64,000 nucleotides of DNA from NCBI GenBank assembly GCA_035527895.1, contig DATKZQ010000017.1:3588-67587 (forward strand), in the 5' to 3' direction. Positions within the stretch are counted from its first letter, which is position 1. Each line of letters starts with the position of its first letter. Source of the stretch: Desulfatiglandales bacterium. GTDB lineage: Bacteria > Desulfobacterota > DSM-4660 > Desulfatiglandales > B25-G16. A program made the translations under genes and the position numbers. The notes beneath the pieces were generated by a model. The model worked only from the letters and a program-made list of their open reading frames with translations. It ran no database searches and had not been told where the DNA came from. Shown here one piece after another: positions 1 through 64,000 of the stretch.

Positions 1-323
1 TCGGGAGCGCGGAGACAACCCTGACCGCCTATCAGCTGATTCGGAGGGGAGGCTCTGTAGTGGTCGTGGGAGTCCCTGATCTGGATGCGCAGCTGACGCT
101 TCCCCTTGCTGAAATCCCCGTGATGGAAAAGAGTATATTGGGCAGTTTCTATGGGTCCGGAGATATTCGCAGGGACCTTATCACATTACTCGAGCTTTAC
201 AAGGCCGGGCGGATTAATTTAGAAAACCTTATAACGAATCGATATCGATTGGAGGAAATCAATAACGGATTTAAGGACTTAGAAGCCGGGAAAAACGCCA
301 GGGGAGTAATCATGTACGAGTGA
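1..323 (+). CDS. Zn-dependent (medium-chain) alcohol dehydrogenase family protein, C-terminal fragment; 5' end lies outside the window
   Basis: The frame is open from nt 3: GSAETTLTAYQLIRRGGSVVVVGVPD...LEAGKNARGVIMYE*. This is the usual C-terminal region of MDR dehydrogenases. Confidence 0.6.
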   Translation, partial: GSAETTLTAYQLIRRGGSVVVVGVPDLDAQLTLPLAEIPVMEKSILGSFYGSGDIRRDLITLLELYKAGRINLENLITNRYRLEEINNGFKDLEAGKNARGVIMYE

Positions 324-501
324 AGGAAATAGGAATATAATTACACTCGATAGAAAACATGTCCTGACCGATCAAGCCGGCTTCATGGCAGATCTGAGTG
401 GGATAGAGTAGAGAGCTGGCGGAGTGGTTTAGTCGTTTGGACAAACGGGACGTCCGTAAGAAAGTAAATAAATCACAGAATAGAAAAAGCTGTTCACTTT
501 C

Positions 502-684
502 TTGCGGACGTTCCAGACGATTACAGGACGACTTAGAGGGGAGAGACTTGCAGATATCGCCAGGGGATTCAATATTTCCAAATACAGCTCGGTCAGCAGT
601 TCCATAGAAAAGACTAGAAGAGAGATCCTTATTAATGGTAGACTGAAACGGCGAATAAGCCAAGTAGAAGCGCTCTTCAACTAA
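502..684 (+). pseudogene. C-terminal HTH (DnaA_C-like) remnant of an IS200/IS605-type Y1 (RayT-like) transposase
   Basis: ...GERLADIARGFNISKYSSVSSSIEKTRREILINGRLKRRISQVEALF resembles the C-terminal HTH tail of Y1 transposases. There is no N-terminal catalytic part and no RBS. Confidence 0.3.
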
Positions 685-1023
685 GAGTCAAAAGCAGACC
701 CTATTTTCTTTGTAACGGGTAAGAAACCAAATGGCAAAAGATCGGCGATTCAGAAGGCGTATTGAAGCCTGAGGCCAATCCGAAATAAGAGTCGGGGGCA
801 GGGTTGCCCGTATTCCCAATCAAATACGAAAAATGCTTGATGTGATTACTATGATTCGTGTGACTGTGTTGGCTTCTCGGGATTCTCAAAGTGGAAAAAT
901 TTATCATTCGCCCCGGTTACGGGCGAAACTTGAAAGGAGGTGATAGTGCGGCCTAAATGTGATCTGTGCGAGGTGAGGGGTATTTAGGTTTACAACTTTA
1001 TACACGAAAGGAGGAAAGGAACC

Positions 1024-2034
1024 ATGTCTAGAAAAAGAATGTATTACGTCGTTGTCGCGCTAAGCATTTGCATGTTTTTGGGTGCGTCATTCTTCAATGC
1101 CACCCAGGCTGAGGCGAAAAAGATCACCATTAAAGCTATTAGTGCCTGGGATAAAAATCATACTGGTGTTGTGGGAGATTATCTGCCCTATATCAAGCGA
1201 GCCAATGAAATGCTTCAACAAAAATATCCCGGTGAGGTTGAAATCAAATATATCGGTGGGCCTGAAGCCATTCCGACCGGAGATCAACCCGAAGCTCTCA
1301 GAGCGGGGACAGTAGATATGTATTACGGCACGGCGGCATATTATGCAGGTATCGCGCCGGCAGCCAATTGCACGAAGCTGTCACAACTCACCTCACAGGA
1401 AGAAAAGGATGTCGGTGCGGATGCCATTTTTGATGAGATGCATCGGAAAAAGTTAAACGCGACGTATCTGGGCGCACTGGGCAGCCAGCTACCGTTTCAA
1501 CTGTACACCGTCAATAAAGTTACCAGCGTGGGCCAGTTAAAAGGTTTAAAGATTCGTACATCTCCCATGTATGTCGATTTTTTAAAAGCGCTCGGAGCCA
1601 CGCCGATTTCGACAAGTCCTGGTGACGTCTATCAGGCCCTGGAACGGGGCGTTGTGGATGGTTTCATGTGGCCAATGGTCAGTATAAGAGGCTATGGTTG
1701 GCATGAGGTTTCGAAATACGTCGTGGGCCCTAGTTTTTATAAGGTGTCTCACCCGCTTCTTATGAATGCCAAGAAATGGGACTCACTCCCGAAGCATATC
1801 CAGGAAGTGCTCATGGAAGCCTTACGGTTGGAGGTTATCGCCATCGATGCCAGAACCGCCGATGAGATCACCAATGAGTATAAACTATTGATGATAGCCG
1901 GCATGGAAATTATCGAGTTCCCGGCTGCAGAGACGAAAAAATATCTCGATATGGCCTATGATGAGGGGTGGAAGGGCCAGGTCAAAATGGAGCAGGAATA
2001 TACTAACAAATTACGCAAACTGCTAACCAAATAG
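1024..2034 (+). CDS. dctP: TRAP transporter substrate-binding protein (DctP family)
   Basis: AGGAGGAAAGGA RBS and a signal peptide ending AEA. DctP-like motifs are present (LKGLKIRTSP, VYQALERGVVDG). dctQ and dctM follow. Confidence 0.85.
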   Translation: MSRKRMYYVVVALSICMFLGASFFNATQAEAKKITIKAISAWDKNHTGVVGDYLPYIKRANEMLQQKYPGEVEIKYIGGPEAIPTGDQPEALRAGTVDMYYGTAAYYAGIAPAANCTKLSQLTSQEEKDVGADAIFDEMHRKKLNATYLGALGSQLPFQLYTVNKVTSVGQLKGLKIRTSPMYVDFLKALGATPISTSPGDVYQALERGVVDGFMWPMVSIRGYGWHEVSKYVVGPSFYKVSHPLLMNAKKWDSLPKHIQEVLMEALRLEVIAIDARTADEITNEYKLLMIAGMEIIEFPAAETKKYLDMAYDEGWKGQVKMEQEYTNKLRKLLTK

Positions 2035-2047
2035 GCGGCGGCGTGTC

Positions 2048-2084
2048 GGTGAAATTCCCCGTGCCCAGTGCGGGGAATTTCACC
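2048..2084 (+). promoter_or_regulatory. Intercistronic stem-loop immediately after dctP
   Basis: A perfect 14-bp stem, GGTGAAATTCCCCG / CGGGGAATTTCACC, with a 9-nt loop, 14 nt after the dctP stop. Confidence 0.5.
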
Positions 2085-2239
2085 GTATGGCATAATGCTC
2101 CCCAGATCTCTTTTCCGGCAGGATATCCCACTCCTCGGGGACCTAACACGCTCAGCATTTTGGAAATAATGCGTAACTCAGCCAGGAGCTGAGTCATGGA
2201 GTGTTTCGGGGAGATTCGAGAACTATTAGGAGATACGGT

Positions 2240-2755
2240 ATGGCCACAAGGGATGGTAAAAGGCGCAAGAATGGTTTTGATTTTAGCATTGAATTTCTGG
2301 CTTACATAGCCGGCATTATCATTTTGGCAATAACGTTTAGTGTTTCCGGGTCAGCCGTGGTGCGGTATTTGGGTTTCCGACCGCCAGACTGGACGTTTCA
2401 GTTTACGGAGTATGCCCTATTGTGGTTCACCTTCCTGGCTGCTGCATGGCTCCTGAGAGAAGGGGGGCACATCAATATCGATACTGTTGTTACGCGGCTT
2501 CATACGAAGACACGCCGGAAGGTGGAAATCATTGATGATATATTAGGGCTTATAGTCTCCGTTACCATCTTTTGGTTCGGTACTCTCCACACCATTGACC
2601 TCTTTCAACGGGGGATTATGGAGGTAAAAGGGACAACCGTTCCAAAATTTCCGCTTTTTCTTATTATCCCCCTCGGGAGTCTGGCCCTTTCCATTCAGTT
2701 CGGTCGACAATTCTATAAAAAACTGAGATCAAAATCCGGTAATACAGAGAATTAA
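2240..2755 (+). CDS. dctQ: TRAP transporter small permease (DctQ family)
   Basis: ATG 2240 lies 7 nt after AGGAG. The ~170-aa protein has 4 hydrophobic segments and sits between dctP and dctM. The track ORF begins earlier, at 2201. Confidence 0.75.
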   Translation: MATRDGKRRKNGFDFSIEFLAYIAGIIILAITFSVSGSAVVRYLGFRPPDWTFQFTEYALLWFTFLAAAWLLREGGHINIDTVVTRLHTKTRRKVEIIDDILGLIVSVTIFWFGTLHTIDLFQRGIMEVKGTTVPKFPLFLIIPLGSLALSIQFGRQFYKKLRSKSGNTEN

Positions 2756-2810
2756 TCCGTGGACCGTTCAAGAATCCCTGTCGGAGAGAATTAAACGAGG
2801 AGGTAAAGAT

Positions 2811-4124
2811 ATGGAGTGGTGGGGTATTATGTTGCTCTTGATCGGAGGCCTTCTTCTTTTCCTTCTTATAGGACTCCCCATTGCTTTTGCATTTCTCCTG
2901 ATTAATTTTATAGGGGCATATATCTTTATGGGAGGACTGAGTGGTCTGAGTCTTTCCGTACAGCAGATATTTACATCCCTGGTAAGCTTCTCATTAGCCC
3001 CAATCCCTCTTTTTATTTTTATGGGTGAGTTGATGCTGCATTCGGGCATTGCAAAGCGCACGCTGGATGTGTTTGATATATTTATAGGGAGGCTACCGGG
3101 CAGGCTGAGCCTGATTGTCATCACCGGAGGCGCCCTGTTTTCAACGTTGAGCGGATCTACCATTGCTAATACAGCCATGCTTGGCGAAATCATGGTACCT
3201 GAAATGAAGGAACGTGGTTATAAGAACCCCATGATACTGGGTCCTATCGTGGGGGTCGGCGGACTGGCCATGCTGATTCCGCCGAGTGCTCTGGCGGTTG
3301 TGTATGCAAGTCTCGCGCAGATATCTGTGGGAAAGGTGCTGATCGCTGGGGCTGTTCCCGGGTTGATGCTGGCTGTGCTATATTCCGTTTATGTGGTTGG
3401 GAGATCCTACATAACCCCCTCAATCGCCCCAGCTTATGAGGTAGAACATCATACCCTCAAGGAAAAGATTTCGGAATTTTCTAAATATGTCCTACCTCTT
3501 GGATTCATTTTTTTCCTGGTCCTCGGGTTTATTTTTTTAGGTATCGCGACACCAACTGAAGCAGCATCCACAGGTGCTTTAGGTTCGATTATACTGGCAT
3601 GTTGCTACAAAAAATTTGACTTAACGGTCCTGCAAAAGTCCCTTAAAGGAACCCTTAAAGTCTCGGTGATGGCCTTTATGATTATTGCGGCCTCCAGTAC
3701 TTATAGCAGCATTCTAGCATATACCGGCAGCACGATGGGTCTGGTGAATCTTATCAATGACATTCAGATGTCGAGACTTGCTGTACTGATCACCATGATG
3801 GTGATACTAATGATTCTTGGTACCTTCATGGAACAGGTATCCATGATGATGATTACTATTCCCATCTTTATGCCTGTCATCCAGGGCCTTGGGTATGACC
3901 CCATCTGGTTTGCAATTCTTATGCTCCTCAACCTGGAGATGGCCATGTCAACACCGCCCTTTGGTATCCTTCTTTTTGTGATGAAAGCGTCCGCACCAGT
4001 AGGTACGAAGCTGGGAGAGATATGCCTGGCGGCCGCGCCATTTCTCATTTGCGACCTGATTGTCATGATCATCCTGATTGCCCTCCCTGAAATTACCCTC
4101 TTTCTACCTGGTTTCATGAAATAA
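2811..4124 (+). CDS. dctM: TRAP transporter large permease (DctM family)
   Basis: A 437-aa polytopic membrane protein with a GAGGAGG RBS. It is clearly paralogous to the ORF at 8289..9590. Confidence 0.9.
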   Translation: MEWWGIMLLLIGGLLLFLLIGLPIAFAFLLINFIGAYIFMGGLSGLSLSVQQIFTSLVSFSLAPIPLFIFMGELMLHSGIAKRTLDVFDIFIGRLPGRLSLIVITGGALFSTLSGSTIANTAMLGEIMVPEMKERGYKNPMILGPIVGVGGLAMLIPPSALAVVYASLAQISVGKVLIAGAVPGLMLAVLYSVYVVGRSYITPSIAPAYEVEHHTLKEKISEFSKYVLPLGFIFFLVLGFIFLGIATPTEAASTGALGSIILACCYKKFDLTVLQKSLKGTLKVSVMAFMIIAASSTYSSILAYTGSTMGLVNLINDIQMSRLAVLITMMVILMILGTFMEQVSMMMITIPIFMPVIQGLGYDPIWFAILMLLNLEMAMSTPPFGILLFVMKASAPVGTKLGEICLAAAPFLICDLIVMIILIALPEITLFLPGFMK

Positions 4125-4207
4125 CCGAGCTTCTATGTGATAGTTGGTGTGCCAGTGAAGCTCCAGGCCCCCCAAGGGGCATTCCCGCCTCTTTGACTTG
4201 ATAATTT

Positions 4208-4409
4208 CCTGCAGCGGCTCGACTGAGCTCGCCGAAGTCTTGCTGCAGGGTTACGACATAGTGCCTCCCCCTTGATGGGGGAGGTTAGGGGGGGGGTGAT
4301 AAAATGTTTGGTCACCCTCCCCTTTACCCGCCTGAAGTCTGGCGGGTTGATCCCCTCCCATTAAGGGAGGGGACGTTGACATTGGATACCCTGCAGCTTG
4401 CTGCAGGGT
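4208..4409. repeat. Cluster of GC-rich palindromic hairpins (REP/BIME-like)
   Basis: Tandem hairpins are present: CCTGCAGC..GCTGCAGG, CCTCCCCC-ttgat-GGGGGAGG, CCCGCC-tgaagtct-GGCGGG, CCCCTCCC-attaa-GGGAGGGG and ACCCTGCAG-cttg-CTGCAGGGT. Two hairpin types each occur twice. Confidence 0.4.
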
Positions 4410-4650
4410 GGTTCATTGAAGAAACCACGCCCTCATTCATGCCATAGGCGATGATATGTGATGGGAACGATCCACAGTGAGACTAGCAAGAATTGTGGGG
4501 AATGTGGTAGGGGACATGAGGATGTCCTGGACACAAGGACGACTACCGTCTAAGCCGTGAGAGAAGGCGAGGGTCAGGCTGGCCCTTACCGTTGACGCAC
4601 AGGGCGTTTTCCCCTATACTCCCTATCGGAAATACCGAGAGGTTTTATCT

Positions 4651-5286
4651 ATGGAAATACGAACGCTGCTCTTACTAGCCCCGCCGATTCTGTTGGCGCT
4701 AACATTTCATGAATATGCCCATGGGTATGTTGCAAACAAGTACGGAGATGATACGGCAAAGCGGAGTGGCCGTTTAACTCTGAATCCGCTCGCGCATCTT
4801 GACCCATTGGGCACGATCATGATCTTCTTGGTGCATTTCGGGTGGGCTAAACCGGTGCCGGTAAATCCCTATAGGTTGAGAAATCCCAAAAGAGATATGC
4901 TCTGGATTAGCGCTGCCGGTCCCCTTGCGAATATGGTTTTAGCACTTCTGAGCGGCATGTTGCTCAGACTTGTTTTCGCCGTTGGCGGGGCCCCTCAAAA
5001 GCATTCCATTGTGGGATTGCTTATAGTCATGGTGATTATGAGCTTACAGATCAATCTGGCTCTGGCCATATTCAACGTGCTTCCAATTGCCCCTCTGGAT
5101 GGCTCGAAAATCCTGGCCGGACTTCTACCAGCCAGGCATGAAGGCACAATTTACTTGTTAGAGCGCTACGGTCCTTTGATCCTTATTGGATTGATCATAT
5201 TCGGTCGAGCTACCGGCGTGCCTATTCTGGGTAGCTTGATCTGGCCGTTTGTGGGGTTTTTTAGCAAGATCTTTGCGGGAATATGA
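4651..5286 (+). CDS. Site-2 protease family zinc metalloprotease (peptidase M50)
   Basis: HEYAHG (HExxH) in the first TM segment, NPLAHLDPLGT, and LPIAPLDG near the C-terminus. The protein is polytopic. Confidence 0.8.
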   Translation: MEIRTLLLLAPPILLALTFHEYAHGYVANKYGDDTAKRSGRLTLNPLAHLDPLGTIMIFLVHFGWAKPVPVNPYRLRNPKRDMLWISAAGPLANMVLALLSGMLLRLVFAVGGAPQKHSIVGLLIVMVIMSLQINLALAIFNVLPIAPLDGSKILAGLLPARHEGTIYLLERYGPLILIGLIIFGRATGVPILGSLIWPFVGFFSKIFAGI

Positions 5287-5400
5287 ACTGACCACTGCAC
5301 ACACAAGGAATCACGTTTGCCCATAAGAGCAAAAACCCTTGCCGTTTTGATTTCCAAGCGAAACCCGGACTTTCAAGTCGACTGTTGAGGCAAGCTATAG

Positions 5401-5754
5401 TTATTGTTTTTTAACTTCGCCGGCCTCCGAAACAGGCGCGTTTTCCGGTAAGGCAGAGCATTCTCCCTCTGCACTGCGATAGGGCACGGTGGATAAGCAT
5501 ACCCCGATGTCCGATCGTTTGGTGAGCCTCCATAAACGGCCGGTCGCAGTATCCAGCATGAACTGGTCCTGGCCGGAGTCAGATATCTGACCAAAAACGT
5601 ATCTCCCTTGCATAGAGGATAAAACGGCCTTTTGGGCTTCTTTCGGCGGTTGCTGTGTCATAACCCCAAATTGCGCGTACACACTCGTAGCTGAAAAAAG
5701 GACCAGCAAAAAGAGTGTAACACGTACCGCACTGTTTTTTAAGTTTCTGAACAT
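5401..5754 (-). CDS. Secreted hypothetical protein
   Basis: GGAGG lies 8 nt upstream of the ATG. The signal peptide is MFRNLKNSAVRVTLFLLVLFSATSVYAQ. No family was recognised. Confidence 0.5.
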   Translation of the reverse strand: MFRNLKNSAVRVTLFLLVLFSATSVYAQFGVMTQQPPKEAQKAVLSSMQGRYVFGQISDSGQDQFMLDTATGRLWRLTKRSDIGVCLSTVPYRSAEGECSALPENAPVSEAGEVKKQ

Positions 5755-6379
5755 GTCCCTTACCTCCTGTCTAAGTTTCTGTTACTTCAAATACCCTTAG
5801 CCTAAAGCCTTCCGCGATCTTTCTTGGGTTACACGCCTCACGAGACCGGTATGCCTTCTTGCAACAGATCTTGAACAGCCGCACCATCTCAATACGAAGA
5901 AAGAGACCTAAGACGTGCGATCGCATCTGTGATGATAAATGAATTTCAGAAGAATTCAAGCGTTGATTGTGGCGAGAACAGGAAAGATAGCCCCGGCGAG
6001 AATCATATGCAATAGGTTATGACGAGCTGAACATTCGGGTTCGTCCGTGAATCTCCATCCGAGTTGTGTGTGAAAGGCGTATTACAACACCTTGTCAGCA
6101 TTGATTATCTCAAATCATGGCAAGATTTTTTAGAAAACCTTAATTTTGAAAGCCTCTTTCTGTGGGCGTATCATTCTACTCTTGGGTTTGGGGTAACGAG
6201 AGCATAGCAACAAGATAAGGGGAATAGAATAAAATGTGGACATGACAAGACAAAGGTCTTTCATGACCTTTCCAAGCGCTGATAATTCAATGCCTGCCCC
6301 GCCGCTTACATGTGACCACAGGAGCGAGAATAACTGAGTATCATGTCCCCGGAATTACGGCTACCCGATTATCTCACCT

Positions 6380-7003
6380 CTAATTCGATTCACTCTCAAT
6401 AATCGAGCGGACAGCACAATACCGGTTTCCGCTGAGCCGACCAAGAACATCCAAAGCAAACCAATCGACCTCTCTTTCGTTCTTTAGCAAACCATCCTCT
6501 ACATGAACAAGCTGTACTCGTCCAAGAATTAAATTTCCCGCATTAGGGCCTTCACCAATAGTAACAATACGTTCCAGCGTGCATTCAAATGAAATTTTCG
6601 CCTCCTGAACCCGGTAAGGCTTTATCTTTTTCGAAGGAATCCAATGGATACCTTTTATTGAAGACTCATCGGTTCCATAAGGTATAGACTTTGCCGTATA
6701 TTCCATGATGGAAAGGAGGTCCACCGAAACAATATTAACAACAAACTCTGGGACCTTTTGAATGTTTATCACTGTGTCTTTCATAGTTCCGTCTGATCGG
6801 TTGACCACTGAAAATGCAAGGATAGGAGGTGACCACGATACACCAGTGAAAAAACTGAACGGAGCCAGATTGGCCTGGCCGTCTTTATTAATCGAGGATA
6901 CCCAAGCAATAGGTCGGGGTATTATGGAACTTGTAAAGAGGTCATGGGCATGTCTCGGTTCCAAGTCAATCAATTCTATTCCATAGTTCGATATTCCTTT
7001 CAC
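6380..7003 (-). CDS. Flavin reductase-like (FMN-binding split-barrel) protein
   Basis: IIPRPIAWVSSINKDGQANLAPFSFF is the family signature. The start is placed at GTG 7003 (alternative TTG 6973) because the upstream ATGs lie inside or upstream of a sigma-54 promoter element. Confidence 0.7.
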   Translation of the reverse strand: MKGISNYGIELIDLEPRHAHDLFTSSIIPRPIAWVSSINKDGQANLAPFSFFTGVSWSPPILAFSVVNRSDGTMKDTVINIQKVPEFVVNIVSVDLLSIMEYTAKSIPYGTDESSIKGIHWIPSKKIKPYRVQEAKISFECTLERIVTIGEGPNAGNLILGRVQLVHVEDGLLKNEREVDWFALDVLGRLSGNRYCAVRSIIESESN

Positions 7004-7032
7004 AGCTTGATGAGATAACGTGCTGCGAGATA

Positions 7033-7186
7033 AGCAGCACCCCTTCGCGGCAGATGGTATTTTGTGCATCTGGCGTGCCAATGCGGCGGAGTCAGACTCC
7101 ATCCCGAGGATAGGCGGAGCGTGAGTGACGCATGGAGGGGGAATGGAGAACCCCGTAAAGTTATAATCTGATGTACCCTATTTACC
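7033..7186 (-). repeat. Duplicated promoter-region module, copy A
   Basis: About 155 bp align almost base for base with 11436..11591 in the same orientation. The module contains the palindromes GGAGTC-N-GACTCC and ATCC-CGA-GGAT. Confidence 0.8.
7065..7080 (-). promoter_or_regulatory. Sigma-54 (-24/-12) promoter candidate for the flavin reductase gene
   Basis: The minus strand reads TGGCACGCCAGATGCA, against the consensus TGGCACG-N4-TTGCW. The GG and GC are correctly spaced. Confidence 0.6.
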
Positions 7187-7225
7187 AGTTTTGATTACCC
7201 GGTGAATTGACTTGTTATGGATGAT

Positions 7226-7456
7226 TTAGGATTGGTGGGCTGCATATTCATCCAATAGTCTGCGAATCATTTTCTGATACTGAGTATTGCGTTTTTTTGC
7301 CTCTTTCTTAAAAAACTCTACACTGGCTTTGCTGAGTGCAATAGTGACCTTGACGGTTTCGTCCTTCAGAGCCAGCTCTTCAGGTGAAGGAAGGAAGTCG
7401 GAAATAACCTTTACCTTTCCGATAGGCTCATCCGTGTATTTTATTTTCTCTTTCAT
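7226..7456 (-). CDS. brnA: BrnA-type antitoxin (RHH/CopG-like)
   Basis: MKEKIKYTDEPIGKVKVISDFLPSPEEL...VEFFKKEAKKRNTQYQKMIRRLLDEY is the typical BrnA pattern. The gene overlaps the 3' end of brnT. Confidence 0.75.
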   Translation of the reverse strand: MKEKIKYTDEPIGKVKVISDFLPSPEELALKDETVKVTIALSKASVEFFKKEAKKRNTQYQKMIRRLLDEYAAHQS

Positions 7457-7724
7457 ATATTTTCTTTCCTTTCCGCCAATATCCGGCGCCAATAATTCTG
7501 ATCTTGTTATTTCGGTAGGTAAACCTTACAGTCATAATTCCACCAGCGACTCTGCCAAGGCAATAGTATCGCTTTTCATCATCATCACGGTGTTCCAAAT
7601 TCTCTAAGATGACACGATTATGATCCAGGAAAGCAAGCTGCGCCAAAGCAAAAGAGACGCCGTGTTTCTTTTGATTCAGTTGATCCTTAGCGGAATCCCA
7701 CTCAAAGTCAGATTGTTTTTCCAT
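7428..7724 (-). CDS. brnT: BrnT-type toxin (DUF497 ribonuclease)
   Basis: FEWDSAKDQLNQKKHGVSFALAQLAFLDHNRV...RYYCLGRV...VRFTYRNNKIRIIGAGYWRKGKKIYE is the typical BrnT pattern. Confidence 0.8.
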   Translation of the reverse strand: MEKQSDFEWDSAKDQLNQKKHGVSFALAQLAFLDHNRVILENLEHRDDDEKRYYCLGRVAGGIMTVRFTYRNNKIRIIGAGYWRKGKKIYERENKIHG

Positions 7725-7860
7725 ATCAATACGATTAAAGTACGGCAGATCAAAACATATGTCAATATTTTTATATGGCTATTTATATGGCTTTGTTATC
7801 CATAACGTAAAGATCACCTGCCTCTATGGAGCGTCAGCGGAATAAAGGTCAGGTGGATTG

Positions 7861-8220
7861 GTGTACGCCCAGCATGGGCGTGAACCTTTCGGCCCTGAGC
7901 CTCTCGGCCATGAGCTCGAGGCCGAATGGCTCAAGGCCGAAGAGCTTATGGGGTGTAAGTCCCCTGTATGTGAACCCTGTTAGTGTAATCGTACACTGAC
8001 ATAAATAGGAGCCGAAGACAAGTCGAAGATCCCGAGATGGTCGAGGGAGCGGAACCGCGAGGGTCTGTCCGAAGCTTGTCTGCCTCAGGCAGGGAAGGGA
8101 AGTCAGGGTGCAAATCTACGTGCAGGAGGGGACGTAGGTTCTGAAGCAAGTTATGAACATAACTGTTTTGCTGTTTTAAACCTTTTGGTAAGTTGTTTCA
8201 GAACCAACGTGCCCTTTTAC
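7861..8220 (+). repeat. Structured ~350-bp repeat, full copy 1 (group II intron domain I-like 5' part plus a terminal ~70-nt hairpin)
   Basis: It aligns with 13241..13583. The left boundary is sharp, at GTGTACGCCC. Internal motifs are GGGTGTAAGTCCCC, AGGAGCCGAAGACAAG and GGGAAGTCAGGGTGCAAA. It ends in the hairpin GGTTCTGAAGCAAGTTA...TAAGTTGTTTCAGAACC. Confidence 0.7.
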
Positions 8221-8288
8221 TTTCATATGCGTGTTTGGTTCCGGCTTGTCCGGGTTAGGTTGTGCCCGTGTTCTTCATCAGCTTCCTT

Positions 8289-9590
8289 TCATTTGTAAAA
8301 GACCGATGGAAGCCACAGAGCCAGACCGGGGAAGAAAAATAACAGGGCCCAGACGAGGATGAGGGCGATCAGGAAAGGCGCGACACCCGCGTAGATCGTG
8401 CCCATGGGAATCTTGGTAATGTTTTTTACCACGAATACGCAGATTGCCACCGGTGGGATGACGACGCCGATCATAGCGACGACGCCGATGACGATCCCGA
8501 ACCACAGGGGAGGAAAACCGAGTTTGAGGACGGCTGGATAAAAAATGGGGGTGGCAAGAATCAGAAAGGTAAGATCATCAATGATCGAGCCCCCAAGCTC
8601 GAAAACAAGACAAATAAGAATCATGACTAGGTAGCGGTTGAGAGGTAGCGTTGCGATCCAGTCTGCCGTCACTTGGGGGATGTTGGTCACGGTGATGAAA
8701 TGGCCGAGTACAGTGGAACCTGCGATAAGCATGAGAACCATGATGGCGGTGCGAAGCGCCTCCTTTACTGACTTGAAGTAGTTCTTGAAGGTCATATCAC
8801 GCTTGAAGATCGCCAGAAGAAGCACGGCAAAGGTGCCAACCCCTCCTGCCTCCGTAGGAGTGAAATAGCCTTGCATGATCCCGCCGACAACCAAGATGAA
8901 GACGACCAGAACCCAAAACACCTCGGGGATAGTACGTATCCTTGCTTTCCATGTGGATCGTTCGGACTTGGGCGCAATCGCAGGATTGATTCTTGCCCAT
9001 CCGTAAATGACGGCAATGAACAAGAACGCAATGATCAGTCCCGGGATGATGCCGGCGAGAAAGAGCTGCCCGATGGACTGCTCTGTGAGAATACCCAATA
9101 TGATAAGCGTGACGCTCGGCGGTATGATGACGCCGAGGGTCCCAACGGTTGCAACGATCCCTGAAGAGAGTTTTCTGTCGTACCCATACCGATCCATCTC
9201 CGGGATAGCGACGCCAGCAAAGGTTGCTGAGGTGGCTGCGGATGAGCCGCAGATGGCTTTGAAAGCGGTTGCACCGATGACCGTTGCAGTCGCCAGACCG
9301 CCGGGAATATGGCCGACGAATTTGTGGGCCGCATCATAGAGGCGTGTCGCGATGCCGGCATTGAAGCCAATCTGCCCCATCAAAATGAAAAGCGGAAAGA
9401 CCGTATACCCGTAATTGGTCATGACATCAAACATATCTCTTGAAAGGAGGTTGATCGCAGCATGGAAGCCGTTCAGGTAGGCAAAACCTGCAAAGCCTAT
9501 AAGCGCCATGGCAAAGCCCAGCTCGATGCCGGTCGAGAAAAGAAGGAGTAGCACAATGAGGGCGACAATGCCTACAGTGATCTCAGTCAT
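8289..9590 (-). CDS. dctM: TRAP transporter large permease (DctM family)
   Basis: A 433-aa polytopic protein, paralogous to 2811..4124, that overlaps the upstream dctQ by 8 nt. Confidence 0.9.
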   Translation of the reverse strand: MTEITVGIVALIVLLLLFSTGIELGFAMALIGFAGFAYLNGFHAAINLLSRDMFDVMTNYGYTVFPLFILMGQIGFNAGIATRLYDAAHKFVGHIPGGLATATVIGATAFKAICGSSAATSATFAGVAIPEMDRYGYDRKLSSGIVATVGTLGVIIPPSVTLIILGILTEQSIGQLFLAGIIPGLIIAFLFIAVIYGWARINPAIAPKSERSTWKARIRTIPEVFWVLVVFILVVGGIMQGYFTPTEAGGVGTFAVLLLAIFKRDMTFKNYFKSVKEALRTAIMVLMLIAGSTVLGHFITVTNIPQVTADWIATLPLNRYLVMILICLVFELGGSIIDDLTFLILATPIFYPAVLKLGFPPLWFGIVIGVVAMIGVVIPPVAICVFVVKNITKIPMGTIYAGVAPFLIALILVWALLFFFPGLALWLPSVFYK

Positions 9591-10065
9591 ATTGACCCCT
9601 CCAGATTCTCACGATATCAAAGATGAACACGCAGCACTCAAGCAGGCAACAGACTGCCACGGCATAAGCGACCGGGTAGAAGGGGAGCTGGATGGTGGGT
9701 GAAACTTCCCCTGATGCACGAAACGCAGCCCCGACGCTGAAAAGGTTAACCCCTATGAACGCAAAGAGAATCAGGCACAGCACGCGAGTCATGCTGTTGA
9801 CCACGTTTTTTACCCTCTCGGAGAATTTCTGCAAAAGGAATTCCATGTATACATGCCCTCTGTCGAGGGAGACTTGTGGGATACCGAAGCCGATCACGAC
9901 CGCCATGAGTAGAGCCACGATTTCATAAGTCCCGATGATGGGATGACCACCCGCTCTTAAGAGCACATCGGCAACGGTCATAAGCATCATAACGGTGACT
10001 GATATACCCGCGATGATGTTTAGGAGTTTGCTGACGAATCGCAAGATCTTAAATTGGCTTGCCAT
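9583..10065 (-). CDS. dctQ: TRAP transporter small permease (DctQ family)
   Basis: A 160-aa protein with 4 TM segments, lying between dctP and dctM. Confidence 0.8.
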   Translation of the reverse strand: MASQFKILRFVSKLLNIIAGISVTVMMLMTVADVLLRAGGHPIIGTYEIVALLMAVVIGFGIPQVSLDRGHVYMEFLLQKFSERVKNVVNSMTRVLCLILFAFIGVNLFSVGAAFRASGEVSPTIQLPFYPVAYAVAVCCLLECCVFIFDIVRIWRGQYD

Positions 10066-10098
10066 CCTTTCTCCTGTTCAGGGCAGCAAAGTACGCGT

Positions 10099-10127
10099 GT
10101 AGGGAACGGTCTAAGACCGTTCCCTAC
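10099..10127 (-). promoter_or_regulatory. Intercistronic stem-loop between dctP and dctQ
   Basis: A perfect 13-bp stem, GTAGGGAACGGTC-TAA-GACCGTTCCCTAC. Confidence 0.5.
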
Positions 10128-10173
10128 AACGAATTTTGGGCTCTCCCATGCACTTTTCAAGGGACCCGCAAGA

Positions 10174-11241
10174 TTAGAACGCAGAGGGTATTCCCCTCTT
10201 CTTCTGCTCTTTGTGCCAGTAAGCGATGCGCTCTTTGATGTATTTGATCCAGCCATCAACCTCCGCTTCGCTGTGTCCTTTGGACGCCATCTGTTTTTTA
10301 TAACTTCCTACGACCGGTTCAACAGCCTTTTTCCATCTTTCAGCCTCCGCCTCGGAAAGATCGATCATCTGTCCACCCTTACTCGTGAACAAGTCCCTCC
10401 CCTCTATATCCATCGAATCCCACAGGCCCGCTTGCTTGTCTCTGGCTTCGGAGGCCACCTCGGTGATTATCTTCTGAATCTCTGGCGAGAGGGCATTCCA
10501 CTTCTTCTTGCTTATGACCCAATAGAAGGTGATCGCCGTTCCGATCTGCCAATCTGCCGTTACGTACTTTGACACCTCTGCGAACTTCCAGTACTTGAGC
10601 GTAGAAAGGTCTACGGTGACCCCCTCGATGACACCCCTTCTCAGGGAGTCGTAGACATCCGGCATTTGAAGGGGTACCGGAACGCCACCTAGCCCCTTGA
10701 TGATCTCGGCCATCTGTCCCACGGCCCTGATCTTGATCCCTTTTACGTCCTCCAGAGTCCTGACGGGTTTGCTGATCGTCTGAAGGATAATGGGTCCAGA
10801 AGGCGATAAGTAAAGAACGTGGACATCGTCCCATTCCTTTGGTTTGTACTTGTTAAAGAAATCAGTGGCCACCCGTGTGTCTACCCAGCCGCTCGTGAAC
10901 CCAAGAGGCAGATCGAAAACTTCCGTCACAGGAAAGCGCCCGCGGGTATATTGAATATGAGAGAGCCCCAGGTCTGCGATGCCCGTGAGCACGCCGTCAT
11001 ACATCTTGACCGGGTTAAGAAGTGTGCCTCCAGGGTAATACGTGATCTCAACCTGACCATTGGTACGCTTCTTTACCTCGTCACAAAACCACCCGCTGAG
11101 GACAGACATTGGGTGAGTGACTGGGAGGTAATTGGCCGCCTTCAATTTGACGACCTCGGCCGCGGAAACAAAGGAACCGGTTACGGAACCGAAAGCCACA
11201 ATAAGAAATAAGGTAGCAATAATTGTAATAGTTCTTCTCAT
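10174..11241 (-). CDS. dctP: TRAP transporter substrate-binding protein (DctP family)
   Basis: ATG 11241 is preceded by AAGGAGG. The signal peptide is MRRTITIIATLFLIVAFGSVTGSFVSA. DctP-like motifs are present (IKGIKIRAVG, VYDSLRRGVIEG). Confidence 0.85.
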   Translation of the reverse strand: MRRTITIIATLFLIVAFGSVTGSFVSAAEVVKLKAANYLPVTHPMSVLSGWFCDEVKKRTNGQVEITYYPGGTLLNPVKMYDGVLTGIADLGLSHIQYTRGRFPVTEVFDLPLGFTSGWVDTRVATDFFNKYKPKEWDDVHVLYLSPSGPIILQTISKPVRTLEDVKGIKIRAVGQMAEIIKGLGGVPVPLQMPDVYDSLRRGVIEGVTVDLSTLKYWKFAEVSKYVTADWQIGTAITFYWVISKKKWNALSPEIQKIITEVASEARDKQAGLWDSMDIEGRDLFTSKGGQMIDLSEAEAERWKKAVEPVVGSYKKQMASKGHSEAEVDGWIKYIKERIAYWHKEQKKRGIPSAF

Positions 11242-11435
11242 CTCAGGCCTCCTTTTAAGGGTTATAATTTTGTAAAACATCTTCACCCAGGTTATCGCTC
11301 TTTTCAATCGAAACCAGTTCTACCAACTGGTGCCCATATATACCTCGGAGCGCTATGCCAAGGGGCACAACTCATGGAAGCATTTTGGCTGCCATGTTTG
11401 GTATTGTCAAGTTCTTTTGTGTAAATTTTTTATAG

Positions 11436-11591
11436 GCTGCACTCCTTGGGCGCGACAAATGCTCTTTTGTGCATCTGATGTTCCAATGGGCCGGAGTCAG
11501 ACTCCATCCCGAGGATAGGCGGAGCATGAGTGACGCATCGAGGGGGAATGGAGAACCCCGCAAAGTTATAATCTTATGTCCCCGATTTACC
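11436..11591 (-). repeat. Duplicated promoter-region module, copy B
   Basis: It aligns with 7033..7186 and lies ~230 nt upstream of dctP. Confidence 0.8.
11470..11485 (-). promoter_or_regulatory. Sigma-54 (-24/-12) promoter candidate for the dctPQM operon
   Basis: The minus strand reads TGGAACATCAGATGCA, with GG and GC at consensus spacing. It is homologous to the copy A element. Confidence 0.5.
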
Positions 11592-11743
11592 GAAACCTTG
11601 AATAAAAGGTTAGCTCAAAGTGTCAAAACCAACTTCACCATCCGGCGAGCTTGGGCCGTCCGCTTGAACCGCTTAGCCTGCGGTTCACGTGCGAAAACCT
11701 TGGCGTCGAGCAGCTTGAGTATGTACCCAAATGCCGTCATCAC

Positions 11744-12258
<515 letters not shown>

Positions 12259-13240
12259 TGCGCTCACTATTCTGGCGAGCACTACCCGCTCGCCCTCGAA
12301 GATATTTATCTGGCGACCACGAGGCTTGAGATAGCGCGTTCGGAAGTCCGGCGCCCATACCTCTTCAACAAGTTCGAGACCTCTTTGGGTAAGATACTCA
12401 GCCAACCCAGACGGAGCAAGGCCGAATATCCAGGGCGTTCCGCCTCGATGGGCGGAAGAGACGAGCTTCTGATCTGCTTTAGAGCGGGCAGTCCCGTCAA
12501 TAATACCTTGATGGATGTAGGTGAATACGATCTCGCTTCCTCCTGCCGCAGCGCCGCACATGTATCTGAACGTCCTATCCACTGCTTCTGCAGCAAGGTA
12601 TTGGGTAACACCCTCCCAAATGAAAAACGACTTGAGACCCTTACGAAATCCTGCCGCTGTCATTACGTCTTCGATATCCTGGCGGTCAAAGTCAATGGGA
12701 ACGAAGCTGACGTGTGCGGGCAATTTGCCGACCACCTTCTCCACGAATGTTTGCTTCAAGCGCTGCGTCGAAGGCAGGTCTAATTCAAAGACGTGAACCC
12801 GCTCGATATTGGTGATACGATAAGCACGGGCATCAAATCCCGCCCCCAGAATCACGACCTGTGCAATTCCTGCCCCCAACGCATCACAAAGCATATCGTC
12901 AATATAACGCGTCCGGCAATACAGGCTCCCAACAAAGCCGGGGCCAACCTGTTCCGTTAGGGCAACTAGAGCGTGGCGAAGACCTGGAAGCAGGAAGACT
13001 TTCCACAAGCCTGGCATAAGACCGCGACTGAAACGATCATTGAAAAGACGCTCCTGTTCGGGATGGTATGATTCAACGGCTCTGAGAAACGCCAACCTCA
13101 GAGCAGGCACCTTGGCGATTGCACTGCCTTCTTTCATTACTGTCTCTCCTTCAAAGAGCATCAAAGGGACACTGCCTAACGCCGTGGCTAAGCGGCTGCC
13201 AAAGGAGCGCAGCGGATTTTCAGTCCGACTTGAGCTGCTT

Positions 13241-13583
13241 GTGTACGCCCGGCATGGGCGTGAACCTTTCGGCCCTGAGCCTCTCGGCCATGAGCTCGAG
13301 GCCGAATAGCTTTTTGGGTGTAAGTCCCCTGTATGTGAGCTCTGTTAGTGTAAATATACACTGACACAAATACGAGCCGAATACAAGTCGAAGATCCCGA
13401 GCTGGTCGGGAGAGCGGAACCGCGAGGGACCATCTGAAGCTTGCCTGCCTCACGCAGGGAAGGGAAGTCAGGGTGCAAAGTTACTGCGGGAGGTGACGCA
13501 GGTTTTAAAGCAACTTATGAACACAACTCTTTTGCTGTTTAAGCTTTTTGGCAAGTTGTTTCAGAACAAAAGTCCCGTTTTAC
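13241..13583 (+). repeat. Structured ~350-bp repeat, full copy 2
   Basis: It starts at GTGTACGCCC like copy 1 and carries a ~15-nt internal deletion relative to copy 1. Confidence 0.7.
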
Positions 13584-13720
13584 CGTCCCTCTCACCGACC
13601 GTTAAATTATTTTGGTCAGCGTTAAAATCCCTTGACTCAAGGGTTGACGATGGGAATATTGTAAGTTGAGGTGCAATGATACAGAAGACCAGTACTTAAC
13701 AATTGAAGAGGAGGGTGGAG

Positions 13721-14155
13721 ATGTTTGAGAAAATACTTTATCCAACGGACTTTTCAGATGTGTCGAAAAAGGCCTTGGGATTCATCAAGCAGCTGAAGGG
13801 GGCTGGGACAAAAGAGGTTCTAGTATTGCACGTTATTGATGACAGGGAAACTGAACGACTGAGGCATATTCCGCAAATAAATGCTGAGGAGATAGAGAAG
13901 ATACACGAAGAAAATGTCCACAAAGAAATCAAGGCTATAGCCGACGAGTTGAAGAAGAGTGGTTTGGAGGTTAAGACACGGATCGATAGAGGCATTCCCT
14001 TCAGGGAGATCTTAAAGGTTGAGAAAGAGGAGGGCATCTCCGCCGTAGTTATCGGATCTCACGGCAAGACCTGCATTAGCGAAATGCTCCTTGGCTCTTG
14101 TTCAGAAAAGGTGATTAGAAAATCCACCAAGCCGGTTCTGGTTGTAAGGAGATAG
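13721..14155 (+). CDS. Universal stress protein (UspA family)
   Basis: MFEKILYPTDFSDVSKKAL...VIGSHGKT...LGSCSEKVIRKSTKPVLVV, with a GAGGAGGGTGGAG RBS. Confidence 0.85.
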   Translation: MFEKILYPTDFSDVSKKALGFIKQLKGAGTKEVLVLHVIDDRETERLRHIPQINAEEIEKIHEENVHKEIKAIADELKKSGLEVKTRIDRGIPFREILKVEKEEGISAVVIGSHGKTCISEMLLGSCSEKVIRKSTKPVLVVRR

Positions 14156-14251
14156 CAGGCGCAGTTACAGACCGAGGTGGGAGGGCAGAACAATGGGGAC
14201 ACCATACCTATTCCTGCTCACTCTTTGGTTTTCTACCCGCCTTTTTCGGTT

Positions 14252-14382
14252 TCAAAATGCGACCATCAGGTCTAAGTATGCCTGATAATCCTCATCGCTG
14301 AAGAAGGTTTCCTGCCGACGATTTCCACGTTGGGTTATGTGTTGGGAAAACCCGGAGCCACTACTCGCGCAATTCTTACCAT
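14252..14382 (-). pseudogene. N-terminal remnant of an IS200/IS605-type Y1 (RayT-like) transposase, frameshifted and truncated
   Basis: MVRIARVVAPGFP is followed, after a frameshift, by QHITQRGNRRQETFFSDEDYQAYLDLMVAF*. The remnant is flanked by the 13-bp inverted repeat GGGACACCATACC (14196-14208 / 14424-14436). Confidence 0.5.
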
Positions 14383-14463
14383 GAAATAGAATCATACGTG
14401 TACTGTTACTATGTCAAGAAATGGGTATGGTGTCCCTGGATTTCATTCTCTTTGCCCGAACTC

Positions 14464-14628
14464 CTAGCGGGTAAGCATGTATGCTAGCCATATGCCGAGT
14501 ATTCCACCAGCAACACTTCCAAGCAATGAGGTCAGAGAAAATGCATCAGCTCCCAGTAGAATGGGCATATACCCGCCTGCAAAGGAGCCGATAATCATTC
14601 CAAGCATAATTATTGATTTTCGAGACAT
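14464..14628 (-). CDS. GlsB/YeaQ/YmgE family small membrane protein
   Basis: The 54-aa product MSRKSIIMLGMIIGSFAGGYMPILLGADAFSLTSLLGSVAGGILGIWLAYMLTR. The longer track ORF runs into the IS element. Confidence 0.55.
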   Translation of the reverse strand: MSRKSIIMLGMIIGSFAGGYMPILLGADAFSLTSLLGSVAGGILGIWLAYMLTR

Positions 14629-14647
14629 AGTAGTTAGCAAAATAAAT

Positions 14648-16000
14648 GGTAGTGTAAAATATATTGTGTAAATTCTGAGAGGGTAGAAAAAAGGGCGCTT
14701 TTCCTTTAAAAGGGTTTTAAGCAATAACCTATAAAGAAAGGAGAAGCACCCATGAAAGTAGAAATTAGCGTACCAGAAATAGTAGCAATTTTCAAGGAAA
14801 TTCAAGAGCAACCTGAGAGAATTTTCGAGATGATCCGGGTAGAGATCAGAGAGAACGTTGGTGAATATCTGTCCAAGTTGATGGATATGGAGCGTACCCA
14901 ATTTCTTGAGCGGGAATGGTATGAACATGGTCAGGGAGAGGTGAATCATCGCAATGGTTCCTATCCTCGTAACTTCACATTAAAAGGTATTGGAGAGGTA
15001 AAGGTTGAGGTGCCAAGGGATCGGAAGGGTGAGTTTACAACCCAGGTCATTCCCCGAAGTAAACGGTATGAGAATGAGCTTCGGCAAGATTTGAGTGTTA
15101 TGTTTTTAACCGGTGTGAGCACACGGACCCTATCGATGATTTCTACAAGACTGATAGGCTCTAAGATATCTCCAACGGAGATAAGTAACGCCAATAAAGA
15201 GTTGATAGATGCGGTGGAGAAATGGAGGACCCGTGATCTATCCGGGGAAACGATCAAATACATATTTTTGGACGGTGTTAACTTTGATATGCGCATAGAT
15301 GGGAGCATAGAGAAGGTGCCCGTGCTGGTGGCTATTGGAGTTACAGAAACAGGGCAAAAACTGGTGTTAGGTTTCCAGGCAGGGGATAAGGAATCCGCTC
15401 CCACCTGGCGGGAGTTTTTCAAGGATCTGAAGGGAAGAGGTTTGGATGGCAGCACCATGGTCTTGGGTGTGATGGATGGATTGCCGGGACTTGAGAAGGT
15501 GTTTAAGGAAGAATTCCCAAAAGCCAAAGTCCAGAGATGCCAGGTCCATGTGGCAAGAAATGTCCTGGCCAAGGTTCCTAAGAAGTTGAAAAAGGCTGTG
15601 GCCGATGATATGCGGTCCATTTTCTATGCCTCTTCAAAATCGAAAGCTATGGAGTTCTTTGACATTTTCAAAGACAGATGGCAGCGAGATCTTCCCTCTG
15701 CCGTTAAATGCCTGGAGAACTCTTTAGAAGCGTGTCTCACATTTTTTATCTGTCCAGAGGAAGAGTGGATCTCTTTAAGGACCACGAACATTATCGAACG
15801 TCTCAACAAGGAATTTAAACGCAGAACAAAGCCTATGGAGATTGTAGCTGGGGAGAATGCCTGCTATACCCTCCTGGCTTTTATCTGCTTAAAGATGGAA
15901 TTACATTGGAAGTCAAACCCTATAGGAAAAGTGCGTAAGAACCTTCCCTTCCTCAAAGAATTGGAAGATAAAAAATTCACACAAAAAATTTGACAGTACC
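14648..16000 (+). mobile_element. IS256-family insertion sequence (1353 bp)
   Basis: The terminal inverted repeats GGTAGTGTAAAATATATTGTGTAAATT and GGTACTGTCAAATTTTTTGTGTGAATT (reverse complement of the right end) match at 22/27 positions. They bracket a single transposase gene. Confidence 0.85.
14752..15993 (+). CDS. IS256 family (Mutator-type) transposase
   Basis: A 413-aa protein containing GSYPRNFTLKGIGEVKVEVPRDRKGEF, IFLDGV, VQRCQVHVARNV and TTNIIERLNKEFKRRTK. Confidence 0.9.
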   Translation: MKVEISVPEIVAIFKEIQEQPERIFEMIRVEIRENVGEYLSKLMDMERTQFLEREWYEHGQGEVNHRNGSYPRNFTLKGIGEVKVEVPRDRKGEFTTQVIPRSKRYENELRQDLSVMFLTGVSTRTLSMISTRLIGSKISPTEISNANKELIDAVEKWRTRDLSGETIKYIFLDGVNFDMRIDGSIEKVPVLVAIGVTETGQKLVLGFQAGDKESAPTWREFFKDLKGRGLDGSTMVLGVMDGLPGLEKVFKEEFPKAKVQRCQVHVARNVLAKVPKKLKKAVADDMRSIFYASSKSKAMEFFDIFKDRWQRDLPSAVKCLENSLEACLTFFICPEEEWISLRTTNIIERLNKEFKRRTKPMEIVAGENACYTLLAFICLKMELHWKSNPIGKVRKNLPFLKELEDKKFTQKI

Positions 16001-16669
16001 CACAAACTGATACACTGGCTCATTGCTTGCGGCCTTGTCTTGCCATTTCGCTTCAAGAATATAGTGCTCCCCATCGTATTTTACGGCACCGTCGATCTGC
16101 TCGCCGTTTACCCGAAAGGCATCGGTGACTTCCAAACCGGACAGCTTCGCGAGGTTAGCAAGAATGGATTCAAGCGAATATCCACGTCTTTGAGGTGCGG
16201 TCTTCCCGGCGTGCAAGTCGAGGAACTCTTTTAACAGCTCCCCAGTTGAGATGTCGGGTTGACGCAGCACAACCTCAGCAGCATTTCTTTTCTCACGCTC
16301 GGCCTTGATCTTCCCGTCTCTTATCTCCTGCAGCTGTCTCAAGTGGTCAAGGCAGGTCTGTGCCTTTCCCCGGTCCAGCTTTCGGAGCTTGTCAAAGTAA
16401 TACGGGTCAAAATGCGACCAATTCAGCAAAGACTGAAGCATGGCCCGAAATTGGCCCAACCCGCCTGTAGCCTTTGAGGATAGATGAACGAACATGAGGT
16501 CCACCATCCTGGACCGGCTGAGGTTTTCCTCCTTGAACTGAACTATGACCTTGAGGTCGTCTTTGGTGCAGTCATGGTCTGCAAAGAAGTCATAGATGAC
16601 TTGCTTTGGCCACATTACTGCCAAAATGCAGTCCTTCATGCATCCCTTGATGTCAGCTGGAAACTTCAT
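16001..16669 (-). pseudogene. Cassette 5: PD-(D/E)xK (Mrr-type) nuclease-domain protein, 3' end replaced by the IS256 insertion
   Basis: ...RGYSLESILANLAKLSGLEVTDAFRVNGEQIDGAVKYDGEHYILEAKWQDK... carries a D...E-x-K motif. The last 7 codons (GTVKFFV*) are IS sequence. Confidence 0.6.
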
Positions 16670-16693
16670 CTGATCTCAACCATTTTTCTTGCC

Positions 16694-16754
16694 TGCCAAC
16701 GCCGCTCTTCAGCGGGCGCGGCTTTTTGCGATCCGCTGAAAAAGCATGTTAGCA
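16694..16754 (-). other. attC site of cassette 4
   Basis: The minus strand reads TGCTAAC-(imperfect palindrome CTTTTTCAGCGG..CCGCTGAAGAG)-GTTGGCA. It starts 5 nt after the ORF stop. Confidence 0.65.
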
Positions 16755-16758
16755 GATT

Positions 16759-17376
16759 CTATGTTTTTCCCTTTGCCAGTTTAGTACGCAATTTTTCATG
16801 TTGGCATTTAAGATCCTCATATAATGGATATAAGGACTGCTCTGAATGATCTAAGGCTCTAATTATCTCTCCTGGCAAGGACCCTGCGAGAAACCGATCC
16901 CATATATTTACGAACTCAATTAACGCTGGATAATGCTTTGCTGTGGAGGGTTCGGCAAGATGAATATTTTTTCTAAATATTTCTATCATCTTATGATATG
17001 CGGGGATCGTTTCAGTTTCGAGATATTCGTTATCGTAATCAATGATTTTATCAAACTTTTCACCCTTTTGTTGAGTTAGCTTTTGGAGTTCTGTGGGATT
17101 ACCTTCATACCTCTCACACATCTCATGCCAGACTTTTCCAGCGGTACTACCTATTTTTACACGTACTTTTCCAATTGTTTCGATTTCTTTTCTCAAAGAA
17201 AGAAGTGGGGAATAAAAATCAGTGAGCTGTTCGGATAGGAATTTATGACGACGCCCGATTTTCTCTCTTCTGGAAGTCAGTAAGGCACCGACAGCAACAC
17301 CGCAAAGCCCCGCAATGGCAGGGACTGTAATGGAGATGCCCCACTGCAATAAACTCACGGAATTAGGTTCAGCCAT
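16759..17376 (-). CDS. Cassette 4: hypothetical protein with an N-terminal TM anchor
   Basis: A 205-aa protein with one hydrophobic segment (ISITVPAIAGLCGVAVGALL) and a helical rest. No family was recognised. Confidence 0.5.
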   Translation of the reverse strand: MAEPNSVSLLQWGISITVPAIAGLCGVAVGALLTSRREKIGRRHKFLSEQLTDFYSPLLSLRKEIETIGKVRVKIGSTAGKVWHEMCERYEGNPTELQKLTQQKGEKFDKIIDYDNEYLETETIPAYHKMIEIFRKNIHLAEPSTAKHYPALIEFVNIWDRFLAGSLPGEIIRALDHSEQSLYPLYEDLKCQHEKLRTKLAKGKT

Positions 17377-17395
17377 AGGGCTTTTCTCCCGCTTA

Positions 17396-17455
17396 TGCTA
17401 ACGTTGCTAATCAGCCGCGCGGCTTTTTGCGTCGGCTGCATTAGCCTTGTTAGGC
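17396..17455 (-). other. attC site of cassette 3
   Basis: The minus strand reads GCCTAAC-(GCTAATGCAGCCG..CGGCTGATTAGC, with one unpaired G)-GTTAGCA. The central part is similar to the cassette 4 attC. Confidence 0.7.
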
Positions 17456-17496
17456 GATTCAAATTAAAAGGGCATCTAAGATTTCAATCCTCTAAT

Positions 17497-18645
17497 CTAA
17501 TCAAATACCCAATTAACAAGTCTATCCTTATTTACTGTGAATACACCGCCTTCATAATATAGTGTCTTTGCATAATTTCTGATAAGTTCTTGTTGTTTCA
17601 GGGTAAGATTTAACCACCATTTTTCTGCAAAGTAAGTGTTCTCACAATTTACAAAACAGTACTGAACAAAGATATCACCTTTCTCTTCATTTGGTAATTT
17701 ATCGAAACTATCTACCACATTACTTGGGTCTTGTTCGTCTTTTAACCATACAAAAATAATTGCTCCTCCATCTTCTGTATTCATAACCGAATGCGAAAGC
17801 ATTTCTGCATCCATATTTAGATCCCACATATCGAGAAGCTTATTTCCAGCAAAATCGAATTCACATTGAAAAACGCTTGAACTTACAACATCTATATCTC
17901 CTTGAAAGAAAAAACATTTGCTTTCAAATGTATCAATTTTTCTTTGAATAATGGCCGATTCGAATTTTTCCCTCAAACTATCGTTTTCTTCCAAAGATTT
18001 TTTTTGGCCCTCGATACTTTTAGTTATAGAAAGCTGCACATTTATTTGGCGATCAAGATCAAAACCTCTATCAATGACGGTGCGTTGAAATTCTAGAGAT
18101 TCGATAAGCGCCTGTTTTCTATATAATTCATTACAGACATTTCGAAACGCATGTAAAACACAATGCCAATGTTCTCCTGAAAATTCTCCTTTTTCTATTG
18201 GGGCGAACAAGCTAGTGTCGTGTCCTGAACAATAACCTGGAAAAATTGAAGCCTTCCTCCAACCAATCCTTGATGCCTTTACTTCGCCATTATTTGGATC
18301 GGGCTCAAAATTCATTAAATGGCCAGTATCATCTATTAGTTGTTTTAAGGGTCCTTTCCGCTGAATTGTGTGTGAATCTATTACCTTTCCGCTACAAGAG
18401 CTTGTTGAAGCTAATGGATGCATGCAGCCACGCTTACGCCAAAAAACTTTTCGTTGGAGATTTTGAAGTTGACCTAGCGTATAGGGTTTTTCTTGTTCCC
18501 TTAATCTATGGCATTTTTTATATTTTCTTCCAGAACCACACCAACAAGGTTCGTAATGCTTTCTATCTCTAAGAGCATTTGCGACGAATGGATGATTATC
18601 TTCAACTTCTCTTACTTTAAATGGATGTGGTGGTAGTTTTATCAT
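17497..18645 (-). CDS. Cassette 3: SEC-C motif-containing protein of unknown function
   Basis: An N-terminal CWCGSGRKYKKCH (SEC-C metal-binding motif) is followed by CSGKVIDSHTIQ and GYCSGHDTSLF. The gene is visibly AT-rich. Confidence 0.6.
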   Translation of the reverse strand: MIKLPPHPFKVREVEDNHPFVANALRDRKHYEPCWCGSGRKYKKCHRLREQEKPYTLGQLQNLQRKVFWRKRGCMHPLASTSSCSGKVIDSHTIQRKGPLKQLIDDTGHLMNFEPDPNNGEVKASRIGWRKASIFPGYCSGHDTSLFAPIEKGEFSGEHWHCVLHAFRNVCNELYRKQALIESLEFQRTVIDRGFDLDRQINVQLSITKSIEGQKKSLEENDSLREKFESAIIQRKIDTFESKCFFFQGDIDVVSSSVFQCEFDFAGNKLLDMWDLNMDAEMLSHSVMNTEDGGAIIFVWLKDEQDPSNVVDSFDKLPNEEKGDIFVQYCFVNCENTYFAEKWWLNLTLKQQELIRNYAKTLYYEGGVFTVNKDRLVNWVFD

Positions 18646-18721
18646 TCTTCCTAAATTTAGAGTGCTATTTTTTCCTACGTTATCGGCTCAAGGAACCCCT
18701 ATATAGCAATCTAATCATTAC

Positions 18722-18792
18722 GCCTAACGTAATTTTCACCTGCTGGTGTGAAGCGAAGCGAAACACCAGTCTGGTGGAAAAACTGGTTGGGC
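18722..18792 (-). other. attC site of cassette 2
   Basis: The minus strand reads GCCCAAC-(TTTTCCACCAGACTGGTGT..ACACCAGCAGGTGAAAA, with unpaired bases)-GTTAGGC. Confidence 0.7.
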
Positions 18793-18834
18793 GTCATTGC
18801 CCCATAGTACGTTGTTCTCTGCAGAGCTGTAACA

Positions 18835-19575
18835 CTATAGATCTACAATCCCATTACGAAAGATGTATTCGCGCCCCTCATCGGTAAGCTGCACAATCGC
18901 ATGGCTTCGAAAGACAAGCCCCTGGTCGCTAGCTTCGGCAAAATATCTTTCGAAAGACAACCTGTGAAGACTGGAGTTTTTGACTGCTGTGTCAAAGAAT
19001 ATCGTACCTTTTCGAGATTGATTGGCTGTAGCAGCAATTGCCTCCATAACTGATCGAATACCATCACTGGTGCGGTCTGGTCGAGAACTCTGCATAGGCG
19101 CGAACGGCGCCGTGCCAATCGGTGGCTTCTCGTAGAGAGGCGCGTTCAGTAGGGTCCTAAGAAGATCGTCAAAACTGTATTCAATCTCATCGTCATTTGA
19201 GAAGTTTATGTAGAGCTTCGATTGCATAAAAGTTGGGAGCTTATTAGCTCCCTTTTGTCGAATTATGGGAATTACCTTATTGTTGTTGATCCTTGATAGC
19301 AGTGAGGAAGTCATTATCATCTTTTCGTATCCTACACCGCCTGCTCCGGCGTTCGCTTTTTCAACATACACTTCGGTACATATCATTAGCACGAAGTCAC
19401 AAGAAGATAGTTGTGTCTCCATAAAGTGTGGTAGGTCATCACCAGGGCGCAAATCCCACTGATCCAATACTGCATCAACACCTCGGTTACGAAGGGTTGT
19501 CGCGAAATCAAGAACCCATGCTTTGTGCTCCGCAGAATCGTGGGAGTATGAAATGAAAACGACTGGTGGATTCAT
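18835..19575 (-). CDS. Cassette 2: TIR-like domain protein with a C-terminal putative winged-helix domain
   Basis: VVFISYSHDSAEHKAWVLDFATTLRNRGVDAVLDQWDLRPGDDLPHFME...FVLMICTEVYVEKANAGAGGVGYE is a TIR/SEFIR-like pattern. Confidence 0.7.
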   Translation of the reverse strand: MNPPVVFISYSHDSAEHKAWVLDFATTLRNRGVDAVLDQWDLRPGDDLPHFMETQLSSCDFVLMICTEVYVEKANAGAGGVGYEKMIMTSSLLSRINNNKVIPIIRQKGANKLPTFMQSKLYINFSNDDEIEYSFDDLLRTLLNAPLYEKPPIGTAPFAPMQSSRPDRTSDGIRSVMEAIAATANQSRKGTIFFDTAVKNSSLHRLSFERYFAEASDQGLVFRSHAIVQLTDEGREYIFRNGIVDL

Positions 19576-19621
19576 ATCGAAGCTCCTAAGCTATTTCTTG
19601 TGGAAATCACTGTAATATGTC

Positions 19622-19677
19622 GCCCAACATGAAGTTCATCGGGAGCGTAAGCGATCCGGTGAAACGATTTGTTGGGC
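19622..19677 (-). other. attC site of cassette 1
   Basis: GCCCAAC...GTTGGGC flanks an imperfect palindrome, 30 nt after the ORF stop. Confidence 0.6.
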
Positions 19678-19706
19678 GGTCCTTTGCCCATTTTCTTTAC
19701 TCAGTA

Positions 19707-20330
19707 TCAGGGCTGTCCCCCTTCATTTCTGTTTTGCCAGTGAATCGGAATGTTAGGGTGCTCACCCACGAAATCCGGGTTTATGATGCAAATAGAGTCC
19801 GGCGATTGGGTCCGGTCTTTCAAGGTCGTTGGCACTCGCATATAGGCAATCGCATTCTCCAACCGGAGTTCTCGCTCTCTGACAGCAACCCGATTTGGAA
19901 GATCAAGCATCCAGCCATACTGGCTATACAGCATGCCCTCTATGTGAATGGTACTCTGGTCTTGAAAAGCAATTCTTACTACATGGTTCCGGGCCTCTTG
20001 GTTTACGCATGTAGATTTAAGTCGCGGAAGCACATCACTGCGTCCGAGCGAAAACCTCATTGCTAAGGCCTCTCCGTGCCATGGCAGGCCAAGTGCAAAA
20101 GTCCGAATTGCATCAATTATGGTCTGCGAAAATATTTGTTTAATAATTGAATATCCCACGCCCTGATTTTTCAGAAGATAGGCCAGAGCGCCAATTGATA
20201 TTTTTGCCAAGCCTCTGCAATATGTTTCCTGCTCGTGGGGTCTTAACCCGACCGGAAATGCGATTGCATATACACTTTCGGGAGGTATTTGTCTATTTGT
20301 CTCTGTCGTAGATATATCGAAAAGCTGCAT
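19707..20330 (-). CDS. Cassette 1, ORF B: hypothetical protein (partner or frameshifted C-terminal part of the HNH protein)
   Basis: A 207-aa ORF that overlaps ORF A by 38 nt in another frame. There is no attC between the two ORFs. Confidence 0.45.
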   Translation of the reverse strand: MQLFDISTTETNRQIPPESVYAIAFPVGLRPHEQETYCRGLAKISIGALAYLLKNQGVGYSIIKQIFSQTIIDAIRTFALGLPWHGEALAMRFSLGRSDVLPRLKSTCVNQEARNHVVRIAFQDQSTIHIEGMLYSQYGWMLDLPNRVAVRERELRLENAIAYMRVPTTLKDRTQSPDSICIINPDFVGEHPNIPIHWQNRNEGGQP

Positions 20331-20616
20331 CTACCCGTGGTTCTAAGCCTTCAAAATAGGAAAATTGAAACGGTCTAAGAGCACCATCAGCCAATAGGGC
20401 TTCTCCCGATCGTTTCAATGCTCTGGTGTTCTCGAACCTTACCAAGTACAGCATATCCCTCACTTCATTATCGAAGACTGAATTCGATCGGGTATTACTC
20501 GCCTCGCATACCGGCAGCCATTGATTTTCAGGGCCGTCAATAGACCTAGGTATGAAATGCTCTTGCGTCAACGAATCGTCATGATCTTCATTGCAAAGGA
20601 AACAGTAATAGCTCAT
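20293..20616 (-). CDS. Cassette 1, ORF A: HNH endonuclease-domain protein
   Basis: MSYYCFLCNEDHDDSLTQEHFIPRSIDGPENQWLPVCEASNTRSNS fits the pattern CxxC...EH...C..N. ATG 20616 lies 13 nt after the GTTGGGC junction. Confidence 0.6.
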   Translation of the reverse strand: MSYYCFLCNEDHDDSLTQEHFIPRSIDGPENQWLPVCEASNTRSNSVFDNEVRDMLYLVRFENTRALKRSGEALLADGALRPFQFSYFEGLEPRVDAAFRYIYDRDK

Positions 20617-20628
20617 TTGTTTCTGTTC

Positions 20629-20700
20629 GCCCAACCATTGATTCTTAGGCGAATTTGCCTGGTATTGGGCTATTGGGGCATAAGACAGGCAAATTTGCCT
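20629..20700. other. Candidate attI region
   Basis: GTTGGGC on the minus strand (20635-20629) lies at the start of cassette 1. Two copies of the palindrome AGGC(G/A)AATTTGCCT (20647-20660, 20687-20700) lie between it and intI. Confidence 0.45.
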
Positions 20701-20761
20701 GTTGACAATATTCAATATTTTGCCTCCCATCTGGCGGAGCTCTACAGAAACGGAGGGAGCC

Positions 20762-20980
20762 ATGGCACGCAGACTCCTCGATGAAATGCACGAGATGATG
20801 AGGCGTCGCCACTATTCGATACGTACCGAGCAGAGCTACTGTGCGTGGGTAAAGCGCTATGTGCACTTTCATAAGATGCGGAGCAGGGCGGGCCTTCGGA
20901 ACGGCGAACAAAAGATCGAAGCGTTCCTCACTCATCTTGCCATAGACCTCCGTTTGACTCCTGGAAAATGTTGTCTCTAG
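20762..20980 (+). pseudogene. intI: Integron integrase remnant (N-terminal ~65-70 residues only)
   Basis: MARRLLDEMHEMMRRRHYSIRTEQSYCAWVKRYVHFHKMRSRAGLRNGEQKIEAFLTHLAI matches the IntI N-terminal SAM-like domain (HYSxRTEQxY..W...F..FH, EAFLxHLA). The frame then ends. A GGAGGGAG RBS is present. Confidence 0.7.
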
Positions 20981-21338
20981 TTTTTGAAAGGCCTAACTAA
21001 TTACCGATGGATCAGCGGTGGTTCAGAGTGGGCAATCAGCTGAGCAGGAGAGCGTAAGTGGTGCTTTGAGCTCTGCGTGAGCAAGAGAAGTAGAATCGCG
21101 GTTTCACTTGAAAAGTGGCGCCACTAGATCAGATTAGCTAAGAATGATGTCTCTTTTACCATATCTTATCAGTATCGGCAAGAGGGAATGGGCTTGTATG
21201 AATAACGACCTCAAGTTTTAGTAGGATCTGCCGATAGAAGAAATTGGAATAACGGGGATATCGGATTCCAAAGGCAACTAACTGCGATAGTTGTGCGTAG
21301 TTGTCAAACTCAGAGAACAATAGCTCGGGGAGCTTGAA

Positions 21339-21557
21339 TTGGGAGTATATGAGGAAATGATGGGGACTGATAAAGAAGTAATGAATGCCGACGAGGTTTC
21401 CAGTTGGCTTCGTATCCCCAAATCAACCCTCTATAAGCTGTGTTGCGAGGGCCAAATCCCCTGTGCCAAGATCGGGAAACACTGGAGGTTTGACAGGGCA
21501 ATGGTCAAATCATGGTTTCAAAAGAGAGTTCGAGAAACAATAGCACAGAATTACTGA
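21339..21557 (+). CDS. Excisionase-family helix-turn-helix DNA-binding protein
   Basis: ADEVSSWLRIPKSTLYKLCCEGQIPCAKIGKHWRFDRAMVKSWF is an HTH_17/excisionase pattern. Confidence 0.65.
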   Translation: MGVYEEMMGTDKEVMNADEVSSWLRIPKSTLYKLCCEGQIPCAKIGKHWRFDRAMVKSWFQKRVRETIAQNY

Positions 21558-21649
21558 AATAAGCGGATGGGAACGGTTTCATGAACACAGGACACGTGAG
21601 GATTTCCGTGTAACTATTTGAAAACTTAACCGCAGGAGAACAACGATCA

Positions 21650-22135
21650 ATGGAAAGATCTCTGAAGGTAATACTTGAACCCACATGGGATGAAATAGAA
21701 AAGGCCAGGAACAGAAGCAGCGATTTCCTGAATGCCCATGGGTTATCAAATGATGCTGTGCACGCGCTTACGATGGTGGTGAGTGAACTGATCGAGAACA
21801 GTGTCAAATATGGCAAGTTCGCAGCACCGGAAAGTAAGGTAGTCGTAACGATCGATATTGAAGAAAGCATGATCTCTGTTGAAGTAGTCAACCCCGTCGA
21901 TGAAACAGCATACAAGCATTTGAAGAACCTGGATAAGACAATTCAATGGATCAGGGGACATCAAGACCCCTTTGAGGCCTATATAGAAAGACTGAGGGAG
22001 GTCTCTAGAAGACCACTGGATGATAAGGAAAGCGGCCTGGGCCTTGTCAGAATATCATATGAGGGAAGAGCTATCCTCGATTTTTTTCTTGGTGAAAATG
22101 ACCTGTTAAGCGTGTCGGCTGTTTCACCCTATTAG
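21650..22135 (+). CDS. GHKL-type anti-sigma-factor-like Ser/Thr kinase (SiaB/RsbW-like)
   Basis: N-box VVSELIENSVKYG and G-box DDKESGLGLVRI in a 161-aa protein. Confidence 0.7.
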   Translation: MERSLKVILEPTWDEIEKARNRSSDFLNAHGLSNDAVHALTMVVSELIENSVKYGKFAAPESKVVVTIDIEESMISVEVVNPVDETAYKHLKNLDKTIQWIRGHQDPFEAYIERLREVSRRPLDDKESGLGLVRISYEGRAILDFFLGENDLLSVSAVSPY

Positions 22136-22148
22136 AAAGGCTAAAGAG

Positions 22149-22526
22149 ATGACTGTGCGAGAGAAAGAGACATTTGTTAGCAATCTGCTGAAATTAGAAC
22201 TCGAGGAAAAGAAAGACTCTATCAATATCAGCTGGTCTGGAAAGAGCATAGATCGTGAGCCAGGGAAATTTATCACCCCAATTCTCGTCAACGCTATCAG
22301 GAGAAGCAGCGGGCTTAATAAAAAGATCATATTGGACTTTCGGGAGCTGGCTTATATGAATTCATCATCTATCACACCAGTCATAAAGATCCTTGAAAGG
22401 GCCAAAAGAGGGAGAACTCAAATCAGGGTTGTCTATAGAAAATCTCTGAAATGGCAAGATCTCTCCTTTTCTGCCTTAGAGATATTTAAAACCAAAGACC
22501 GCAGAGTGGAAATCAAGGGATTGTAA
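22149..22526 (+). CDS. SiaC-like (DUF1987-type) partner-switch phosphoprotein
   Basis: ISWSGKSIDREPGKFITPILVNAI...ILDFRELAYMNSSSITPVIKILERA follows the SiaC pattern (GDSYPEN..F..VIDW...L.L.L.YLNTSSIK..DIL) in a 125-aa protein. Confidence 0.6.
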   Translation: MTVREKETFVSNLLKLELEEKKDSINISWSGKSIDREPGKFITPILVNAIRRSSGLNKKIILDFRELAYMNSSSITPVIKILERAKRGRTQIRVVYRKSLKWQDLSFSALEIFKTKDRRVEIKGL

Positions 22527-22532
22527 TACAGC

Positions 22533-23927
22533 ATGCACCAAGATGCCATAAACCTAACGGCTGATCTGATCACAGGAAAAGAGAAGATACCCGTCGATGT
22601 CACCTACGCATCCAGATATTCTCTGCTGGTCCGTTACCCGGATTCACGGGCTTACGGGGATGGAGCACGTTTCTCCAAGCTCGTGATCCATCTCACCGGA
22701 GAAGATTGTGAGCTGGGTCCGTGCAGGGTCATGTCAGAACCCAACATCGATGGCTATGCAGGCAGGCTCGTTTTCCTTGAGGATGTTTATGACCTCGAAA
22801 ACCTGTTTCTTAACAACAGGATAGTCAAGCTGCAAAACGCTTTTGTTAACCTGCCGTTGGTCCTGGCTTACAAAGAGAGGATCTGCAAGGCATTTAAGGA
22901 GTATACCGCCAATCTCACGTATGATTTGAGCGTCTATAAGGGTCTCTTTGATAGCCTGGATCTGGAATTGAGTGCCGAGCCTGAGAGCACAAGAGAATCG
23001 GTCAGGAGAGCCATCATCGATACCGAGGGCAAGAAGTTCATGCGGTTCCTTGATGAGAGGCTGAAGGAACTAGGGGGCATAGTCGGTTCGTTCAACAGGG
23101 AAGAGCATGCGCAGCACGGGTTTTATTTCAGAAAACAACTGTGGAACTATATCCTCTGTTCTCCACTTCTGAAACGAACCAATCTGAAGCCAAGAGGATA
23201 CGCTGGAGATTCGGTGATGATGCAAATGATTTATGCAAACGAGCTTCAGGGTGATTCCACCTTTTCGAAGCTCATGCATAAGCATCCATTGGATCACTCT
23301 GCCGCTCGGGCTGTACGAAGCAGAAGACATGTTATAGCGAACATGGCCCGCCGTATCAGGGAATATGATACCGGTATAACGGACGGAAGATTGAAGGTCT
23401 TGTCTGTTGCCAGCGGGTCTGCAATTGAAATCGACGACATACTGGTTACTGCCGGGGATTGTGAAAAATATCATTTTGCCCTGCTCGATCAAGACCGACA
23501 GGCCCTGATCGAAGCGGCGGAGTGTATTAACCGGATTGAGAAGAAGTTAGAAGCCAAAATCAAGGTAGACTACATAAACGAATCCGTACGAACCATGCTT
23601 GCGTCGCCACAATTGAAGGGCAGGTGGGGGGAATTCGATTTCATTTATTCGATGGGGCTTTTTGATTATCTCACTCCTCGGGTGGCGTCGGCCGTGCTCC
23701 GTAAGCTTTTCCAATTGCTGAAGCCCGGTGGGGAGATGATCGCCGGAAATTTCCATACATCAAATCCGAGCAAATACTATATGGAGTATTGGGCAGACTG
23801 GGTTCTCTACCATCGAACGGAACAAGAGTTCGGAGATCTGTTAGGCAATGCTGCCTCAGCGGAAATCGATATCTTTTTCGATGATACAGAGAGTCAAATG
23901 TTTCTTCACATAAGAAAGACAGGATAG
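22533..23927 (+). CDS. Fusion protein: N-terminal domain of unknown function plus a class I SAM-dependent methyltransferase (PhcB-like architecture)
   Basis: The SAM motifs VLSVASGSAIE, LLDQD, FDFIYSMGLFDYL and LLKPGGEMIAGNF lie in the C-terminal half of a 464-aa protein. The gene starts 7 nt after the SiaC-like gene. Confidence 0.65.
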   Translation: MHQDAINLTADLITGKEKIPVDVTYASRYSLLVRYPDSRAYGDGARFSKLVIHLTGEDCELGPCRVMSEPNIDGYAGRLVFLEDVYDLENLFLNNRIVKLQNAFVNLPLVLAYKERICKAFKEYTANLTYDLSVYKGLFDSLDLELSAEPESTRESVRRAIIDTEGKKFMRFLDERLKELGGIVGSFNREEHAQHGFYFRKQLWNYILCSPLLKRTNLKPRGYAGDSVMMQMIYANELQGDSTFSKLMHKHPLDHSAARAVRSRRHVIANMARRIREYDTGITDGRLKVLSVASGSAIEIDDILVTAGDCEKYHFALLDQDRQALIEAAECINRIEKKLEAKIKVDYINESVRTMLASPQLKGRWGEFDFIYSMGLFDYLTPRVASAVLRKLFQLLKPGGEMIAGNFHTSNPSKYYMEYWADWVLYHRTEQEFGDLLGNAASAEIDIFFDDTESQMFLHIRKTG

Positions 23928-24138
23928 CGATGACATGCGCTGTGCATACTGACCCCTTTTTTCTTAACTGGAGGGTGTTTTTGTCCGTCTTTGGCCGGTG
24001 AGTCATGAAACGTTCTTTGAATCGACACGTTTGACACCTATGGAGGCCTTTCACGGAGGGACAATAAATGCGGTTTCCGATGTTTATCACCTTATCTGAG
24101 TTATAGAAGGATGGCTAACGTTTAAACCCGGGATTGAG

Positions 24139-25509
24139 ATGAGCCTCATTGCTAACACGACAGAGCAGTTCGATTATGATGCCGATCAATTCGAAAGCTA
24201 CCTCAGCAGCATCATCCATGAGTGGCTGAAAACTCTCACTATTCTGGCATTCCTAATGGTTCCGGCATTCCTGATACTGGATTATTTCATAATGCCTAAG
24301 GAGCTTCTCCAGCGATTTGTTATTTACAGATCCATTTCTACACTCATCGTGATCATCCAATATGCCATTGTTCGTCAAACCAGAGCAAGCAGGCTCTCTT
24401 ACATCCACGGGTATGTTGTTTCAGTGAATATTGGAGGAATGATAGCGCTGATGACAGTTGATCTGGGAGGGTTTAATTCCAGTTATTACGCGGGCCTGAA
24501 TCTCGTTATTATTGGGGTAAATCTCTGGATACCATGGAAGACCCTCCACTCAGCCCTCAATAGCATCATAGTTATTTCCTTGTATATCTTATTGAATGTC
24601 ATTGCAGGTCATCCATATGCTCATTCGCCCCTCATCAATAACCTCTTTTTTCTGTTCTCAACAGCAATCATTGCCGTGAGCATAAACCATGTGAAACACA
24701 AACTTGTCAAACAGGAGTTTTACCTGCTTGTTGAGTTGAAAAAGGCCCGGGATGCGCTCTGGAGTGAGATGGAACTGGCAAAACGGATACAAACAGCACT
24801 TTTGCCGGACAGGGAAAAGGTTAAGGGCTTTGAAATTGCCGCTACCATGGTCCCGGCCAAAGAGGTAGGTGGCGATTATTACGATATCATCGAAACCCCA
24901 ACGGGGGATAAATGGGTTACCATTGGTGACGTGTCGGGCCATGGGGTTGATTCAGGGCTGATTATGATGATGGCACAAACAAGTATTCTTTCGACGGTAC
25001 ATAGTTCAACGGACTGTAGGCCATCAGCGGTTCTCCAATCGGTAAACTCGATTCTGAGAGAGAATATTTCGAGGTTGGGATCCGACCACTACATGACCAT
25101 GATGGCCATCCGGTTCAATGAATCACAAATGACCCTGGCCGGAAAACACCAAGATATCATAATTCATAGATCTGCATTGAATAAAACCGAAACCATCCCT
25201 ACAAAAGGAACGTGGCTGGGAATCGATGAAGATATCGGGAAATACTTGGATGATGTTTCGGTGACCATAGAGGAAGGCGATCTCATACTGCTATTCACCG
25301 ATGGCATCACCGAGGCTACAAACAGGAATGGGGAGATGTATGGACAGGTTCGCCTCGAACAGGCCCTGAATGAATACGCAGATTTGCCCGTCCGTAAGAT
25401 CCTCGACAAGGTAATCGAAGACGTAACGGTCTTTCAGGAAGAACAACTGGATGATATGACCTTGGTAGTAATCAAGAAAGGCGATCCGAGTTCAACCTAC
25501 TGGCATTAG
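24139..25509 (+). CDS. Membrane-anchored PP2C/SpoIIE-family Ser/Thr phosphatase (SiaA-like)
   Basis: A ~190-aa multi-TM N-terminus is followed by EVGGDYYDI, GDVSGHGVDSGLIMMMAQT, FTDGITEA and DDMTLVVIK. Confidence 0.8.
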   Translation: MSLIANTTEQFDYDADQFESYLSSIIHEWLKTLTILAFLMVPAFLILDYFIMPKELLQRFVIYRSISTLIVIIQYAIVRQTRASRLSYIHGYVVSVNIGGMIALMTVDLGGFNSSYYAGLNLVIIGVNLWIPWKTLHSALNSIIVISLYILLNVIAGHPYAHSPLINNLFFLFSTAIIAVSINHVKHKLVKQEFYLLVELKKARDALWSEMELAKRIQTALLPDREKVKGFEIAATMVPAKEVGGDYYDIIETPTGDKWVTIGDVSGHGVDSGLIMMMAQTSILSTVHSSTDCRPSAVLQSVNSILRENISRLGSDHYMTMMAIRFNESQMTLAGKHQDIIIHRSALNKTETIPTKGTWLGIDEDIGKYLDDVSVTIEEGDLILLFTDGITEATNRNGEMYGQVRLEQALNEYADLPVRKILDKVIEDVTVFQEEQLDDMTLVVIKKGDPSSTYWH

Positions 25510-25538
25510 GCATTTCTAACCATTTAAAGCAGGTAGAC

Positions 25539-27842
25539 ATGACGGTTGTTTCCTTTTCAGCAAATGAAATAAAGGCAAACCTGCTGACGCTGTCCTTTCC
25601 CAAAGAACTTGAGCAGGCCTTTCTTGATGACTATTTTGAAAAATCGTTACGACATGTGCGCATAGCCTTGCTTTTGGGTTTCTTTTTTTACGGGATTTTC
25701 GGAATTCTCGACGCATGGCTCGTTCCAGACGTGAAGGAGACACTATGGCTTATTCGCTATGCCATTTTTTTTCCTTTTCTGCTTGGGGTATTCCTGTTCT
25801 CCTACTCCATTCATTTCAAGAAATTCATGCAGCTATCGATTGCAGGTGTAATCTTGGTAGCTGGACTGGGCATCATCGCGATGATCCTGATTGCTCCGGA
25901 TCCGGGGAGTTATCTGTATTACGCGGGCTTGATTCTGATCTTTCTTTTTGGATACACCTTTTTCAAACTCCGATTCATCTGGGCAACCGTCACAGGCTGG
26001 ACGCTCGTGATTGCCTACGAAATCTCAGCTATATGGTTGACTCAGACCCCCATTCCCATTCTGATTAACAACAACTTCTTCTTCCTTGCAGGCAATGTAA
26101 TCGGGATGTTTGCCTGTTACTCCATCGAGTTCTATTCACGTAAGGACTTCATCCAGGCCCGTCAACTGCAAGCGGAGAAGAAAAAGGTCACTGACGCCAA
26201 CCGAGAACTGGAGGAAAGAGTTGAGGAACGGACCGCACAACTCACGAGAACAAATGAGGAACTCAGGCAAGAGATAGAAGAACGCAGACGGGCACAGGAA
26301 GCACTGCACGAGAGCCAGAAACGTTACCGCGACCTCTTCGAGCAGTCCAGGGATCCAATCTTTATTAATTCGCGAGAGGGCAAACTTATTGACGTTAACC
26401 AGTCCTTTCTGGATCTGCTTGGCTATACCAAATCAGAGATAGGAAATCTCAAATCTCAAGAGACATATGCTAACCCGGATGACCGGTCCAGATTTCAGCA
26501 CGAGATAGAACAAAAGGGATCTGCCACGGACTTTGAGTTGAAATTAAGGAAGAAGGATGGCACAGAGATAGATTGCCTGCTCACTGCGACTGTGCGGAAG
26601 GCTGAAGATGGGGCAATTCTGGGATACCAGGGAATCATACGTGACATCACTGAGCACAAGCGCGCGGAAGAGGAAAGAAAGAAGCTTGAAGTCCAGCTGG
26701 CGCGAGCCCAAAGGATGGAGGCTATGGGTACGCTAGCTGGGGGTGTGGCACACGATTTCAACAATATCCTTGCAGCTATCGTCGGCTATGTGGAGCTTTC
26801 AATGCTGGATGTCGTCGAAGACACCAAAGTGAAGCACAATCTGGAAGAAGTGCTAAGGGCCGGCAAGCGGGCGAAAGACCTGGTGAACCAGATTCTTGCC
26901 TTCAGCCGGCAAAGCCGAAATGAGCTGAAACCCGTGGAGATTACCCCGGTTGTGAAAGAGGCCTTAAAGCTCTTGAGGGCCTCTTTACCTACCACTATTG
27001 AGATCCGCCACCACGTGGAGCCTGATACCGGGACTATAGAGGCGGATCCTACCCAGATCCATCAGGTTCTCATGAACCTTTGCACCAATGCGGCCCATGC
27101 CATGAGTGAGGAAGGCGGGCTGTTGGAGGTGAGTGTCACAAAGGTTGCTATAGATGCCTCTGCTGCACCGCTGAATTTAGATATAGATTCGGGACCGTAT
27201 CTGAAGATGTCCGTACGTGATACCGGTCATGGGATGACTTCTAAGGTATTGGAAAGGATCTTCGATCCCTATTTTACCACCAAGGAGAAGGGCAAGGGAA
27301 CCGGACTGGGATTGGCGGTGGTACACGGCATTGTGAAGAGCCACAAGGGCGGCATTGGTGTGGAGAGTGAGCCCGGGAGTGGAACATGCTTTCATGTATA
27401 CTTTCCGAGGATAGAGCAAAAGAAAGAGCTGACCGACACCGAGACTGTCCAACCCTTTCCCACAGGGCACGAGTGTGTGCTTTTCGTAGACGATGAGCAG
27501 GATCTGGTGCAGATAGCGGCGCAGATGTTATCTCATCTCGGGTATGAGGTCACAACAAGAATGAGCAGCAACGAGGCCTTGGAGTTGTTCCGCGTAAACC
27601 CAGAGCGGTTCGATCTGGTTATTACCGACATGACCATGCCGAATATGACGGGAGATACGCTGTCCAAAGAACTCATGAAGATTCGCCGCGACATCCCAAT
27701 TATACTGTGCACCGGATTCAGTGAACGTATCAGTGAGGAGAAGGCAAAGGCTATAGGGATTAAGGAATTCGTCATGAAACCCCTTGCGATGGGCGATCTT
27801 GCCAAGCGAGTACGAAAGGTGCTGGACAACGAGCGCTTTTAA
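25539..27842 (+). CDS. Hybrid sensor histidine kinase (multi-TM sensor, coiled coil, PAS, HisKA, HATPase, receiver)
   Basis: H-box GGVAHDFNNIL, N-box LMNLCTNAAHAM, G-boxes VRDTGHGM and GTGLGLAVV, and a receiver domain (VLFVDDE...LVITDMTMPNMTG). Confidence 0.9.
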   Translation: MTVVSFSANEIKANLLTLSFPKELEQAFLDDYFEKSLRHVRIALLLGFFFYGIFGILDAWLVPDVKETLWLIRYAIFFPFLLGVFLFSYSIHFKKFMQLSIAGVILVAGLGIIAMILIAPDPGSYLYYAGLILIFLFGYTFFKLRFIWATVTGWTLVIAYEISAIWLTQTPIPILINNNFFFLAGNVIGMFACYSIEFYSRKDFIQARQLQAEKKKVTDANRELEERVEERTAQLTRTNEELRQEIEERRRAQEALHESQKRYRDLFEQSRDPIFINSREGKLIDVNQSFLDLLGYTKSEIGNLKSQETYANPDDRSRFQHEIEQKGSATDFELKLRKKDGTEIDCLLTATVRKAEDGAILGYQGIIRDITEHKRAEEERKKLEVQLARAQRMEAMGTLAGGVAHDFNNILAAIVGYVELSMLDVVEDTKVKHNLEEVLRAGKRAKDLVNQILAFSRQSRNELKPVEITPVVKEALKLLRASLPTTIEIRHHVEPDTGTIEADPTQIHQVLMNLCTNAAHAMSEEGGLLEVSVTKVAIDASAAPLNLDIDSGPYLKMSVRDTGHGMTSKVLERIFDPYFTTKEKGKGTGLGLAVVHGIVKSHKGGIGVESEPGSGTCFHVYFPRIEQKKELTDTETVQPFPTGHECVLFVDDEQDLVQIAAQMLSHLGYEVTTRMSSNEALELFRVNPERFDLVITDMTMPNMTGDTLSKELMKIRRDIPIILCTGFSERISEEKAKAIGIKEFVMKPLAMGDLAKRVRKVLDNERF

Positions 27843-27948
27843 GCCCAGCTGCATTTTGTCAGTCATCCCCATAGCTCAAACGCGGTTTCTCTTACCTCCA
27901 TTTTGCCGTTTACCCGTACCTTTCCTGCTGCCGCGGCCTGTGAAGTAC

Positions 27949-28028
27949 GAGGGACGGTCATGAATTTATACCATTATTCCTGTTAGAGTGTGGTTTTTGA
28001 GAAAATTATATTTTCATGACCGTCCCTC
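27949..28028. repeat. 16-bp perfect inverted repeat with a 48-nt spacer in a convergent intergenic region
   Basis: GAGGGACGGTCATGAA (27949-27964) / TTCATGACCGTCCCTC (28013-28028). Confidence 0.6.
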
Positions 28029-28231
28029 ATCTCTTCATAGATAAGGACATATGGCCGTTACCTTACAATATCTTGCACAAGATCGGTCAGATAGCATCTT
28101 TTCCCCAATAGATTTACCACCTGAACAGCAAAAAACCATAGGATCACAGCAGAAAAGACCTCATCGCCATCCCGATGGTGCAGATTGTTTGATGCTCTCA
28201 GCTTTATGTCCTAAAGTTGTGATACGATCTC

Positions 28232-29002
28232 CTAAACACCATCGTTGTCAAACCGAATATTACAAACCGACAGCAATCGTTCTTTCATCTCCTCGTAGCC
28301 CTGTTCCATCAACGGCTCGAGGTCAACAATATCTGCGGTGTTGTACTGGATAAGGCGATCCAAAGCTCCCTTATCTCCGTGCTGGTAGGCGTGCCACAGC
28401 AAAACGGCGGCATACCCGTCTAATCCATCGACATCCGAGTCGCGAGAAAGGCCGAAGGATTTTTCAATTACCTTCAGCCCACCTGTGTACCCCAGTTTCT
28501 TCAAAAAAAACCGAAGGTCGATATGAGCGGGGGGGAGGGCTATGTTCGGGAACTGGCGCCTGATGAACGGCAGATCAAACTGCGAGCCGTTGAAGGTGAC
28601 GATCAGCTCATAGGGAGCTATTGCGGTTTCGAATTCATCTAGATTGATGCCCTGCACAAAGGTCTTTACCCTGTGGCCGTCGTAGATGCCGATGACGGTG
28701 ATCTCATCAACACCCTGGTACAGGCCGCTCGTTTCAATATCCAGGTACACGGCCCTGTGCCTGAACCTGCTGAACAAACGCCACGTGTCCGATGGAGAAA
28801 GCCTTTCCACGAAAAAGCGGATATTGCCCCTGTTTTCCAGGGACGCCTCCAGGTTTTGACGCACAAGGGTGGCCCGTCCCTGAGAAAGGGGTATTTCCTC
28901 ATGCATGAGAAAATCTCTCCAGGTGAGGATGCCCTTTTCCCAGAGAGATTGCTCGGTTTTCGGGCCGATGCCGGGAATATGGACAAAGGTGTGCTCCAGC
29001 AA
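28232..29002 (-). CDS. RNase H-like (YprB-type) exonuclease domain protein
   Basis: AVYLDIETSG (DxE), TFNGSQFDLPF and YNTADIV are DEDD-like motifs. Confidence 0.65.
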   Translation of the reverse strand: MLEHTFVHIPGIGPKTEQSLWEKGILTWRDFLMHEEIPLSQGRATLVRQNLEASLENRGNIRFFVERLSPSDTWRLFSRFRHRAVYLDIETSGLYQGVDEITVIGIYDGHRVKTFVQGINLDEFETAIAPYELIVTFNGSQFDLPFIRRQFPNIALPPAHIDLRFFLKKLGYTGGLKVIEKSFGLSRDSDVDGLDGYAAVLLWHAYQHGDKGALDRLIQYNTADIVDLEPLMEQGYEEMKERLLSVCNIRFDNDGV

Positions 29003-29017
29003 AAGCGTCCCCCCTTC

Positions 29018-29749
29018 TTACTGGTCTATCGCGCCAAGGCCCCCGAGGTTATTGAGGGGTGTGCCATGTCCGGGATAGATGTGTGCAACTGTCAACGGCA
29101 GAAGTCTCTGAAAGGAACCCTTGATTGCAGTACGGTCGCAACAGAAACTGTTTAACTTGCACCTGCCCCCGGTGCTGAGGATGGTGTCTCCGGTGAGGAG
29201 CGTTTTTTCCTGCCTGTTGTAAAAGCAGACGCTATCGGTGGTGTGCCCGGGAGTTGCAATCAGCTCCCAGTGGGGCAGATACGGCACCGGCTGCCCTTCG
29301 CAGAGGATACAGGCGGCATGATAGCGTGATGGAAGCCATGTTCTCAGCACGGGCAGTGGAATCCCAACCCTATCGCTTACGAGGGCAGCGACGGTATTTC
29401 TGATATGACCATCCAGGGCCATGAACACGGTAAGCCTGTTGAGCCACAGGGAGGGCGAGATAAGGCAGAGCTTACTCTTTCTCTTGAGGTACTCGCCGAC
29501 GGTCTTGAAAAAGCAGACCTCGATTTCGGGAAACAGATCCACGAGCCGTGATATGCCGGCCACGTGGTCTATGTGAAAATGAGTGGCCGTAACCAGTTTC
29601 AGGCGGGAGGTGTCTAAAGAACGACGGTTGAAGTACTGTAATATCCTGCTGGCGGCAGCGGCTGTGCCGACATCAACAGCCACGCAGGAATCACCATCCT
29701 CTATCAGGTAGGTATTGGCATAACCACCTCTGATACTGTGAACGGGCAT
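29018..29749 (-). CDS. MBL-fold metallo-hydrolase
   Basis: TATHFHIDHVAG (HxHxDH) and TPGHT. Confidence 0.75.
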   Translation of the reverse strand: MPVHSIRGGYANTYLIEDGDSCVAVDVGTAAAASRILQYFNRRSLDTSRLKLVTATHFHIDHVAGISRLVDLFPEIEVCFFKTVGEYLKRKSKLCLISPSLWLNRLTVFMALDGHIRNTVAALVSDRVGIPLPVLRTWLPSRYHAACILCEGQPVPYLPHWELIATPGHTTDSVCFYNRQEKTLLTGDTILSTGGRCKLNSFCCDRTAIKGSFQRLLPLTVAHIYPGHGTPLNNLGGLGAIDQ

Positions 29750-29764
29750 TCTCCTTTCAATCCA

Positions 29765-32413
29765 TCAGCCAGAGGTGTGTCCGGCAATCATATCGAATAC
29801 CTGAGCGAGGGCAGCTTTCAGCTCAGATACCTTTGTTCCGCCACCCTCGGCCATGTCTTTTCTTCCGCCGCCTTTCCCGCCCACCAATGTGGAAAGGGAC
29901 CGTATGATCTCCCCGGCGTTGAACCTGCCAGTCAGATCAGGTGTGACCCGACATTGCAGAAAGACCTTGTTCTTATCCCTGGCGCCAAGCACGATTATGC
30001 CGGATTTCAATCTATCCTTGATGTGGTCGCCAAACTCCCGTAAGTCTTTGGGATTGGCCGCCGAAACCTCCTGGCTGATAACTCTGATGCCGTCTATTTT
30101 CCGGGCGGTTGTAATGAGATCCTCTGACTGCACGGCAGCCAGCCTCGCCTTGAGGGATTCGATCTCGCGATCTCTTTCTTTTTGTGCCTCCAAAAGATGC
30201 TCAACCCTGGAGACAAGTTGATCAGGAGTAGTCTTGAGGAGGCTCGATACCGTTTTCAGTTTGTCCTCCTCTTCTTGGATCTCTCTGACCGCGCCCTCTC
30301 CGGTAAAACCCTCTATTCTCCTAACACCGGATGCAACCGCCCCCTCACCGGCAATCATGAAGACACCTATTTCTCCCGTTGACTTGGAGTGAGTTCCTCC
30401 GCAGAGCTCGCGGCTCAGACCATCGCCGATTGTCAAAACCCGCACCTGATCACCGTACCGTTCTTCGAACAGGGCAATCGCATCCAGCTTGAAGGCCTCA
30501 TCTCGATCCAATATGAGCGTGGTTACGGGCAGGTTCTTTTGTATGTTGAGATTTACCGTCATCTCAACTTCTCTCAATCTCTCGGGCGGTATCTGGGCGA
30601 AGTGGGTAAAGTCGAATCTCATCCTATCGGGACCTACGTAAGATCCGGCCTGTTTAACGTGTTCCCCCAGGGTCTCTCTTAATGCAGCCTGAAGGAGATG
30701 GGTCGCTGTATGGTTGTGAGCAATATTGTTTCGCCTCTTCTCATCCACCGCAGCGTCAACGGTATCTCCCTGCTTAACAACACCATCAATTACCCTTCCC
30801 CTGTGAACAATCAGGTTCGTGGGGTAGCGGAGCGTCTCAAGGATTTCAACCCGACAGGTTTCGGTTGCAACCCATCCGGTATCACCGACTTGACCGCCGG
30901 CTTCTCCATAAAAGGGGGTCTGATCGAGCACGATCTCTATCTGATCCCCACCCTGTGCCGATTCGGCCTCATTACCATCTTCGAGGAGCGCAAGGATCTT
31001 TCCCCGGGCCACGAGCGTTTCATATCCCAAGAACTGGCATATTACCCCGCTCGAATCAAGCCTCCGGTAAACCTCGGGTATTTCCTCTTCTCCGCTTCCC
31101 TTCCAGCTTCTCTGAGAGGCGGCTCTTTGTTCTGACATAGCGTGTTCAAATCCCTCGAGGTCAACCTGAAGATCCTCGTCTCGCGCTATGTCTCCTACAA
31201 GGTCTGGGGGAAAACCATAGGTGTCATAGAGCTTGAATACCAGGCCTCCGGGAATGGAGGATTGTCCCTTTGCCCGCAATTCATCCATCTCATCTTTCAA
31301 CAGGGAGAGACCGTGGATCAGGGTGTCTTCAAATCTCTTCTCCTCATTGATGACCACTTCATCAATGAATCTCCTCGATTGCTCGAGCTCCGGATAGTCG
31401 GGGCCCATTACGGTAACCACCGTGTCGGTTAGACGGTGGAGAAAGGGGCCCTTGAGCCCAATGATTTGCCCGTATCTGAGCGCACGCCTGATGATCCGGC
31501 GGACCACGTAGCCCCTGCCCTCATTTGACGGCATGATGCCGTCGGCTATCAAGAATGCCAGTGCCCGGCTGTGATCTGCAAGCACGCGGAAGGAGATATC
31601 GGCCTTAGCATCCCGGCCATACGTAGAGCCTGCCAGCTCCTCGGTAAGCCTCATAACATTGTCGAAGAGGTCGGTATCGTAGTTTGAGCAGACACCCTGG
31701 AGGACCGCTGACAATCTCTCCAGACCCATGCCGGTGTCGATATTCTGTTTCGGAAGGGGTGTAAGGGTCCCCTCCGAGTCTCTGTTAAACTGCATGAACA
31801 CCAGGTTCCATAACTCCAAATACCTGTCGCAGTCGCACCCTACCTTGCAGGTGGGCTTACCGCAGCCTGCCTCAGGACCCTGGTCGAAATAGATCTCCGA
31901 GCATGGGCCGCAAGGACCGGTGTCTCCCATAGACCAGAAGTTGTCTTCCTCGCCGAATCTGCTGATCTTTTCTTGGGGCACGCCGATTTTCTGGTTCCAG
32001 ATCTTATATGCTTCGTCATCGTCCGTGTATACGGAGACCCAGAGTTTATCTTCCAGTAAGCCGTACCCCGCGGTCAAAAGCTCCCAGCCCATCTCGATTG
32101 CTCCTTCTTTGAAATAATCCCCGAAGGAGAAATTACCGAGCATTTCAAAGAAGGTGTGGTGTCTGTTGGTATATCCTACCTCATCGAGATCGTTATGTTT
32201 TCCTCCAGCCCTGACACATTTTTGGGAGCTCGTTGCCCTCGTGTATCCCCTCTGCTCAAAGCCAAGAAACAGGGTCTTGAACGGAACCATGCCGGCATTG
32301 GTAAAAAGCAGGGTAGGGTCGTCTTTGGGAACCAGTGAGGCGCTTTTTACGATCTCATGGCCATGATCCTTAAAGTACTGCAAAAACTTCTCTCTAATGC
32401 TTCTGCTCTCCAT
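29765..32413 (-). CDS. alaS: Alanine--tRNA ligase
   Basis: An 882-aa protein containing FLQYFKDHGHEIV, FTNAGMVPFK, RHHTFFEMLGNFSFGDYFK and the HTATHLL editing-domain motif. Confidence 0.95.
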   Translation of the reverse strand: MESRSIREKFLQYFKDHGHEIVKSASLVPKDDPTLLFTNAGMVPFKTLFLGFEQRGYTRATSSQKCVRAGGKHNDLDEVGYTNRHHTFFEMLGNFSFGDYFKEGAIEMGWELLTAGYGLLEDKLWVSVYTDDDEAYKIWNQKIGVPQEKISRFGEEDNFWSMGDTGPCGPCSEIYFDQGPEAGCGKPTCKVGCDCDRYLELWNLVFMQFNRDSEGTLTPLPKQNIDTGMGLERLSAVLQGVCSNYDTDLFDNVMRLTEELAGSTYGRDAKADISFRVLADHSRALAFLIADGIMPSNEGRGYVVRRIIRRALRYGQIIGLKGPFLHRLTDTVVTVMGPDYPELEQSRRFIDEVVINEEKRFEDTLIHGLSLLKDEMDELRAKGQSSIPGGLVFKLYDTYGFPPDLVGDIARDEDLQVDLEGFEHAMSEQRAASQRSWKGSGEEEIPEVYRRLDSSGVICQFLGYETLVARGKILALLEDGNEAESAQGGDQIEIVLDQTPFYGEAGGQVGDTGWVATETCRVEILETLRYPTNLIVHRGRVIDGVVKQGDTVDAAVDEKRRNNIAHNHTATHLLQAALRETLGEHVKQAGSYVGPDRMRFDFTHFAQIPPERLREVEMTVNLNIQKNLPVTTLILDRDEAFKLDAIALFEERYGDQVRVLTIGDGLSRELCGGTHSKSTGEIGVFMIAGEGAVASGVRRIEGFTGEGAVREIQEEEDKLKTVSSLLKTTPDQLVSRVEHLLEAQKERDREIESLKARLAAVQSEDLITTARKIDGIRVISQEVSAANPKDLREFGDHIKDRLKSGIIVLGARDKNKVFLQCRVTPDLTGRFNAGEIIRSLSTLVGGKGGGRKDMAEGGGTKVSELKAALAQVFDMIAGHTSG

Positions 32414-32428
32414 AGGTCGTCGACTGTA

Positions 32429-33472
32429 TTATTCTTGTGAGTTATCGGTGTTGGTCTGGGGGGCGCCTTGTTTTTCACCGAGGCCGAGTTTCTCTTTTAC
32501 CCGAACGGAGATATCACTCGTAATATCCGGGTGTTCGCTCAAAAACCTCCGAACGTTCTCTCTCCCTTGCCCAATCCTTTCCTCGTTGAATGAGTACCAC
32601 GAGCCGCTTTTCTCAACGATGTCTAATTCAACCCCGAGGTCCAGCAGGTCTCCTTCCTTTGATATACCGGTGCCATAGATGATATCGAACTCAGCCTGCC
32701 TGAAGGGAGGGGCGACCTTATTCTTGACTACCTTTACACGTGTTCTGTTGCCTACTGTCTTATCACCTTCCTGAATCACGGCTATCTTTCGGATGTCGAG
32801 ACGCTGGGTGGCATAGAATTTGAGCGCATTTCCGCCGCTTGTGGTCTCCGGATTTCCAAACATCACGCCGATCTTCATCCGTATCTGATTAATGAAAATA
32901 ACGCATGTCATCGATCGGTTAATGCTGGCCGCCAGTTTTCTGAGGGCCTTAGACATGAGCCGTGCCTGGAGTCCCACCTGTTGATCTCCCATTTCCCCCT
33001 CTATCTCGGCCCGAGGAACGAGGGCTGCAACCGAGTCGATTACTAATGCGTCTATGGCCCCACTTCGCACCAGGATTTCGGCGATATCCAGCGCCTGCTC
33101 ACCGTTGTCGGGCTGGGATACGAGAAGGGAATCTATATTTACGCCGAGCCTCTTGGCATAGGAAAGATCGAGGGCGTGTTCAGCATCTATGAAGGCAACA
33201 ATTCCGTCTTTGGCCTGTGCCTCTGCAACGATGTGCAAGGCCAACGTCGTCTTTCCCGAGGACTCAGGGCCATAGATCTCTACCACTCGTCCCCGTGGTA
33301 CGCCGCCCACGCCAAGGGCGTAATCGAGGGCAAGTGAGCCCGTGGAAATGACCGGAATGTCTATCACAGCCCCGGCTTGCCCCAGCTTCATTATGGAGCC
33401 TTTACCGAATTGCTTTTCGATTTGTGAAATGGCGAGACCGACAGACTTTTCCTTTTCCGAATCTACTGCCAT
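32429..33472 (-). CDS. recA: Recombinase RecA
   Basis: [29 protein letters not shown] and [29 protein letters not shown]. Confidence 0.97.
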
Positions 33473-33505
33473 AATATGCCTCCCTTTTGTAAGACCTGTT
33501 TACTG

Positions 33506-33805
33506 GTAACACGTTAGCTCTTTGAAATTAACCTCAACCCGAGCATGGGGGTATCTTTTTTTGACTCTGTCCTCCCATCGTTCAGAGCAGTGGGCGTTTC
33601 AAAACGGCGCACGCAGGCTGCTACCTTAGTGCTAAGGCTTACGGGGCGGTGCGTCGGTTTGAAACGGCCCTGTACGGGGCCTTGTTTAGAGGACAGAGCA
33701 AAAAAAGATACCCCCATGCTCGGTCCCCTGGGTTCTGTTATGAATAGCCACTGGGCATCAGCAAATGGACAGGAGCGCTACCTTTTCAAAGAGCTAACGT
33801 GTTAC
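33506..33805. repeat. Nested palindromic structure between thpR and recA: an outer 22-bp inverted repeat enclosing a 175-bp long-hairpin element (33544..33718)
   Basis: The outer arms are GTAACACGTTAGCTCTTTGAAA / TTTCAAAGAGCTAACGTGTTAC. The inner element runs CATGGGGGTATCTTTTTTTGACTCTGTCCTC...GAGGACAGAGCAAAAAAAGATACCCCCATG, with apex CCTTAGTGCTAAGG. Confidence 0.8.
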
Positions 33806-33807
33806 AT

Positions 33808-34380
33808 TTACAGTATTTTCAATGGCCAAGCGGCCATCTTTGTATGAACTGGTCCGGCCGGTCTAAGGTCACTCTTGAAAAGAATCAGTTCCTTCAGGTA
33901 ATCCTCGTCACTAGTAATATCATGAAATCTGTCAAGAATCCATTTCAATTCCTCGCCCCGGTTCACTGTACCTTTGAACCGGCCCAACGTCAGGTGTGGC
34001 CTGAAAGGCCTATTTTCCGGCTTGAAACCGAGCTCCTCTAATGCCGCCTGCAGTTCATCCCGCAGGTCTGACAGGCCCCCTATTTCACCATCAAGGCCAA
34101 TCCACAATACCCGTGGTCTCCTCCAGTTGGGGAATACGCCTACCCTGTTGAGCCTGATCTGGAAGGCGGAGAACCTCTCGGCAATTGAGCCGGCCTTTTG
34201 CTTTACGCCGGCTATGGTTTCCTCCGTAACAGGGCCAAGAAAGACGATTGTGAGATGAATATTTTCTACCTTAACCCACCTCACGGGCAAACGTGATTGC
34301 TGCAATTCTTTAGAGATCTCCCCAACCTGCTCTTTGATCTGGAGGGGAAGTTCAAATGCCAGGAATGAACGGATGCCCAT
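33808..34380 (-). CDS. thpR: RNA 2',3'-cyclic phosphodiesterase (2H family, ThpR/LigT)
   Basis: Two HxTx motifs: HLTIVFLG and HLTLGRF. Confidence 0.8.
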   Translation of the reverse strand: MGIRSFLAFELPLQIKEQVGEISKELQQSRLPVRWVKVENIHLTIVFLGPVTEETIAGVKQKAGSIAERFSAFQIRLNRVGVFPNWRRPRVLWIGLDGEIGGLSDLRDELQAALEELGFKPENRPFRPHLTLGRFKGTVNRGEELKWILDRFHDITSDEDYLKELILFKSDLRPAGPVHTKMAAWPLKIL

Positions 34381-35608
34381 GTAAGTATCTCCTCACCCAA
34401 TCAAGCGCCATCTCGGCAGTAGCAACCTTTACGCTCTGCCTGTCTCCGGGAAACCGATACTGGCTGGAGAATACCCTGCCGCGTACGGAAAGTCCAATGA
34501 AGACGGTACCAACCGGTTTGGTCTCCGAACCTCCTGAGGGGCCGGCAATTCCAGTCACGGCCAATCCCATATCCGTTCTTGCGGACCTCCTGATACCTTC
34601 GGCCATCTCTCTTACCGTTTGATCGCTCACGGCCCCGTATGTGTCAAGGGTATGCTGTTGTACGCCAAGCATCTCCACCTTCGATCGATCGCTGTACACA
34701 ACAGCCCCCCGCTCGAAATACACTGAACTGCCTGATATGGAGGTGAGCCTGTGGCCGATGAGCCCGCCCGTGCATGATTCAGCCAAAGATAGTGTCACAT
34801 TTCGGGCTGTCAACAATTCTCCAACGACCGCTTCTAGGGTTTTATCTCCCGATGCAAAAACATAGGGACCTAACAGGCCTTGGATTTTATCTTCAGCCCG
34901 TGTCAATTCCTCTTCGATCTCCGCTAGATCTTCTCCCCGGATTGTAATGGTAATGCGAGTTTCGGGGAAAGACGGATAGAAGCCGAACATGACCCTCTTC
35001 AGGTCATCACTGAGACCACTGAGGATATCGGCAATTTGAGATTCGCCCAGCCCAAAGACCTTGAGTATCCTGTGCCGCGGGACAAGAGGCGGTCTATAGC
35101 GCCTCAGGATATCCGGAACAACAACCCGATCCAACAACTGCCTCATCTGCTCAGGTACACCGGGCAGGAAATAGAGTTGACTGTCTCTTTTTGAAATGGA
35201 AAAGCCACAGGCATATCCTTGAGGGTCTAAAACCTTTGCCCCCCTGGGAAGCCAGGCCAGTTTTACCAGGTTTGGAGACCAGGTCAGGCCTGATCTCTCG
35301 GTGCAATCCTTTATGTGGTCGAATAGGCCTTGATCAAGATAAAGGGGTCTGTCTAAGGTCTTTGCTGCTATCTCGGCGGTCAGGTCATCGTCAGTGGGCC
35401 CCAAACCACCAGTGACGATAACAAAACGAGACCTCTTGACAGCGGTCCTCAGCGCAGCGGAAAGTGTATCGCAGTTGTCGCCGACCGTGGTAATCTCGTT
35501 CACTTCAAGGCCGCACGATATGAGGCACCCTGATGCATACCAACCATTGAGGTCTCTGGTCTTTCCTGAAATCAGTTCATCGCCGATAATGATGATCTCT
35601 GTAAGCAT
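34352..35608 (-). CDS. cinA: CinA family protein (MoCF-binding domain plus nicotinamide-nucleotide amidohydrolase PncC domain)
   Basis: MLTEIIIIGDELISGKTRDLN, VIVTGGLGPTDDDLT and ESCTGGL. Confidence 0.85.
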   Translation of the reverse strand: MLTEIIIIGDELISGKTRDLNGWYASGCLISCGLEVNEITTVGDNCDTLSAALRTAVKRSRFVIVTGGLGPTDDDLTAEIAAKTLDRPLYLDQGLFDHIKDCTERSGLTWSPNLVKLAWLPRGAKVLDPQGYACGFSISKRDSQLYFLPGVPEQMRQLLDRVVVPDILRRYRPPLVPRHRILKVFGLGESQIADILSGLSDDLKRVMFGFYPSFPETRITITIRGEDLAEIEEELTRAEDKIQGLLGPYVFASGDKTLEAVVGELLTARNVTLSLAESCTGGLIGHRLTSISGSSVYFERGAVVYSDRSKVEMLGVQQHTLDTYGAVSDQTVREMAEGIRRSARTDMGLAVTGIAGPSGGSETKPVGTVFIGLSVRGRVFSSQYRFPGDRQSVKVATAEMALDWVRRYLHGHPFIPGI

Positions 35609-35630
35609 AACTTTTTTCAATAGCACGTTT

Positions 35631-36143
35631 TCAATTGAGCATAAAGAGAAGAAGTCTCAACGATATGTGGGCGTATACCCCCGCCAACAGATCGTCAAGA
35701 ACTATGCCGATCCCCCCCTTCAGTTTTTTTTCGATGGTCTTTATAGGTGGCGGCTTCAGGATGTCGAAAAACCTGAAAAGAAAGAACCCCCCTGCCAGAG
35801 CCGGCCACGTAAAGGGGATGAACGCAGTGGTGAGCAAGAAACCAGCTACCTCATCAACGACGATCACCGGTGGGTCGTCCGAACCAAGGATTCTTTGGCT
35901 CCGGTGAGATGACCAGATTGCGCCAATGGCTATTATCAGCAGAATTGAGAACTGGTACTGAGGGCCGAGAAGACTTCCTGCTACATACAGTGGGATGGCC
36001 GCGACCGTGCCAAACGTACCGGGCATTCCCGGTAACAGACCTGCGCCGAACCAGATTGAAGAAATCAGGGCAATCTTATCTAAAAGACCACGTTCCTTGA
36101 TCGCCTTTATTATGGTAAATGTATCAGATTCAGTAATCGACAT
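35631..36143 (-). CDS. pgpA: Phosphatidylglycerophosphatase A
   Basis: FGAGLLPGMPGTFGTVAAIPL, DDPPVIVVDEVAG and FRFFDILKPPPI. The start is chosen at ATG 36143; the track ORF begins at 36179. Confidence 0.8.
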   Translation of the reverse strand: MSITESDTFTIIKAIKERGLLDKIALISSIWFGAGLLPGMPGTFGTVAAIPLYVAGSLLGPQYQFSILLIIAIGAIWSSHRSQRILGSDDPPVIVVDEVAGFLLTTAFIPFTWPALAGGFFLFRFFDILKPPPIKTIEKKLKGGIGIVLDDLLAGVYAHISLRLLLFMLN

Positions 36144-36467
36144 CAAGAACGAACGGATTCTTAAGGGTAAGCACCTCAACCTCTTTATCAGGGTAAAGGT
36201 AGTTAGTCAAAGGGTTTCCTGTCGACTACATCACCGAAAACACAATGAAATGGTGATTGAGGACCTGCAGCATTCTCGTACCTGCAGGAGTTAGCGTAAC
36301 AAAGGGTAAAAACCGGGGTTTTGAGAATATTGGTCGTTTCATTGTGTGCCGGGTTCTTGAATGCCCCTCTAAAAAGGCAAGAGCTTCGATAAAATTTTCC
36401 TTGAGTTACATGAGGCCTTAATTGTATTGTACCCGAAAAAAATAGTTACCTGGGAAAGGAAGATATC

Positions 36468-36791
36468 ATGAGGAATGGAAAAATTGCTGTAGGTATTTCG
36501 CTCCTATGCCTCTTTGTAATGTTCGGGTGCCATTACGCGCGTACGGCAGGAACGGCGAGGACAGTTGAGTTAACGGTAATGAATGTTCCTGCCGGCTGCT
36601 GAGGTCAGCCACAAGATAGGATAAGGTCTATCCTAATAAATGCTGAAGGGGTGTTGAACTTCGGTCTGTACCCGGAATCTTTCACGGTAACGGTAACATT
36701 CGATCCGGAAAAGACCACTGTACAAGAGATTATTGAAGTCCTCTCAGAGGGAGGATATCCGGTTTCAGGAGAACCTAAGTGGGTGAAGTGA
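36468..36791 (+). CDS. Secreted/lipoprotein HMA-like protein with an in-frame TGA (candidate selenoprotein), copy 1
   Basis: The signal peptide has an FGC lipobox-like end. The frame reads ...MNVPAGC-TGA(36600-36602)-GQPQDRIRSIL...FTVTVTFD...GGYPVSGEPKWVK* and is paralogous across the TGA to 52210..52539. Confidence 0.65.
36603..36648 (+). promoter_or_regulatory. Candidate bacterial SECIS stem-loop
   Basis: CAGC-cacaaga-TAGGATA-aggtc-TATCCTA-ataaat-GCTG. The upper stem begins 14 nt after the TGA and is conserved in the paralogue. Confidence 0.5.
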
Positions 36792-37014
36792 ATTGTTTTC
36801 GCCCTGAATAGCATAGCCTTTTAGTCAGGGTGACCTCGTGCAATCGAGGTGGCCACGTGTGGTTGCTCGGATCGCGGCGCAGTGGTCCAAACAATCATTA
36901 GAGTTATAAAGAGTATTACGGTCCCCGATAGGCTTGGAAAATTTCTGAGAGAATGAGTTCCGGCGCCAATCCCAGAAATTGCCTAACAGGAACAGCAGGG
37001 TGGTGACCTACCGT

Positions 37015-37932
37015 CTAAACTGCCTTTAGCATCTTATCCACGGCTGCCTTCGCCTTCAGGCGGATCTTCTTTGGGACCTTGATCTGATGTTTCATTTCAT
37101 CCAATGAACTGAGGACCTTCTCGAGGGTAATCAACTTCATATTAGGGCAAACCGCTTGCCCTGAGGCAGGAATAAACTCCTTGCCCGGGTTCTCCTTTCT
37201 GAGCCGATGGAGTATCCCAATCTCGGTGCCCACTATCATTGTGCTGACATCCTGTCTCATGGCGTACCGGCACATCCCTCCAGTACTTAGGACTTCATCG
37301 GCGAGGGCGACAACATCCGGCCGGCACTCGGGATGAACAATAACCTTTGCCGAGGGATATTTCTGCTTCAGATCGGTAATATGTTTTGGGAGTATCTTGA
37401 GATGCGTGGGGCAATAGCCCGGCCAGAAGACCAAATCCTTGTCAGTCTTCATGGAGACATAATGGCCGAGATACTTGTCAGGGACAAATAGTATCTCTTC
37501 GCGATCGAGGCTTTCTACAACCTTGAGGGCATTGGCCGAGGTACAGCAAACATCTGATTCTGCCTTGACCTCTGCGGTTGAATTGATATAGCAGACCACG
37601 GCAGCCCTCGGGTGTTCCCGTTTCATCGCCCTCAATTCTTCAGCAGTGACCATGTTTGCCATGGGACAGCCGGCATTCATATCGGGAAGCACGACAATCT
37701 TGTCCGGGCAAAGGATCGAAGCTGTTTCCGCCATAAAATGGACCCCGCAAAAGACTATCACTGCTGCATCGGTTCCAGCAGCGGTTTGGCTTAACCCCAA
37801 CGAATCGCCGACGAAATCAGCTATATCTTGAACTTCGCCCCGTTGGTAGTTATGAGCCAAAATGACGGCGTTTCTCTCTCTTTTCAGCTTTACTATGCTT
37901 TCTTTAAGTTTTTCATTACTGTTCTGCATCAA
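37015..37932 (-). CDS. nadA: Quinolinate synthase
   Basis: AVILAHNYQRGEVQDIADFVGDSL, VHPEC and LSTGGM in a 305-aa protein. Confidence 0.9.
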   Translation of the reverse strand: MMQNSNEKLKESIVKLKRERNAVILAHNYQRGEVQDIADFVGDSLGLSQTAAGTDAAVIVFCGVHFMAETASILCPDKIVVLPDMNAGCPMANMVTAEELRAMKREHPRAAVVCYINSTAEVKAESDVCCTSANALKVVESLDREEILFVPDKYLGHYVSMKTDKDLVFWPGYCPTHLKILPKHITDLKQKYPSAKVIVHPECRPDVVALADEVLSTGGMCRYAMRQDVSTMIVGTEIGILHRLRKENPGKEFIPASGQAVCPNMKLITLEKVLSSLDEMKHQIKVPKKIRLKAKAAVDKMLKAV

Positions 37933-38713
37933 TCACGATTCTCCACTCATGAGTATAGACATTCATTCTCTTCCCTCTCACATAACCAATAAGGGTTATG
38001 CCCAATTCATCGGCTAACTTCACCCCGAGATCAGTAGGCGCGGATTTCGAGATGATTATGGGAATGGTTCTCTTGGCTACCTTGAGCAATATCTCGGAGG
38101 AGATTCTGCCGCTGGTGACTATTACGTGTTCATCGGTTGGCAAATCTTGTAGAAGACATTGACCGAAGATTTTGTCAATGGCATTGTGTCTGCCGATGTC
38201 CTCGGCGAAGAGGAGAATGTCCCCTGCGTCACAAAGAGCAGCACTATGCACGCCACCAGTCATCCTATAAAGCTTTGAGCGGTGATGGAATGCCTTCATC
38301 AGGGCGAAAACGTCTTCCGCTAATAACCTTATTTGGGATTCCACCCTTGCCATAGCTCCCACATCAGCAGAGCTGTAAAAGGAGGCTCCCCTTCCGCACC
38401 CTGAGGTTATGAAACGCTTGAATACGAGTTCGCCGGCTGATTCGTTATCTTCTTCGGTTTCGACACGGACCACACCTCTCTTTTCGTCAACCGTTATCTT
38501 CTTGATCTCATCCTTGCTACTTATCAAGCCTTCAGAATAAAGGAAGCCGACAGCCAGGTATTTCAAATCCTTTGGTGTGCATAACAGGGTCACCAATTCC
38601 CTATTGTTGAGCATGATGGTAAGGGGACGTTCCCGGGCTACTAAGTCCTCTATCCTGTTTTTGTCCTTTTCAGTAAAACGCACTATAGAAAGTTTCTGTG
38701 TTTCGTCTGCCAT
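37916..38713 (-). CDS. fdhD: Formate dehydrogenase accessory sulfurtransferase FdhD, paralogue 1
   Basis: SGCGRG, TGGVHSAALC, EDIGRHNAIDK and SGRISSEILLK. Confidence 0.85.
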   Translation of the reverse strand: MADETQKLSIVRFTEKDKNRIEDLVARERPLTIMLNNRELVTLLCTPKDLKYLAVGFLYSEGLISSKDEIKKITVDEKRGVVRVETEEDNESAGELVFKRFITSGCGRGASFYSSADVGAMARVESQIRLLAEDVFALMKAFHHRSKLYRMTGGVHSAALCDAGDILLFAEDIGRHNAIDKIFGQCLLQDLPTDEHVIVTSGRISSEILLKVAKRTIPIIISKSAPTDLGVKLADELGITLIGYVRGKRMNVYTHEWRIVIDAEQ

Positions 38714-38718
38714 CTTTA

Positions 38719-39939
38719 TCAGCCCTTCTGGAGGTGTTTATGAAAATCAGCTCCCGTGCAAGCAGGAATCAGATCTCCACAAGCTTCTGCGTGTTGGGTT
38801 CTTTTAGCCATAGGTTGTGCGCTGCAATTGTTTCGGCAATGATGTTCTCCTCCGGCCCTCTCTATCGTTCCGCCGCCTATTACCGTATCGCCCTCATAGA
38901 AAACTGCTGCCTGCCCCGGCGTGATGGCCATTTGTAATTCTTTAAACCTTATGTTGACCTTATCTTCATTAAGTGGCGTTATTGTTGCTTCGGCTTCCTC
39001 GTGAAGGTATCGTATCTTCACACTCGCCTCAATCGAATGCTCCAGTTTGTTTATTGATATCCAGTTGAGGTGGGAGGCTATCAGTTCGTCCCCATATGTC
39101 TCCCCTTTACTTCCTACCACGATGGAATTCTCTTCCGGGTTGATCGCGATTACATACAACGGCTCGCTGGAGGATATCCCGAGTCTCTTTCGCTGGCCTA
39201 TGGTGTAAAAGGGGATCCCCTGGTGTTCCCCTAGGACATCCCCTTGCCGATCCACTATTGGACCTCGCACTGCTGTCGGTGGGGTGTGTTCCCTGAGGAA
39301 TCTAGGGTAATCATTATGAGGGATAAAGCAAATCTCCTGGCTTTCAGGCTTTGCAGCTACGGAAAGCCCGAGTTCTCCTGCGATTTCCCTAACGCCCTCC
39401 TTTGAATGATCTCCCACGGGAAAGAGAACACGTTTCAATTGATCCTGCGTCAGCGGATAGAGGAAATAAGATTGGTCCTTGCGACGGTCAAACCCTCTTC
39501 TGAGAGCATATCTTCCTGTCACCTGATCCTTCTCTACCCTGGCGTAGTGACCGGTGGCAATGGAAGATGCGCCCAACTCCCGGCCTTTGCGCAACAGCGC
39601 ACCGAACTTTATATACTGGTTGCACTTGATGCAGGGATTTGGGGTTCTTCCCAGGCTATAGTCTTGACAAAAGGGAGTAATAACCTTTTGAAAGAAGATG
39701 TCCCTGAAATTCAGCACGTAGTGAGGGATATTCAGTTTATAGGCTACCCTCTTGGCATCCTCTACTGCGGAGACCCCGCAACAACCACCAAATGGGTCTA
39801 ACTCACGTTTCTGCCTATCCGGGGGCCATATTTGCATGGTTACCCCAATCACCTGATAGCCTTCCTCTTTGAGGATGGCTGCGGCGACCGAGGAATCTAC
39901 TCCACCGCTCATGGCGACGATGACCCTTTTTGAGTTCAT
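38719..39939 (-). CDS. mnmA: tRNA 2-thiouridine(34) synthase MnmA (C-type) with a Cys-containing C-terminal extension
   Basis: PP-loop VAMSGGVDSSV, NPCIKCN and ATGHYAR. The start is chosen at ATG 39939. The ~45-aa tail is ...HHCRNNCSAQ...ACGDLIPAC.... Confidence 0.85.
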   Translation of the reverse strand: MNSKRVIVAMSGGVDSSVAAAILKEEGYQVIGVTMQIWPPDRQKRELDPFGGCCGVSAVEDAKRVAYKLNIPHYVLNFRDIFFQKVITPFCQDYSLGRTPNPCIKCNQYIKFGALLRKGRELGASSIATGHYARVEKDQVTGRYALRRGFDRRKDQSYFLYPLTQDQLKRVLFPVGDHSKEGVREIAGELGLSVAAKPESQEICFIPHNDYPRFLREHTPPTAVRGPIVDRQGDVLGEHQGIPFYTIGQRKRLGISSSEPLYVIAINPEENSIVVGSKGETYGDELIASHLNWISINKLEHSIEASVKIRYLHEEAEATITPLNEDKVNIRFKELQMAITPGQAAVFYEGDTVIGGGTIERAGGEHHCRNNCSAQPMAKRTQHAEACGDLIPACTGADFHKHLQKG

Positions 39940-40067
39940 ACCCATACGACAGTAAATAAGGTAGGCCTCAGACCCCTTATTTTTGGATGCAAGGCCTGTT
40001 TCAATAATCCTAAGACAGTGAATTGATGGACTCGCAACCGAGCAGAGGGCAGTTGTCTTATCCCCAC

Positions 40068-41222
40068 CTACGAGAGTGGCGACACAGCTCGAAGCCTGTG
40101 AACGATCTTCGGTAGAACTTCTAAGACCCGCTCTATCATTTCCTCGGAAGTCCACTTCCCAAGGCTAAGCCGTACCGAACCATAGACCTGTTCAGAGGAA
40201 AGCCCCATCGCCGAGAGAATATGAGACGGCTCAAGGCTGGCCGAACTGCAGGCTGAGCCAGTAGAAGCACAGATGCCTTCAAGATCGAGGTTCAAGACTA
40301 TTGATTCTCCTTCCAAAAACCCAAAGCTTATATTAACATTGTTGGGCAGCCTCATTGCGGGATGCCCGTTGAGACGGGTATGGTCAATCCGCTCGAGGAT
40401 ACCCATGATCAATTTGTCCCGAAGGGATGTGAGCCGATCTGTTTCGTTGCTCATTTCCTGCCGGGCGAGTTCTATTGCCCGGCCAAGGCCGACGATTCCG
40501 GGGACATTTTCGGTGCCCGCCCGTCGCCGCCTCTCCTGCTCGCCGCCGTGCATCAACGGGGCCAGTCTGGTTTCCCTCCTGATATACAATGCCCCAACCC
40601 CCTTGGGGCCGTAAAGCTTATGCGCCGAGAGGGAGAGCAGATCAATGCCAAGCTCATCCACATCTACCGGCAGATGGCCTACAGTCTGCACAGCATCGGT
40701 ATGAAAATAGATTTCACGCTCTTTCGCAATCTTCCCTATCTCCGCTATCGGCTCGATCGTGCCCATTTCATTGTTGGCGTGCATCACCGAAATTAGGATG
40801 GTATCACCGGTTATCGCCTTCTTCACATCAGAGGGATCCACCAGGCCGTACTCGTCTACCGGGACATAGGTTATTCGGAACCCCCTCTCCTCCAGAAACT
40901 TGCAGGTCTCTGTCACCGCATGGTGCTCAACAGGGGTGGTGATTATATGATTCCCTTTGGCCTCGTTTGCATAGGCCACGCCCACAAGTGCGAAGTTATC
41001 GGACTCGGTCCCGCCGCTCGTGAAGACGATCTCATCAACCTCTGCCCCGATGAGCTCGGAAACCTTAGCCCGCGCCTCCTCGATGGCTCCCTTCGCCTCC
41101 TGGCCATAAGAATAGGTACCGGAGGGGTTGCCAAAGGTGTCGGTGAAGAATGATGACATCGCCTTTACAACTTCCGGGTCAACAGGAGTAGTGGCCGCGT
41201 AGTCAAGGTATATTCTTCTCAT
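40068..41222 (-). CDS. nifS: Cysteine desulfurase (NifS/IscS family)
   Basis: YLDYAATTP, SAHKLYGPKGVGALY (PLP Lys) and GSACSS (active-site Cys). Confidence 0.9.
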   Translation of the reverse strand: MRRIYLDYAATTPVDPEVVKAMSSFFTDTFGNPSGTYSYGQEAKGAIEEARAKVSELIGAEVDEIVFTSGGTESDNFALVGVAYANEAKGNHIITTPVEHHAVTETCKFLEERGFRITYVPVDEYGLVDPSDVKKAITGDTILISVMHANNEMGTIEPIAEIGKIAKEREIYFHTDAVQTVGHLPVDVDELGIDLLSLSAHKLYGPKGVGALYIRRETRLAPLMHGGEQERRRRAGTENVPGIVGLGRAIELARQEMSNETDRLTSLRDKLIMGILERIDHTRLNGHPAMRLPNNVNISFGFLEGESIVLNLDLEGICASTGSACSSASLEPSHILSAMGLSSEQVYGSVRLSLGKWTSEEMIERVLEVLPKIVHRLRAVSPLS

Positions 41223-42055
41223 CCTTTGCCGTTTTCCGTTAGAACCTCGTTCATGCTCCCCGTTCTATATCCTTCCAGATCAACCGTTACATAGGAGTAA
41301 CCCAACGTTTTGAAATAGGATACGATCTTCGAGCTCGGCTTATCACTTAACAATCTGGGAATATCTTTCTTGGGGACTTCTATTCTGGCTATGGTATCAT
41401 GATGCCTCACTCGTACGTGCGTGAACCCGAGATCCTTCAAAAAGCGTTCTGCCTTATCAATCGTGATGAGATTTTCCCTTGTTATCCGCGTGCCGTAGGG
41501 AAGGCGAGAAGCGAGGCAGGCGAAGGAGGGTTTGCTCCACGTGGGTAGGCCCATCCTTTTGCTCATGGAACGAATATCGGGCTTGGTCAGCATGGCCTCC
41601 TGAAGGGGCGATCTTACCCCTAATTCGCGGGCCGCTTCCATGCCGGGACGAAAGTCATCCAGATCATCGAAGTTGCTTCCGTCCACGACATACTTCAGGT
41701 TATTCTCTTTGGCAATGCTTGTAAGTTCGGCAAAGAGTTCTTTCTTGCACCAGTAGCACCTGTCCTTTGGATTGCTGACGAATTTAGGGTTCGTTAGTTC
41801 CCGGGTTTCGATGATCTCATGTCGTGCTTTCAGGTTATGAGCAAGGGCCTTCGCCTGTTCTATCTCTTCGGAAGGATAAACGGTGGAGCTGGCCGTAACG
41901 GCAAGGACTTTGTTTCCCAACACATCCTTGGCAACCCTCAAGAGGAGCGTGCTATCCACACCGCCGGAAAAAGCAATGAGAACGCTCTCCATATCCAGGA
42001 GAATGTCCTCGAGGTTTTGGGATTTCCCCTTTCTATTGTCTGTGCTGGTTTTCAT
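41219..42055 (-). CDS. PP-loop ATP pyrophosphatase of the LarE/TIGR00268 type (three-Cys variant)
   Basis: AFSGGVDSTLL, DRCYWCKKELF and FACLASRLPYG. The start is chosen at ATG 42055. Confidence 0.7.
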   Translation of the reverse strand: MKTSTDNRKGKSQNLEDILLDMESVLIAFSGGVDSTLLLRVAKDVLGNKVLAVTASSTVYPSEEIEQAKALAHNLKARHEIIETRELTNPKFVSNPKDRCYWCKKELFAELTSIAKENNLKYVVDGSNFDDLDDFRPGMEAARELGVRSPLQEAMLTKPDIRSMSKRMGLPTWSKPSFACLASRLPYGTRITRENLITIDKAERFLKDLGFTHVRVRHHDTIARIEVPKKDIPRLLSDKPSSKIVSYFKTLGYSYVTVDLEGYRTGSMNEVLTENGKG

Positions 42056-42101
42056 GGCAACCTTTGTCTCAATTCCGTCCGTTCTAGGTCCTTCGAGGAT
42101 A

Positions 42102-42815
42102 TTAACCGCACCCACAATCTCCGCCGGTCGCACAGGCAGCGACATCAGGGCAGTCGTTGCTGCCGCAGAGCATCTTGAGAAGGGTTACGCTCACGAAATC
42201 CGCTGCCCGGTAGAGCTCGTCAGTGGTTTTCCCTTCGATGACGAATTTGCCGTCTCCAAAAACCCTTACCAGCGTCTCTCGGCCCCCGCTCTTAGGGCCT
42301 TTTATTTGGATTACAGGAGTCATGGGCGTGGCATCCGAGTCCAGTGACTGGATCTGAGAGCCATCCTTAACGGAACTCGGTGACTTGCTGCCGGGTTTTG
42401 TGTAGGCGATACCATTGAATTTGTTACGATTGACGATCTGCAGATAGAGCGCCAGGTCTCTTACGGCCGGCATGACTTCATCCTCCTCATCCGGGTTTAT
42501 CAGTATGGTAGTGCGAACCACTTTTTCACCCATCATCCCCAGCAGAAGTGCCGAGTGTTTGGCGAGCATGTCCTTTCCCGGGGCGTCGAGGGTTACCGTA
42601 AGGGCCTCTCTTGGGTCTGTCTTGAAGGGAAAGCGTGCTCCCCTGGCCTCAATATAGTAATAACCCAGTTTGGAATCATAGTCTACTTTCCCCTCGTACA
42701 TGCCCAGCTGGATCCTATCCGAATTTTGAGGCTCGGGCAAGGACCAACTGTCCAATTTTAATCCTATAATAACCAGCACCGCAATGGAAAAGAACATAAT
42801 TTGTTTGCCTTTCAT
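42102..42815 (-). CDS. Membrane-anchored hypothetical protein with a Cys-rich C-terminal tail
   Basis: N-terminal anchor MKGKQIMFFSIAVLVIIGL and C-terminus ...LCGSNDCPDVAACATGGDCGCG*. The start overlaps the stop of the ABC ATPase gene by 1 nt. Confidence 0.55.
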   Translation of the reverse strand: MKGKQIMFFSIAVLVIIGLKLDSWSLPEPQNSDRIQLGMYEGKVDYDSKLGYYYIEARGARFPFKTDPREALTVTLDAPGKDMLAKHSALLLGMMGEKVVRTTILINPDEEDEVMPAVRDLALYLQIVNRNKFNGIAYTKPGSKSPSSVKDGSQIQSLDSDATPMTPVIQIKGPKSGGRETLVRVFGDGKFVIEGKTTDELYRAADFVSVTLLKMLCGSNDCPDVAACATGGDCGCG

Positions 42816-43468
42816 TACATTATCCTCCCGTCTACAATTTCTATTTTTCTCTTGGCGAAATCCGCAATTGCAGCATCATGCGTCACCAAGAGCACGGTTA
42901 CCCCTTGTCCGTTGAGTTCCTTCACATATCCCATGAGATTCTCTCCGGTTTTGGTGTCCAGATTTCCGGTGGGCTCGTCTGCCAGTATGACAGAGGCATT
43001 ATTTGCTAAGGCGCGCGCAATGGCGACCCGTTGCTGCTCGCCTAAGCTGAGCTCAGAGGGCAGATGGAAGAATCGGTCTTTCAAGCCGACCTTCTCCAGC
43101 AATTGGCTGGCTCTGGCCCTCTGTTTGGTGGGATGTGCCCCGGCGAAATAGAGCGGTATTTCTACGTTTTCAATAGCTGTAAGGTACGAAATGAGATTGA
43201 ATGTCTGAAACACGAAGCCAAATTTCTTCCTCCGGAAGGCCGCCCGTTCCCGCGGCCCCAGTTTTCCAAGCGATACGCCGTCAACCAGGGTTTCGCCCGA
43301 TGTTGGGGTCAATAACCCCGCGACCAGATTTAGGAATGTGGTTTTACCGCTTCCACTAGGACCGACTATTGCGATAAAGTCGCCATTCTCTACCTGTAAA
43401 CTAACGTTGTTCAGCGCTCCAATGCTCCCATAGGACTTTGTCACGCTCTTCAGTTCGATCATTCTCAC
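42815..43468 (-). CDS. ABC transporter ATP-binding protein (MacB/LolD-like)
   Basis: Walker A GPSGSGKTT, signature LSLGEQQRVAIARAL and Walker B ILADEPTGNLD. Confidence 0.9.
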   Translation of the reverse strand: MRMIELKSVTKSYGSIGALNNVSLQVENGDFIAIVGPSGSGKTTFLNLVAGLLTPTSGETLVDGVSLGKLGPRERAAFRRKKFGFVFQTFNLISYLTAIENVEIPLYFAGAHPTKQRARASQLLEKVGLKDRFFHLPSELSLGEQQRVAIARALANNASVILADEPTGNLDTKTGENLMGYVKELNGQGVTVLLVTHDAAIADFAKRKIEIVDGRIM

Positions 43469-44610
43469 ACCTCCTGTAGCGCCTCAACCGGGTCAAGTTG
43501 GGCGGCCCTTTTAGCCGGCAATATACTCGCTGTGATGCAAATGGCCGTTGAGATAGCAACGGAATACGGTAAGAGATGGAGTATTGGCGGGACAGGCGTA
43601 CCGGCAAGCTGGGGGCCTGCCGCCATCGAGATGATCGTACCCAATGCGTAACCGGCGAGACCGCCGATCACGCCCAGAAACAGGGCCTTTAGGATAAAAA
43701 ACGTGTATAATTTCCTTGCATCGGCTCCAATGGCCAGGAGAATGCCGATCTCGTGGCGACGATCAGACACGGTTGAGGACATGTAATTCATCACGAGAAA
43801 ACCGCCCAGACATAATACGACAATGTAAACGATGCGAATAAAGTCCTCGATCTTGGTAAGGGTGCCGATCTGAGCTTCGGCTATCTGTTTCACCGGTATC
43901 ACCCTGGCATCGTCTGGGAGCGCTTTGTCTATCTCATCGGCGATATCATAGAGGTTCATGGTGGAGCACGAGATACAGCTGGTAGAGACCTCGATCACGT
44001 TCACCAACCTTTCTCTCCCGGTGAGGCCCTGCAAGATATGTAATGGTACGAATGCCATGAGATCATCGGCTGAACCGGTTTCGTCCAAGATCCCGCTTAC
44101 CCTGAATACCTCATCCCCGAGCTTTACCTGGCTGACAGGCCCTACATGAGCCGCTGTGTAATGGCCCAGAAGGATTTCGTTGCCTTGTGGGAACTGATCA
44201 GTAACTATTTTCCTGTCGATCATCCACCAGGGTTTGGCCTTGATTTCGTCCTCCGTAATGCCGGCCACTGAAAGGCTGACATCACCAACCACGAAACGTT
44301 CATGCAATTTGGGCGATACCGCCACGATCATTCCGCCGTGCTCTATGGTTTGTATCCTTTTACCGTATACCTCGGGCAGCAACGCGGTGCCCTGTGTTAG
44401 GGCGTTTGTGTCAAAGAGCTCGCCGCCGGGCTGGATGATGATATTCGCGCCGAATCTCAAGAGCTGCTCTTTGGCCTTATCATACAAGGCGCTGTTGATA
44501 GTCTGGGCAGCCACAAAGATACTGATACCCAGGAGTATACATAGGATACCGGCTGTTGTTTTCCTCTTCCTGCGACCCATTTCTTTGGTTACAAATTCTA
44601 CTGTTCGCAT
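43465..44610 (-). CDS. ABC transporter permease (FtsX/MacB-type)
   Basis: One N-terminal TM, a ~230-aa extracytoplasmic domain and three C-terminal TM segments. It overlaps the ATPase gene by 4 nt. Confidence 0.8.
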   Translation of the reverse strand: MRTVEFVTKEMGRRKRKTTAGILCILLGISIFVAAQTINSALYDKAKEQLLRFGANIIIQPGGELFDTNALTQGTALLPEVYGKRIQTIEHGGMIVAVSPKLHERFVVGDVSLSVAGITEDEIKAKPWWMIDRKIVTDQFPQGNEILLGHYTAAHVGPVSQVKLGDEVFRVSGILDETGSADDLMAFVPLHILQGLTGRERLVNVIEVSTSCISCSTMNLYDIADEIDKALPDDARVIPVKQIAEAQIGTLTKIEDFIRIVYIVVLCLGGFLVMNYMSSTVSDRRHEIGILLAIGADARKLYTFFILKALFLGVIGGLAGYALGTIISMAAGPQLAGTPVPPILHLLPYSVAISTAICITASILPAKRAAQLDPVEALQEV

Positions 44611-44673
44611 TGTCTCCTACCTCAAATCCCTCAACCAAGACATCAGAACCTTGGTCGACTGATGGCTTACAAC

Positions 44674-45414
44674 TTACAGCGTTCCCTTCTTGATGAGTTC
44701 TTCGGATACCCCCGAAGGCGCTTCTATGGTTTCCGGTCTATTATTCAGATATTCCCGTAATTCTACAGGTTTGTTCTCTTTTGACTCTAATTCCTTTATT
44801 CGTTTCTCGAGTTTTTTCTGCTCCGTGAGCACGAACTGAATGGCATCGGCTATCGGGTCGGGCAGGTTTCCATGCTCCAAGGCCCGGATCTCCTTTGATG
44901 AAAACTCTTTACCTATCTTTCCGGGTACACCGACTACCGTAGCCCCTGGGGGCACGTCTCGGACAACGACGCTGCCGGCGGCGATTCTGGCTCCATCCCC
45001 AACGGTAATGGCTCCCAGAATTATCGCCCCTGCTCCAACGACTACGCGATTTTGCAACGTGGGATGGCGCTTCTTCTTTTCCAGGGTTGTGCCGCCCAAA
45101 ACCACGCCTTGGTATAACAGAACATCATTGTCGATCTCGGCAGTTTCACCTATGACCACCCCCATACCATGGTCGATAAAGAACCGCCGGCCGATCTTTG
45201 CTCCAGGGTGAATCTCGATGCCGCATAATGATCGGCCGATATGGGATACAAGTCTCGCGACAAAAAAGAACTCATGCCTCCAGAGCAGGTGGGCTATTCT
45301 ATGTAACCAGAGGGCATGAAGCCCGGGATAGCAGATGAGGACCTCCAGCACGCTCCTCGCTGCTGGGTCCTTCGCGAACACTGTTTGGATATCCTCTCGA
45401 ATTCTCTCAAGCAT
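44674..45414 (-). CDS. cysE: Serine O-acetyltransferase
   Basis: [55 protein letters not shown] and hexapeptide repeats. Confidence 0.9.
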
Positions 45415-45460
45415 TTGAACTACTCACCCATGTTTTCAGGATATTTCGTATTCTGAGCCA

Positions 45461-45868
45461 TTAGAACCTTACCTCCATTGCCCGTAACGGGCAGGCCTTG
45501 ACGCAGAGCCCACAGGCAACGCATTTGGTGTCATGAAAATGAACCTCTCTCGTTACCGGTACAACCTCAAAGGCAGCAGCCGGGCACAAAGGAACACAGG
45601 CACCACAGTGACTGCACCTTGTGCTATTGCGAACAACATCTTGAGATAGGGGCTGCAATTTTACTCCCACCTCCTTCAGATACTGGATACCTCGTTCATA
45701 GTTCTTTTCTTCACCACCCAATTCCAAAACCAAGAGGCCTCCTTCCTCTGCGGTAATATAGGCCTTGAGAATGTTAAATTCGAGGTCATAGTCTTTGACC
45801 AACCTATGCACGATGGGTTGATCGGCCAGCTTATACGGAAAATGGAGTACTATTCTTTGAGAGATCAT
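45461..45868 (-). CDS. NIL domain / 2x[4Fe-4S] ferredoxin fusion (homocysteine biosynthesis partner, MA1822-like)
   Basis: An N-terminal NIL-like domain is followed by CSHCGACVPLCP and CVACGLCVKACP. GGAGG lies upstream of ATG 45868. Confidence 0.7.
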   Translation of the reverse strand: MISQRIVLHFPYKLADQPIVHRLVKDYDLEFNILKAYITAEEGGLLVLELGGEEKNYERGIQYLKEVGVKLQPLSQDVVRNSTRCSHCGACVPLCPAAAFEVVPVTREVHFHDTKCVACGLCVKACPLRAMEVRF

Positions 45869-45951
45869 CTTAACAACCTCCAAGAAGCGGAAATGGGGAA
45901 GGCGCAGATCAGGTATATTCTCATCTGCGCCTCCCGCGCTTTCCTTTCAGC

Positions 45952-47166
45952 CTATTTTTCAAGAGGCCTTTCCCTAAGCGGTTTGCACGTGGTGCCCGTT
46001 TCAGGCCCTGGGAAAAAGCCTACCGGTTCAGTGAGCAGAAAGTCCCCTTTCTCAATCCATTCCTTTAATGTTTTGGCTATCTCTACTGCCTTGGGATAAC
46101 TTGAAAGGCTCCCGGTGGGAACCGCCATGCCTTGAACGGTGATCTTACCGCTCTTGAGCTGGGCGTAGTTCACTTCGCCGAGGCTCCCCTTTTTTCCCTG
46201 AGGATAGCTCTCGCCGTAGTCGACGATCTGAGTCCATAGCTCCTCGTCATTTACTGCGGTATACGTACACATTTCCTCATTTAGGATGGGAATCGGAACG
46301 CCGATGCCAACGGTAAGGGTTGTTCCGTAACCTTGCATGGATGTACCTGCCAGCCATTCGGCGCTCATCTGTTTCAAATCTCCGATAACGGCTAAGGTTC
46401 CTGAAGGAACACACGGTGTACCGTTGTCTTTGCGCTGAACCGCGGGGTTAAACTGAGTCCCCTGCCAGACTACGTAGCCGATTCCCCCTCCCAAGAAGAT
46501 TCTTGTGCCGATGCCAATTGTCTTATAATAGGGATCGTTCAAGAGAGGAGAGAGCTGCCCAGCGCTGCAATAGTTAGCACTGCCTAGATTGGGCTTGAGC
46601 ATCCCCATGTAAGTATAAATAGCCGTATTACCCAGGTTAACAGCTACGTTGTAATTCTGGTAGGCATTCCTGGGATTGAAAAGCACCGCTTCATTGAGAT
46701 CTCTAATATTGACCCAGGTTTCCAGTTTCCTCCTTGGATAACAATCTGTTCCGTAAGCATTGGCAACCAGCTTTAGATCTTTGCCGGCTACCAAATCTTC
46801 GATTACGTGACCACCACCGTACCTGAACTCACCGGGGAAGGTTTTATTCCTCGGGTCATCATCAGGTAGAGCGGTTGCCCCGATGAAGGTATCGACGGCA
46901 GCAAGGCCGGTATAAAGAGGCACGTCATTCAGATAGGCCCGTTCTCCACCCAGTTTTATCTTAGGGGTGCTGTGCCCGATGTTAAAGTAGGCACCGGATG
47001 AACACATCGGACCAAAGGTACCCGTTGTGACCACGTCCACCTGCTGAGCTGCTTTCTTAGCTCCCTTCTCTTCGACAATGTCGATAATCTCCTCGGCAGT
47101 CACTACGACTGCCTCTCCTCTCTTGATCTTTTCATTGATCTCTTTGATGGTCTTAGCCATGTTCAA
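45952..47166 (-). CDS. COG1900/DUF39 homocysteine biosynthesis protein (MA1821-like)
   Basis: A 404-aa protein: KTIKEINEKIKRGEAVVVTAEE...VDVVTTGTFGPMCSSGAYFN.... It is adjacent to the NIL-ferredoxin gene. Confidence 0.7.
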   Translation of the reverse strand: MNMAKTIKEINEKIKRGEAVVVTAEEIIDIVEEKGAKKAAQQVDVVTTGTFGPMCSSGAYFNIGHSTPKIKLGGERAYLNDVPLYTGLAAVDTFIGATALPDDDPRNKTFPGEFRYGGGHVIEDLVAGKDLKLVANAYGTDCYPRRKLETWVNIRDLNEAVLFNPRNAYQNYNVAVNLGNTAIYTYMGMLKPNLGSANYCSAGQLSPLLNDPYYKTIGIGTRIFLGGGIGYVVWQGTQFNPAVQRKDNGTPCVPSGTLAVIGDLKQMSAEWLAGTSMQGYGTTLTVGIGVPIPILNEEMCTYTAVNDEELWTQIVDYGESYPQGKKGSLGEVNYAQLKSGKITVQGMAVPTGSLSSYPKAVEIAKTLKEWIEKGDFLLTEPVGFFPGPETGTTCKPLRERPLEK

Positions 47167-47649
47167 CCTCTTCGAGTAGTGTTAATTATTACATTCTAAC
47201 TCAGGCCGTCACGCAATAGTGGCCCTCAAGGGCCTCTGCATGATCCATGGCATCACCACTATTTGGTTTTTTGAGACTTCTCGGTGTATCATCTTGCCTA
47301 AATCCCTAAGCTCCTTTATTCGCCTTCGCCAGAATAGGCTGCAGCTTGCTGTAGGGTCCTGCTCGACACGGATGGCGAGGCGACCGCGCCGACTTGTCCC
47401 GCCGAAGTTTTGACGAAGCCGGAAGCTCTCAGAGCGCCCGTCCTCGTCCGACGCCATAGGCTATGGCCGACGGTGTCCGCAGGCCTGCTCCGCCATAGTA
47501 GCCAAAAAGGCTACGAAGGCCGGGTAACCCTATCTACGGAGGATGGAAAGACGAGCGGCTTCGGCCGAGTTCCGCTTGACTTCGTCATAGATGCCCCGCG
47601 CGGAAGCGCGGGGAGCTTCACTTTTGTGTGTACTAAATCTAAGCCTGTG

Positions 47650-48051
47650 CTACGGTTCATGATGGGAATCCTGAGGTTGCAGCAGATATGATAGAACCTC
47701 ACAGTTCCGGCAAATCTTCATCTTTTCATTCCAGTTCTTATGGACAATACCCCCACAAATGGTGCCGTTAATAAACCAACAGAGCCTCCCGGCCCGGAAT
47801 TCCCAGGCAGGGCATTGCTTCTTGCGATCGGGAGGGCATCTTTTGATAACCCAGCAAGCCTTTCCTTCGTTCTGATCTCCCCTTTTCCTCGACACCAAGA
47901 AAAAAAGCTGCCGCTCCACATGGGCTGGCACCGATCGCCATCCCTGCTCATAGCTGTGCACCGCTTTGAGCGAGGTGCCCAAGAGTTCGGCCAGCTGTTT
48001 CTGTGTCTTGCCCAGCTTCTTACGGGCCTGCAGAAATTTTTCACTGTCCAT
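47650..48051 (-). CDS. XRE-family HTH regulator with a Cys-rich C-terminal domain (two CW dipeptides)
   Basis: HTH LGKTQKQLAELLGTSLKAVHSYEQG, then CWVIKRCPPDRKKQCPAWEFRAGRLCWFINGTICGG...CRNC. The start is placed by comparison with the paralogue. Confidence 0.7.
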   Translation of the reverse strand: MDSEKFLQARKKLGKTQKQLAELLGTSLKAVHSYEQGWRSVPAHVERQLFFLVSRKRGDQNEGKACWVIKRCPPDRKKQCPAWEFRAGRLCWFINGTICGGIVHKNWNEKMKICRNCEVLSYLLQPQDSHHEP

Positions 48052-48102
48052 ATGGGCCCTTAGCACGGTTTTGGTTAATCCCAAAAGGCGTCATAATTTA
48101 GA

Positions 48103-48131
48103 AAAATACCACGCTGTGGTACTTTTGTCAA
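48103..48131 (-). promoter_or_regulatory. Sigma-70-type promoter with a palindromic operator in the spacer
   Basis: The minus strand reads TTGACA-17 nt-TATTTT. The spacer contains TACCAC-N3-GTGGTA. The same architecture occurs at 50185..50213. Confidence 0.55.
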
Positions 48132-48305
48132 CTAGAAATACCTTCCTTGAAAAAATTTCCTTCGAGGATAGGGACGGGTTGGTGTGAAGGGCTGTAATTG
48201 TTACGACGAAAAGTGTGTGTGCCAGGTGGGGTCTTTCCGGATCACCAGTGCCGTGGCCTATAGACAGTGCGATTTGGGCTGCCAAGATGCGATCTTTTTG
48301 AGTTT

Positions 48306-48647
48306 TTACTCCCCTTCATCCAGGGCGATTTTCCTTACGGTGATTTCCCAATCGGTATTATCGATCCGAGTTACTGACAGAATCTCATGTCCCTCGTTTT
48401 TCAAACTTCTGGGAACATTCTCTGCAGAGGGAGGGTAGTCCACAGTTACGCGCAGCACCTCTCCAACCTCCATTTCCTCCAGGGCGAGCAAGGACTTGAC
48501 AAAGGTATAGGGACACACTTCTCCTTTGAGATCGATCTCCCGATTAATTTTCGGTGCTTCATTGGTCTCATTTCTGGCTCCGCAGATTTCTTCCGGTCTA
48601 GCTTCGGCGCGCATCGTGCCTCCTTTCGAATTCTTCTGGTGTTTCAT
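48306..48647 (-). CDS. TusA/SirA-like sulfurtransferase
   Basis: DLKGEVCPYTFVKSLLALEEM carries the Cys-Pro motif. It follows the MoeB/ThiF gene after a 7-nt gap. Confidence 0.75.
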   Translation of the reverse strand: MKHQKNSKGGTMRAEARPEEICGARNETNEAPKINREIDLKGEVCPYTFVKSLLALEEMEVGEVLRVTVDYPPSAENVPRSLKNEGHEILSVTRIDNTDWEITVRKIALDEGE

Positions 48648-48654
48648 ATGTATC

Positions 48655-49458
48655 CTAACTGATTCTGCAAAACTGTTCGTAATCGATGAGTTCTTTTATG
48701 GTAGGGCTGTTTCCACAAAGGGCACAGTCGCCTCTGTGACTGACCTGTACTTTCGAAAACTCCATGTGTAGTGCATCAAATAGTAGCAGCGTTCCTGTCA
48801 GCGGTTCTCCTAAACCCAGGATAAGCTTGATCGCCTCATTCGCCTGGATGGCGCCGACAATTCCGGTAAGGGCACCCAAGACGCCTGCCTCCTGGCAACT
48901 GGGTACCATGTCCGGCGGCGGTGGGGCAGGCCATAGGCAGCGAAGGCACCCATTGCCGGGAACGAATACAGTAACTTGACCTTCAAATCGTAAAATGCCA
49001 GCATGGACGTCGGGCTTGCCCGCTAAGAAGCAGGCATCGTTCACTAGATACTTCGTGGGGAAGTTGTCGCTACCCTCGACGACAATATCGTAGTCGGCAA
49101 TGATGTCCATGATATTCTCTGAGGAAAGCCGCAACGGGTACTGGACGACTTCGACGTCAGGGTTTATGTCATTGAGTGCTTCCGCTGCAGAAACCACTTT
49201 TGGTCTCCCGAGGTCGCGGGTGTGGTGAAGAATCTGGCGCTGTAAATTGCTCAAATCGACACGATCAGAATCACAAATCCCGAGCTTCCCTACCCCAGCT
49301 GCTGCTAGGTATATGGCCGCTGGAGAACCTAAACCTCCTGCACCGACCATGAAAACCTTGGCCTCCAGGAGTTTCCTTTGTCCTTTTCCTCCGACCCCGG
49401 GGAGGACAATTTGACGGCTATAGCGCCTAATCTGTTTTTCTGTTAAACCCATGTACAT
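48655..49458 (-). CDS. MoeB/ThiF/HesA-family adenylyltransferase (E1-like)
   Basis: YSRQIVLPGVGGKGQRKL, VGAGGLGSPAAIYLAAAGVG, CLRC and CALC. Confidence 0.85.
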   Translation of the reverse strand: MYMGLTEKQIRRYSRQIVLPGVGGKGQRKLLEAKVFMVGAGGLGSPAAIYLAAAGVGKLGICDSDRVDLSNLQRQILHHTRDLGRPKVVSAAEALNDINPDVEVVQYPLRLSSENIMDIIADYDIVVEGSDNFPTKYLVNDACFLAGKPDVHAGILRFEGQVTVFVPGNGCLRCLWPAPPPPDMVPSCQEAGVLGALTGIVGAIQANEAIKLILGLGEPLTGTLLLFDALHMEFSKVQVSHRGDCALCGNSPTIKELIDYEQFCRIS

Positions 49459-49708
49459 TTTTGCCTCGTCCGCGCTCGTGCTATGTTACTGCCGAATTCA
49501 ATATCGCAAGGCATTCTTTAGAACCCTATTATGTATCGCCCCGTCTGCCTGGGCTAGGTGTCCTGCAGAACTTACACATGCCCCTATCAATGTTGAATTC
49601 AGCGATATGATATGCATTTCTATTGATCAGAGGTTTGTGGCAGTTACAGCTTTCGGTTCATAGATGCAGGCACTCTTGCCCCTTTGACTTTGCAAAGTCT
49701 CTAATTGA

Positions 49709-50137
49709 TCAAACACCTCGATGCCTTCGCTCCTTTAAGAGCGCCTTAGCGCTTAGGTGTCGTTGCAGGAAAGAATAAAACACCTCGCTGGATCCGCAGA
49801 CCTTCATATTTACGTGATAGTTTTCTCGCACTTACCCTTCGAAGCTGGTGCCGTTGATGAACCAACAAAGCGTCCCAGCCTGGAACTCCCATGCAGGACA
49901 TTGCCTTCTGCGCTCGGGAGGGCATTCTTTGATAACCCAGCAAGCCTGCCTTCCTTTCTGATCACCCCTTTTCCTTGAAACAAGGAAGAAGATTTGCCGT
50001 TCCACATGGGCTGGCACCGATCGCCACCCCTGCTAATAGCTGTGAACTGCCTTAAGCGACGTGCCTAAAAGCTCAGCTATCTGTTTCTGAGTCTTGTCTA
50101 ACTTGTTACGGGCCTGAAGGAACTTCTCTCTGTTCAT
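49709..50137 (-). pseudogene. Decayed paralogue of the XRE/Cys-rich regulator (two in-frame stops)
   Basis: MNREKFLQARNKLDKTQKQIAELLGTSLKAVHSY-TAG-QGWRSVPAHVERQ...CWFINGTSFEG-TAA-VRENYH.... The stops are at 50033-50035 and 49832-49834, and the Cys ligands CGG are replaced by FEG. Confidence 0.75.
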
Positions 50138-50184
50138 AGCCTTCTCTAAAGATCTCCTCGGGAATGTGAAGAAACTCTTGAAAT

Positions 50185-50213
50185 TAGATACCACAAAGTG
50201 GTATTACTGTCAA
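50185..50213 (-). promoter_or_regulatory. Sigma-70-type promoter with a palindromic operator, shared divergent region with the NRAMP gene
   Basis: The minus strand reads TTGACA-17 nt-TATCTA. The spacer contains ATACCAC-N3-GTGGTAT (50188-50204). Confidence 0.5.
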
Positions 50214-50270
50214 TATAAAAAGCTCTTCTTCCATTGGGGAAGGGGATTCATTTGGAGGAGGCTAGTCTAA

Positions 50271-51482
50271 ATGCTAAGAAGATGGCCTACATATTTCCGT
50301 CAGATGGGGCCTGCCTGGATCATTAGTGCCGTAGCCTGTGGACCTGCCACGCTTGCCAGTGTATGCATCGCAGGGGCCTCCTACGGGTTTGAGCTCTTGT
50401 GGGTTGTAATCTTGAGTGCGATCTTTGGAGCTACTGCTCAATACCTTGGAGCCAGAATCGGAATCCTGGAGGGCAGGGGAGTTATTGCCACAGTTGAAGA
50501 CCGTCTCGGCCCCATTTGGGCGTGGGTTTTGGCCATTGATGCCGCTCTTGCAACGTATCTTGCCGCACTGGTCTTAATGAACGCCTTGGTTGGCGTCACC
50601 TCAATTGTAACGGGGATTGAGAGCCCCTGGTGGGGAATACTGTACGCAATCATAATCTCACTGGCGCTGATTCGTGGCGGTTACCGGTGGTTTGAGAACC
50701 TTTGCAAAGCCCTTGTAGGGTTCGTGGTGTTATGTTTTATCATAACGGCGTTCCAGGCCGATTTCACGGTCGTTGATGTCGTTAGAGGTATTCTCCCCAA
50801 CATTCCTGGCGGGATTGACTCGGCCCTTATGATTGCGGCCATATTGGGAGGTGCCGTTCACATAACCATCATCGGCATGCACAGCTATAACACCAATGCC
50901 AGGAAGTGGTCTAGAAAAGACCTGGGTTTGGCCCGGTTCGACAACACCCTTTCCATGGGATTCGCCTTCGGCATTTACAGCGTGGCCATTTTTCTCGTGG
51001 CTGCCGCGGTTTTGCATCCAAACCAGATAAAGGTAAAACTGGCCACCGACGCTGCTTTGAGCCTTGGGCCATTGCTTGGTAAGCATGCAATGGTCATATT
51101 TCTCATTGGTTTGTGGGCCGCTACCCTTTCTACCATATCACCTACATTTTTGGCCGGCACCTATTTCATATTTGACAAAATGAAATGGGACATGAACCCT
51201 GAAACTAGAAAATTCCATATGGTTATTCTCGGGGGAGCATTGTTGAGTGCGTTCGGCCCATTTATGAAGGGAAGTTTTTTCCTGCTTCTTCCGCTGATGC
51301 TCGCTCTTGGACTGTGCGGGACCCCGCTCATTATTGCCATTATGCTCTATCTGCTAAATAAAAGGAACATAGTGGGAGAATACAGGAATTCGGTTGTGCT
51401 TAATGTCTTGGGGGGCCTCACCCTTTTGGTGACGAGCGTGGTTGCAGTGAGATTCATTCTAGTTAAGGTTGGTTTTGTTTAA
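50271..51482 (+). CDS. mntH: NRAMP-family divalent metal transporter
   Basis: A 403-aa polytopic protein with MGPAWIISAVACGPATLASV and typical NRAMP N-terminal motifs. Confidence 0.8.
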   Translation: MLRRWPTYFRQMGPAWIISAVACGPATLASVCIAGASYGFELLWVVILSAIFGATAQYLGARIGILEGRGVIATVEDRLGPIWAWVLAIDAALATYLAALVLMNALVGVTSIVTGIESPWWGILYAIIISLALIRGGYRWFENLCKALVGFVVLCFIITAFQADFTVVDVVRGILPNIPGGIDSALMIAAILGGAVHITIIGMHSYNTNARKWSRKDLGLARFDNTLSMGFAFGIYSVAIFLVAAAVLHPNQIKVKLATDAALSLGPLLGKHAMVIFLIGLWAATLSTISPTFLAGTYFIFDKMKWDMNPETRKFHMVILGGALLSAFGPFMKGSFFLLLPLMLALGLCGTPLIIAIMLYLLNKRNIVGEYRNSVVLNVLGGLTLLVTSVVAVRFILVKVGFV

Positions 51483-52036
51483 TGCCGTCGCAAACTAAGC
51501 ATGAAAGAGGAATGAGCGTTCACGAATTCAAGAACAAAAAGATCATTATTGTGGGTGAGGTGAACACCGGGAAAACGACCTACCTGAGCAAACTCATAAA
51601 CGAATTCATCTTCGAGGGTGAAGATGACCTTGCCCTCATAGATATGGCCCCAGAACGGACGAAAGGCGTTGGCGGAAAGATGAACATAGAGGCCGGTGAT
51701 GTTATAAGGTGTTACACAGCACCAATCGTGGCACCCAGGCTCATGGGGAGGAGCACTGATGAAGTCGAGACGCTGGCGAAACAAAATGCGGAATTGATAG
51801 AGAACATCTTTCTCGAATACCTAAAGAATCCCGGCAAGACCCTTTTTGTAAACGATATTTCACTCTACTTGCAGGCCGGAGCGCTTTACAAACTCCTTTC
51901 ATGGCTCAACTCAACACCCACGGTGATTATGAACGGTTATTACGGATCGAGTCTTGGGGGAGGGGAACTGGGAAGGAGGGAGAGAAAGAACATGCAGTCT
52001 CTTATGGAAAGGTGCGATCGGATAATTCAGCTTTGA
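51482..52036 (+). CDS. P-loop NTPase of unknown function
   Basis: Walker A GEVNTGKTT. The ATG overlaps the NRAMP stop (TAATG). ATG 51512 is an alternative start. Confidence 0.55.
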   Translation: MPSQTKHERGMSVHEFKNKKIIIVGEVNTGKTTYLSKLINEFIFEGEDDLALIDMAPERTKGVGGKMNIEAGDVIRCYTAPIVAPRLMGRSTDEVETLAKQNAELIENIFLEYLKNPGKTLFVNDISLYLQAGALYKLLSWLNSTPTVIMNGYYGSSLGGGELGRRERKNMQSLMERCDRIIQL

Positions 52037-52209
52037 GAAAACCATCGCAATGCTCTTCAGAGAGGCACCCAGGCTGTCCGGTCGAAGGCGACAACTTATT
52101 TAGTTCATTGCCCCACATGAGTTCATCGTTTTCCAGAGTTGTTGCTTTTGAATCGACCTGATATGTGATTAAGTTAATCAGAGACGTTTCAATTGAAAGG
52201 GAGGATTCC

Positions 52210-52539
52210 ATGAAATATAGAAAGATTCTCTTGTTCCTGGCAGCGGCTGGTCTTTTACTACTTTACGTTTCACAAGCCCTTCTAGCGGCCACACCTGAGG
52301 CAACGGTTAAGTTAACCGTACCGAATTTGCCTGCGCCAGGTGGTGGGTGAGGTGATCCACAGGAAGGGATAAAGTCTATCCTGACGAGTATTGATGGCAT
52401 AACGAAATACCATCTTGACGCAGAAGCCTTCACGGTCACGGTTACCTTTGATGATAGTAAGACCACCGTTAACCTGATCATGGAAAGGCTTGCAAAGGGA
52501 GGCTACCCGGTCAAAGGCGAACCCCGTTGGGTAGAGTAA
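52210..52539 (+). CDS. Secreted HMA-like protein with an in-frame TGA (candidate selenoprotein), copy 2
   Basis: GGGAGG RBS and a signal peptide. The frame reads ...PNLPAPGGG-TGA(52348-52350)-GDPQEGIKSIL...FTVTVTFD...GGYPVKGEPRWVE*. Confidence 0.65.
52366..52382 (+). promoter_or_regulatory. Candidate SECIS upper stem-loop
   Basis: GGGATA-aagtc-TATCCT lies 15 nt after the TGA and is homologous to 36617..36635. Confidence 0.45.
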
Positions 52540-52696
52540 TTCTGCTCATCGCCCTGCCCATTGCCGGTTAGGATCATGGGCAGGCTTAGCCTAAGGAGGG
52601 TCTTGCCATAAGGAACATGTGGAAGAACCCTTCCTCCTGTCCTTATCCTGTTGCCGTGGGCGGAAAGCTCTCAGGCGCGCCGATCTGATGTGGACA

Positions 52697-52969
52697 TTAG
52701 CCTCCCGCAATCATGAGGGTTATTGAGAGCTTATCGCCGTCCTTGACCGGTTTGGCAAGTTCCTCCGGGTAGGAGCTTTCGGCGTTGACGTAGATATCAA
52801 TATAGTTGAGCAGCTTTCCCTTCTTGTCGAAAAGCTTGCTCTTGATGTCGGGAAACCTCTGCACCAAGTCAGCGAGGCACTCACCTACGGTGGCACCTGA
52901 AACGTTAACTGTGGCCTGATTGTTCGTGATATGGCGTAATGCCTGGTGAATATTTACCGTTATGCTCAA
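52697..52969 (-). CDS. MoaD/ThiS-family ubiquitin-like sulfur carrier
   Basis: A 90-aa protein ending ...ITLMIAGG*, with the C-terminal Gly-Gly. It follows ThiF after a 3-nt gap. Confidence 0.8.
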   Translation of the reverse strand: MSITVNIHQALRHITNNQATVNVSGATVGECLADLVQRFPDIKSKLFDKKGKLLNYIDIYVNAESSYPEELAKPVKDGDKLSITLMIAGG

Positions 52970-52972
52970 TTC

Positions 52973-53716
52973 CTACTCCTTTCTCGTCGCCTGACCGCAG
53001 TGCTCGCAATGGGGGTCTTTCTTGACCCTCAATTCGGTGAACTGCATGCTGAGCCCGTCATAAATTAAGAGTTTATTGATCAGAAGTTCACCAACCCCCA
53101 CGAGGTACTTTACTGCCTCGGTTGCCTGAATGCAGCCGATAACCGCCGGTGTAACTCCAATCACCGGGAATTTCTCTTCAGGAATAACCCCCCGATACAC
53201 ACATCTGAGGCATGCCGATTTGCCGGGGACGATGGTCATAGCCCTTCCTTCGAACCCGTAGACTGCTCCATGAAAGAAGGGGATATTGTTTTCGATGGCG
53301 ACCTTGTTTAACAGGTATCTCGTGGGCAGGTTATCCATGGCATCAACAATGAGATTGCAGTCGGATACCAGGTGATCGAGATTGGCTTCCGTTATCGTAT
53401 CTCCGATGGCCTCTATTTTCACGTCCGGATTCAGTCTCATGAGCTTTTCTTTGGCTGAGTCAACCTTGCTCTTGCCCCGGTCTTCATGCCAGTGCAGGAT
53501 CTGCCGATTCAGGTTGCTGAGCTCGACCGTATCATGGTCAACGATTCGTATGCTGCCAATGCCGGCCGCAGTCAAATAGACGGCAGCCGGAGACCCGAGC
53601 CCGCCAGCACCGGCGATGAGCACGCGGGCCTTCTTGAGCCTTTCTTGCCCTTCCTCGCCGAAGCCCTGAATCATTATTTGCCGGTCATACCGTTCTCGTT
53701 CACGAGCGGTTAACAT
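52973..53716 (-). CDS. ThiF/MoeB/HesA-family adenylyltransferase (E1-like)
   Basis: YDRQIMIQGFGEEGQERL, AGAGGLGSPAAVYLTAAGIG, CLRC and CEHC. Confidence 0.85.
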   Translation of the reverse strand: MLTARERERYDRQIMIQGFGEEGQERLKKARVLIAGAGGLGSPAAVYLTAAGIGSIRIVDHDTVELSNLNRQILHWHEDRGKSKVDSAKEKLMRLNPDVKIEAIGDTITEANLDHLVSDCNLIVDAMDNLPTRYLLNKVAIENNIPFFHGAVYGFEGRAMTIVPGKSACLRCVYRGVIPEEKFPVIGVTPAVIGCIQATEAVKYLVGVGELLINKLLIYDGLSMQFTELRVKKDPHCEHCGQATRKE

Positions 53717-53733
53717 ATGCTCATTACTCCCTG

Positions 53734-54057
53734 CTATTGCGTCTCTTCGCCTATCCAGTTTAAATAGTCGGGGTTACCACCGATGATAGGCAAGGCGATT
53801 ACCTCCGGGACGTCGTAGCTATGAATCTCTTTGACCAGGCTAACGATCTCATCAAGCGACGAGGCCTTACTCTTAACAATCAGGAGGCTTTCCTGATCGG
53901 AATCCATTCGGCCTTCCCACCAAAAGAGGGATGTAACCGTGGGCACGATATTGACGCACGCCGCTTTCCTGTGCTCGAGGAGTGCTTCGGCTACTCGCCG
54001 GGCTTCTCCATCGGTGCCGGTGGTTATCAAAATGACTATATTCTGATCATTTTCCAT
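53734..54057 (-). CDS. cutA: CutA1 divalent-cation tolerance protein
   Basis: ACVNIVPTVTSLFWWEGRMDSDQESLLIVKS...HSYDVPEVIALPI. Confidence 0.8.
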   Translation of the reverse strand: MENDQNIVILITTGTDGEARRVAEALLEHRKAACVNIVPTVTSLFWWEGRMDSDQESLLIVKSKASSLDEIVSLVKEIHSYDVPEVIALPIIGGNPDYLNWIGEETQ

Positions 54058-54826
54058 GAGACACCACCCTCCAGCTATGGGTGTAAACATTCATCCGGTT
54101 TTCACGGACAAAACCAATGAGCGTTATACCCAGTTCGTCAGCTAGTTTTACCCCTAGATTTGTGGGAGCGGATTTCGATATGAGGAGTGGGATCTTCCTT
54201 TTAGCCGCCTTGCTCAATATCTCAGAGGATACCCTCCCACTGGTAACAAGCAGGCGATCATGAATTGGTATATCCTTTAAGAGGCATTCACCGAAGACCT
54301 TATCAATAGCATTGTGTCGCCCGATATCCTCACTGAAGACCAGGATGCTCTTCGTATCGCATAAGGCAGCACTGTGCACACCACCGGTAGACTCGAATAG
54401 TTCAGAGCGGTGAACGAATTGTTCAACGAGATTGAGAACCTCAGAAGGCGAAAGGTGGATGGGCGTGTCTATCTTCGATCGTGGATCAATGCCGGCATAA
54501 GGAGAGCCTCCCTTTCCTCCGCTTGAGCCAATGAGCCGCTTAGAGAGAATATCCTCTGGGAACTTCTGAGGCATTTTGGTTGCCACCCTCACAAGGCTTC
54601 CCTCGGCATTAAGATCTATTTCTTTGATGTCGTCTTTGCTGTTTATTAAGCCTTCTGAAAACAAAAAGCCAATCGCGAGACAATCCAGCTTTTCCGGGGA
54701 GCACAAAAGCGCCACCAGTTCGCGGTCATTCAGGACGATCGTGAGGTGGAATTCCTTTACAACAATGTCCTCCATCTCCATTATTCTGTCCCTGGTTGCG
54801 CGGAGGATGGGGAATTTATCCAACAT
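54047..54826 (-). CDS. fdhD: Formate dehydrogenase accessory sulfurtransferase FdhD, paralogue 2
   Basis: TGGVHSAALC, EDIGRHNAIDK and SGRVSSEILSK. It is clearly paralogous to 37916..38713. Confidence 0.85.
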   Translation of the reverse strand: MLDKFPILRATRDRIMEMEDIVVKEFHLTIVLNDRELVALLCSPEKLDCLAIGFLFSEGLINSKDDIKEIDLNAEGSLVRVATKMPQKFPEDILSKRLIGSSGGKGGSPYAGIDPRSKIDTPIHLSPSEVLNLVEQFVHRSELFESTGGVHSAALCDTKSILVFSEDIGRHNAIDKVFGECLLKDIPIHDRLLVTSGRVSSEILSKAAKRKIPLLISKSAPTNLGVKLADELGITLIGFVRENRMNVYTHSWRVVSHGK

Positions 54827-55271
54827 TTCCGATCCTTATTGGGTCTCCAGCTCTGATAACCCCGCCACGGATTACCCTGGCGAAGACACCCTCTGTGGGC
54901 ATAACACACGTGCCTGCCTGCCGGAAGATCGCACATTTGGCGTGGCACTCCTTGCCGAATTGGGTAAGTTCAAGGACGGTCTCATTTCCAACAGTGAGAT
55001 GTGTGCCAATGGACAGGGACAGGAGGTTTATCCCCTTGGTTGTCAGATTCTCAGCAAAATCCCCGGGGCCAACATCGAAACCAAGGCCTCTCATCTTCTC
55101 AATGCTTTCAACGGCCAACAGGCTTACCTGGCGATGTGTACAGGGGTCGGCATGGGCATCGCCAAGAAAACCAAAATCCTTTTCAGCAGTAGCCTCTGAC
55201 ACCGTCTTTTTTCTCGTGCCCTTTGTCTTGCTGGTGCATACAGCAACTATGTTCGCCACCGAAGACTCCAA
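54816..55271 (-). CDS. MOSC domain-containing protein
   Basis: HRQVSLLAVESIE, GDFAENLTTKGINL and ELTQFGKECHAKC in a 151-aa protein. Confidence 0.7.
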   Translation of the reverse strand: MESSVANIVAVCTSKTKGTRKKTVSEATAEKDFGFLGDAHADPCTHRQVSLLAVESIEKMRGLGFDVGPGDFAENLTTKGINLLSLSIGTHLTVGNETVLELTQFGKECHAKCAIFRQAGTCVMPTEGVFARVIRGGVIRAGDPIRIGNVG

Positions 55272-55276
55272 CTATC

Positions 55277-55738
55277 TCAAAACCCAATGCGTCTTTCAGA
55301 TTTTTGCTCTTCTGCGTATTCTGTACATCTCTTTCTATGCCGGTCTACCAAATCCTGCAAAGTGATAGAATCGAGCAAGCTGTCGCAGGCCCTTTTCATC
55401 TCCACCCAGACTTCGCGAGTTGTGCATTCGTTGCTTTGGGTACAGAACCCAGGCTCATCAACACAAGGTACAGGTGCCGTCGAACCTTCTGTAACCTCCA
55501 TGATTTCAGTGAGCCATATTTCTGAGGGCGGTCGAGCCAGCGTAAATCCACCCGAAGCGCCGCGAGCGCTCTTCACCAGGCCCGCTGATCTGAGGGGAAT
55601 AAACAGTTGCTCGAGATATCCCCGAGATATACTTTGCCTTTCAGAGATATCCTTTACCAATACCGGACCCTCTCCAAGATGGAGGGCCAAATCAAGCATA
55701 GTCCGTGCGGAATATCTTCCTTTTGTAGAGAGCCTCAT
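55277..55738 (-). CDS. Rrf2-family transcriptional regulator (IscR-like, Cys-containing)
   Basis: MRLSTKGRYSARTMLDLAL, ISRGYLEQLFIPLRSAGLVKSARGASGGFTLA and the Cys cluster PCVDEPGFCTQSNEC. Confidence 0.85.
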   Translation of the reverse strand: MRLSTKGRYSARTMLDLALHLGEGPVLVKDISERQSISRGYLEQLFIPLRSAGLVKSARGASGGFTLARPPSEIWLTEIMEVTEGSTAPVPCVDEPGFCTQSNECTTREVWVEMKRACDSLLDSITLQDLVDRHRKRCTEYAEEQKSERRIGF

Positions 55739-55933
55739 CGCGGATTTATGGCACATACTTTACTAATAAATAATTATCACAAAGACAGAATCTGTCAAGG
55801 TACCAATTGTCAATTGACCGGCATCAACGGGATTCAGACTAAAAAGATTACTGAGGAAGGCCTTTGGCACAATCAATCGAGAGGGCAGACCTGTTGCACA
55901 ATATGAGTCAACATAATGGATGAGGAGGGATGG

Positions 55934-57142
55934 TCAGATTATGCCTAGTTTTTTTCCTTCCTGTTCTGCGATTTCGAGGGTCTGATCTAGCTCTTCATCG
56001 GTATGGATGGCCATAAATGATGTCCGAATCAGGGCGCGGTTCGGAGGAACACCCGGGCTTACGACCGGATTGACATACACGCCTCTGTCAAAGAGGTTTT
56101 TCCAGAAAAGGAAGGTCTTTTGGTTATCCCCGATAATCAGGGGCACAATGGGTGTTTCGCTTTTTCCGATATTGAAACCCATGCTTGAGAAGCCCTGTAT
56201 CATTTTGCGGGCTATTTCCTGCAATCTGATTACACGTTGGGGTTCTCGTTCAATGATGCCAAGGGCCGCCATGACTGCGGCAATATTAGCAGGAGGCATG
56301 CTTGCGCTGAAGATGAGCGGTCGCGAGACATGCTTGATGTAATCAATGACCCTTTCCTCACCTGCCACAAAACCGCCTATTGAGCCGAAAGCCTTGGAGA
56401 AGGTGCACATGATCAAGTCGGGCCCTTCTTGATCGTGGTAAAATTCTGTTGTGCCGCGGCCCGTCTTACCTATTACACCTATTGCATGGGCGTCGTCCAG
56501 ATAGAGCCCGACACGGTATTTTTCGCACAGGGCCTTGAGCTCAGGAAGCTTGGCAATATCTCCCTCCATACTGAAAACACCATCGGTTACAAGCAGCTTT
56601 GCCGCTTCAGGGGGGATACCTGAGAGCTTTTTTTCCAGGTCCTCCAAATCATTATGCTTGAATCGGTGGATGTTGACTTTGCGATTTAGGCCAAGGGCGA
56701 GAAAAATGCCATCCATGATGGAAGCATGGTTAAATTTGTCGGTAAGCACGTGCTCCCCGCGCCCAACAAGTGCGGATATCGAACCCAGGTTAGTCTGATA
56801 GCCTGTGGTAAAGCAGAGAGCTGCTTCTTTGCCTACGAAGACAGCGAGCCGTTCCTCGAGTTCTTCGTGGAGGGTCAGCGTTCCATTCATGAAGCGTGAG
56901 CCGGAACAGCTTGTTCCATATTTCTTGATAGCCTCTATGCTTGCTTCGCGAACCTCCGGGTCTAAGGCAAGCCCGAGATAGTTATTTGAGCCGGCCATGA
57001 TAAGTTCCCGACCCTCAATGATTACCCTTGATCCCCGAGAGCCCTGAATGGGCTTGAAATAAGGATAAAGACCGAATTCTCGAGCTTTCACTGCTTCTGT
57101 GAAGTTATAGCATTTCTGGAAAATCCCTGGTGTACCGTTCAT
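55934..57142 (-). CDS. PLP-dependent alpha-oxoamine synthase, serine palmitoyltransferase-like
   Basis: GLYPYFKPI, AGSNNYLGL, GSRFMNGT, FNHASIMDG and TFSKAFGSIGG (PLP Lys) in a 402-aa protein. Confidence 0.6.
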   Translation of the reverse strand: MNGTPGIFQKCYNFTEAVKAREFGLYPYFKPIQGSRGSRVIIEGRELIMAGSNNYLGLALDPEVREASIEAIKKYGTSCSGSRFMNGTLTLHEELEERLAVFVGKEAALCFTTGYQTNLGSISALVGRGEHVLTDKFNHASIMDGIFLALGLNRKVNIHRFKHNDLEDLEKKLSGIPPEAAKLLVTDGVFSMEGDIAKLPELKALCEKYRVGLYLDDAHAIGVIGKTGRGTTEFYHDQEGPDLIMCTFSKAFGSIGGFVAGEERVIDYIKHVSRPLIFSASMPPANIAAVMAALGIIEREPQRVIRLQEIARKMIQGFSSMGFNIGKSETPIVPLIIGDNQKTFLFWKNLFDRGVYVNPVVSPGVPPNRALIRTSFMAIHTDEELDQTLEIAEQEGKKLGII

Positions 57143-57212
57143 ACTTCCCCCTGAAATCTTGGCATCTTCATCATCGTGCGTATCCTAGAAAGCACTCGCA
57201 TTTTCTTTGCTC

Positions 57213-58034
57213 TCAGGTGCCGTGCTTCTGCACCCGTCGTATCTCTCGGTCCATCATCCAGTTAACCCAGGTGGGAAAAAGACGTTTTGCCAGATAGATC
57301 ATTTTTCCTGAAAAACCGGAGATAATCATGAATTCCCCCTTTTCCATGCCGCGGATACAGGCCTTTGCAACAGCCTCAGCGCTCATTGGCTTTGATTTTT
57401 CTGAAAGAGCTTTGGTTTCAGCTGGTTTTGTCTTATTTTCTTCGGCAAGTTGCGGCGTATCGGTATCGGGGGGACAGAGGACTGAAACACTAATGCCGTA
57501 TCTCTTAAGCTCTGCTCTGAGTGCTTCGGATAGGCCGATCACTCCAAACTTGGATGCGCTGTAGGCGGTGTATCCAAACGTTCCAATAAAACCGGCGATA
57601 GATGAGATGTTGACAATAGTTCCACCTTTGTCTCTCATATATGGTTCCAAAACCCTAATCACATTCCATGTCCCTATCAGGTTTATCGTGATTACGTCAA
57701 CTAACTTTTCATATGGAATTTCTTGGAAATAGTTAGGATAGGCAATACCTGCCGAATTGACGAGAATATCAGGAGCACCGTAAGTCTCTGCGGTCCTGGA
57801 AAGCGTGTCTCGGACCTGATCCATTTTGGAGACATCAACCGAGACGAGATGAACCGTCTGGCGCTCTTTGCTCGTAAGTGATTGAAGATCTTCACGAGCA
57901 GACTCAAGCCTTTCATGGTTTCTTGCTATGAGCACCACTGTTGCCCCGCACCTTAGGAGTTCCCTGGCAATCGCCAGACCGATTCCGCTGGAACCACCGG
58001 TAATGTATGCGGTTTTTGCTGAATAATTTTTCAT
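57213..58034 (-). CDS. SDR-family oxidoreductase (3-ketodihydrosphingosine reductase-like)
   Basis: TGGSSGIG, NSAG and YSASK (catalytic YxxxK). The start is chosen at ATG 58034. Confidence 0.65.
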   Translation of the reverse strand: MKNYSAKTAYITGGSSGIGLAIARELLRCGATVVLIARNHERLESAREDLQSLTSKERQTVHLVSVDVSKMDQVRDTLSRTAETYGAPDILVNSAGIAYPNYFQEIPYEKLVDVITINLIGTWNVIRVLEPYMRDKGGTIVNISSIAGFIGTFGYTAYSASKFGVIGLSEALRAELKRYGISVSVLCPPDTDTPQLAEENKTKPAETKALSEKSKPMSAEAVAKACIRGMEKGEFMIISGFSGKMIYLAKRLFPTWVNWMMDREIRRVQKHGT

Positions 58035-58752
58035 AGCCTGATAGGCCCTGCCTTTTTTTGGAAAAGGTGCATGCTCACGTAAGACCGAAAAGCCATGGGT
58101 TCCATGGTCTAATTCGCAAAAACCGGTGCCATCGGAGGACCGGAGAGGCAGAAGCATGGCATTATTGGGAAATCAGCGAAAGAATGAAAAAAAGGGCACG
58201 ACTTCTGGCTGCCATGCCGATTAACGGTTTCTCTAAAGGTTGTCACGAGCACCATGAGCGTTAATTCTTTCGAAATATTACATGTCAGCAGATTTTTCAG
58301 TACACAACAGAAAACAAGGAGACGCGTATTCGGCGGAAAGAAGCATAGGCGAAAGATCACGGAGTGTCAATAATTAATCCGGAACCCCAAATGATCAAAA
58401 ACACAGGACCGTTGCTCAACGTCAAGGACTGCGAGTGTCGGGATATGGTCCCTAATGCCTGCTCATATAAGGGGAGAAGCGTGTTTTGGGATGAGGCTCT
58501 CTTTTGGGACAACTGCGGCCTTGAGCGTTTCATGATTCGTTCATTCATTTACTGGCCCTCTGCAGAGCAGTTATTTACCTGTACTTTCGGTATGTGGCAC
58601 AGGCCGTTTTCACGTCTCGTATCACCCGCCATTACTCAGAGAGATATTCGGGTCATTTTTGTTTGCTTGCTTTAGAGGCCGATATCCTGTAGAAATGAAC
58701 TTTATTCCATTATTATCCCTATAAAGTCTGATAGATCTAAACCGAATCCCAG

Positions 58753-59640
58753 ATGCGCCTTCAAGATTTCTTTAGCAGCAGACCGATTACACAGCTCGGT
58801 ATTTACTTGGCCCAGTATGTGCCCAAAAGGATCGGGTATCGGCTGGCACAGATTGCAGCCACTATCATTGCACGCCGAAGGCCTCAGGTTTATTGGACGG
58901 TTCGGGGCAATTTGCGCCAGATCGTTGGCCCGGAGGCAGAGGAAAAGGCACTTCACAACATGGCGCGTCAACTCTTTGCTCATGCCGGGCAGACCTACTA
59001 TGACTTTTTCCATCTCATAGGCCGGCCCCCGGAAGTGCATGCCGAGATGGTACGCATCCCCGAATCTATGCTTACCTGTATTAGATCGGAAATGAGTAGA
59101 GGTCGGGGTGTTCTGCTGCTGGGAACGCATATGAGCAACTTCGATCTTGTTTTATTGGCCTTCGGAGCATATGGGTTTCCCGTTCAGGTGCTCACCGTAT
59201 CGGACCCGGTACCGGGTTTCCACGTATTGAATCGTCTACGGATCAGGGCGGGTTTTGAGGTCACCCCAATCACACCTGAATCGCTGCGGGCGGCTGTCCG
59301 CCGATTGAAAGGCGGTGGTATCGTTGTAACCGCCGGGGATCGCCCCATCCCAGAGGATCGTGAGTTGATCAGCTTCTTCGGCCGCCCGGCTTACTTACCC
59401 CTGGGGCCTGCAAGATTGGCAATGATGAGCGAAGCAACAGTTCTCATGGGCGGCTGCCAGTATGACCCAAAACAGGGTTATGTTTTGGAGGTTACAGGAC
59501 CTATTGAACTGGTGCGTACCGGCAACTGGCGAAAAGATGTGCTTGATAATACCACTAAGCTTACCAGTGTTTTGGAAAGGTATGTCCGCGCACATCCTGA
59601 GCAGTGGATGATGTTCTACCCACTTTGGCCGGAGTCGTGA
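58753..59640 (+). CDS. Lysophospholipid / lipid A-type (LpxL/HtrB family) acyltransferase
   Basis: A 295-aa protein with the GTHMSNFD (HX4D-like) motif. Confidence 0.6.
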   Translation: MRLQDFFSSRPITQLGIYLAQYVPKRIGYRLAQIAATIIARRRPQVYWTVRGNLRQIVGPEAEEKALHNMARQLFAHAGQTYYDFFHLIGRPPEVHAEMVRIPESMLTCIRSEMSRGRGVLLLGTHMSNFDLVLLAFGAYGFPVQVLTVSDPVPGFHVLNRLRIRAGFEVTPITPESLRAAVRRLKGGGIVVTAGDRPIPEDRELISFFGRPAYLPLGPARLAMMSEATVLMGGCQYDPKQGYVLEVTGPIELVRTGNWRKDVLDNTTKLTSVLERYVRAHPEQWMMFYPLWPES

Positions 59641-59691
59641 AAGGTCTCGGCTCATCGTTTTTCACCCTATGCTATCGAACAGGTTTACTAT

Positions 59692-60348
59692 ATGGAGTCG
59701 CTGATTGAGGTAGTTCAACGCTTTTGGGCCGACCTGCAGAACGGGCAGGTCCTTGAGCTCGGCTATTGGACTTACATCGTGCTGGCACTGTGTAACATGG
59801 TACAGGGACCGCTCGTCACCTTGTTGGGCGCCGCGGCCGCGTCGGCAGGGCTCCTGCGCCCGAGCCTGGTCTTCATAGCGTCGGTCACCGGGCATCTGAC
59901 TGCCGACATCGTGTGGTATTCATTAGGGCATGCAGGCAAAATTGAATGGTTCAGCCGGCTGATGCCGGCACACCGTAAGCATATCGAGAAGTTGCAGCGG
60001 GGAATGCACCGTAATGCCAGGAAGATACTGTTGATGGCCAAGCTCTCTTCTGGTTTGGCCGTGCCAGCCCTCATTGCGGCAGGGCTCACAAGGGTTGCCT
60101 GGCGAAGGTGTTTTCCGATCGTACTGGTGGGGGAGGTGCTCTGCACCAGCATACTCATGCTCACCGGTTACTATGCCACCGAAGCGATTATTCGACGGGC
60201 TGATTGGGGCATGCTGTTTGTGATATTGGGACTTTTAGTCATTTTCCTACTAATGCTTTTTTGGGTCATTCCGCGTGCCTTGCGGCGAAACGAGCGATTG
60301 AGCAAGTTGGCAATCGAAGGTGATGGCAAGCTAGAGGCCGGGAGGTAA
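59692..60348 (+). CDS. DedA/VTT-domain membrane protein
   Basis: A 218-aa polytopic protein with a DedA-like pattern. Confidence 0.5.
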   Translation: MESLIEVVQRFWADLQNGQVLELGYWTYIVLALCNMVQGPLVTLLGAAAASAGLLRPSLVFIASVTGHLTADIVWYSLGHAGKIEWFSRLMPAHRKHIEKLQRGMHRNARKILLMAKLSSGLAVPALIAAGLTRVAWRRCFPIVLVGEVLCTSILMLTGYYATEAIIRRADWGMLFVILGLLVIFLLMLFWVIPRALRRNERLSKLAIEGDGKLEAGR

Positions 60349-60422
60349 GAACAGTGACCTGGTCCGAGAAGAACCCGGTCATGCCCATTTTCGCAAGGCG
60401 ATATCTATTGGCCTCACGGGAT

Positions 60423-60503
60423 GTGGTCACAGAGGTTGGGTTTAGAAAACCTAGACGGAGACTCCTAGGGCTTTTGCGGTGTAAACCCCACCTCTGTGAC
60501 CAC
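60423..60503. repeat. Long hairpin (22-bp stem, one mismatch, 37-nt loop) in the dedA / CDP-alcohol transferase gap
   Basis: GTGGTCACAGAGGTTGGGTTTA ... TAAACCCCACCTCTGTGACCAC. The loop contains CCTAG..CCTAGG. Confidence 0.7.
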
Positions 60504-60742
60504 TACAAGACTCGGTGGAATTCTTTTTTAAGATATCGCCTTTCGAAAACAGCCATGACCTCCTTTGGTGTATGAGTGATACTAATAGCTTAGTGTCGCT
60601 CCATGGGTACTTGAAAAGAGCTATTCAAAAGGGTGAAGAAAAAAAAGATATCCATATCCCTCAACAGCAGCAAGTCAGGCAGAATCGATGCGCATCACTG
60701 TTTTGGGGAGCTAAAGCAATAATCGAATAGACGAAATGCCAA

Positions 60743-61411
60743 ATGAGAGAGACGGAATCGCATAAGAGGATCAACGACATTCTATTAGGTCCGCTCGAAA
60801 GACCGGCATTACAATGGCTGGCTGCACGTATGCCAAGATGGGTGAACCCCGACATCTTGACCGGCGTGGGTCTGTTGGGCTCGGTGGTCATCTTTTTCAG
60901 CTACTGGCTCACCAACATTACCGCGCACTTTTTGTGGCTGGCCAGCCTAGGGCTCGTGATCAACTGGTTCGGTGATAGCCTGGACGGCACACTGGCCCGG
61001 TATCGGAAGATTGAGAGGCCGAAATACGGTTTTTTTATCGACCACACGGTTGATGCCGTCAGCACCCTGCTCATTGTTTTCGGCCTCGGCTTATCACCGT
61101 ATGTCAAGTTTGAGATTGCATGCCTGGCCTTAATCGGCTACCTATTGATGTCCGTTTTCGTTTACATCCGGACCTATGTGCAGGGTGTTTTCAAGATTTC
61201 CTACGGGGGGTTTGGCCCCACAGAGGTGAGGCTCATCCTAATCATAGCAAATACGATAATCTATTTTCTCGGGAACCCTGTTGTAACACTGCCTTTTGGC
61301 GCACTGTCCATTTATGATCTGATCGCCGGTATTGTTGCCATAGCCCTCACCGTGATCTTTTTGGTTTCAACGATCAGGCAGGCTCGGGAGTTGGCAAAGC
61401 TGGGGGAGTGA
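60743..61411 (+). CDS. CDP-alcohol phosphatidyltransferase family protein
   Basis: DSLDGTLARYRKIERPKYGFFIDHTVDAV fits the motif DGx2ARx8Gx3Dx3D. Confidence 0.8.
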   Translation: MRETESHKRINDILLGPLERPALQWLAARMPRWVNPDILTGVGLLGSVVIFFSYWLTNITAHFLWLASLGLVINWFGDSLDGTLARYRKIERPKYGFFIDHTVDAVSTLLIVFGLGLSPYVKFEIACLALIGYLLMSVFVYIRTYVQGVFKISYGGFGPTEVRLILIIANTIIYFLGNPVVTLPFGALSIYDLIAGIVAIALTVIFLVSTIRQARELAKLGE

Positions 61412-61633
61412 GGTGCAGGATCAGGCATTTCCGTAAGCGATTTGTGGGTAGGGCCACCAGGAAGAGAAGTTTTTAAAAGATTTTACAGGTGTGATCTCTG
61501 TAGACTGTCTTTGCCCTTTACGTGCAGCACATTTGTCCCGAGAAACCGGATGTCTTTGTCGGCGGAACTAATTATCGTATGCCAAAAAGGCAGTCCGTGG
61601 CGATAGACAAACTCATGATTCCCCGAGGAGACT

Positions 61634-62764
61634 ATGATGATAGCAATCGAGAGAGCAGATACGAGCAACAGAGCTCAGGTTCGGCGCTTTATTGAATTTC
61701 CTTTTCGGCTCTATGATCGACATCCACAATGGGTTCCGCCTATACGCAGCGATGTAGCCCTCATGCTCAACCCCAAAAAGCACCCGTTCTACGAGCACTC
61801 TACGGCCGATTTCTTTTTCGCTGTAAGGGACGGCAGGGACGTGGGGCGGATTGCTGCGCTGGAGAATCGTAACTCTAACCGCTATCATGATATACGAATA
61901 GCACAGTTTTACCTATTTGAGTGTGAGGATGACAGAGAAGCCGCCGGAGCCCTATTTCAAAGAGTATTCGAATGGGCCAAGGAGCGTAACTTGGACACCG
62001 TGGTCGGCCCCAAGGGATTCAGCCCCTTTGACGGCTACGGCCTCTTGCAGGAGGGCTTTGAACATCGGCAAATGATGAACATGATGAACTACAACTACGA
62101 ATACTACCTTCGCCTGATGGAGGAAAACGGATTCAAGAAGGAGGTCGATTTTGTATCACACTTCGTCTCCCCGGAAGAGGTCCGACTGCCTGATCGTGTT
62201 TATAGTATTGCCGAGCGGGCCAAAAGACGCCACCGATTGGAGGTCATCCGATTCAATACGAAGCGAGAGTTGCGCAGGTGGGCTGGAAAAATCGGCACGT
62301 CCTATAACCGTGCTTTCGTAAAGAATTGGGAATACGTACCTCTAACCGAACGAGAAATAGCATTCGTTGTTGACACCATTATGCTGGTCGCCAATCCAAA
62401 GCTCATTAAGATCATCGCACGAGACGGCGATGTGGTCGGCTTCGCCTTTGGATGGCCGGACGTTTCTGCGGCAATGCAGCGTTGTAAAGGAAGGCTGTTT
62501 CCATTCGGGATTATTGACTTGCTGTTAGAGATGCGCCGCACATCATGGATATCCGGCAACGGGATGGGAATCCTTCCGGAGTTTCAGGGACGAGGCGGCA
62601 ACGCATTGCTGTACGTAGAAATGGAAAAAACAGTGCGTGATTATGGCTTCAAATACCATGAGATGACCCAGATCGCCGAGACCGCTGTCCAGATGCGTAA
62701 AGACCTGGAGACGCTGGGCGGAAAACCGTATAAGAACCACCGGGTGTTTACAAGGACTCTCTGA
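61634..62764 (+). CDS. GNAT-like acyl-CoA N-acyltransferase family protein (function unknown)
   Basis: A 376-aa protein containing FIEFPFRLYDRHPQWVPPIRSDV and ILPEFQGRGGNALLY. Confidence 0.5.
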   Translation: MMIAIERADTSNRAQVRRFIEFPFRLYDRHPQWVPPIRSDVALMLNPKKHPFYEHSTADFFFAVRDGRDVGRIAALENRNSNRYHDIRIAQFYLFECEDDREAAGALFQRVFEWAKERNLDTVVGPKGFSPFDGYGLLQEGFEHRQMMNMMNYNYEYYLRLMEENGFKKEVDFVSHFVSPEEVRLPDRVYSIAERAKRRHRLEVIRFNTKRELRRWAGKIGTSYNRAFVKNWEYVPLTEREIAFVVDTIMLVANPKLIKIIARDGDVVGFAFGWPDVSAAMQRCKGRLFPFGIIDLLLEMRRTSWISGNGMGILPEFQGRGGNALLYVEMEKTVRDYGFKYHEMTQIAETAVQMRKDLETLGGKPYKNHRVFTRTL

Positions 62765-62885
62765 GTCCCGGGGCGGGTGATGCTACGATGGCAGGGGCAC
62801 CACCCTTTTAGACTGGGCTGTCACATTAGCACCTGACCCCGGCGCTTCGCTTCAGGGTTATACATGAAAGAAACGGTATGGTGAG

Positions 62886-63059
62886 CATGGAGATATCTTT
62901 TTTGCTCTGCCCTCCCAACAAGGCCCCGTACAGGGCCGTTTCAAACCGACGCACCTCCCCATAAGCCTTAGCACTAAGGTACCAGCCTGTGTGCGCCGTT
63001 TTGAAACGCCCACTCCTCTGAACCATGAGAGGACAGAGTCAAAAAAAGACATCTCCATG
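62886..63059 (-). repeat. Second copy of the 175-bp long-hairpin element, inverted relative to 33544..33718
   Basis: The reverse complement aligns over the whole length with copy 1. The terminal stem changes are compensatory: CATGGAGATGTC/GATATCTCCATG here against CATGGGGGTATC/GATACCCCCATG in copy 1. Confidence 0.8.
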
Positions 63060-63137
63060 CTATGGTATCGTTAGTTTCTTAGGAGAAAGGACTTCCCGAT
63101 AGCGGCAGCATGACCGTTCGGACTCTCTTGGCCGGTC

Positions 63138-64000
63138 TCAGCTTTGGTCATCCATGGCGATGGTCTTATAGGGATTGCTGCAAGGGGGCCCTTCGGTATA
63201 GAGCATCTTCCCTTCCGACAGATCCATGATCGTTGAGCACAGCGTCTCCCACTGATCGATAAGCTCGTACCGCTCGTCTCGATGCCGACAGATGGAATTG
63301 GGGTGACCGAAGTGATCTGTCAACACCTCTTTGATTGTATCCCATCCGAGCCTTCCCTTCCTCTCATCGAAAAGCCGGAAAGCCCGGTTGCTGCGGAATA
63401 TGGTGTCCGGGAGCGTGCTTTTACCCGTGTCTCTGACCCGGAGGTTTGGAGATTGGAAATGGTTGGCATGGGTGAGAATACCGCCCTCGGGGTAGAGGAA
63501 TAACACGTCGTTAGGGGTGTTTTCTGCATCAATTGCCTCCCCCTCTCTATGGGCAATCACCATATTCATGGAGTTAGGCCCCACAAAGGTCAAAAGCATT
63601 TTAAGGCAGTCTGGCAGGTTTGTCGAGTTGAGTGCGGCTCTGAGTTTAATGAGGAACGGCAAGCCAAGCTTGAAGGTATCAGTCTCACACCGAATGTAGT
63701 TTATGCACACGCCCATGCCTGCTGAGTTGAAACCTCGATGGCCGATTGTTCCCGCCTCAGCGTGCATGATGATATCGGGTTTGTCCTTCTGGTGGAGCTT
63801 CAAGATTATGCACGAGTTTTCTGCTTCGGCACGCCAATCCCAATTCTGGCCAATGTACATGTGTTGGTTCTGTGTAGCTTCCGGAAGGAGGGCAAAGGAG
63901 GTGCATCCTTCCAGGGTCGAGTTTTGCATAGCATTTGGAAGGCATGCGAAGGTCACCTCTGTTCTCGCATTGAGGGATAAGATCTCCTCGAACCTCAAGC
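63138..64000 (-). CDS. C45-family (acyl-CoA:6-APA acyltransferase-like) peptidase/acyltransferase; 5' end probably outside the window
   Basis: EGCTSFALLPEAT is the candidate nucleophile Cys, with YIGQNWDW. The ORF runs to the window edge. Confidence 0.6.
   Translation of the reverse strand, partial: LRFEEILSLNARTEVTFACLPNAMQNSTLEGCTSFALLPEATQNQHMYIGQNWDWRAEAENSCIILKLHQKDKPDIIMHAEAGTIGHRGFNSAGMGVCINYIRCETDTFKLGLPFLIKLRAALNSTNLPDCLKMLLTFVGPNSMNMVIAHREGEAIDAENTPNDVLFLYPEGGILTHANHFQSPNLRVRDTGKSTLPDTIFRSNRAFRLFDERKGRLGWDTIKEVLTDHFGHPNSICRHRDERYELIDQWETLCSTIMDLSEGKMLYTEGPPCSNPYKTIAMDDQS

Follow-up and report, generated by a model that had tools for sequence, protein, structure and literature searches.

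The window analyzed here is a 64,000-nucleotide (64-kb) stretch of DNA in which a series of minus-strand gene cassettes and their attC sites lies between an insertion sequence (IS) of the IS256 family and a candidate attI region. An open reading frame (ORF) resembling the beginning of an integron integrase gene (intI) is located on the other side of attI. The features are summarized in Table 1.

Table 1. Features of the cassette array and its surroundings in the window (R1 and R2, attC models; z, folding z-score).
Feature	Coordinates	Strand	Remarks
Marginal attC-like site	7800–7868	-	R2 14.3 bits, E 0.34; fold z −2.7
Fifth attC, decayed	13174–13248	-	R1 24.4 bits, E 2.4e-4; beyond the IS
IS256-family IS	14648–16000	+	1353 bp
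IS transposase gene	14752–15993	+	IS256/Mutator-type DDE
Cassette 5, cut by the IS	16001–16699	-	ORF 16001–16669, start 16669; partial Mrr_cat
attC of cassette 4	16694–16754	-	R1 28.9 bits, E 1.1e-5
Cassette 4	16700–17401	-	ORF 16762–17376, 205 aa, no family
attC of cassette 3	17396–17455	-	R1 21.6 bits, E 1.6e-3; R2 32 bits
Cassette 3	17402–18727	-	ORF 17500–18645, 382 aa, SEC-C motif (Pfam 2.1e-8), otherwise no assignment
attC of cassette 2	18722–18792	-	R1 25.0 bits
Cassette 2	18728–19627	-	ORF 18838–19575, 246 aa, TIR/SEFIR, bSEFIR-like
attC of cassette 1	19622–19677	-	R1 26.8 bits, E 4.9e-5
Cassette 1	19628–20634	-	1007 bp; two overlapping ORFs
Cassette 1 ORF	19710–20330	-	207 aa, no family
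Cassette 1 ORF	20296–20616	-	107 aa, weak HNH_5 match (Pfam)
attI and integrase-promoter region	20629–20761	-	Core GTTGGGC, 20635 to 20629 on the cassette strand
Palindrome 1	20647–20660		AGGCGAATTTGCCT; overlaps the candidate L box
Palindrome 2	20687–20700		AGGCAAATTTGCCT; spaced 40 bp from palindrome 1; a TTGACA hexamer lies immediately downstream
intI stump ORF	20762–20980	+	72 codons; divergent from the array
Filler	20952–21010		59 bp; separates the conserved stump module from the conserved region upstream of an HTH_17 gene

A preliminary description of this DNA had reported imperfect palindromes with AAC...GTT cores between consecutive minus-strand ORFs, containing unpaired bases and, in two cases, the same central sequence. 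We examined these palindromes using a covariance model (R1), a small surrogate for the IntegronFinder model. R1 was trained on six sequences, all foreign and none from the window: four attC sites of the unrelated metagenomic integron L002 and two class 1 sites (aadA2 and aac(6')-IIc cassettes). Exactly five significant matches (E ≤ 0.0016) were obtained in the window, all on the minus (cassette) strand and each either immediately following a minus-strand ORF or inside the array. The palindromes were found at four positions between 16694 and 19677, and R1, whose rejection of them would have contradicted the earlier reading, accepted all four. These four proximal sites scored 21.6–28.9 bits (E 1e-5 to 1.6e-3), comparable to class 1 attC sites left out of the training (18.5–32.8 bits); the best unrelated match in the window scored 13.5 bits. 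The minus-strand score of the four sites was 13–20 bits above that of the plus strand. On other loci, R1 matches with E ≤ 0.05 were close to intI, mostly upstream of it and on the cassette strand, and the class 1 matches coincided with annotated cassette ends.

The AAC...GTT cores are present in all four sites; two follow the strict RYYYAAC/GTTRRRY consensus, and the other two deviate at 1–2 outer positions. On the cassette strand, the R''-proximal arm contains one extra unpaired base in every site (sequence reading and cmsearch alignments), CGCGGCTTTTTGCG is common to two sites, and the single-strand folding z-scores range from −2.1 to −5.4. The sites begin 4–42 nt past the ORF stop codons, the following ATG lies 20–76 nt downstream, and the orientation is single. 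Judging from these features, the four proximal attC sites are predicted to be structurally intact. A regex-and-folding scanner of our own was dropped for the covariance model because it failed to detect one of the sites (site b) and the majority of the class 1 attC. No match was found in Rfam at the gathering thresholds for the whole window, and the E-value mode gave only a sub-threshold STnc380 match between 7 and 21.4 kb.

No attC was found between the two ORFs of cassette 1 using R1 and R2; as a refinement of the earlier description, the first cassette carries two genes. The cassette 2 protein matched TIR_2 (4.7e-22) and SEFIR (4.8e-14) in Pfam, and matched bSEFIR in PADLOC with 2.6e-84, but this 246-aa protein covers only positions 35–232 of the 412 of that profile. 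The cassette 5 ORF contains a partial Mrr_cat PD-(D/E)xK nuclease domain (Pfam profile positions 6–74 of 115), and its last 7 codons come from the IS sequence. The HNH match of cassette 1 and the partial Mrr-like match of cassette 5 are weak, near or below the Pfam cut-offs. From these domain matches, the cassette genes look defence-related. The cassettes had also been described as more AT-rich than the flanking genes; this holds for cassettes 3 and 4 (GC 0.33–0.44) and not for cassettes 1 and 2, which have flank-like values (0.45–0.48).

In regards to the IS, the transposase matched NCBIfam transpos_IS256 (NF033543) with 341.5 bits against a cut-off of 150 and Pfam Transposase_mut with 2e-91, and the terminal inverted repeats (14648–14674 and 15974–16000) match at 22 of 27 nt. 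As stated previously, the element interrupts the outermost cassette, whose ORF is cut at 16001. No target-site duplication of the 8–9 bp typical of the IS256 family was present around the element; its flanks, AAATAAAT and CACAAACT, are unrelated, which suggests an insertion followed by an adjacent deletion or rearrangement. Such an event would account for the missing end of cassette 5 and would probably have taken further cassettes with it. The ORF at 14252–14395, which we had suspected to be an IS200/RayT-like fragment, gave no Pfam match and was not retained.

Contrary to what had been supposed, the array extends past the IS: a decayed attC and other remnants lie to the left of the element. 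The decayed site retains canonical L boxes with two bulged bases, its R'' carries a 1-nt insertion (GCGTAcAC), and its hairpin fold is lost (folding z +0.6 and +1.6). A 28-nt segment overlapping its R'' end (13238–13265) matches exactly a sequence in the array of locus L008. The marginal site at 7800–7868 sits, in the alignment, at the end of the second copy of a 360-nt repeat, and the array may once have reached that far. The repeat at 12158–12259 (copies at 13484–13585 and 8120–8221) was considered as a second type of attC and rejected for its wrong core polarity and a fold z of −0.45.

At the other end, the array closes at the GTTGGGC core (plus strand GCCCAAC, 20629–20635), and the ATG of the first cassette, at 20616, is 12 nt away. 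The preliminary description had placed a candidate attI here, and related loci support it. Among the window, L001, L004, L007, L014, L015, and L016, the similarity starts exactly at the AAC of this core (20633–20635), and the cassette side is unrelated. This coincidence with the GTT crossover triplet pins down the position of attI, and the crossover would fall between G20635 and T20634. The sequence GCCTAAG, 8 nt upstream of GTT, is a candidate L box, and the motif AACCAYTKATT is also found in more distant integrons of the clade. The two palindromes noticed beside the core are the sole matches to their pattern in the window, where 0.04 would be expected by chance. Equivalents of palindrome 1 (CAGG..CCTG) occupy the same place in L014, L015, L016, L007, and L002, and L007 and L002 also have the 40-bp spacing; the palindrome sequence changes and the symmetry stays. 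A sigma-70 scan of both strands of the attI/stump region gave no promoter, and no LexA-type box was recognised.

The divergent ORF had been described as matching the integron integrase over about 65 N-terminal residues before stopping, and the profile searches agree. It matched TIGR02249 at positions 1–58 of 315 (E 4.4e-14), and only integron-integrase families were matched in NCBIfam. In Pfam, Phage_int_SAM_4 was matched with 1.8e-14, covering 61 of the 85 positions of this SAM-like domain profile. The sole match among solved structures in the PDB was VchIntIA, 2A3V (IntI4), with E 6e-9. An origin from a generic tyrosine recombinase or phage integrase, raised earlier as the competing assignment, is thus disfavored by both NCBIfam and the PDB. 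The IntI homology extends only over about codons 1–63/65 (to 20951–20962), and the tail that follows, (RLTP)GKCCL*, has no clear resemblance to IntI. The whole protein scored 52.6 bits against the TIGR02249 cut-off of 265, and its closest full-length relatives scored 445–486 bits against the same cut-off and are true IntI. A tblastn search of the 64-kb window with full-length IntI matched only at 20768–20962, with no residues beyond about 65 and no second IntI. These comparisons indicate that the ORF is a gene remnant (hereafter, the stump) and not an integrase.

The place of the 59-bp filler is occupied in the relative L001 by an 826-bp segment with a GNAT gene (blastn alignment of L001 against the window). 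The filler gave no significant alignment as either the 3'-end of intI or a remnant of that segment. An exhaustive homologue search for the stump returned mostly short representatives and a few of about 300 aa. A stand-alone family of short proteins, as an initial set of homologues (66 of 66 short) would imply, was rejected because the DNA loci show full-length relatives; the shortness of all 66 is largely a database effect, metagenome proteins being fragmentary. Differing stump tails were also discarded as signs of independent events, because RRMSRFIPTATDL and QVRCPFLFLP result from one L001-type DNA translated in two frames.

Truncations of intI were collected without bias for remnant length above about 40 codons, and 8 of 12 separate events end within codons 59–78. 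The end-points of the window, L001, L004, and L007 lie within 13 bp of each other. The deletion in L015 is a microhomology deletion at GGCAAT. A mobile element was considered as the cause of the truncation in L004 and rejected, as the downstream genes are housekeeping genes; the apparent stump plus full intI of L005 proved to be a tandem duplication with 100% identity and carries no information here. In regards to the window's own lineage, contigs from 5 or more samples carried the same array with the same IS at 100% identity; since all of these contigs are identical, the view of the array as frozen reflects one clonal population.

We conclude that the locus is very probably a sedentary chromosomal integron, in an uncultured Desulfobacterota-type bacterium, whose integrase gene was destroyed by a deletion and whose array was cut by the IS256 element. 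This agrees with the degenerate integron proposed in the preliminary description, and both the attC model and the integrase-family comparisons favor it. Loss of the integrase with survival of the insertion site and the cassettes is a well-known route of integron decay. What would remain here is attI and its pair of accessory palindromes, the ribosome-binding site and the first 63–65 or so codons of intI, together with four complete cassettes each bearing a canonical attC, the IS-cut fifth, and the decayed attC beyond the IS. Because the catalytic domain is absent, the locus alone cannot excise or capture cassettes. The array would therefore be a gene set frozen in place unless another part of the genome supplied an integron integrase, and the cassette genes would need a promoter on the attI/stump side. 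By the published definitions of IntegronFinder, the locus would count as a CALIN (at least 2 attC and no integron integrase nearby) beside an intI pseudogene: it has five attC, and no IntI catalytic domain is present in the 64 kb. It differs from a complete integron (intI plus at least 1 attC) in that the attC are present and the integrase is absent.

The deepest challenge to this conclusion, that the locus is not an integron, treats the hairpins as terminators or REP-like repeats and the stump as part of a generic phage or Xer-type tyrosine recombinase. Palindromes are common between convergently packed genes and the stump is short, but the attC model matches are strand-specific and nothing else in the window reaches a comparable score, the cores, spacers, and bulged bases fit the attC architecture, the stump matches only IntI models and an IntI structure, and the relatives diverge exactly at the GTT triplet. 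We consider this reading extremely improbable and effectively refuted. It is also rather improbable that the stump of about 64 residues is a functional small protein, such as a DNA-binding regulator of attI or its palindromes. Its start codon and GGAGG ribosome-binding site are kept and the ORF is intact in 7 of 7 loci, dN/dS between lineages is 0.15–0.28, like that of the flanking genes, its conservation at least equals that of the adjacent housekeeping genes, and the deletion end-points cluster just past codon 60 or so. However, the SAM-like domain is incomplete at the 61 profile positions noted above, and L001 and L014, the only pair certainly sharing one truncation event, differ by 3 synonymous and 6 non-synonymous changes, which gives no sign of constraint. 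The nearly invariant Y26 is replaced in L001, and the synonymous sites of L004, L015, and L016 are likewise conserved, a sign of recent shared ancestry and not of selection on the protein.

The remaining alternative is that the platform is alive, its attI and attC being used by an integrase encoded elsewhere, so that it serves as a satellite capture-and-expression site in trans. L015 and L016 have a common derived truncated-intI junction, and yet they and L004, despite their common truncation, have different first cassettes and are unrelated immediately past the GTT crossover, which suggests that such platforms may still exchange cassettes. The predicted integrity of the four proximal attC sites points the same way, and IntI1 can act in trans on chromosomal cassettes. 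However, the window contains no second intI, all recovered copies of its array are identical, and the cassette differences in the sister lineage L004/L015/L016 could stem from homologous replacement of the module plus the array. We consider service in trans possible but doubtful. The pile-up of end-points and the conservation of the stump hint at selective retention, possibly with such service; the broader proposal that attI and the first 190 nt or so of intI form a selectively retained module, which outlives the integrase as a capture-and-expression platform serviced in trans, is speculative and in our view unlikely. Persistence of such a module could reflect a cassette promoter or operators carried by it, or a functional N-terminal peptide that it encodes.

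In Xanthomonas, truncation of intI with stable arrays has been documented (bioRxiv 10.1101/2025.06.18.660453, summarising Gillings et al.). The present locus resembles those integrons in being chromosomal, in the loss of intI by a large deletion with array and attI kept, and in an array identical within the lineage; it differs in its phylum, being from a Desulfobacterota-type metagenomic lineage, in the 65 or so intI codons left, and in the IS256-family element in the array. Cury et al. 2016 (PMC4889954) report that 15 of 279 CALINs had a neighbouring intI pseudogene and that roughly one complete integron in four contained IS elements. The locus shares with CALINs (PMC4889954) the presence of at least 2 attC and the absence of any nearby gene with a match to PF00589 or to the IntI C-terminal profile, and its attC number of about 5 is a typical CALIN size. 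In contrast to the usual CALIN, the array is still joined to an N-terminal piece of intI and to a recognisable attI, which makes the origin by intI loss explicit. The pseudogene screen of IntegronFinder uses C-terminal profiles and would miss the N-terminal stump of the window. The class 1 platform (intI1-attI1-Pc) likewise has divergent intI and cassettes, a simple site in which L and R boxes flank G|TT in inverted orientation, and two further upstream repeats (DR1 and DR2) in an analogous position; in addition, the attC of the window are recognised by a model trained in part on class 1 sites. However, the accessory repeats here are 14–16-bp palindromes 40 bp apart and those of class 1 are direct repeats; moreover, no Pc and no LexA-type box were recognised here, and the locus is not on a transposon. 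The small promoterless cassettes with bSEFIR/TIR-like, partial Mrr-like, and weakly HNH-like proteins recall, in their predicted functions, the phage-defence cassettes (bioRxiv 10.1101/2024.07.02.601719); the bSEFIR-like protein here covers only about half of the PADLOC profile, and the HNH and Mrr matches are weak.

The locus provides a clean, well-delimited case of integron decay, through deletion in the integrase gene and an IS insertion, in a phylum that has received little study; it is useful for annotation and unsurprising. The comparison of loci defines the attI architecture of the clade, namely the GTT crossover, AACCAYTKATT, and two phased palindromes whose symmetry is kept as their sequence changes, and this architecture is a concrete target for binding studies. 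If selection underlies the clustering of the truncation end-points, orphan attI platforms would not be debris but elements that are maintained. This, if true, would bear on the origin of many integrase-less attC clusters (CALINs) and on whether they are still active.

We searched both strands of all 64 kb, with filters off, using an attC covariance model that served as a surrogate for IntegronFinder's own. The model was trained on six attC sites from outside the window, four from the array of the metagenomic integron L002 and two of class 1 (those of aadA2 and aac(6')-IIc, on plasmids found through IntI1), and its structure was set by hand, with R''/R' paired, the spacer unpaired, and L''/L' paired with two canonical bulges. 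Five matches were obtained at E <= 0.0016, all on the minus strand, which is the cassette strand; the best match after these, at 13.7 bits (E 0.33), was a palindromic site read on its other strand. The four intergenic palindromes that the preliminary description had called attC sites were all accepted by this surrogate model, at 21.6-28.9 bits. Class 1 attC sites outside the training set were also found (aac(6')-Ib4, 32.8 bits; lnu(F), 25.9; arr-3, 25.5; dfrA14, 18.5). The class 1 matches coincide with annotated cassette-gene ends, and those in other loci lie near intI, mostly upstream on the cassette strand. Because the window sites fall within the score range of the untrained class 1 sites, their scores are those of genuine attC sites. 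Each of the four starts 4-42 nt past a stop codon, with the next start codon 20-76 nt further, and has a single additional base on its R''-proximal arm, as read on the cassette strand. Their single-strand folds are more stable than those of shuffled sequence (z -2.1 to -5.4), a check that the preliminary description had proposed. The fifth match, left of the IS element, has canonical L boxes, a 1-nt insertion in R'' and no remaining hairpin fold, and is a decayed attC. A second model that includes the window sites contributed just one more candidate, which is marginal (7800-7868), and an Rfam search of the whole window gave no match.

Features of the integron remnant (window plus-strand coordinates; scores are from the attC model trained without window sites)
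Feature	Position	Strand	Remarks
attC site, decayed	13174-13248	-	24.4 bits
IS256-family element	14648-16000		cuts cassette 5 at 16001
Cassette 5	from 16699	-	ORF with partial Mrr_cat domain (profile positions 6-74 of 115)
attC site	16694-16754	-	28.9 bits
Cassette 4	17401 to 16700	-	205 aa, no family
attC site	17397-17455	-	21.6 bits
Cassette 3	18727 to 17402	-	382 aa, SEC-C motif only
attC site	18722-18792	-	25.0 bits
Cassette 2	19627 to 18728	-	246 aa; TIR_2 and SEFIR domains
attC site	19622-19677	-	26.8 bits
Cassette 1	20634 to 19628	-	107-aa ORF (weak HNH_5) overlapping a 207-aa ORF without family
attI intergenic region	20629-20761		core GCCCAAC 20629-20635; palindromes 20647-20660 and 20687-20700
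intI stump ORF	20762-20980	+	first ~63-65 IntI codons, then a short tail not clearly IntI

The HNH_5 match in cassette 1 (22 bits) is under the 27.5-bit cut-off. The cassette 2 protein matched PADLOC bSEFIR over profile positions 35-232 of 412 (E 2.6e-84); defence genes in integron cassettes are already established (bioRxiv 10.1101/2024.07.02.601719).

The candidate attI had been placed next to the GTTGGGC core, and comparison among loci upholds this assignment. The same attI-stump module occurs in seven loci (the window, L001, L014, L004, L015, L016, and L007), and in every pairwise comparison the similarity starts exactly at the core AAC (cassette-strand GTT), and the sequences on the cassette side are unrelated. 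This shared start is the signature that would be expected of recombination between G and TT, and it places the putative crossover between 20635 and 20634. The modules of L004, L015, and L016 are 96-99% identical, with crossovers at L004 5003, L015 355, and L016 112. The two palindrome copies described beside the core are likewise present, with 0.04 occurrences of the pattern expected by chance in the window, and the proximal one overlaps a candidate L box (GCCTAAG, 8 nt, GTTGGGC). An AACCAYTKATT motif beside the core and two CAGG...CCTG palindromes with centres 40 bp apart are common to more distant integrons of the clade; the palindrome sequence drifts and its symmetry is kept (e.g. GGCAAATTTGCC, GGCAGATCTGCC, and GGTCAAATTGACC). 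The layout of AAC followed by CAYTKATT, with the two palindromes ~40 bp apart upstream of intI, was seen in L002, L007, L008, L017-L023, and L025, where palindrome changes are compensated so that symmetry holds. By analogy with attI1, the palindromes may act as an operator of the integrase promoter or as accessory sites for integrase binding. A scan of both strands of the attI/stump region gave no sigma-70 consensus promoter.

The stump had been read as the N-terminus of an integron integrase whose remainder was lost. Its Pfam match is Phage_int_SAM_4, its NCBIfam matches are two integron-integrase models only (TIGR02249 positions 1-58 of 315), and the only solved structure matching at E <= 1 is VchIntIA (2A3V, residues 4-62). 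These results support that reading rather than a generic tyrosine recombinase or phage integrase. Full-length relatives reached via the stump, such as L006 (Candidatus Electrothrix) and L009, scored 445-486 bits against the TIGR02249 cut-off of 265, and their translations, read by eye, contain the IntI-specific ALERKYP...WQYVFP segment. A full-length IntI query matched only 20768-20962 by tblastn, and therefore ~255 intI codons are gone; the same search found no second integrase encoded within the 64-kb window. At L005 (422-731 and 777-1739), a 355-nt tandem duplication (100% identical) of the intI 5' end directly precedes a full-length intI; it may have arisen recently or else be an artefact of assembly.

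DNA-level searches able to detect any remnant of more than ~40 codons gave twelve separable intI truncation events. The end-points cluster (loci L001, L004, L007, L014-L016, L022, L024, L026, L032, and the window): eight of the twelve lie at about codons 59-78 of the ~320-codon gene, four of these within 13 bp of one another. The last module position in the window is 20951; relative to it, the end is shifted by +4 nt in L001 and L014, +9 nt in L004, and -1 nt in L007. In L007 an internal deletion fuses ...HLAIDL to the C-terminal GHKD..TTMVYTH. L004, L015, and L016 are one lineage (stumps 98.9-99.5% identical) with nested deletions and one right-hand anchor, and L015 derives from an L016-like, already truncated intI via deletion between two GGCAAT repeats. 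These nested and repeat-mediated events are ordinary illegitimate deletions.

Conservation of the stump equals or exceeds that of its flanks (93.7% against about 91.5% between the window and L001; ~99% against 90-94% among L004, L015, and L016), and stump dN/dS between lineages is 0.15-0.28, like that of neighbouring genes. A functional peptide encoded by the stump is nevertheless very unlikely: L001 and L014, the only pair certainly sharing a truncation, differ there by three synonymous and six non-synonymous changes, and the L001 stump has lost a nearly invariant tyrosine. Because synonymous sites are conserved too in the L004 group, recent recombinational spread would fit its stump conservation better than protein-level selection. 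The sequence directly past GTT is unrelated among L004, L015, and L016 despite their shared truncated-intI ancestry, which indicates either cassette exchange after truncation, for which an integrase in trans would be needed, or replacement of module and array together. That attI and the stump are a selectively retained module, serviced as a platform by an integrase in trans, is conceivable but doubtful.

The transposase of the IS element scored 341.5 bits against the IS256 model (cut-off 150), and the element is bounded by terminal inverted repeats of 27 nt (14648-14674 and 15974-16000). The element cuts the outermost cassette ORF, as first described. No target duplication was found around it (flanks AAATAAAT and CACAAACT), and the left flank codes for the start of another small ORF, not the remainder of the Mrr-like gene; we therefore infer adjacent deletion or rearrangement after insertion. 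The region left of the element contains a ~360-nt non-coding repeat and the decayed attC, together with genes for Usp (on the opposite strand), an LCM methyltransferase and a glyoxalase, and a TRAP transporter operon. This distal part of the array is old and eroded, with an end that can be located only approximately. The ~360-nt repeat (13241-13585; second copy 7861-8221; 85-97% identity) matched no Rfam family. Each copy leads into one shared form of degenerate attC R'' (GCGTAcAC), with differing L and R' parts; the first ~100 nt occur a third time at 12158-12259, after the LCM methyltransferase gene, and part also matches the L008 cassette array (396-499). A 47-codon ORF at 14252-14395 (minus strand; ..HITQRGNRRQETFFSDEDYQAYL..), which we take to resemble the N-terminus of IS200/RayT-type Y1 transposases, had no match in a Pfam search.

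The right flank (HTH_17, HATPase_c_2 anti-sigma-like kinase, STAS/SiaC-like, and SpoIIE-type proteins) is syntenic with L001, in the complete MAG genome CP070752.1 (Deltaproteobacteria), at about 92% identity. The conserved regulatory cluster at 21339-27843, about 91% identical to CP070752.1, looks like a partner-switching module and also holds a 464-aa methyltransferase-like protein, a MASE8-SpoIIE phosphatase, and a PAS histidine kinase. L001 carries the same stump; no attC was detected beside it. In the public record a ~100-N run (L001 9770-9870) covers the expected place of its attI core and first cassette junction, which makes its cassette content unreadable. Between the stump and the HTH_17 region, L001 has an 826-bp segment (10191-11016) that encodes a GNAT acetyltransferase, oriented as a cassette gene would be, around which no attC was detected; the window has just 59 unrelated bases there (20952-21010). 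Contigs from at least five samples carry the window array at 100% identity and with the IS at an unchanged position, which fits a frozen array, though these contigs represent a single clone.

Other repeats in the window are a 141-nt direct repeat (89% identical) upstream of a flavin-reductase-like gene (7046-7186) and of TRAP dctP (11451-11591), which may serve both as leader or promoter; a 169-nt inverted repeat (91% complementary; 33537-33705 and 62898-63066), whose arms, 29 kb apart, could be ends of a mobile or invertible segment; and a 293-nt direct repeat (82% identical; 47760-48052 and 49846-50138, 2 kb apart).

In Xanthomonas, intI is inactivated by frameshift, stop codon or large deletion, and arrays are stable (bioRxiv 10.1101/2025.06.18.660453). 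An ILVD_EDD (dihydroxy-acid dehydratase) gene near intI in unrelated loci (L002 11483-13213, L003 2219-3949, L004 10858-12561) recalls the ilvD-adjacent integron of Xanthomonas, which may be coincidence. Cury et al. 2016 (PMC4889954) defined the complete integron, In0 and CALIN categories, and reported that about a quarter of complete integrons contain IS elements and that 15 of 279 CALINs have an intI pseudogene nearby. The integrase, a defining feature, was looked for and is absent, so by definition the locus is not a complete integron; it fits the CALIN definition, with an attached attI and N-terminal intI remnant. In its working it resembles a class 1 or Vibrio-type platform that lacks the enzyme. 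These results confirm the observation of a degenerate integron and support its interpretation. Only the attI architecture and the apparent retention of the attI-stump module go beyond routine annotation.

Follow-up and report, generated by a model that had tools for sequence, protein, structure and literature searches.

A partner-switch cassette that may gate a PhcB-superfamily methyltransferase in a Desulfatiglandales bacterium

What does a partner switch control when the gene in its output position encodes a methyltransferase? The SiaABCD system of Pseudomonas aeruginosa comprises the PP2C phosphatase SiaA, the kinase SiaB, the DUF1987 protein SiaC and the diguanylate cyclase SiaD; the Ralstonia phcBSRQ operon serves quorum sensing, PhcB being a methyl 3-hydroxy-fatty-acid synthase and PhcS a membrane sensor kinase. 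A locus resembling both was found in 64,000 nucleotides of Desulfatiglandales DNA (contig DATKZQ010000017.1; the window hereafter). The original prediction described five genes in a row, and ORF and Pfam analyses confirm their order, sizes and motifs: all lie on the forward strand and encode proteins of 161, 125, 464, 456 and 767 amino acids. For each of the five, homologues number in the hundreds to thousands; they are thus real genes rather than chance ORFs. Together they make up a discrete unit (21011-27843): the closest genome (L001) displays 91.5% nucleotide synteny over this interval only, the flanks differing on both sides, and the cassette moves as a unit. It starts with a non-coding leader (21011-21649), presumed to be a promoter/regulatory region as it is co-inherited with the genes; no consensus sigma-70 promoter was found in it above shuffled expectation.

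The first protein, K161 (21650-22135, + strand), is a GHKL Ser/Thr protein kinase of the anti-sigma-factor (SpoIIAB/RsbW/SiaB) type. The RsbW-type assignment made at the outset is borne out by a Pfam HATPase_c_2 match above the gathering score (33.5 bits), with motifs ELIENSVKY at residue 46 and SGLGL at residue 128. Foldseek analysis of its AF2 model (pLDDT 85) returns SpoIIAB, RsbW and SiaB as fold relatives, SpoIIAB with an E-value of 2e-5 and SiaB (6kko_B) as the best global fit (TM 0.75). Residues E46, N50, K53, S128, G129, G131 and R134 are invariant in the 54/54 orthologues accompanied by a STAS partner; a motif scan of K161 finds no DxGxG G1 box. NCBIfam SiaB scores 20 bits against a cutoff of 85, the best NCBIfam match, slr1658_superfam, misses its 100-bit cutoff at 47.7 bits, and DUF6272 (Pfam) matches are seen in K161 homologues.

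The second protein, S125 (22149-22526, + strand), is a single-domain STAS/SiaC-like phosphoprotein of the anti-sigma-antagonist type. Its earlier identification as SiaC/DUF1987 holds for the superfamily and for an aligned residue triad, but not at the family cutoff: Pfam SiaC reaches 20.8 bits instead of 24.5, and Pfam STAS (17.9 bits) is also sub-cutoff. Its orthologue profile retrieves the STAS protein TM1442 (E 3.8e-6) and SiaC (6kko_C, 6k4f, 7e6g; E 0.019), and among 12 orthologues slr1659_superfam is matched by 12, Pfam SiaC by 10 and ant_ant_sig by nine. K161 and S125 score higher on slr1658/slr1659 and canonical STAS than on the Sia families, and no curated family outscores the slr1658/slr1659 pair on any kinase or STAS-like orthologue, yet S125, like K161, lies far under the 100-bit cutoff (31.7 bits on slr1659_superfam). 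By sequence, the two proteins are members of the RsbW/SiaB and STAS/SiaC superfamilies that stay under every Sia/slr family cutoff. The slr1658/slr1659 pair is cyanobacterial, and slr1658 has been linked to recovery from iron starvation. Function and partners of this pair are uncharacterised (PMC7555055).

The proposed correspondence between the YLNTSS region of SiaC and the window sequence is correct: SiaC reads LLYLNTSSI and aligns with YMNSS(S/T), which starts at residue 69 in S125 (PMC7647112). The triad N71-S72-S73 (22359-22367) is invariant in 12/12 orthologues and paralogues. Its counterpart in SiaC is N67-T68-S69, and the alignment also places it on the phospho-Ser of TM1442 and SpoIIAA; S72 (22362-22364) is thus the predicted phosphorylation site. 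In SiaC, SiaB phosphorylates this triad, through which the protein also docks on SiaD (PMC8457831, PMC7647112), namely on the stalk helices of the latter (PMC8457831). The resemblance to SpoIIAA/SpoIIAB/SpoIIE and RsbV/RsbW/RsbU is equally apparent: an anti-sigma-type GHKL kinase, with HATPase_c_2 above cutoff and the best Foldseek E-values, a STAS antagonist whose phospho-Ser occupies the corresponding position, and a PPM phosphatase on the input side. In contrast to these systems, the phosphosite motif is N-S-S, not D-S-x-G, and the kinase has no DxGxG box.

Six nucleotides separate the S125 stop from the third gene, which begins at the seventh nucleotide after that stop codon, as first stated. 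Its product, MT464 (22533-23927, + strand), is a PhcB-superfamily class I SAM-dependent methyltransferase, with more than 1600 homologues, a JGI label of phcB orthology group, and a family of 4334 clusters at 50% identity. The class I assignment already made from the sequence stands: sequence matches to class I families are sub-threshold, and the AF2 model (pLDDT 93) displays a clear Rossmann methyltransferase fold. So does the suspected PhcB resemblance: residues 179-457 are collinear with, and 29% identical to (E 3e-31), a synteny-defined PhcB-type protein, a Paraburkholderia protein picked by synteny and conserved R22 as proxy and not Ralstonia PhcB itself. As this comparison extends over no more than 60% of the protein, with 29% identity, the substrate of MT464 is not inferable from it. 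The homologous cores share KPxGYAGD, GLFDYL and NxHxxNP..ME, the MT464 motifs being KPRGYAGD219, VLSVASGSA289, LLDQD317, GLFDY375, NFHTSNP406 and MEYWADW417, whereas the N-terminal 178 residues of MT464 are not alignable.

The earlier description left the function of this ~200-residue N-terminal domain unassigned; it consists of a degenerate PilZ barrel and, after it, a helical region. The β-barrel (residues 7-81, 22551-22775) is visible in the model, and the family N-terminal HMM aligns with the Pfam-called PilZ stretch of three relatives (P0202, P0257, P0189); in MT464 no direct Pfam PilZ match appears even at E<=1, YASRYS (22605-22622) stands in place of [DN]xSxxG, and RxxxR is missing. In the helical region (residues 88-278, 22794-23366), DSSP assigns a long hairpin (residues 119-184) and a helical cap over the catalytic domain; it is common to PilZ-methyltransferase relatives from residue ~115, PhcB-type homology starting at residue 179. 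The SAM-binding catalytic domain (residues 287-462, 23391-23918), delineated by model secondary structure and Foldseek, resembles many class I methyltransferases, among which 3ocj, UbiG, CmoA, SgvM and CFA synthase have E-values of ~1e-9 to 1e-10. Residues E299, D319, D321, D378, G400 and R428 are invariant.

MT464 is most likely a synthase of a small lipophilic methylated signal. The idea that it might instead be a protein methyltransferase, a CheR-like adaptation enzyme modifying a signalling protein and yielding no small-molecule product, seems highly improbable. Weak matches to the CheR SAM-binding domain do occur in several relatives, and the PilZ protein MapZ, a trans-acting regulator of the methyltransferase CheR1, is a precedent for PilZ controlling a class I methyltransferase (bioRxiv 10.1101/814665). 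However, these matches are sub-cutoff and limited to the generic SAM-binding part, no specific homology is as strong as that to the PhcB-type core, pre-Rossmann cap included, the closest structures are those of methyltransferases acting on small molecules and lipids, and FadL/Toluene_X hydrophobic-compound channels adjoin two relatives. Unlike PilZ c-di-GMP receptors, MT464 lacks both c-di-GMP motifs and carries its barrel in cis, just before the catalytic module; the barrel is homologous to the PilZ of sister methyltransferases, but its presumed ligand is a protein, not c-di-GMP.

The fourth protein, PP2C456 (24139-25509, + strand), is a membrane-anchored PPM/SpoIIE-type Ser/Thr phosphatase. 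Its catalytic domain (residues 257-446, 24907-25476) matches Pfam SpoIIE at 123.7 bits, and the motifs GGDYYD244, DVSGHG264, TDGITE387 and DDMT438 are kept in 47-53 of 53 orthologues. Of its proposed likeness to SiaA, the membrane PP2C architecture stands; the family assignment does not, NCBIfam SiaA scoring 59 bits against a cutoff of 700 with an alignment restricted to the PP2C domain. The sensors also differ, SiaA having two TM helices and a HAMP (PMC7647112) and PP2C456 a MASE8-like multi-pass domain (residues 1-205, 24139-24753). In hhalign, the profile of this domain matches a kinase with a full Pfam MASE8 match (L097) at 99.7% (E 2e-26) and a PhcS-type sensor at 95.9% (E 5e-9); the controls gave 0.06 (reversed), at least 0.03 (shuffles), at least 8e-5 (block shuffles), at least 0.057 (unrelated membrane segments) and 0.21 (7TM kinase).

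The last protein, HHK767 (25539-27842, + strand), is a hybrid histidine kinase with Pfam PAS, HisKA, HATPase_c and Response_reg domains (H405 in HDFNN, DTGHG561, GTGLG587, receiver D697), found in most Desulfobacterota-type loci and missing from those of Myxococcota and Leptospirales. Its membrane sensor (residues 1-215, 25539-26183) is homologous to that of PP2C456 (BLASTP 25% identity, E 6e-4; profile-profile 96.5%, E 9e-10) and to the L097 MASE8 kinase (profile-profile 97.9%, E 3e-13); the motifs LD..P and YYAG are common to both window sensors and invariant. Although neither gives a direct Pfam MASE8 match, PP2C456 and HHK767 carry one type of MASE8-like membrane domain, as in PhcS-type sensors. 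The suggested parallel with the membrane sensor kinase of phcBSR thus goes further than guessed, both proteins bearing this domain, the first directly after the methyltransferase gene. The loci differ in that this first protein is a PP2C and not a kinase, in that the window has no PhcR, PhcQ or PhcA equivalents, and in that phc loci have no K161- or S125-like genes.

Is this assembly fortuitous? The arrangement recurs in ~90 independent loci of several phyla, and the order kinase, STAS-like, methyltransferase, PP2C is kept in Desulfobacterota, Nitrospirota, Myxococcota, Leptospirales and Bdellovibrionota: the linkage of this gene set to the methyltransferase family, on which the original prediction hinged, is conserved across phyla. 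Among 30 loci with ample flanks, 28 have the PP2C gene and 26 the STAS-like gene; the kinase gene, present in all 30, is the only universal partner of the methyltransferase. Scanning the ~90 loci revealed no sigma factor and no further recurrent neighbour gene, a difference from SpoIIA/Rsb modules; the presumed target here is an enzyme. We found no literature description of a partner switch wired to a PhcB-like methyltransferase. The reading that we prefer, at a probability of roughly 40%, is that the switch gates the PhcB-superfamily methyltransferase post-translationally, in a self-contained cassette whose enzyme most likely synthesizes a lipophilic methylated signal.

Alternatively, no gating at the protein level would occur: the methyltransferase would make a signal for the MASE8-like PP2C and hybrid kinase, and the switch would act on a target encoded elsewhere, a sigma factor or another enzyme. 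Distant targets are common among partner switches, a contact of K161 or S125 with the enzyme is putative, and methyltransferase and MASE8-type sensor also pair where switch genes are missing, both among canonical relatives and in the phcBS-type locus. Most MT464 relatives indeed possess a canonical PilZ, no switch genes, and neighbouring MASE8 sensor kinases; in six sampled ones, the kinase, STAS-like and PP2C genes are absent where flanks are informative, and a MASE8 or 7TM kinase, or a membrane cyclase, comes next. This explanation nevertheless appears unlikely. The canonical PilZ motif pair is found in 0/42 window-type representatives versus 56/65 others: the c-di-GMP motifs are lost only in the clade with switch genes, as expected if the switch replaces that input to the enzyme. 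The missing sigma factor or other recurrent gene, the transfer of the cassette as a unit, and the persistence of a degenerate GHKL protein beside the methyltransferase in the loci described below also argue against it.

If the switch does gate the enzyme, which protein touches it? The initial proposal was Sia-like. In such a model, unphosphorylated S125 would bind and activate the methyltransferase through N71-S72-S73, for example on the helical hairpin, K161 phosphorylation being the off signal and PP2C the on signal. The invariant N-S-S triad, whose SiaC counterpart contacts the output (PMC8457831), fits this topology and counts against gating via K161, as does the position of the STAS-like gene, directly 5' of the methyltransferase gene with a 6-nt gap in 56/74 loci. 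SiaB as the best structural superposition of K161, the long hairpin, and the proposal of the SiaC authors that DUF1987 proteins modulate adjacent proteins point the same way, and both systems set a membrane PP2C, a small GHKL kinase and a ~125-residue phosphoprotein beside a non-sigma enzymatic output, although this output is a GGDEF cyclase in SiaABCD and the gene order differs.

The comparative data nonetheless favor the GHKL protein over the SiaC-like protein as the methyltransferase-proximal partner, and the Sia-like arrangement seems rather unlikely. No component is less constant than the STAS-like gene, which varies in position and is missing from locus L008 and all variant B loci. In the 13 variant B loci, the STAS-like and PP2C genes are gone and the kinase gene still adjoins the methyltransferase gene; N50 has changed to Ser in nine of the 13, E46 survives in six and the G2 box has disappeared, but D95, Q99, E78 and E138 remain conserved. 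Kinase catalytic residues are therefore strict where the STAS partner is present and decayed where it is absent. A STAS-less kinase would have no role in a Sia-like scheme; its retention despite catalytic decay points to the GHKL protein as the direct partner of the enzyme, a topology that would resemble Rsb/SpoIIA, where the output stays bound to the kinase until the antagonist frees it. Recognition by kinase and phosphatase would explain the N-S-S triad equally well. Weighing against gating via K161 are its lack of a canonical G1 box and the possibility that the degenerate variant B protein serves the adjacent hybrid kinase instead; a region-wise conservation test singled out no docking region.

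Locus L008, with kinase, methyltransferase and PP2C genes but no STAS-like gene within 13 kb, raises another scenario, in which K161 would phosphorylate the methyltransferase itself, for example on the conserved Ser of YAS[RK][YF]S, the remnant of DxSxxG whose Ser is widely retained across the family, PP2C would reverse it, and S125 would be a competing substrate or antagonist. This is very unlikely: STAS-fold partners are the only known substrates of anti-sigma-type GHKL kinases (SpoIIAB, RsbW, SiaB), and the decay of the variant B kinase residues while the methyltransferase persists argues against the latter being an essential substrate.

As a whole, the earlier interpretation is partly supported. 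In the preferred mechanism, K161 would bind the methyltransferase, probably at the degenerate PilZ barrel or the helical hairpin, and fix one activity state, much as a sigma factor is kept in check by its anti-sigma factor. K161 would also phosphorylate S125 on Ser72; the PP2C motifs, the alignment of S72 with known phosphosites and the 54/54 kinase residues are in favor of an active phospho-cycle. Upon sensing a cue through its membrane domain, PP2C456 would dephosphorylate S125~P, and unphosphorylated S125 would capture K161 and free the enzyme. The most economical cue, by analogy with PhcB/PhcS, would be the membrane-soluble product of the enzyme itself, creating a feedback loop on signal synthesis. 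The same cue may act on gene expression through the hybrid kinase, whose sensor domain is of the same type. The gate in most relatives would be c-di-GMP bound to a canonical PilZ; here, the partner switch would have replaced that input. The cassette therefore suggests a hitherto undescribed control of the production of a small methylated signal.

The five genes lie on the forward strand of the window with the lengths and spacing originally predicted, and the motifs quoted for their products are found in the proteins. They encode K161, a GHKL kinase matching Pfam HATPase_c_2 above threshold (21650-22135, +); S125, a STAS/SiaC-like protein (22149-22526, +); MT464, whose model displays a class I methyltransferase fold (22533-23927, +); PP2C456, a membrane phosphatase with a Pfam SpoIIE/PP2C domain of 124 bits (24139-25509, +); and HHK767 (25539-27842, +), the hybrid histidine kinase expected as the last gene, with a PAS-HisKA-HATPase_c-receiver organization by Pfam. 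In the closest available genome (L001, CP070657.1), positions 6478-13170 are syntenic with 21011-27843 of the window at 91.5% nucleotide identity. This synteny encompasses the five genes and 640 nt upstream only, and breaks on both sides, where the flanks are unrelated. The five genes and their 640-nt leader hence behave as one unit, which occupies different genomic contexts in close relatives. Scanning the cassette for promoters and terminators revealed nothing exceeding expectation, and an Rfam search over it returned no RNA family. A 141-nt insertion (23953-24093) is found in the spacer between MT464 and PP2C456 and is missing from L001; it is unique among the window and the first 11 loci (L001-L011), matches nothing in Rfam, and is free of noteworthy repeats. 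The cassette is immediately preceded by a small low-GC island of mobile/defence type (15977-20980, GC 0.43-0.46 vs 0.50-0.54 elsewhere). It harbors an Mrr_cat-like gene (15977-16669, -), genes for a SEC-C-motif protein (17497-18645, -) and a TIR_2/SEFIR protein (18835-19575, -), an HNH_5-like gene (20293-20763, -), and a truncated phage-integrase N-terminal SAM-like ORF (20702-20980, +).

When one genome was scanned for each species, 11 loci emerged with the same order of kinase, STAS-like gene, methyltransferase, and PP2C, distributed over Desulfobacterota, Nitrospirales, Myxococcota, Leptospirales (Turneriellaceae), and Bdellovibrionota. Eighty further metagenomic loci, with 45-89% identity to MT464, were counted where the flank was long enough. 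The STAS-like gene is immediately upstream of the methyltransferase in 56 of 74, the kinase is upstream in 51 of 61, and the PP2C gene is immediately downstream in 45 of 63, figures that express prevalence and not independent events, as these loci are not phylogenetically independent. Where upstream sequence of at least 1.2 kb and downstream sequence of at least 3.2 kb are available (30 loci), every locus has the kinase, 28 have the PP2C, and 26 have the STAS-like gene. The proposed linkage between the methyltransferase family and the STAS-like gene is thus retained in other genomes. The apparent exceptions to the cassette order are rearrangements. In variant C, a membrane class III nucleotidyl cyclase (Guanylate_cyc, 174 bits) is inserted between methyltransferase and PP2C. 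In variant B, a kinase homologue is located downstream of the methyltransferase and followed by a hybrid kinase, the spacer being non-coding; these loci contain neither a STAS-like nor a PP2C gene. The hybrid kinase is present in most Desulfobacterota-type loci and is not found in those of Myxococcota or Leptospirales. ORF clustering over 93 loci revealed no recurrent gene besides these five, and none for a sigma factor, a GGDEF protein, a response regulator (PhcR/PhcQ), or a LysR regulator (PhcA). As neither the cassette nor its recurrent neighbours include a GGDEF gene, the methyltransferase does occupy the output position in place of a GGDEF cyclase, as had been proposed. A 17-locus cluster initially taken as an extra gene proved to be an out-of-frame shadow ORF within the PP2C gene.

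Based on family matches, folds, and PPM motifs, K161, S125, and PP2C456 can be taken as a true partner-switch set belonging to the STAS/SiaC and RsbW/SiaB superfamilies. K161 matches HATPase_c_2 with 33.5 bits, over the cutoff of 27.4. Its best NCBIfam match is slr1658_superfam (NF047703; 47.7 bits vs a cutoff of 100), which is the best family in 11/11 orthologues, while SiaB_fam (NF038262) is matched at about 20.4 bits for a cutoff of 85 and by 3/11 orthologues. Compared with the PDB, the orthologue profile retrieves the RsbW-like domain of Rv1364c and SpoIIAB. Foldseek analysis of the K161 model (pLDDT 85) returns SpoIIAB, UsfX, and RsbW (E 2e-5 to 1e-4), and the best overall superposition is obtained with SiaB (6kko_B, TM 0.75/0.72, RMSD 2.8 Å). 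The original assignment as a GHKL/RsbW-type kinase therefore stands by domain score and SpoIIAB/RsbW fold, but membership of the SiaB family does not, the score falling below the NF038262 cutoff. Residues E46, N50, K53, Y54, S128, G129, G131, and R134 are invariant in all 54 kinases sitting with a STAS-like gene, as are the N box (E46, N50) and the G2 box (SGLGL); the canonical G1 box, DxGxG, is missing. N81 aligns with the adenine-binding Asp of SpoIIAB and is N, H, S, or D across the family (region 78-85), and the adenine pocket may be non-canonical. The invariance of the catalytic residues at the 54 STAS-partnered loci argues that K161 is a selected and active kinase in spite of its missing G1 box; on the same 54/54 count, the idea of a pseudokinase was ruled out.

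S125 straddles family thresholds. It scores 20.8 bits against PF09345 (SiaC/DUF1987), below the gathering score of 24.5, although 10/12 orthologues match this family at E<=0.01 (best 1.4e-5) and some homologues carry precomputed PF09345 matches. Pfam STAS is also below cutoff (17.9 bits vs 22.6). Its best curated match is slr1659_superfam (NF047705; 31.7 bits vs a cutoff of 100), the best family for all 12 orthologues, 9 of which also match an anti-anti-sigma model. The profile of these 12 orthologues, from other genomes, has as its top match TM1442, a canonical STAS protein (E 3.8e-6, over almost the whole length), followed by SiaC (6kko_C, 6k4f, 7e6g; E 0.019, partial). The sole invariant internal motif, N71-S72-S73, aligns with N67-T68-S69 in the LLYLNTSSI segment of SiaC (chains 6kko_C, 6k4f_U, 7e6g), and S72 falls on the phospho-Ser of TM1442 and SpoIIAA. 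S125 thus has the N-[TS]-S triad of SiaC, as proposed, but not a SiaC/DUF1987 score over threshold. To note, a further STAS-like gene, divergent and encoded on the other strand, lies past the PP2C in Myxococcota loci (L004:5974-6342, L005:5858-6226, L009:10749-11129; all -), which in L009 is the only copy; in L011, extra STAS-like and kinase paralogues are located 3-5 kb downstream (12166-13993). In PP2C456, all four PPM metal-binding motifs are present, and they are conserved in 47-53 of 53 orthologues. Against the SiaA model NF038263 it reaches 59 bits for a cutoff of 700, and the PP2C domain alone aligns. The predicted SiaA-like membrane phosphatase is accordingly a SpoIIE/PP2C phosphatase but not a SiaA family member, its N-terminus being a MASE8-like multi-pass domain.

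By sequence, the class I methyltransferase matches of MT464 are all sub-threshold. Its AlphaFold model (68 sequences, pLDDT 93) comprises a β-barrel (residues 7-81), a helical region (88-278), and a Rossmann methyltransferase fold (287-462). Whole-chain Foldseek analysis returned generic class I methyltransferases only, none of the matches resolving the N-terminal barrel. The JGI pipeline gives many homologues the name of the phcB orthology group, [quoted passage not shown]. NCBIfam holds no Phc models, and phcB is chromosomal; a tblastn search of plasmids for PhcB retrieved Rhizobium-type short methyltransferases and one Paraburkholderia phcBSRQ-like operon. The latter, on the P. graminis plasmid NZ_CP024936.1, encodes a 468-aa methyltransferase (L012:5467-6870), after which come genes for a sensor kinase and a pair of response regulators, a phcBSRQ-like synteny. 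The methyltransferase carries an Arg at position 22, which corresponds to the conserved residue that is altered by the adaptive R22C mutation of Ralstonia PhcB and is located outside the methyltransferase domain of PhcB (PMC6989110). Defined by synteny and the conserved R22, it serves in what follows as a proxy for Ralstonia PhcB. Neither PilZ motif is present in its N-terminus, where Pfam assigns no domain. MT464 and the proxy are collinear, with 29% identity over residues 179-457 (BLASTP E 3e-31, hhalign E 1.4e-38), and have the motifs KPxGYAGD, GLFDYL, and NxHxxNP..ME in common; residues 1-178 are aligned neither by BLASTP nor by profile comparison. The suggested resemblance to PhcB consequently holds for the catalytic core, by way of the proxy, and does not extend to the N-terminal ~180 residues. 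In PhcB itself, the N-terminus may form a regulatory domain.

An exhaustive search with MT464 yielded 4334 clusters at 50% identity. Among the top 150, about 40 are of the same full-length architecture as MT464 (window-type), and the remainder match from about residue 115 on and possess other N-termini. These are PilZ domains, reaching 82.7 bits in Pfam, and some relatives carry two of them. The N-terminal HMM of the window family aligns to the Pfam-defined PilZ stretch of three relatives, P0202 (25.2 bits), P0257 (24.1 bits), and P0189, while MT464 itself exhibits no direct Pfam PilZ match at E<=1. The PilZ motif of the relatives, RPxRY...[ND]FS[KR][YF]G, is represented in the window family by Y-A-S-[RK]-[YF]-S without RxxxR; MT464 reads YASRYS in place of [DN]xSxxG and is missing RxxxR. 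The canonical motif pair is present in 0/42 window-type proteins vs 56/65 other representatives of at least 430 residues. The N-terminal "domain of unknown function" of the original prediction can therefore be named: together with the β-barrel of the model, these alignments identify a degenerate PilZ barrel. Its altered motifs, and their absence as a pair from all 42 window-type proteins, argue that it has lost c-di-GMP binding.

The neighbourhoods of canonical PilZ-methyltransferases were sampled in six relatives. P0202 (L094) is adjacent to a MASE8 hybrid kinase, P0223 (L097) to a MASE8 kinase with a full Pfam match, P0187 (L100) to a MASE8-like protein, and P0195 (L096) to a membrane class III cyclase. 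P0207 (L101) has a 7TM kinase and a FadL/Toluene_X channel as neighbours, and P0177 (L099), on a short contig, has a Toluene_X gene upstream. Channels of this type, outer-membrane proteins for hydrophobic compounds, are thus near two canonical relatives, but neither the window nor the window-type loci encode a homologue. A direct search of control loci L094-L096 detected no kinase, STAS-like, or PP2C homologue, and the gene tables of the remaining canonical-relative loci list no such genes. The kinase and STAS-like pair thus appears confined to the clade whose PilZ is degenerate. The canonical PilZ of most relatives, together with these neighbours, suggests a large, undescribed family of putatively c-di-GMP-gated PhcB-like signal synthases.

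PP2C456 and HHK767 begin with multi-pass membrane domains (~205 and ~215 residues, respectively) that are homologous to each other (BLASTP E 6e-4; profile-profile 96.5%, E 9e-10) and in which the LD..P and YYAG motifs are invariant. The membrane profile of the PP2C matches the membrane domain of the PhcS-type kinase (95.9%, E 5e-9, 165 columns); controls for this match were much weaker, giving 0.06 (reversed), at best 0.03 (shuffles), 8e-5 (block shuffles), and 0.057 (unrelated hydrophobic segments). The N-terminus of the L097 MASE8 kinase links the three, matching the PP2C profile (99.7%, E 2e-26), the hybrid-kinase profile (97.9%, E 3e-13), and the PhcS-type sensor (97.3%, E 2e-11), and the 7TM kinase, as a negative control, did not match (0.2). 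Pfam MASE8 (PF20968) does not recognise the membrane domains of the window at E<=0.1 and is matched by 1/15 orthologous domains, at E 0.1; these domains are hence termed MASE8-like. For PilZ as for MASE8, the assignment rests on transitive profile comparisons backed by controls, since direct Pfam recognition failed for the domains of the window. A membrane sensor follows the methyltransferase, as in phcBSR and as foreseen, with the PP2C coming first and the hybrid kinase second. In six loci (L071, L072, L077, L081, L085, L089), a MASE8-like domain is fused to a class III adenylate/guanylate cyclase encoded between methyltransferase and PP2C (for example L072:6612-7949). With these fusions, the MASE8-like domain would drive three outputs, PP2C, histidine kinase, and cyclase, in one system. 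As such a sensor recurs in canonical-relative, phcS-type, and window-type loci, the conserved core of the whole superfamily is probably a PhcB-like methyltransferase with a MASE8-type membrane sensor, as in phcB-phcS.

How the switch might act on the enzyme is best approached through variant B, on the assumption that these genomes have no STAS-like or PP2C genes elsewhere. In its 13 loci, the kinase homologue still adjoins the methyltransferase. Its catalytic residues have decayed (N50 is Ser in 9/13; E46 is kept in 6/13, S128 in 0/13, G131 in 5/13), and D95, Q99, E78, and E138 are still conserved. A GHKL protein kept beside the methyltransferase after losing substrate, phosphatase, and catalytic residues is most simply explained by a binding role on the enzyme. 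This favors a topology similar to that of Rsb/SpoIIA, with a probability of roughly 40%, in which the kinase would bind the enzyme and the unphosphorylated STAS-like protein would pull it off. In SiaC, the N-T-S triad at the start of helix α2 is both the SiaB phosphosite and the docking surface for the SiaD stalk (PMC8457831, PMC7647112). A Sia-like arrangement, in which the unphosphorylated STAS-like protein itself binds the enzyme, is nevertheless unlikely, the natural experiment of variant B speaking for the kinase on the enzyme. In a region-wise conservation search for a docking site, the relative identity of the MT464-family barrel is 0.70 at loci with the STAS-like gene and 1.06 without it. 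That the switch does not gate MT464 directly at all is held to be decidedly unlikely, and direct phosphorylation of MT464 has a smaller weight still; in variant B, the GHKL protein stays with the methyltransferase despite its catalytic decay. A role of MT464 as a protein methyltransferase likewise has a small weight.

Under the kinase-on-enzyme topology, we infer the following course, from each interaction to the direction of regulation and the kind of product that MT464 makes. K161 would hold MT464, probably via the repurposed PilZ barrel or the helical hairpin. Upon sensing a cue through its MASE8-like domain, PP2C456 would dephosphorylate S125~P, and free S125 would capture K161, leading to the release of MT464. 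If PhcB/PhcS is taken as a guide, the lipophilic product of MT464 itself may be the cue, which HHK767 would also pass on to transcription.

Sigma factor control is the best-known role of partner switches, to which control of diguanylate cyclases (SiaD, HsbD, BgrR) has more recently been added. Compared with SiaABCD, the proteins of the window miss all curated cutoffs for SiaA, SiaB, and SiaC. SiaA assembles two TM helices, a HAMP, and a PP2C domain, whereas PP2C456 is a MASE8-like multi-pass domain followed by PP2C; SiaD is a GGDEF diguanylate cyclase with a SiaC-binding helical stalk, whereas the output here is a methyltransferase. The SpoIIAA/AB and RsbV/W systems share with the cassette a GHKL kinase and a STAS antagonist with a conserved phospho-Ser, but their kinase is an anti-sigma factor whose sequestered target is usually co-encoded, and the cassette has no sigma factor. 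With phc, a quorum-sensing system characterised by the synthesis of methyl 3-hydroxymyristate or methyl 3-hydroxypalmitate, the cassette shares the PhcB catalytic core (through the proxy) and a PhcS-type sensor, but equivalents of PhcR, PhcQ, and PhcA are not among the recurrent genes. Functional PilZ domains are defined by c-di-GMP motifs that the MT464 barrel does not have, and slr1658/slr1659 are the best families for K161 and S125, yet both scores are well below the cutoff of 100. The enzyme and sensor domains would therefore seem to belong with phcBS, and the cassette to work like the partner switches with a non-sigma enzymatic output, such as SiaABCD, HsbA-HsbD, and BgrV-BgrR (cited in PMC8457831). 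In a preprint surveying PilZ proteins, the sole methyltransferase case is MapZ, acting on CheR in trans. In line with the novelty originally claimed, the literature searched contained no account of a partner switch coupled to a methyltransferase, of fusions between PilZ and methyltransferases, or of phc-type systems beyond the Burkholderiales; it excluded most subscription journals, where an earlier description may exist.

If the switch is dedicated to a PhcB-like methyltransferase, small-molecule signal synthesis would join the outputs of partner switches. A comparative series can be drawn, from a canonical PilZ methyltransferase with a MASE8 kinase, through a degenerate PilZ with kinase, STAS-like protein, and MASE8-PP2C, to a degenerate PilZ with a pseudokinase. 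It would tie Ser/Thr phosphorylation, c-di-GMP/PilZ, and phc-type quorum sensing into one evolutionary series, and hints that the N-terminal region of PhcB, the site of R22C, is a regulatory barrel. Taken jointly, and tentatively, on the doubtful side, PhcB/PhcS-like lipid-methyl-ester signalling would be widespread beyond Burkholderiales (thousands of clusters in Desulfobacterota, Myxococcota, Nitrospirota, Leptospirales, and others), with the synthase as a regulated node. Most members would be gated by c-di-GMP via a canonical N-terminal PilZ, and the clade of the window by a partner switch whose PP2C bears a PhcS-type sensor, so that the loop of autoinduction would close at the level of proteins. 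In this reading, the GHKL kinase would be an "anti-methyltransferase factor" docking on a PilZ domain turned from nucleotide to protein binding. To our knowledge, no such lipid signalling system is known in sediment sulfate reducers, myxobacteria, or leptospires. The cassette raises the possibility of cell-cell or autocrine lipid signalling in these organisms, and hints at the class of ligand that MASE8, an uncharacterised domain, may bind.

Follow-up and report, generated by a model that had tools for sequence, protein, structure and literature searches.

Relationships to described HMA proteins and selenoproteins

The closest described relative of the two small proteins reported here is MerP (TIGR02052; structures 1osd and 1afi), which is both their best sequence-profile match and their best structural match. 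MerP consists of a signal peptide followed by a single heavy-metal-associated (HMA) domain of about 70–75 residues, with a reactive chalcogen in the beta1-alpha1 loop and a G-Y-P motif ahead of the last strand, and the proteins predicted from the window (the whole 64-kb stretch of DNA that was analysed) share this plan. Several differences are apparent, however. First, the GMTCxxC motif of MerP is replaced by x-x-U-G-x-P-Q, in a loop that is about three residues longer. Secondly, the window family has one predicted selenocysteine (Sec, U) and usually no Cys. Thirdly, MerT, MerA and MerR are absent among the conserved neighbours of the family.

Two described types of selenoprotein also bear comparison. 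The UxxU metal-binding (seleno)protein NF041115 ('putative mercuric reductase', from the Olavius symbiont selenoproteome) has, like the window family, Sec for a metal-binding Cys in an HMA-type domain, and it occurs in marine Deltaproteobacteria; but it contains two Sec residues in its UxxU motif where the window family has a single one, the window proteins have a signal peptide, and they score 21.3 and 15.0 bits against its cutoff of 95. The MerT/CopZ fusion-like heavy metal transport selenoprotein NF045683 likewise carries an HMA-like module, although there it is fused to a MerT membrane domain, over 235 positions in all, whereas the window proteins are just 107–109 residues long and match the C-terminal module only, at 20–22 bits (cutoff 375). 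No NCBIfam model reached its cutoff for the window proteins, nor do they match any of the 119 selenoprotein families in a list from 2026. The 2008 GOS catalogue has a 'MerP' selenoprotein, represented by two reads (HHARTSAPAGTUCQSGVQ...), but it is dissimilar to the window family and was set aside. The family was not found in the selenoprotein catalogues that could be checked.

The same superfamily has sister subfamilies (e.g. P0021, P0089, P0182 and P0195), in which the secreted proteins are HMA-like, measure about 100 aa and have a loop of the C-x-U, C-x-x-U, C-x-C or C-x-x-C type. These share with the window subfamily their length, a signal peptide, a C-terminal G-x-P-x-[WFY]-[VIL]-x tail and the spacing from the Sec or Cys to helix alpha1, and their Sec forms bear a homologous AGGGUA...UAUCCU hairpin. 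They differ in keeping a Cys two or three residues ahead of the Sec or Cys position, and they include all-Cys members, whereas the window subfamily is characterised by U-G-x-P-Q with Cys variable or absent.

For the hairpin itself the comparison is with the SECIS of E. coli fdhF (Rfam SECIS_2, RF01988), the sequence of which we verified and folded. Both have the apical A-GGUC-U loop motif, but in the window family the loop G-U lies 4 nt farther from the UGA, the upper stem is of 7 bp without the bulged U, and there is no detectable match to either RF01988 or RF01989.

Two gene copies with an in-frame TGA

The two genes are transcribed rightwards, and their features are as follows.

36452..36462, + strand: ribosome-binding site of copy 1, GGGAAAGGAAG, 5–6 nt before ATG 36468, read from the sequence
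36468..36791, + strand: copy 1 gene, 107 codons, encoding a predicted secreted MerP-like HMA selenoprotein; terminal stop TGA 36789–36791
36468..36530, + strand: predicted signal peptide of copy 1, ending VMFGC with a possible lipobox (Cys21), from the model helix and clade comparison
36600..36602, + strand: putative Sec-encoding TGA of copy 1, codon 45, within G-C-U-G
36605..36646, + strand: optional, weak lower stem of copy 1, UCAGC 36605–36609 pairing with GCUGA 36642–36646
36617..36635, + strand: predicted SECIS-type apical hairpin of copy 1, with 5' arm 36617–36623, loop AGGUC 36624–36628 and 3' arm 36629–36635
52196..52204, + strand: ribosome-binding site of copy 2, AAAGGGAGG, read from the sequence
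52210..52539, + strand: copy 2 gene, a 109-codon paralogue with the motif G-G-U-G and a mature protein without Cys
52348..52350, + strand: putative Sec-encoding TGA of copy 2, codon 47
52366..52382, + strand: predicted SECIS-type hairpin of copy 2, GGGAUA, loop AAGUC, UAUCCU, 15 nt past the TGA

Both ATG codons are preceded by good ribosome-binding sites. The preliminary description of this DNA had proposed a frame from ATG 36468 with an internal TGA and a paralogue with TGA at the homologous codon, and both are found: the copy 1 frame is interrupted once, by TGA 36600–36602, and copy 2 is one frame holding a single in-frame TGA. It had also noted that the two copies are at least as similar after the TGA as before it, and we count 35 identical residues in 62 past the TGA and about 13 in 44 ahead of it. 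The best explanation overall is that both loci are genuine selenoprotein genes with an exported HMA product and a presumed role in metal binding, a reading to which we give a probability of roughly 0.85 from the sequence analyses described below.

These analyses draw on 91 related loci from Desulfobacteraceae/Deltaproteobacteria MAGs and from sediment metagenomes, and with the two window copies they make 93 gene copies. A single scan of sediment metagenomes gave 79 loci. Counts of codons, hairpin codons, antisense frames and Cys residues were made on 72 distinct genes.

The predicted protein and its putative Sec site

The predicted read-through product is a signal peptide followed by an HMA fold closest to that of MerP, with Sec in the metal-binding loop. 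The HMA fold, which had been suggested from the letters alone, is backed by profile searches and by structure prediction. When scored with U replaced by C, copy 1 is under the gathering threshold of Pfam HMA (PF00403; 23.0 bits against 24.8) and copy 2 is over it (25.4 bits); scores against MerP TIGR02052 are 31.5 and 42.7 bits, under the 92.55-bit equivalog cutoff, and a PDB profile search matched MerP 1osd at 1e-7. An AlphaFold model, built with X at the Sec position, has the secondary structure order beta-alpha-beta-beta-alpha-beta (E31–37, H48–57, E62–68, E73–78, H85–94 and E99–106) with a domain pLDDT around 90; its best Foldseek matches are MerP 1osd (TM 0.85) and 1afi, and the best 50 matches listed are all HMA domains or HMA-containing proteins. 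The predicted fold spans the TGA, such that strand beta1 is encoded upstream and alpha1 to beta4 downstream, and both halves are needed.

The copy 1 model contains a hydrophobic helix at residues 5–25, and an N-terminal hydrophobic helix is common to all family members. The signal peptide claimed for copy 1 is consistent with this, but its lipobox-like end is a peculiarity of the copy-1 clade. In the other clades the predicted signal peptide finishes with an AxA-like site that lacks Cys, and that of most members is of the ordinary, Cys-free kind.

In MerP and CopA the position of the TGA codon is taken by one of the Cys residues of the CxxC loop, in agreement with the metal-loop position proposed for it in the preliminary description. 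The family loop reads N-[LV]-P-x-G-x-U-G-x-P-Q, without the GMxCxxC motif, and the C-U dipeptide proposed earlier is not a conserved feature. In 40 of the 72 distinct genes a single Sec and no Cys are predicted, and for these canonical two-thiolate HMA chelation would therefore be impossible in a monomer. Elsewhere the arrangement is G-C-U-G, in the copy-1 clade, or U-C, C-x-U or C-x-x-U, in other clades.

Genomic context and the proposed role of the Sec residue

Two genes lie close to the left of copy 2.

50271..51482, + strand: Nramp metal transporter, same strand as copy 2
51482..52036, + strand: uncharacterised P-loop protein, Walker A GEVNTGKT, same strand, 174 nt before copy 2

The same Nramp and P-loop arrangement is present at L010, the orthologue of copy 2 in MAG CP070657.1, and the P-loop family adjoins the gene in L002 as well. 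That MAG has an orthologue of copy 1 too, L001. Neighbours differ from clade to clade, with Rrf2, TPR lipoprotein, CDF, ThiS, ThiF, FdhD and Nramp the conserved ones; an Rrf2 regulator is found in 37 loci, a TPR lipoprotein in 29 and a CDF exporter in 20. There is no mer or cop operon partner nearby, and no Mer family (MerR, MerT or MerA) is among the annotated neighbour clusters. Promoter and terminator scans around both copies gave nothing informative. A scan for TGA-split genes across the window and all loci, as a search for other selenoprotein genes, returned off-frame artefacts only; the two ThiF/MoeB genes were considered as the known MoeB-type selenoprotein, but both end in TAG with no extension.

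It is possible, although we think it rather unlikely, that these are real selenoproteins whose Sec serves redox chemistry or chalcogen transfer and is not a metal ligand; such a protein might be a periplasmic selenol/thiol oxidoreductase, might scavenge peroxide or polysulfide, or might carry sulfur or selenium. The G-C-U-G of the copy-1 clade also occurs in mammalian thioredoxin reductase, as its redox-active C-terminal motif, and the U-C, C-x-U and C-x-x-U arrangements of the other clades could all form selenenylsulfides; the resolving Cys, however, is absent in those 40 of the 72 distinct genes that have Sec alone. Sulfur-relay genes (ThiS, ThiF/MoeB, FdhD, MOSC and TusA) are abundant nearby, but their products are cytoplasmic and the genes are mostly on the opposite strand. 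Most known selenoproteins are of the redox type (PMC13188914), whereas the fold and the nearest structures in this instance are those of metal binders, not oxidoreductases. A metal-binding role for the Sec is the reading that we prefer.

Conservation of the TGA and of the hairpin that follows it

All 93 gene copies share one architecture and have the TGA in the same column, even where protein identity falls to about 40%, and it is also found at the same codon in 70 distinct local sequences. Every one of the 93 copies is open past the TGA as far as the same C-terminus. The homologue frames hold neither frameshifts nor additional stops, save for one C-terminal TGA in L011, and purifying selection is seen on both sides, with dN/dS of 0.21 for the part ahead of the TGA and 0.30 for the part that follows it. 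Orthologues that end at this codon ahead of a decayed frame, named beforehand as evidence that would count against a selenoprotein, were not encountered. The earliest in-frame start past the TGA of copy 1 is GTG 36651, and the sole purine-rich stretch abuts it directly, in keeping with the earlier remark that no usable start follows the TGA.

The aligned codon in relatives is informative as well: it is TGA in the family, and sister subfamilies include homologues with a Cys codon there, which lack the hairpin. TGC is found in the CxxC/CxC homologues L100 and L101, and homologous hairpins follow the TGA in the CxU/CxxU sister genes L092, L095 and L096. A useful control is provided by L096, which has both the TGA and the hairpin, and its close homologue L100, in which the codon is TGC and the hairpin is destroyed. 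No Cys-for-Sec member of the U-G-x-P-Q subfamily is present among the 93 copies, a count made with a search that is biased against Cys orthologues because one of its two patterns sits on the SECIS-encoded peptide.

The stem-loops reported 14–15 nt past both TGA codons are present as described. In copy 1 the hairpin, TAGGATA-AGGTC-TATCCTA, begins 14 nt past the TGA and consists of the codons for D-R-I-R-S-I-L. The five codons R-I-R-S-I (degeneracy 6, 3, 6, 6 and 3) show zero synonymous variation in the 72 distinct genes, whereas variation occurs at every one of the other 28 well-conserved degenerate codons (Fisher about 4e-6), and dS is 0.20 in the hairpin codons compared with 0.8–1.05 elsewhere. 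Five of the base pairs are invariant, pair 19-35 is AU or GU, and pair 18-36 is UA in 41 sequences, CG in 8, UG in 4 and unpaired in 8; the variable pairs keep pairing, with compensatory change at one base pair only. The copy 2 loop, AAGUC, has A for the first loop G and is unique in this among 61 distinct sequences, the other 60 keeping the G. An extension of the copy 1 stem by CAGC/GCTG had been put forward; this lower stem does appear in the MFE fold of copy 1, but in no other, and we regard it as weak because it is not a conserved feature of the family alignment. The energies of single-sequence folds do not stand out (z = -1.6 and -0.3) and are not significant evidence alone.

The bacterial SECIS (bSECIS) consensus comprises an apical loop of 3–9 nt with a G in the first two loop positions, an upper stem of 4–16 bp, a UGA spacing of 16–37 nt and an MFE <= -7.5 kcal/mol (PMC13188914). 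Copy 1 passes all four bSECIS criteria: its loop AGGUC has 5 nt with G in the second position, its stem has 7 bp, the spacing is 21 nt and the MFE is -12.5 kcal/mol; copy 2 passes three of the four, failing one because the G of its loop is at the third position only. A resemblance to bacterial SECIS elements had been drawn in the preliminary description. The covariance-model search that it recommended was negative: a scan of the whole window at Rfam gathering thresholds returned no SECIS family, and SECIS_2 to SECIS_5 (RF01988–RF01991) gave no match at E up to 10 in 141-nt slices at both Sec regions. E. coli fdhF, run as a control, scores 87 bits, so that the Rfam SECIS models do function, although each is confined to certain gene families. 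We predict that the hairpin past the TGA almost certainly acts as a SECIS.

The open downstream frames with their common C-terminus and dN/dS of 0.30, the passage of the HMA fold across the TGA, the lack of a usable start beyond it, the nucleotide-frozen hairpin at SECIS distance and the TGC at this codon in close homologues are all difficult to reconcile with the TGA being an ordinary stop, either of a gene for a 44-residue peptide, with the sequence beyond it untranslated or translated separately, or in a pseudogene. We consider this very improbable, even though public gene callers do give N-terminal fragments ending ...PAGC, and a 61-aa product stopping at the TGA for copy 2, and the window contains no Sec machinery genes. 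Pfam annotation of essentially all large window ORFs identified no selA, selB or selD; neither these genes nor selC (tRNA-Sec) were found in the 64-kb window or in the fetched flanks. Runs of ARAGORN over the window and the 91 loci returned no tRNA genes.

Slighter still is the chance that the TGA is read as Trp or Gly through an alternative genetic code (table 4 or 25). Database entries P0002–P0005, P0013 and P0014 are indeed full-length with W at the Sec position, but these are gene-caller artefacts that their DNA does not yield under table 11, and P0014 reads real stops as W too. TGA also serves as the ordinary stop of 11 of the 32 Pfam-supported genes of the window and as the terminal stop in 55 of the 72 family genes, copy 1 included, and the ten genome loci are from Deltaproteobacteria, Desulfobacteraceae or (one) Pseudomonadota MAGs. 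Reading of the TGA as Sec is the explanation that we retain.

One further open reading frame overlaps copy 1.

36605..36814, - strand: antisense ORF, 69 aa, almost certainly an artefact and not a gene

Although the six-frame track lists this frame and misses copy 1, as was pointed out previously, and 36 loci have an antisense ORF of 90 aa or more, there is hardly any prospect of its being a real gene, because it is open for at least 100 codons in just 34 of the 72 distinct homologues and broken in the other 38, whereas on the sense strand the frame is preceded by a ribosome-binding site, opens with a signal peptide, is homologous to HMA proteins and shows dN/dS < 1.

A model for synthesis and function

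With both loci taken as selenoprotein genes, translation would proceed from the ATG through the signal peptide and strand beta1 up to the in-frame UGA. The hairpin (GGAUA/UAUCC, loop AGGUC) 14–15 nt past the UGA would then recruit SelB with Sec-tRNA(Sec), as its sequence suggests, and selenocysteine would be inserted in place of termination. The hairpin would be encoded within the D-R-I-R-S-I-L codons at the start of helix alpha1, and both this peptide and its exact codons appear to be frozen family-wide because the hairpin is written into them. The product is expected to be exported, with copy 1 perhaps lipid-anchored and copy 2 and most relatives probably soluble in the periplasm. Its selenol would be placed in the loop where MerP and CopZ carry CxxC, and the fold suggests that the selenolate may bind a thiophilic metal ion. 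Because most members are without a second thiol, another protomer, a partner protein, a small thiol or sulfide would have to complete the binding of the metal. The protein may act as a periplasmic metal buffer or chaperone beside transporters, such as the Nramp at copy 2 and the CDF exporter at many relatives.

More speculatively, and with little expectation that it is right, the lone-selenolate HMA protein could be a new periplasmic trace-metal acquisition factor for sulfidic habitats. The single Sec, as a dimer or with help from the co-encoded TPR lipoprotein, would take thiophilic metals or thiometallates out of sulfide complexes; candidate cargo would be thio-molybdate, thio-tungstate, Cu or Zn, to be handed on to transporters. 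The recurrent FdhD, MoeB/ThiF, MoaD/ThiS and MOSC neighbours would on this account be a functional link to maturation of the Mo/W-Sec formate dehydrogenase and not mere synteny.

Selenoprotein genes are systematically mis-annotated, and the window family, which we favour as a family of exported metal-binding selenoproteins, is an example: every one of its public gene calls either stops short at the TGA or passes through it in error under genetic code 4. The latter error may be turned to use as a discovery heuristic, since a Trp at a Cys-aligned position in code-4 calls from non-Mycoplasma metagenomes would point to candidate selenoproteins. The locus appears to be a clean natural case of an RNA signal freezing protein sequence, and the matched pair, with TGA and hairpin in one gene and TGC without hairpin in the other, would be a convenient system for the study of SECIS evolution. 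The family would add to the known selenoproteins one that is frequent in the searched sediment metagenomes, is exported, and is a Sec form of the MerP/CopZ metal-binding fold, and in its one-Sec, no-Cys members, which are the majority, metal binding by a monomer would call for other ligands than those of the usual two-thiolate site.

Two genes with an in-frame TGA

The two genes and their hairpins are as follows:

36468-36791 (+), copy 1, MRNGKIAVGISLLCLFVMFGCHYARTAGTARTVELTVMNVPAGC-TGA-GQPQDRIRSILINAEGVLNFGLYPESFTVTVTFDPEKTTVQEIIEVLSEGGYPVSGEPKWVK-stop, with the TGA at 36600-36602
36617-36635, hairpin of copy 1, TAGGATA-AGGTC-TATCCTA, starting 14 nt after the TGA
52210-52539 (+), copy 2, with a TGA (52348-52350) at the codon homologous to that of copy 1
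52366-52382, hairpin of copy 2, GGGATA-AAGTC-TATCCT, starting 15 nt after the TGA

The frames are as the preliminary description gave them; good ribosome-binding sites precede both ATGs, and there is no third copy within the 64-kb window. The similarity between the copies, said there to be at least as strong beyond the TGA, amounts to 35/62 identical residues after the TGA versus about 13/44 before it.

Protein searches returned N-terminal fragments ending in PAGC, C-terminal fragments, and full-length proteins, 107 residues long, in which the TGA is given as Trp. The DNA of two full-length Trp entries does not give the deposited proteins with table 11, and these are therefore genetic-code-4 miscalls. 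Gene callers on short metagenome contigs sometimes use code 4 (ENA and JGI, five entries checked) and then give full-length proteins with Trp for the Sec codon, among them P0002-P0005, P0013, P0014, P0021, P0089 and P0171, and a Trp aligned to a Cys of homologues reliably flagged a TGA here (5/5 entries checked).

Related loci were collected by back-translated pattern scans, with 10 from Deltaproteobacteria/Desulfobacteraceae MAGs and 79 from metagenomes; one pattern, FTVTVTFD, is independent of the hairpin, and the other, PQDRIRSIL, overlaps the peptide that the hairpin encodes and is therefore biased against Cys variants lacking it. Two loci in MAG CP070657.1, L001 and L010, are the respective orthologues of copy 1 and copy 2. 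All 93 gene copies (72 distinct genes) carry TGA in the same alignment column and remain open to the same C-terminus, and pooled pairwise dN/dS over the 72 genes is 0.46 in the signal peptide, 0.21 in the mature part before the TGA and 0.30 after it. The UGA and the frame downstream are thus conserved, and neither termination of orthologues at the TGA nor decay beyond it was seen. None of the 93 copies has Cys in place of Sec, one of the two scan patterns being biased against such members. In one related locus (L011, ~520-534) a second TGA takes the place of an otherwise conserved Trp codon, three residues short of the C-terminus (EPK-TGA-VK). Either a short truncation or an error of assembly could account for it, and it is probably what made the gene caller adopt code 4.

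Several trivial explanations can be set aside. First, a separate gene downstream of the TGA is disfavored by the modeled HMA fold, which needs both halves of the gene. Secondly, TGA is the normal stop of 11 of the 32 Pfam-supported window genes and the terminal stop of 55/72 family genes, copy 1 among them; the genetic code is therefore standard. Thirdly, the antisense ORF, already doubted in the preliminary description, is broken in 38/72 homologues.

The hairpin is constrained as RNA

The chief support for the hairpin is the suppression of synonymous change. The codons AGG ATA AGG TCT ATC (R-I-R-S-I; degeneracies 6, 3, 6, 6 and 3) show no synonymous change among the 72 distinct genes, and the remaining 28 well-conserved degenerate codons all vary, by up to 2.1 bits; dS is 0.20 in the hairpin versus 0.8-1.05 elsewhere. 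This establishes an RNA-constrained hairpin of SECIS type in both copies, at the place after the TGA where it had been described. The RNAalifold consensus is exactly the 7-bp helix, with five pairs invariant and two variable (19-35: AU 54, GU 6, unpaired 1; 18-36: UA 41, CG 8, UG 4, unpaired 8), and covariation is therefore modest. Single-sequence folding z-scores are weak.

Comparison with SECIS models, a check proposed in the preliminary description, gave a mixed outcome. Copy 1 agrees on all four counts with the model for bacterial SECIS elements given in PMC13188914 (loop 5 nt, stem 7 bp, G at loop position 2, spacing 21 nt; MFE -12.5 kcal/mol), but copy 2 agrees on three, its AAGUC loop (52372-52376) having a G-to-A change with G-U kept, and neither matches an Rfam SECIS model. 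The Rfam models find the fdhF control at 87 bits, and are therefore specific to particular gene families. The loop AGGUC includes GGUC, which is also present in the SECIS loop of E. coli fdhF (the fdhF sequence was also folded, and was confirmed in 5,419/5,426 E. coli genomes, annotated as fdhF among the matches listed). Among the remaining 60 distinct sequences the loop is AGGUC in 58 and AGGUA in two (one being L010, the orthologue of copy 2); the AAGUC loop may lower read-through efficiency in copy 2.

A Sec/Cys pair in sister forms

A profile search over 1.84 billion representative proteins places the family within a wider group of secreted HMA-like proteins of ~100 residues, which have in common a C-terminal tail G-x-P-x-[WFY]-[VIL]-x and have loops of the form C-x-W, C-x-x-W, C-x-C or C-x-x-C, or no Cys. 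In the DNA of three W forms (L092, L095 and L096) the W is TGA in each, and a homologous hairpin (AGGGUA...UAUCCU) lies beyond it with unchanged spacing. The aligned codon, TGA throughout the family, is TGC in two sister forms: L100 (P0182), a close homologue of L096 in which the hairpin codons have become AAG TTG GCG GCT GTC and are unable to pair, and L101, a C-x-C form without the hairpin. The hairpin therefore travels with the TGA, a Cys counterpart lacks it, and L096 and L100 are, judged from their sequences, a classical Sec/Cys pair.

Protein fold and cysteine content

The HMA assignment made from sequence alone is borne out, and the fold is of the HMA/MerP type with an N-terminal export signal. 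With C substituted for U, the proteins score 23.0 and 25.4 bits against Pfam HMA (threshold 24.8); the best NCBIfam match is MerP (31-43 bits, cutoff 92.55), and the HMA selenoprotein models NF041115 (UxxU) and NF045683 (MerT/CopZ fusion) give 15-22 bits, where the cutoffs are 95 and 375. The AlphaFold model (mean pLDDT 78, domain about 90) has a signal helix at 5-25 followed by beta-alpha-beta-beta-alpha-beta, with Sec45, the copy 1 TGA codon, in the beta1-alpha1 loop three residues ahead of helix alpha1; Foldseek ranks MerP 1osd (TM 0.85) and 1afi at the top. MerP 1osd is also found by PDB profile search (1e-7), sharing a G-Y-P motif and placing Sec opposite one Cys of the CxxC loop, the metal-binding position proposed earlier. 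Homology with the CxxU/CxxC sister forms suggests that Sec is the counterpart of the second Cys; an ungapped alignment to CopA puts it on the first.

The C-U dipeptide, present in copy 1 as G-C-U-G, holds for 16 of the 72 distinct genes, but not elsewhere: 40 have no Cys in the mature protein, and others have it at +1 (12 genes), -2 (two) or -3 (two). Likewise, the lipobox-like signal peptide end is confined to the copy-1 clade, where F-[GA]-C is a possible lipobox, and is lacking in most clades.

Genomic context

Genes of sulfur and cofactor metabolism, and the P-loop gene beside copy 2, are:

37916-38713, FdhD
45952-47166, HcyBio
48306-48647, TusA
48655-49458, ThiF/MoeB-like
51482-52036 (+), P-loop protein
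52697-52969, ThiS-like
52973-53716, ThiF/MoeB-like
53734-54090, CutA1
54047-54826, FdhD
54816-55271, MOSC

Copy 1 is an isolated gene with pgpA on one side and nadA-fdhD on the other, both on the opposite strand. Copy 2 is preceded on its own strand by an Nramp transporter and an uncharacterized P-loop protein, and followed on the opposite strand by ThiS, ThiF, CutA1, FdhD, MOSC and Rrf2. The P-loop protein (184 residues, Walker A GEVNTGKT, no Pfam family) has a start that overlaps the Nramp stop and lies directly upstream of copy 2; its family also adjoins the selenoprotein gene in L010 and, differently arranged, in another related locus (L002). Sulfur-relay genes and genes for molybdenum-cofactor sulfuration occur in duplicate in the window, with one fdhD near each paralogue.

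Among the related loci the recurrent neighbors are a divergent Rrf2 regulator (37 loci), a TPR lipoprotein directly upstream on the same strand (29), a convergent CDF exporter (20) and, within 4.5 kb, FdhD (27), ThiS (19) and ThiF (15). No mer or cop operon occurs around the copies or related loci, and the neighborhood loosely indicates divalent-metal handling. Proximity to FdhD, ThiS and ThiF, usually on the opposite strand, is seen in clades only 40-50% identical, and reflects either a functional link or conserved synteny. The TPR protein (e.g. L061 4207-4887) has a lipoprotein-type signal peptide (…GLIAGAGC-SKG) and therefore would share the periplasm with the selenoprotein, of which it is a candidate partner; its gene is absent beside both window copies.

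Elsewhere, a Mutator-family (IS256-like) transposase (14752-15993, +) adjoins a stretch (15977-20763, -) with a block of genes without Pfam family, a SEC-C-motif protein (17497-18645) and a TIR/SEFIR-domain protein (18835-19575); together they may be a mobile or defense islet. A complete TRAP transporter set (DctP, DctQ, DctM) occurs twice (1024-4124, + and 8289-11307, -). A partner-switching or signaling module (21650-27842, +) comprises a HATPase_c_2 anti-sigma-like kinase, a 464-aa protein without Pfam family, a SpoIIE-type phosphatase and a hybrid PAS histidine kinase with a receiver domain.

Proposed function and relation to known selenoproteins

We propose that Sec would be inserted at the UGA in a SelB-dependent manner and the protein exported to the periplasm, where the selenolate would serve as a ligand for a soft metal. 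A vicinal Cys would complete the ligand set where there is one; in its absence this would fall to another protomer, a partner or a small thiol. The main rival for function is that Sec serves as a redox or chalcogen-carrier center. The window and fetched flanks contain no selA, selB, selC, selD or other selenoprotein genes. As background, the hosting clade is noted for large selenoproteomes (PMC1976440; PMC8318568).

Since HMA-type selenoproteins are already known (NF041115, NF045683), this is not a new kind. In NCBIfam release 20.0, the family and its sister forms stay below the cutoff of every model. Neither a 2026 inventory covering 119 families of prokaryotic selenoproteins nor a 2022 review has a secreted single-Sec MerP-like protein, and the protein databases searched gave no member that is both full-length and correctly translated. 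Two reads listed as a 'MerP' selenoprotein in the 2008 GOS study are unrelated to this family. What is unusual in this family is its lone Sec, in a subfamily without a Cys-for-Sec member among the 93 copies, and a SECIS in which the nucleotides themselves are conserved.
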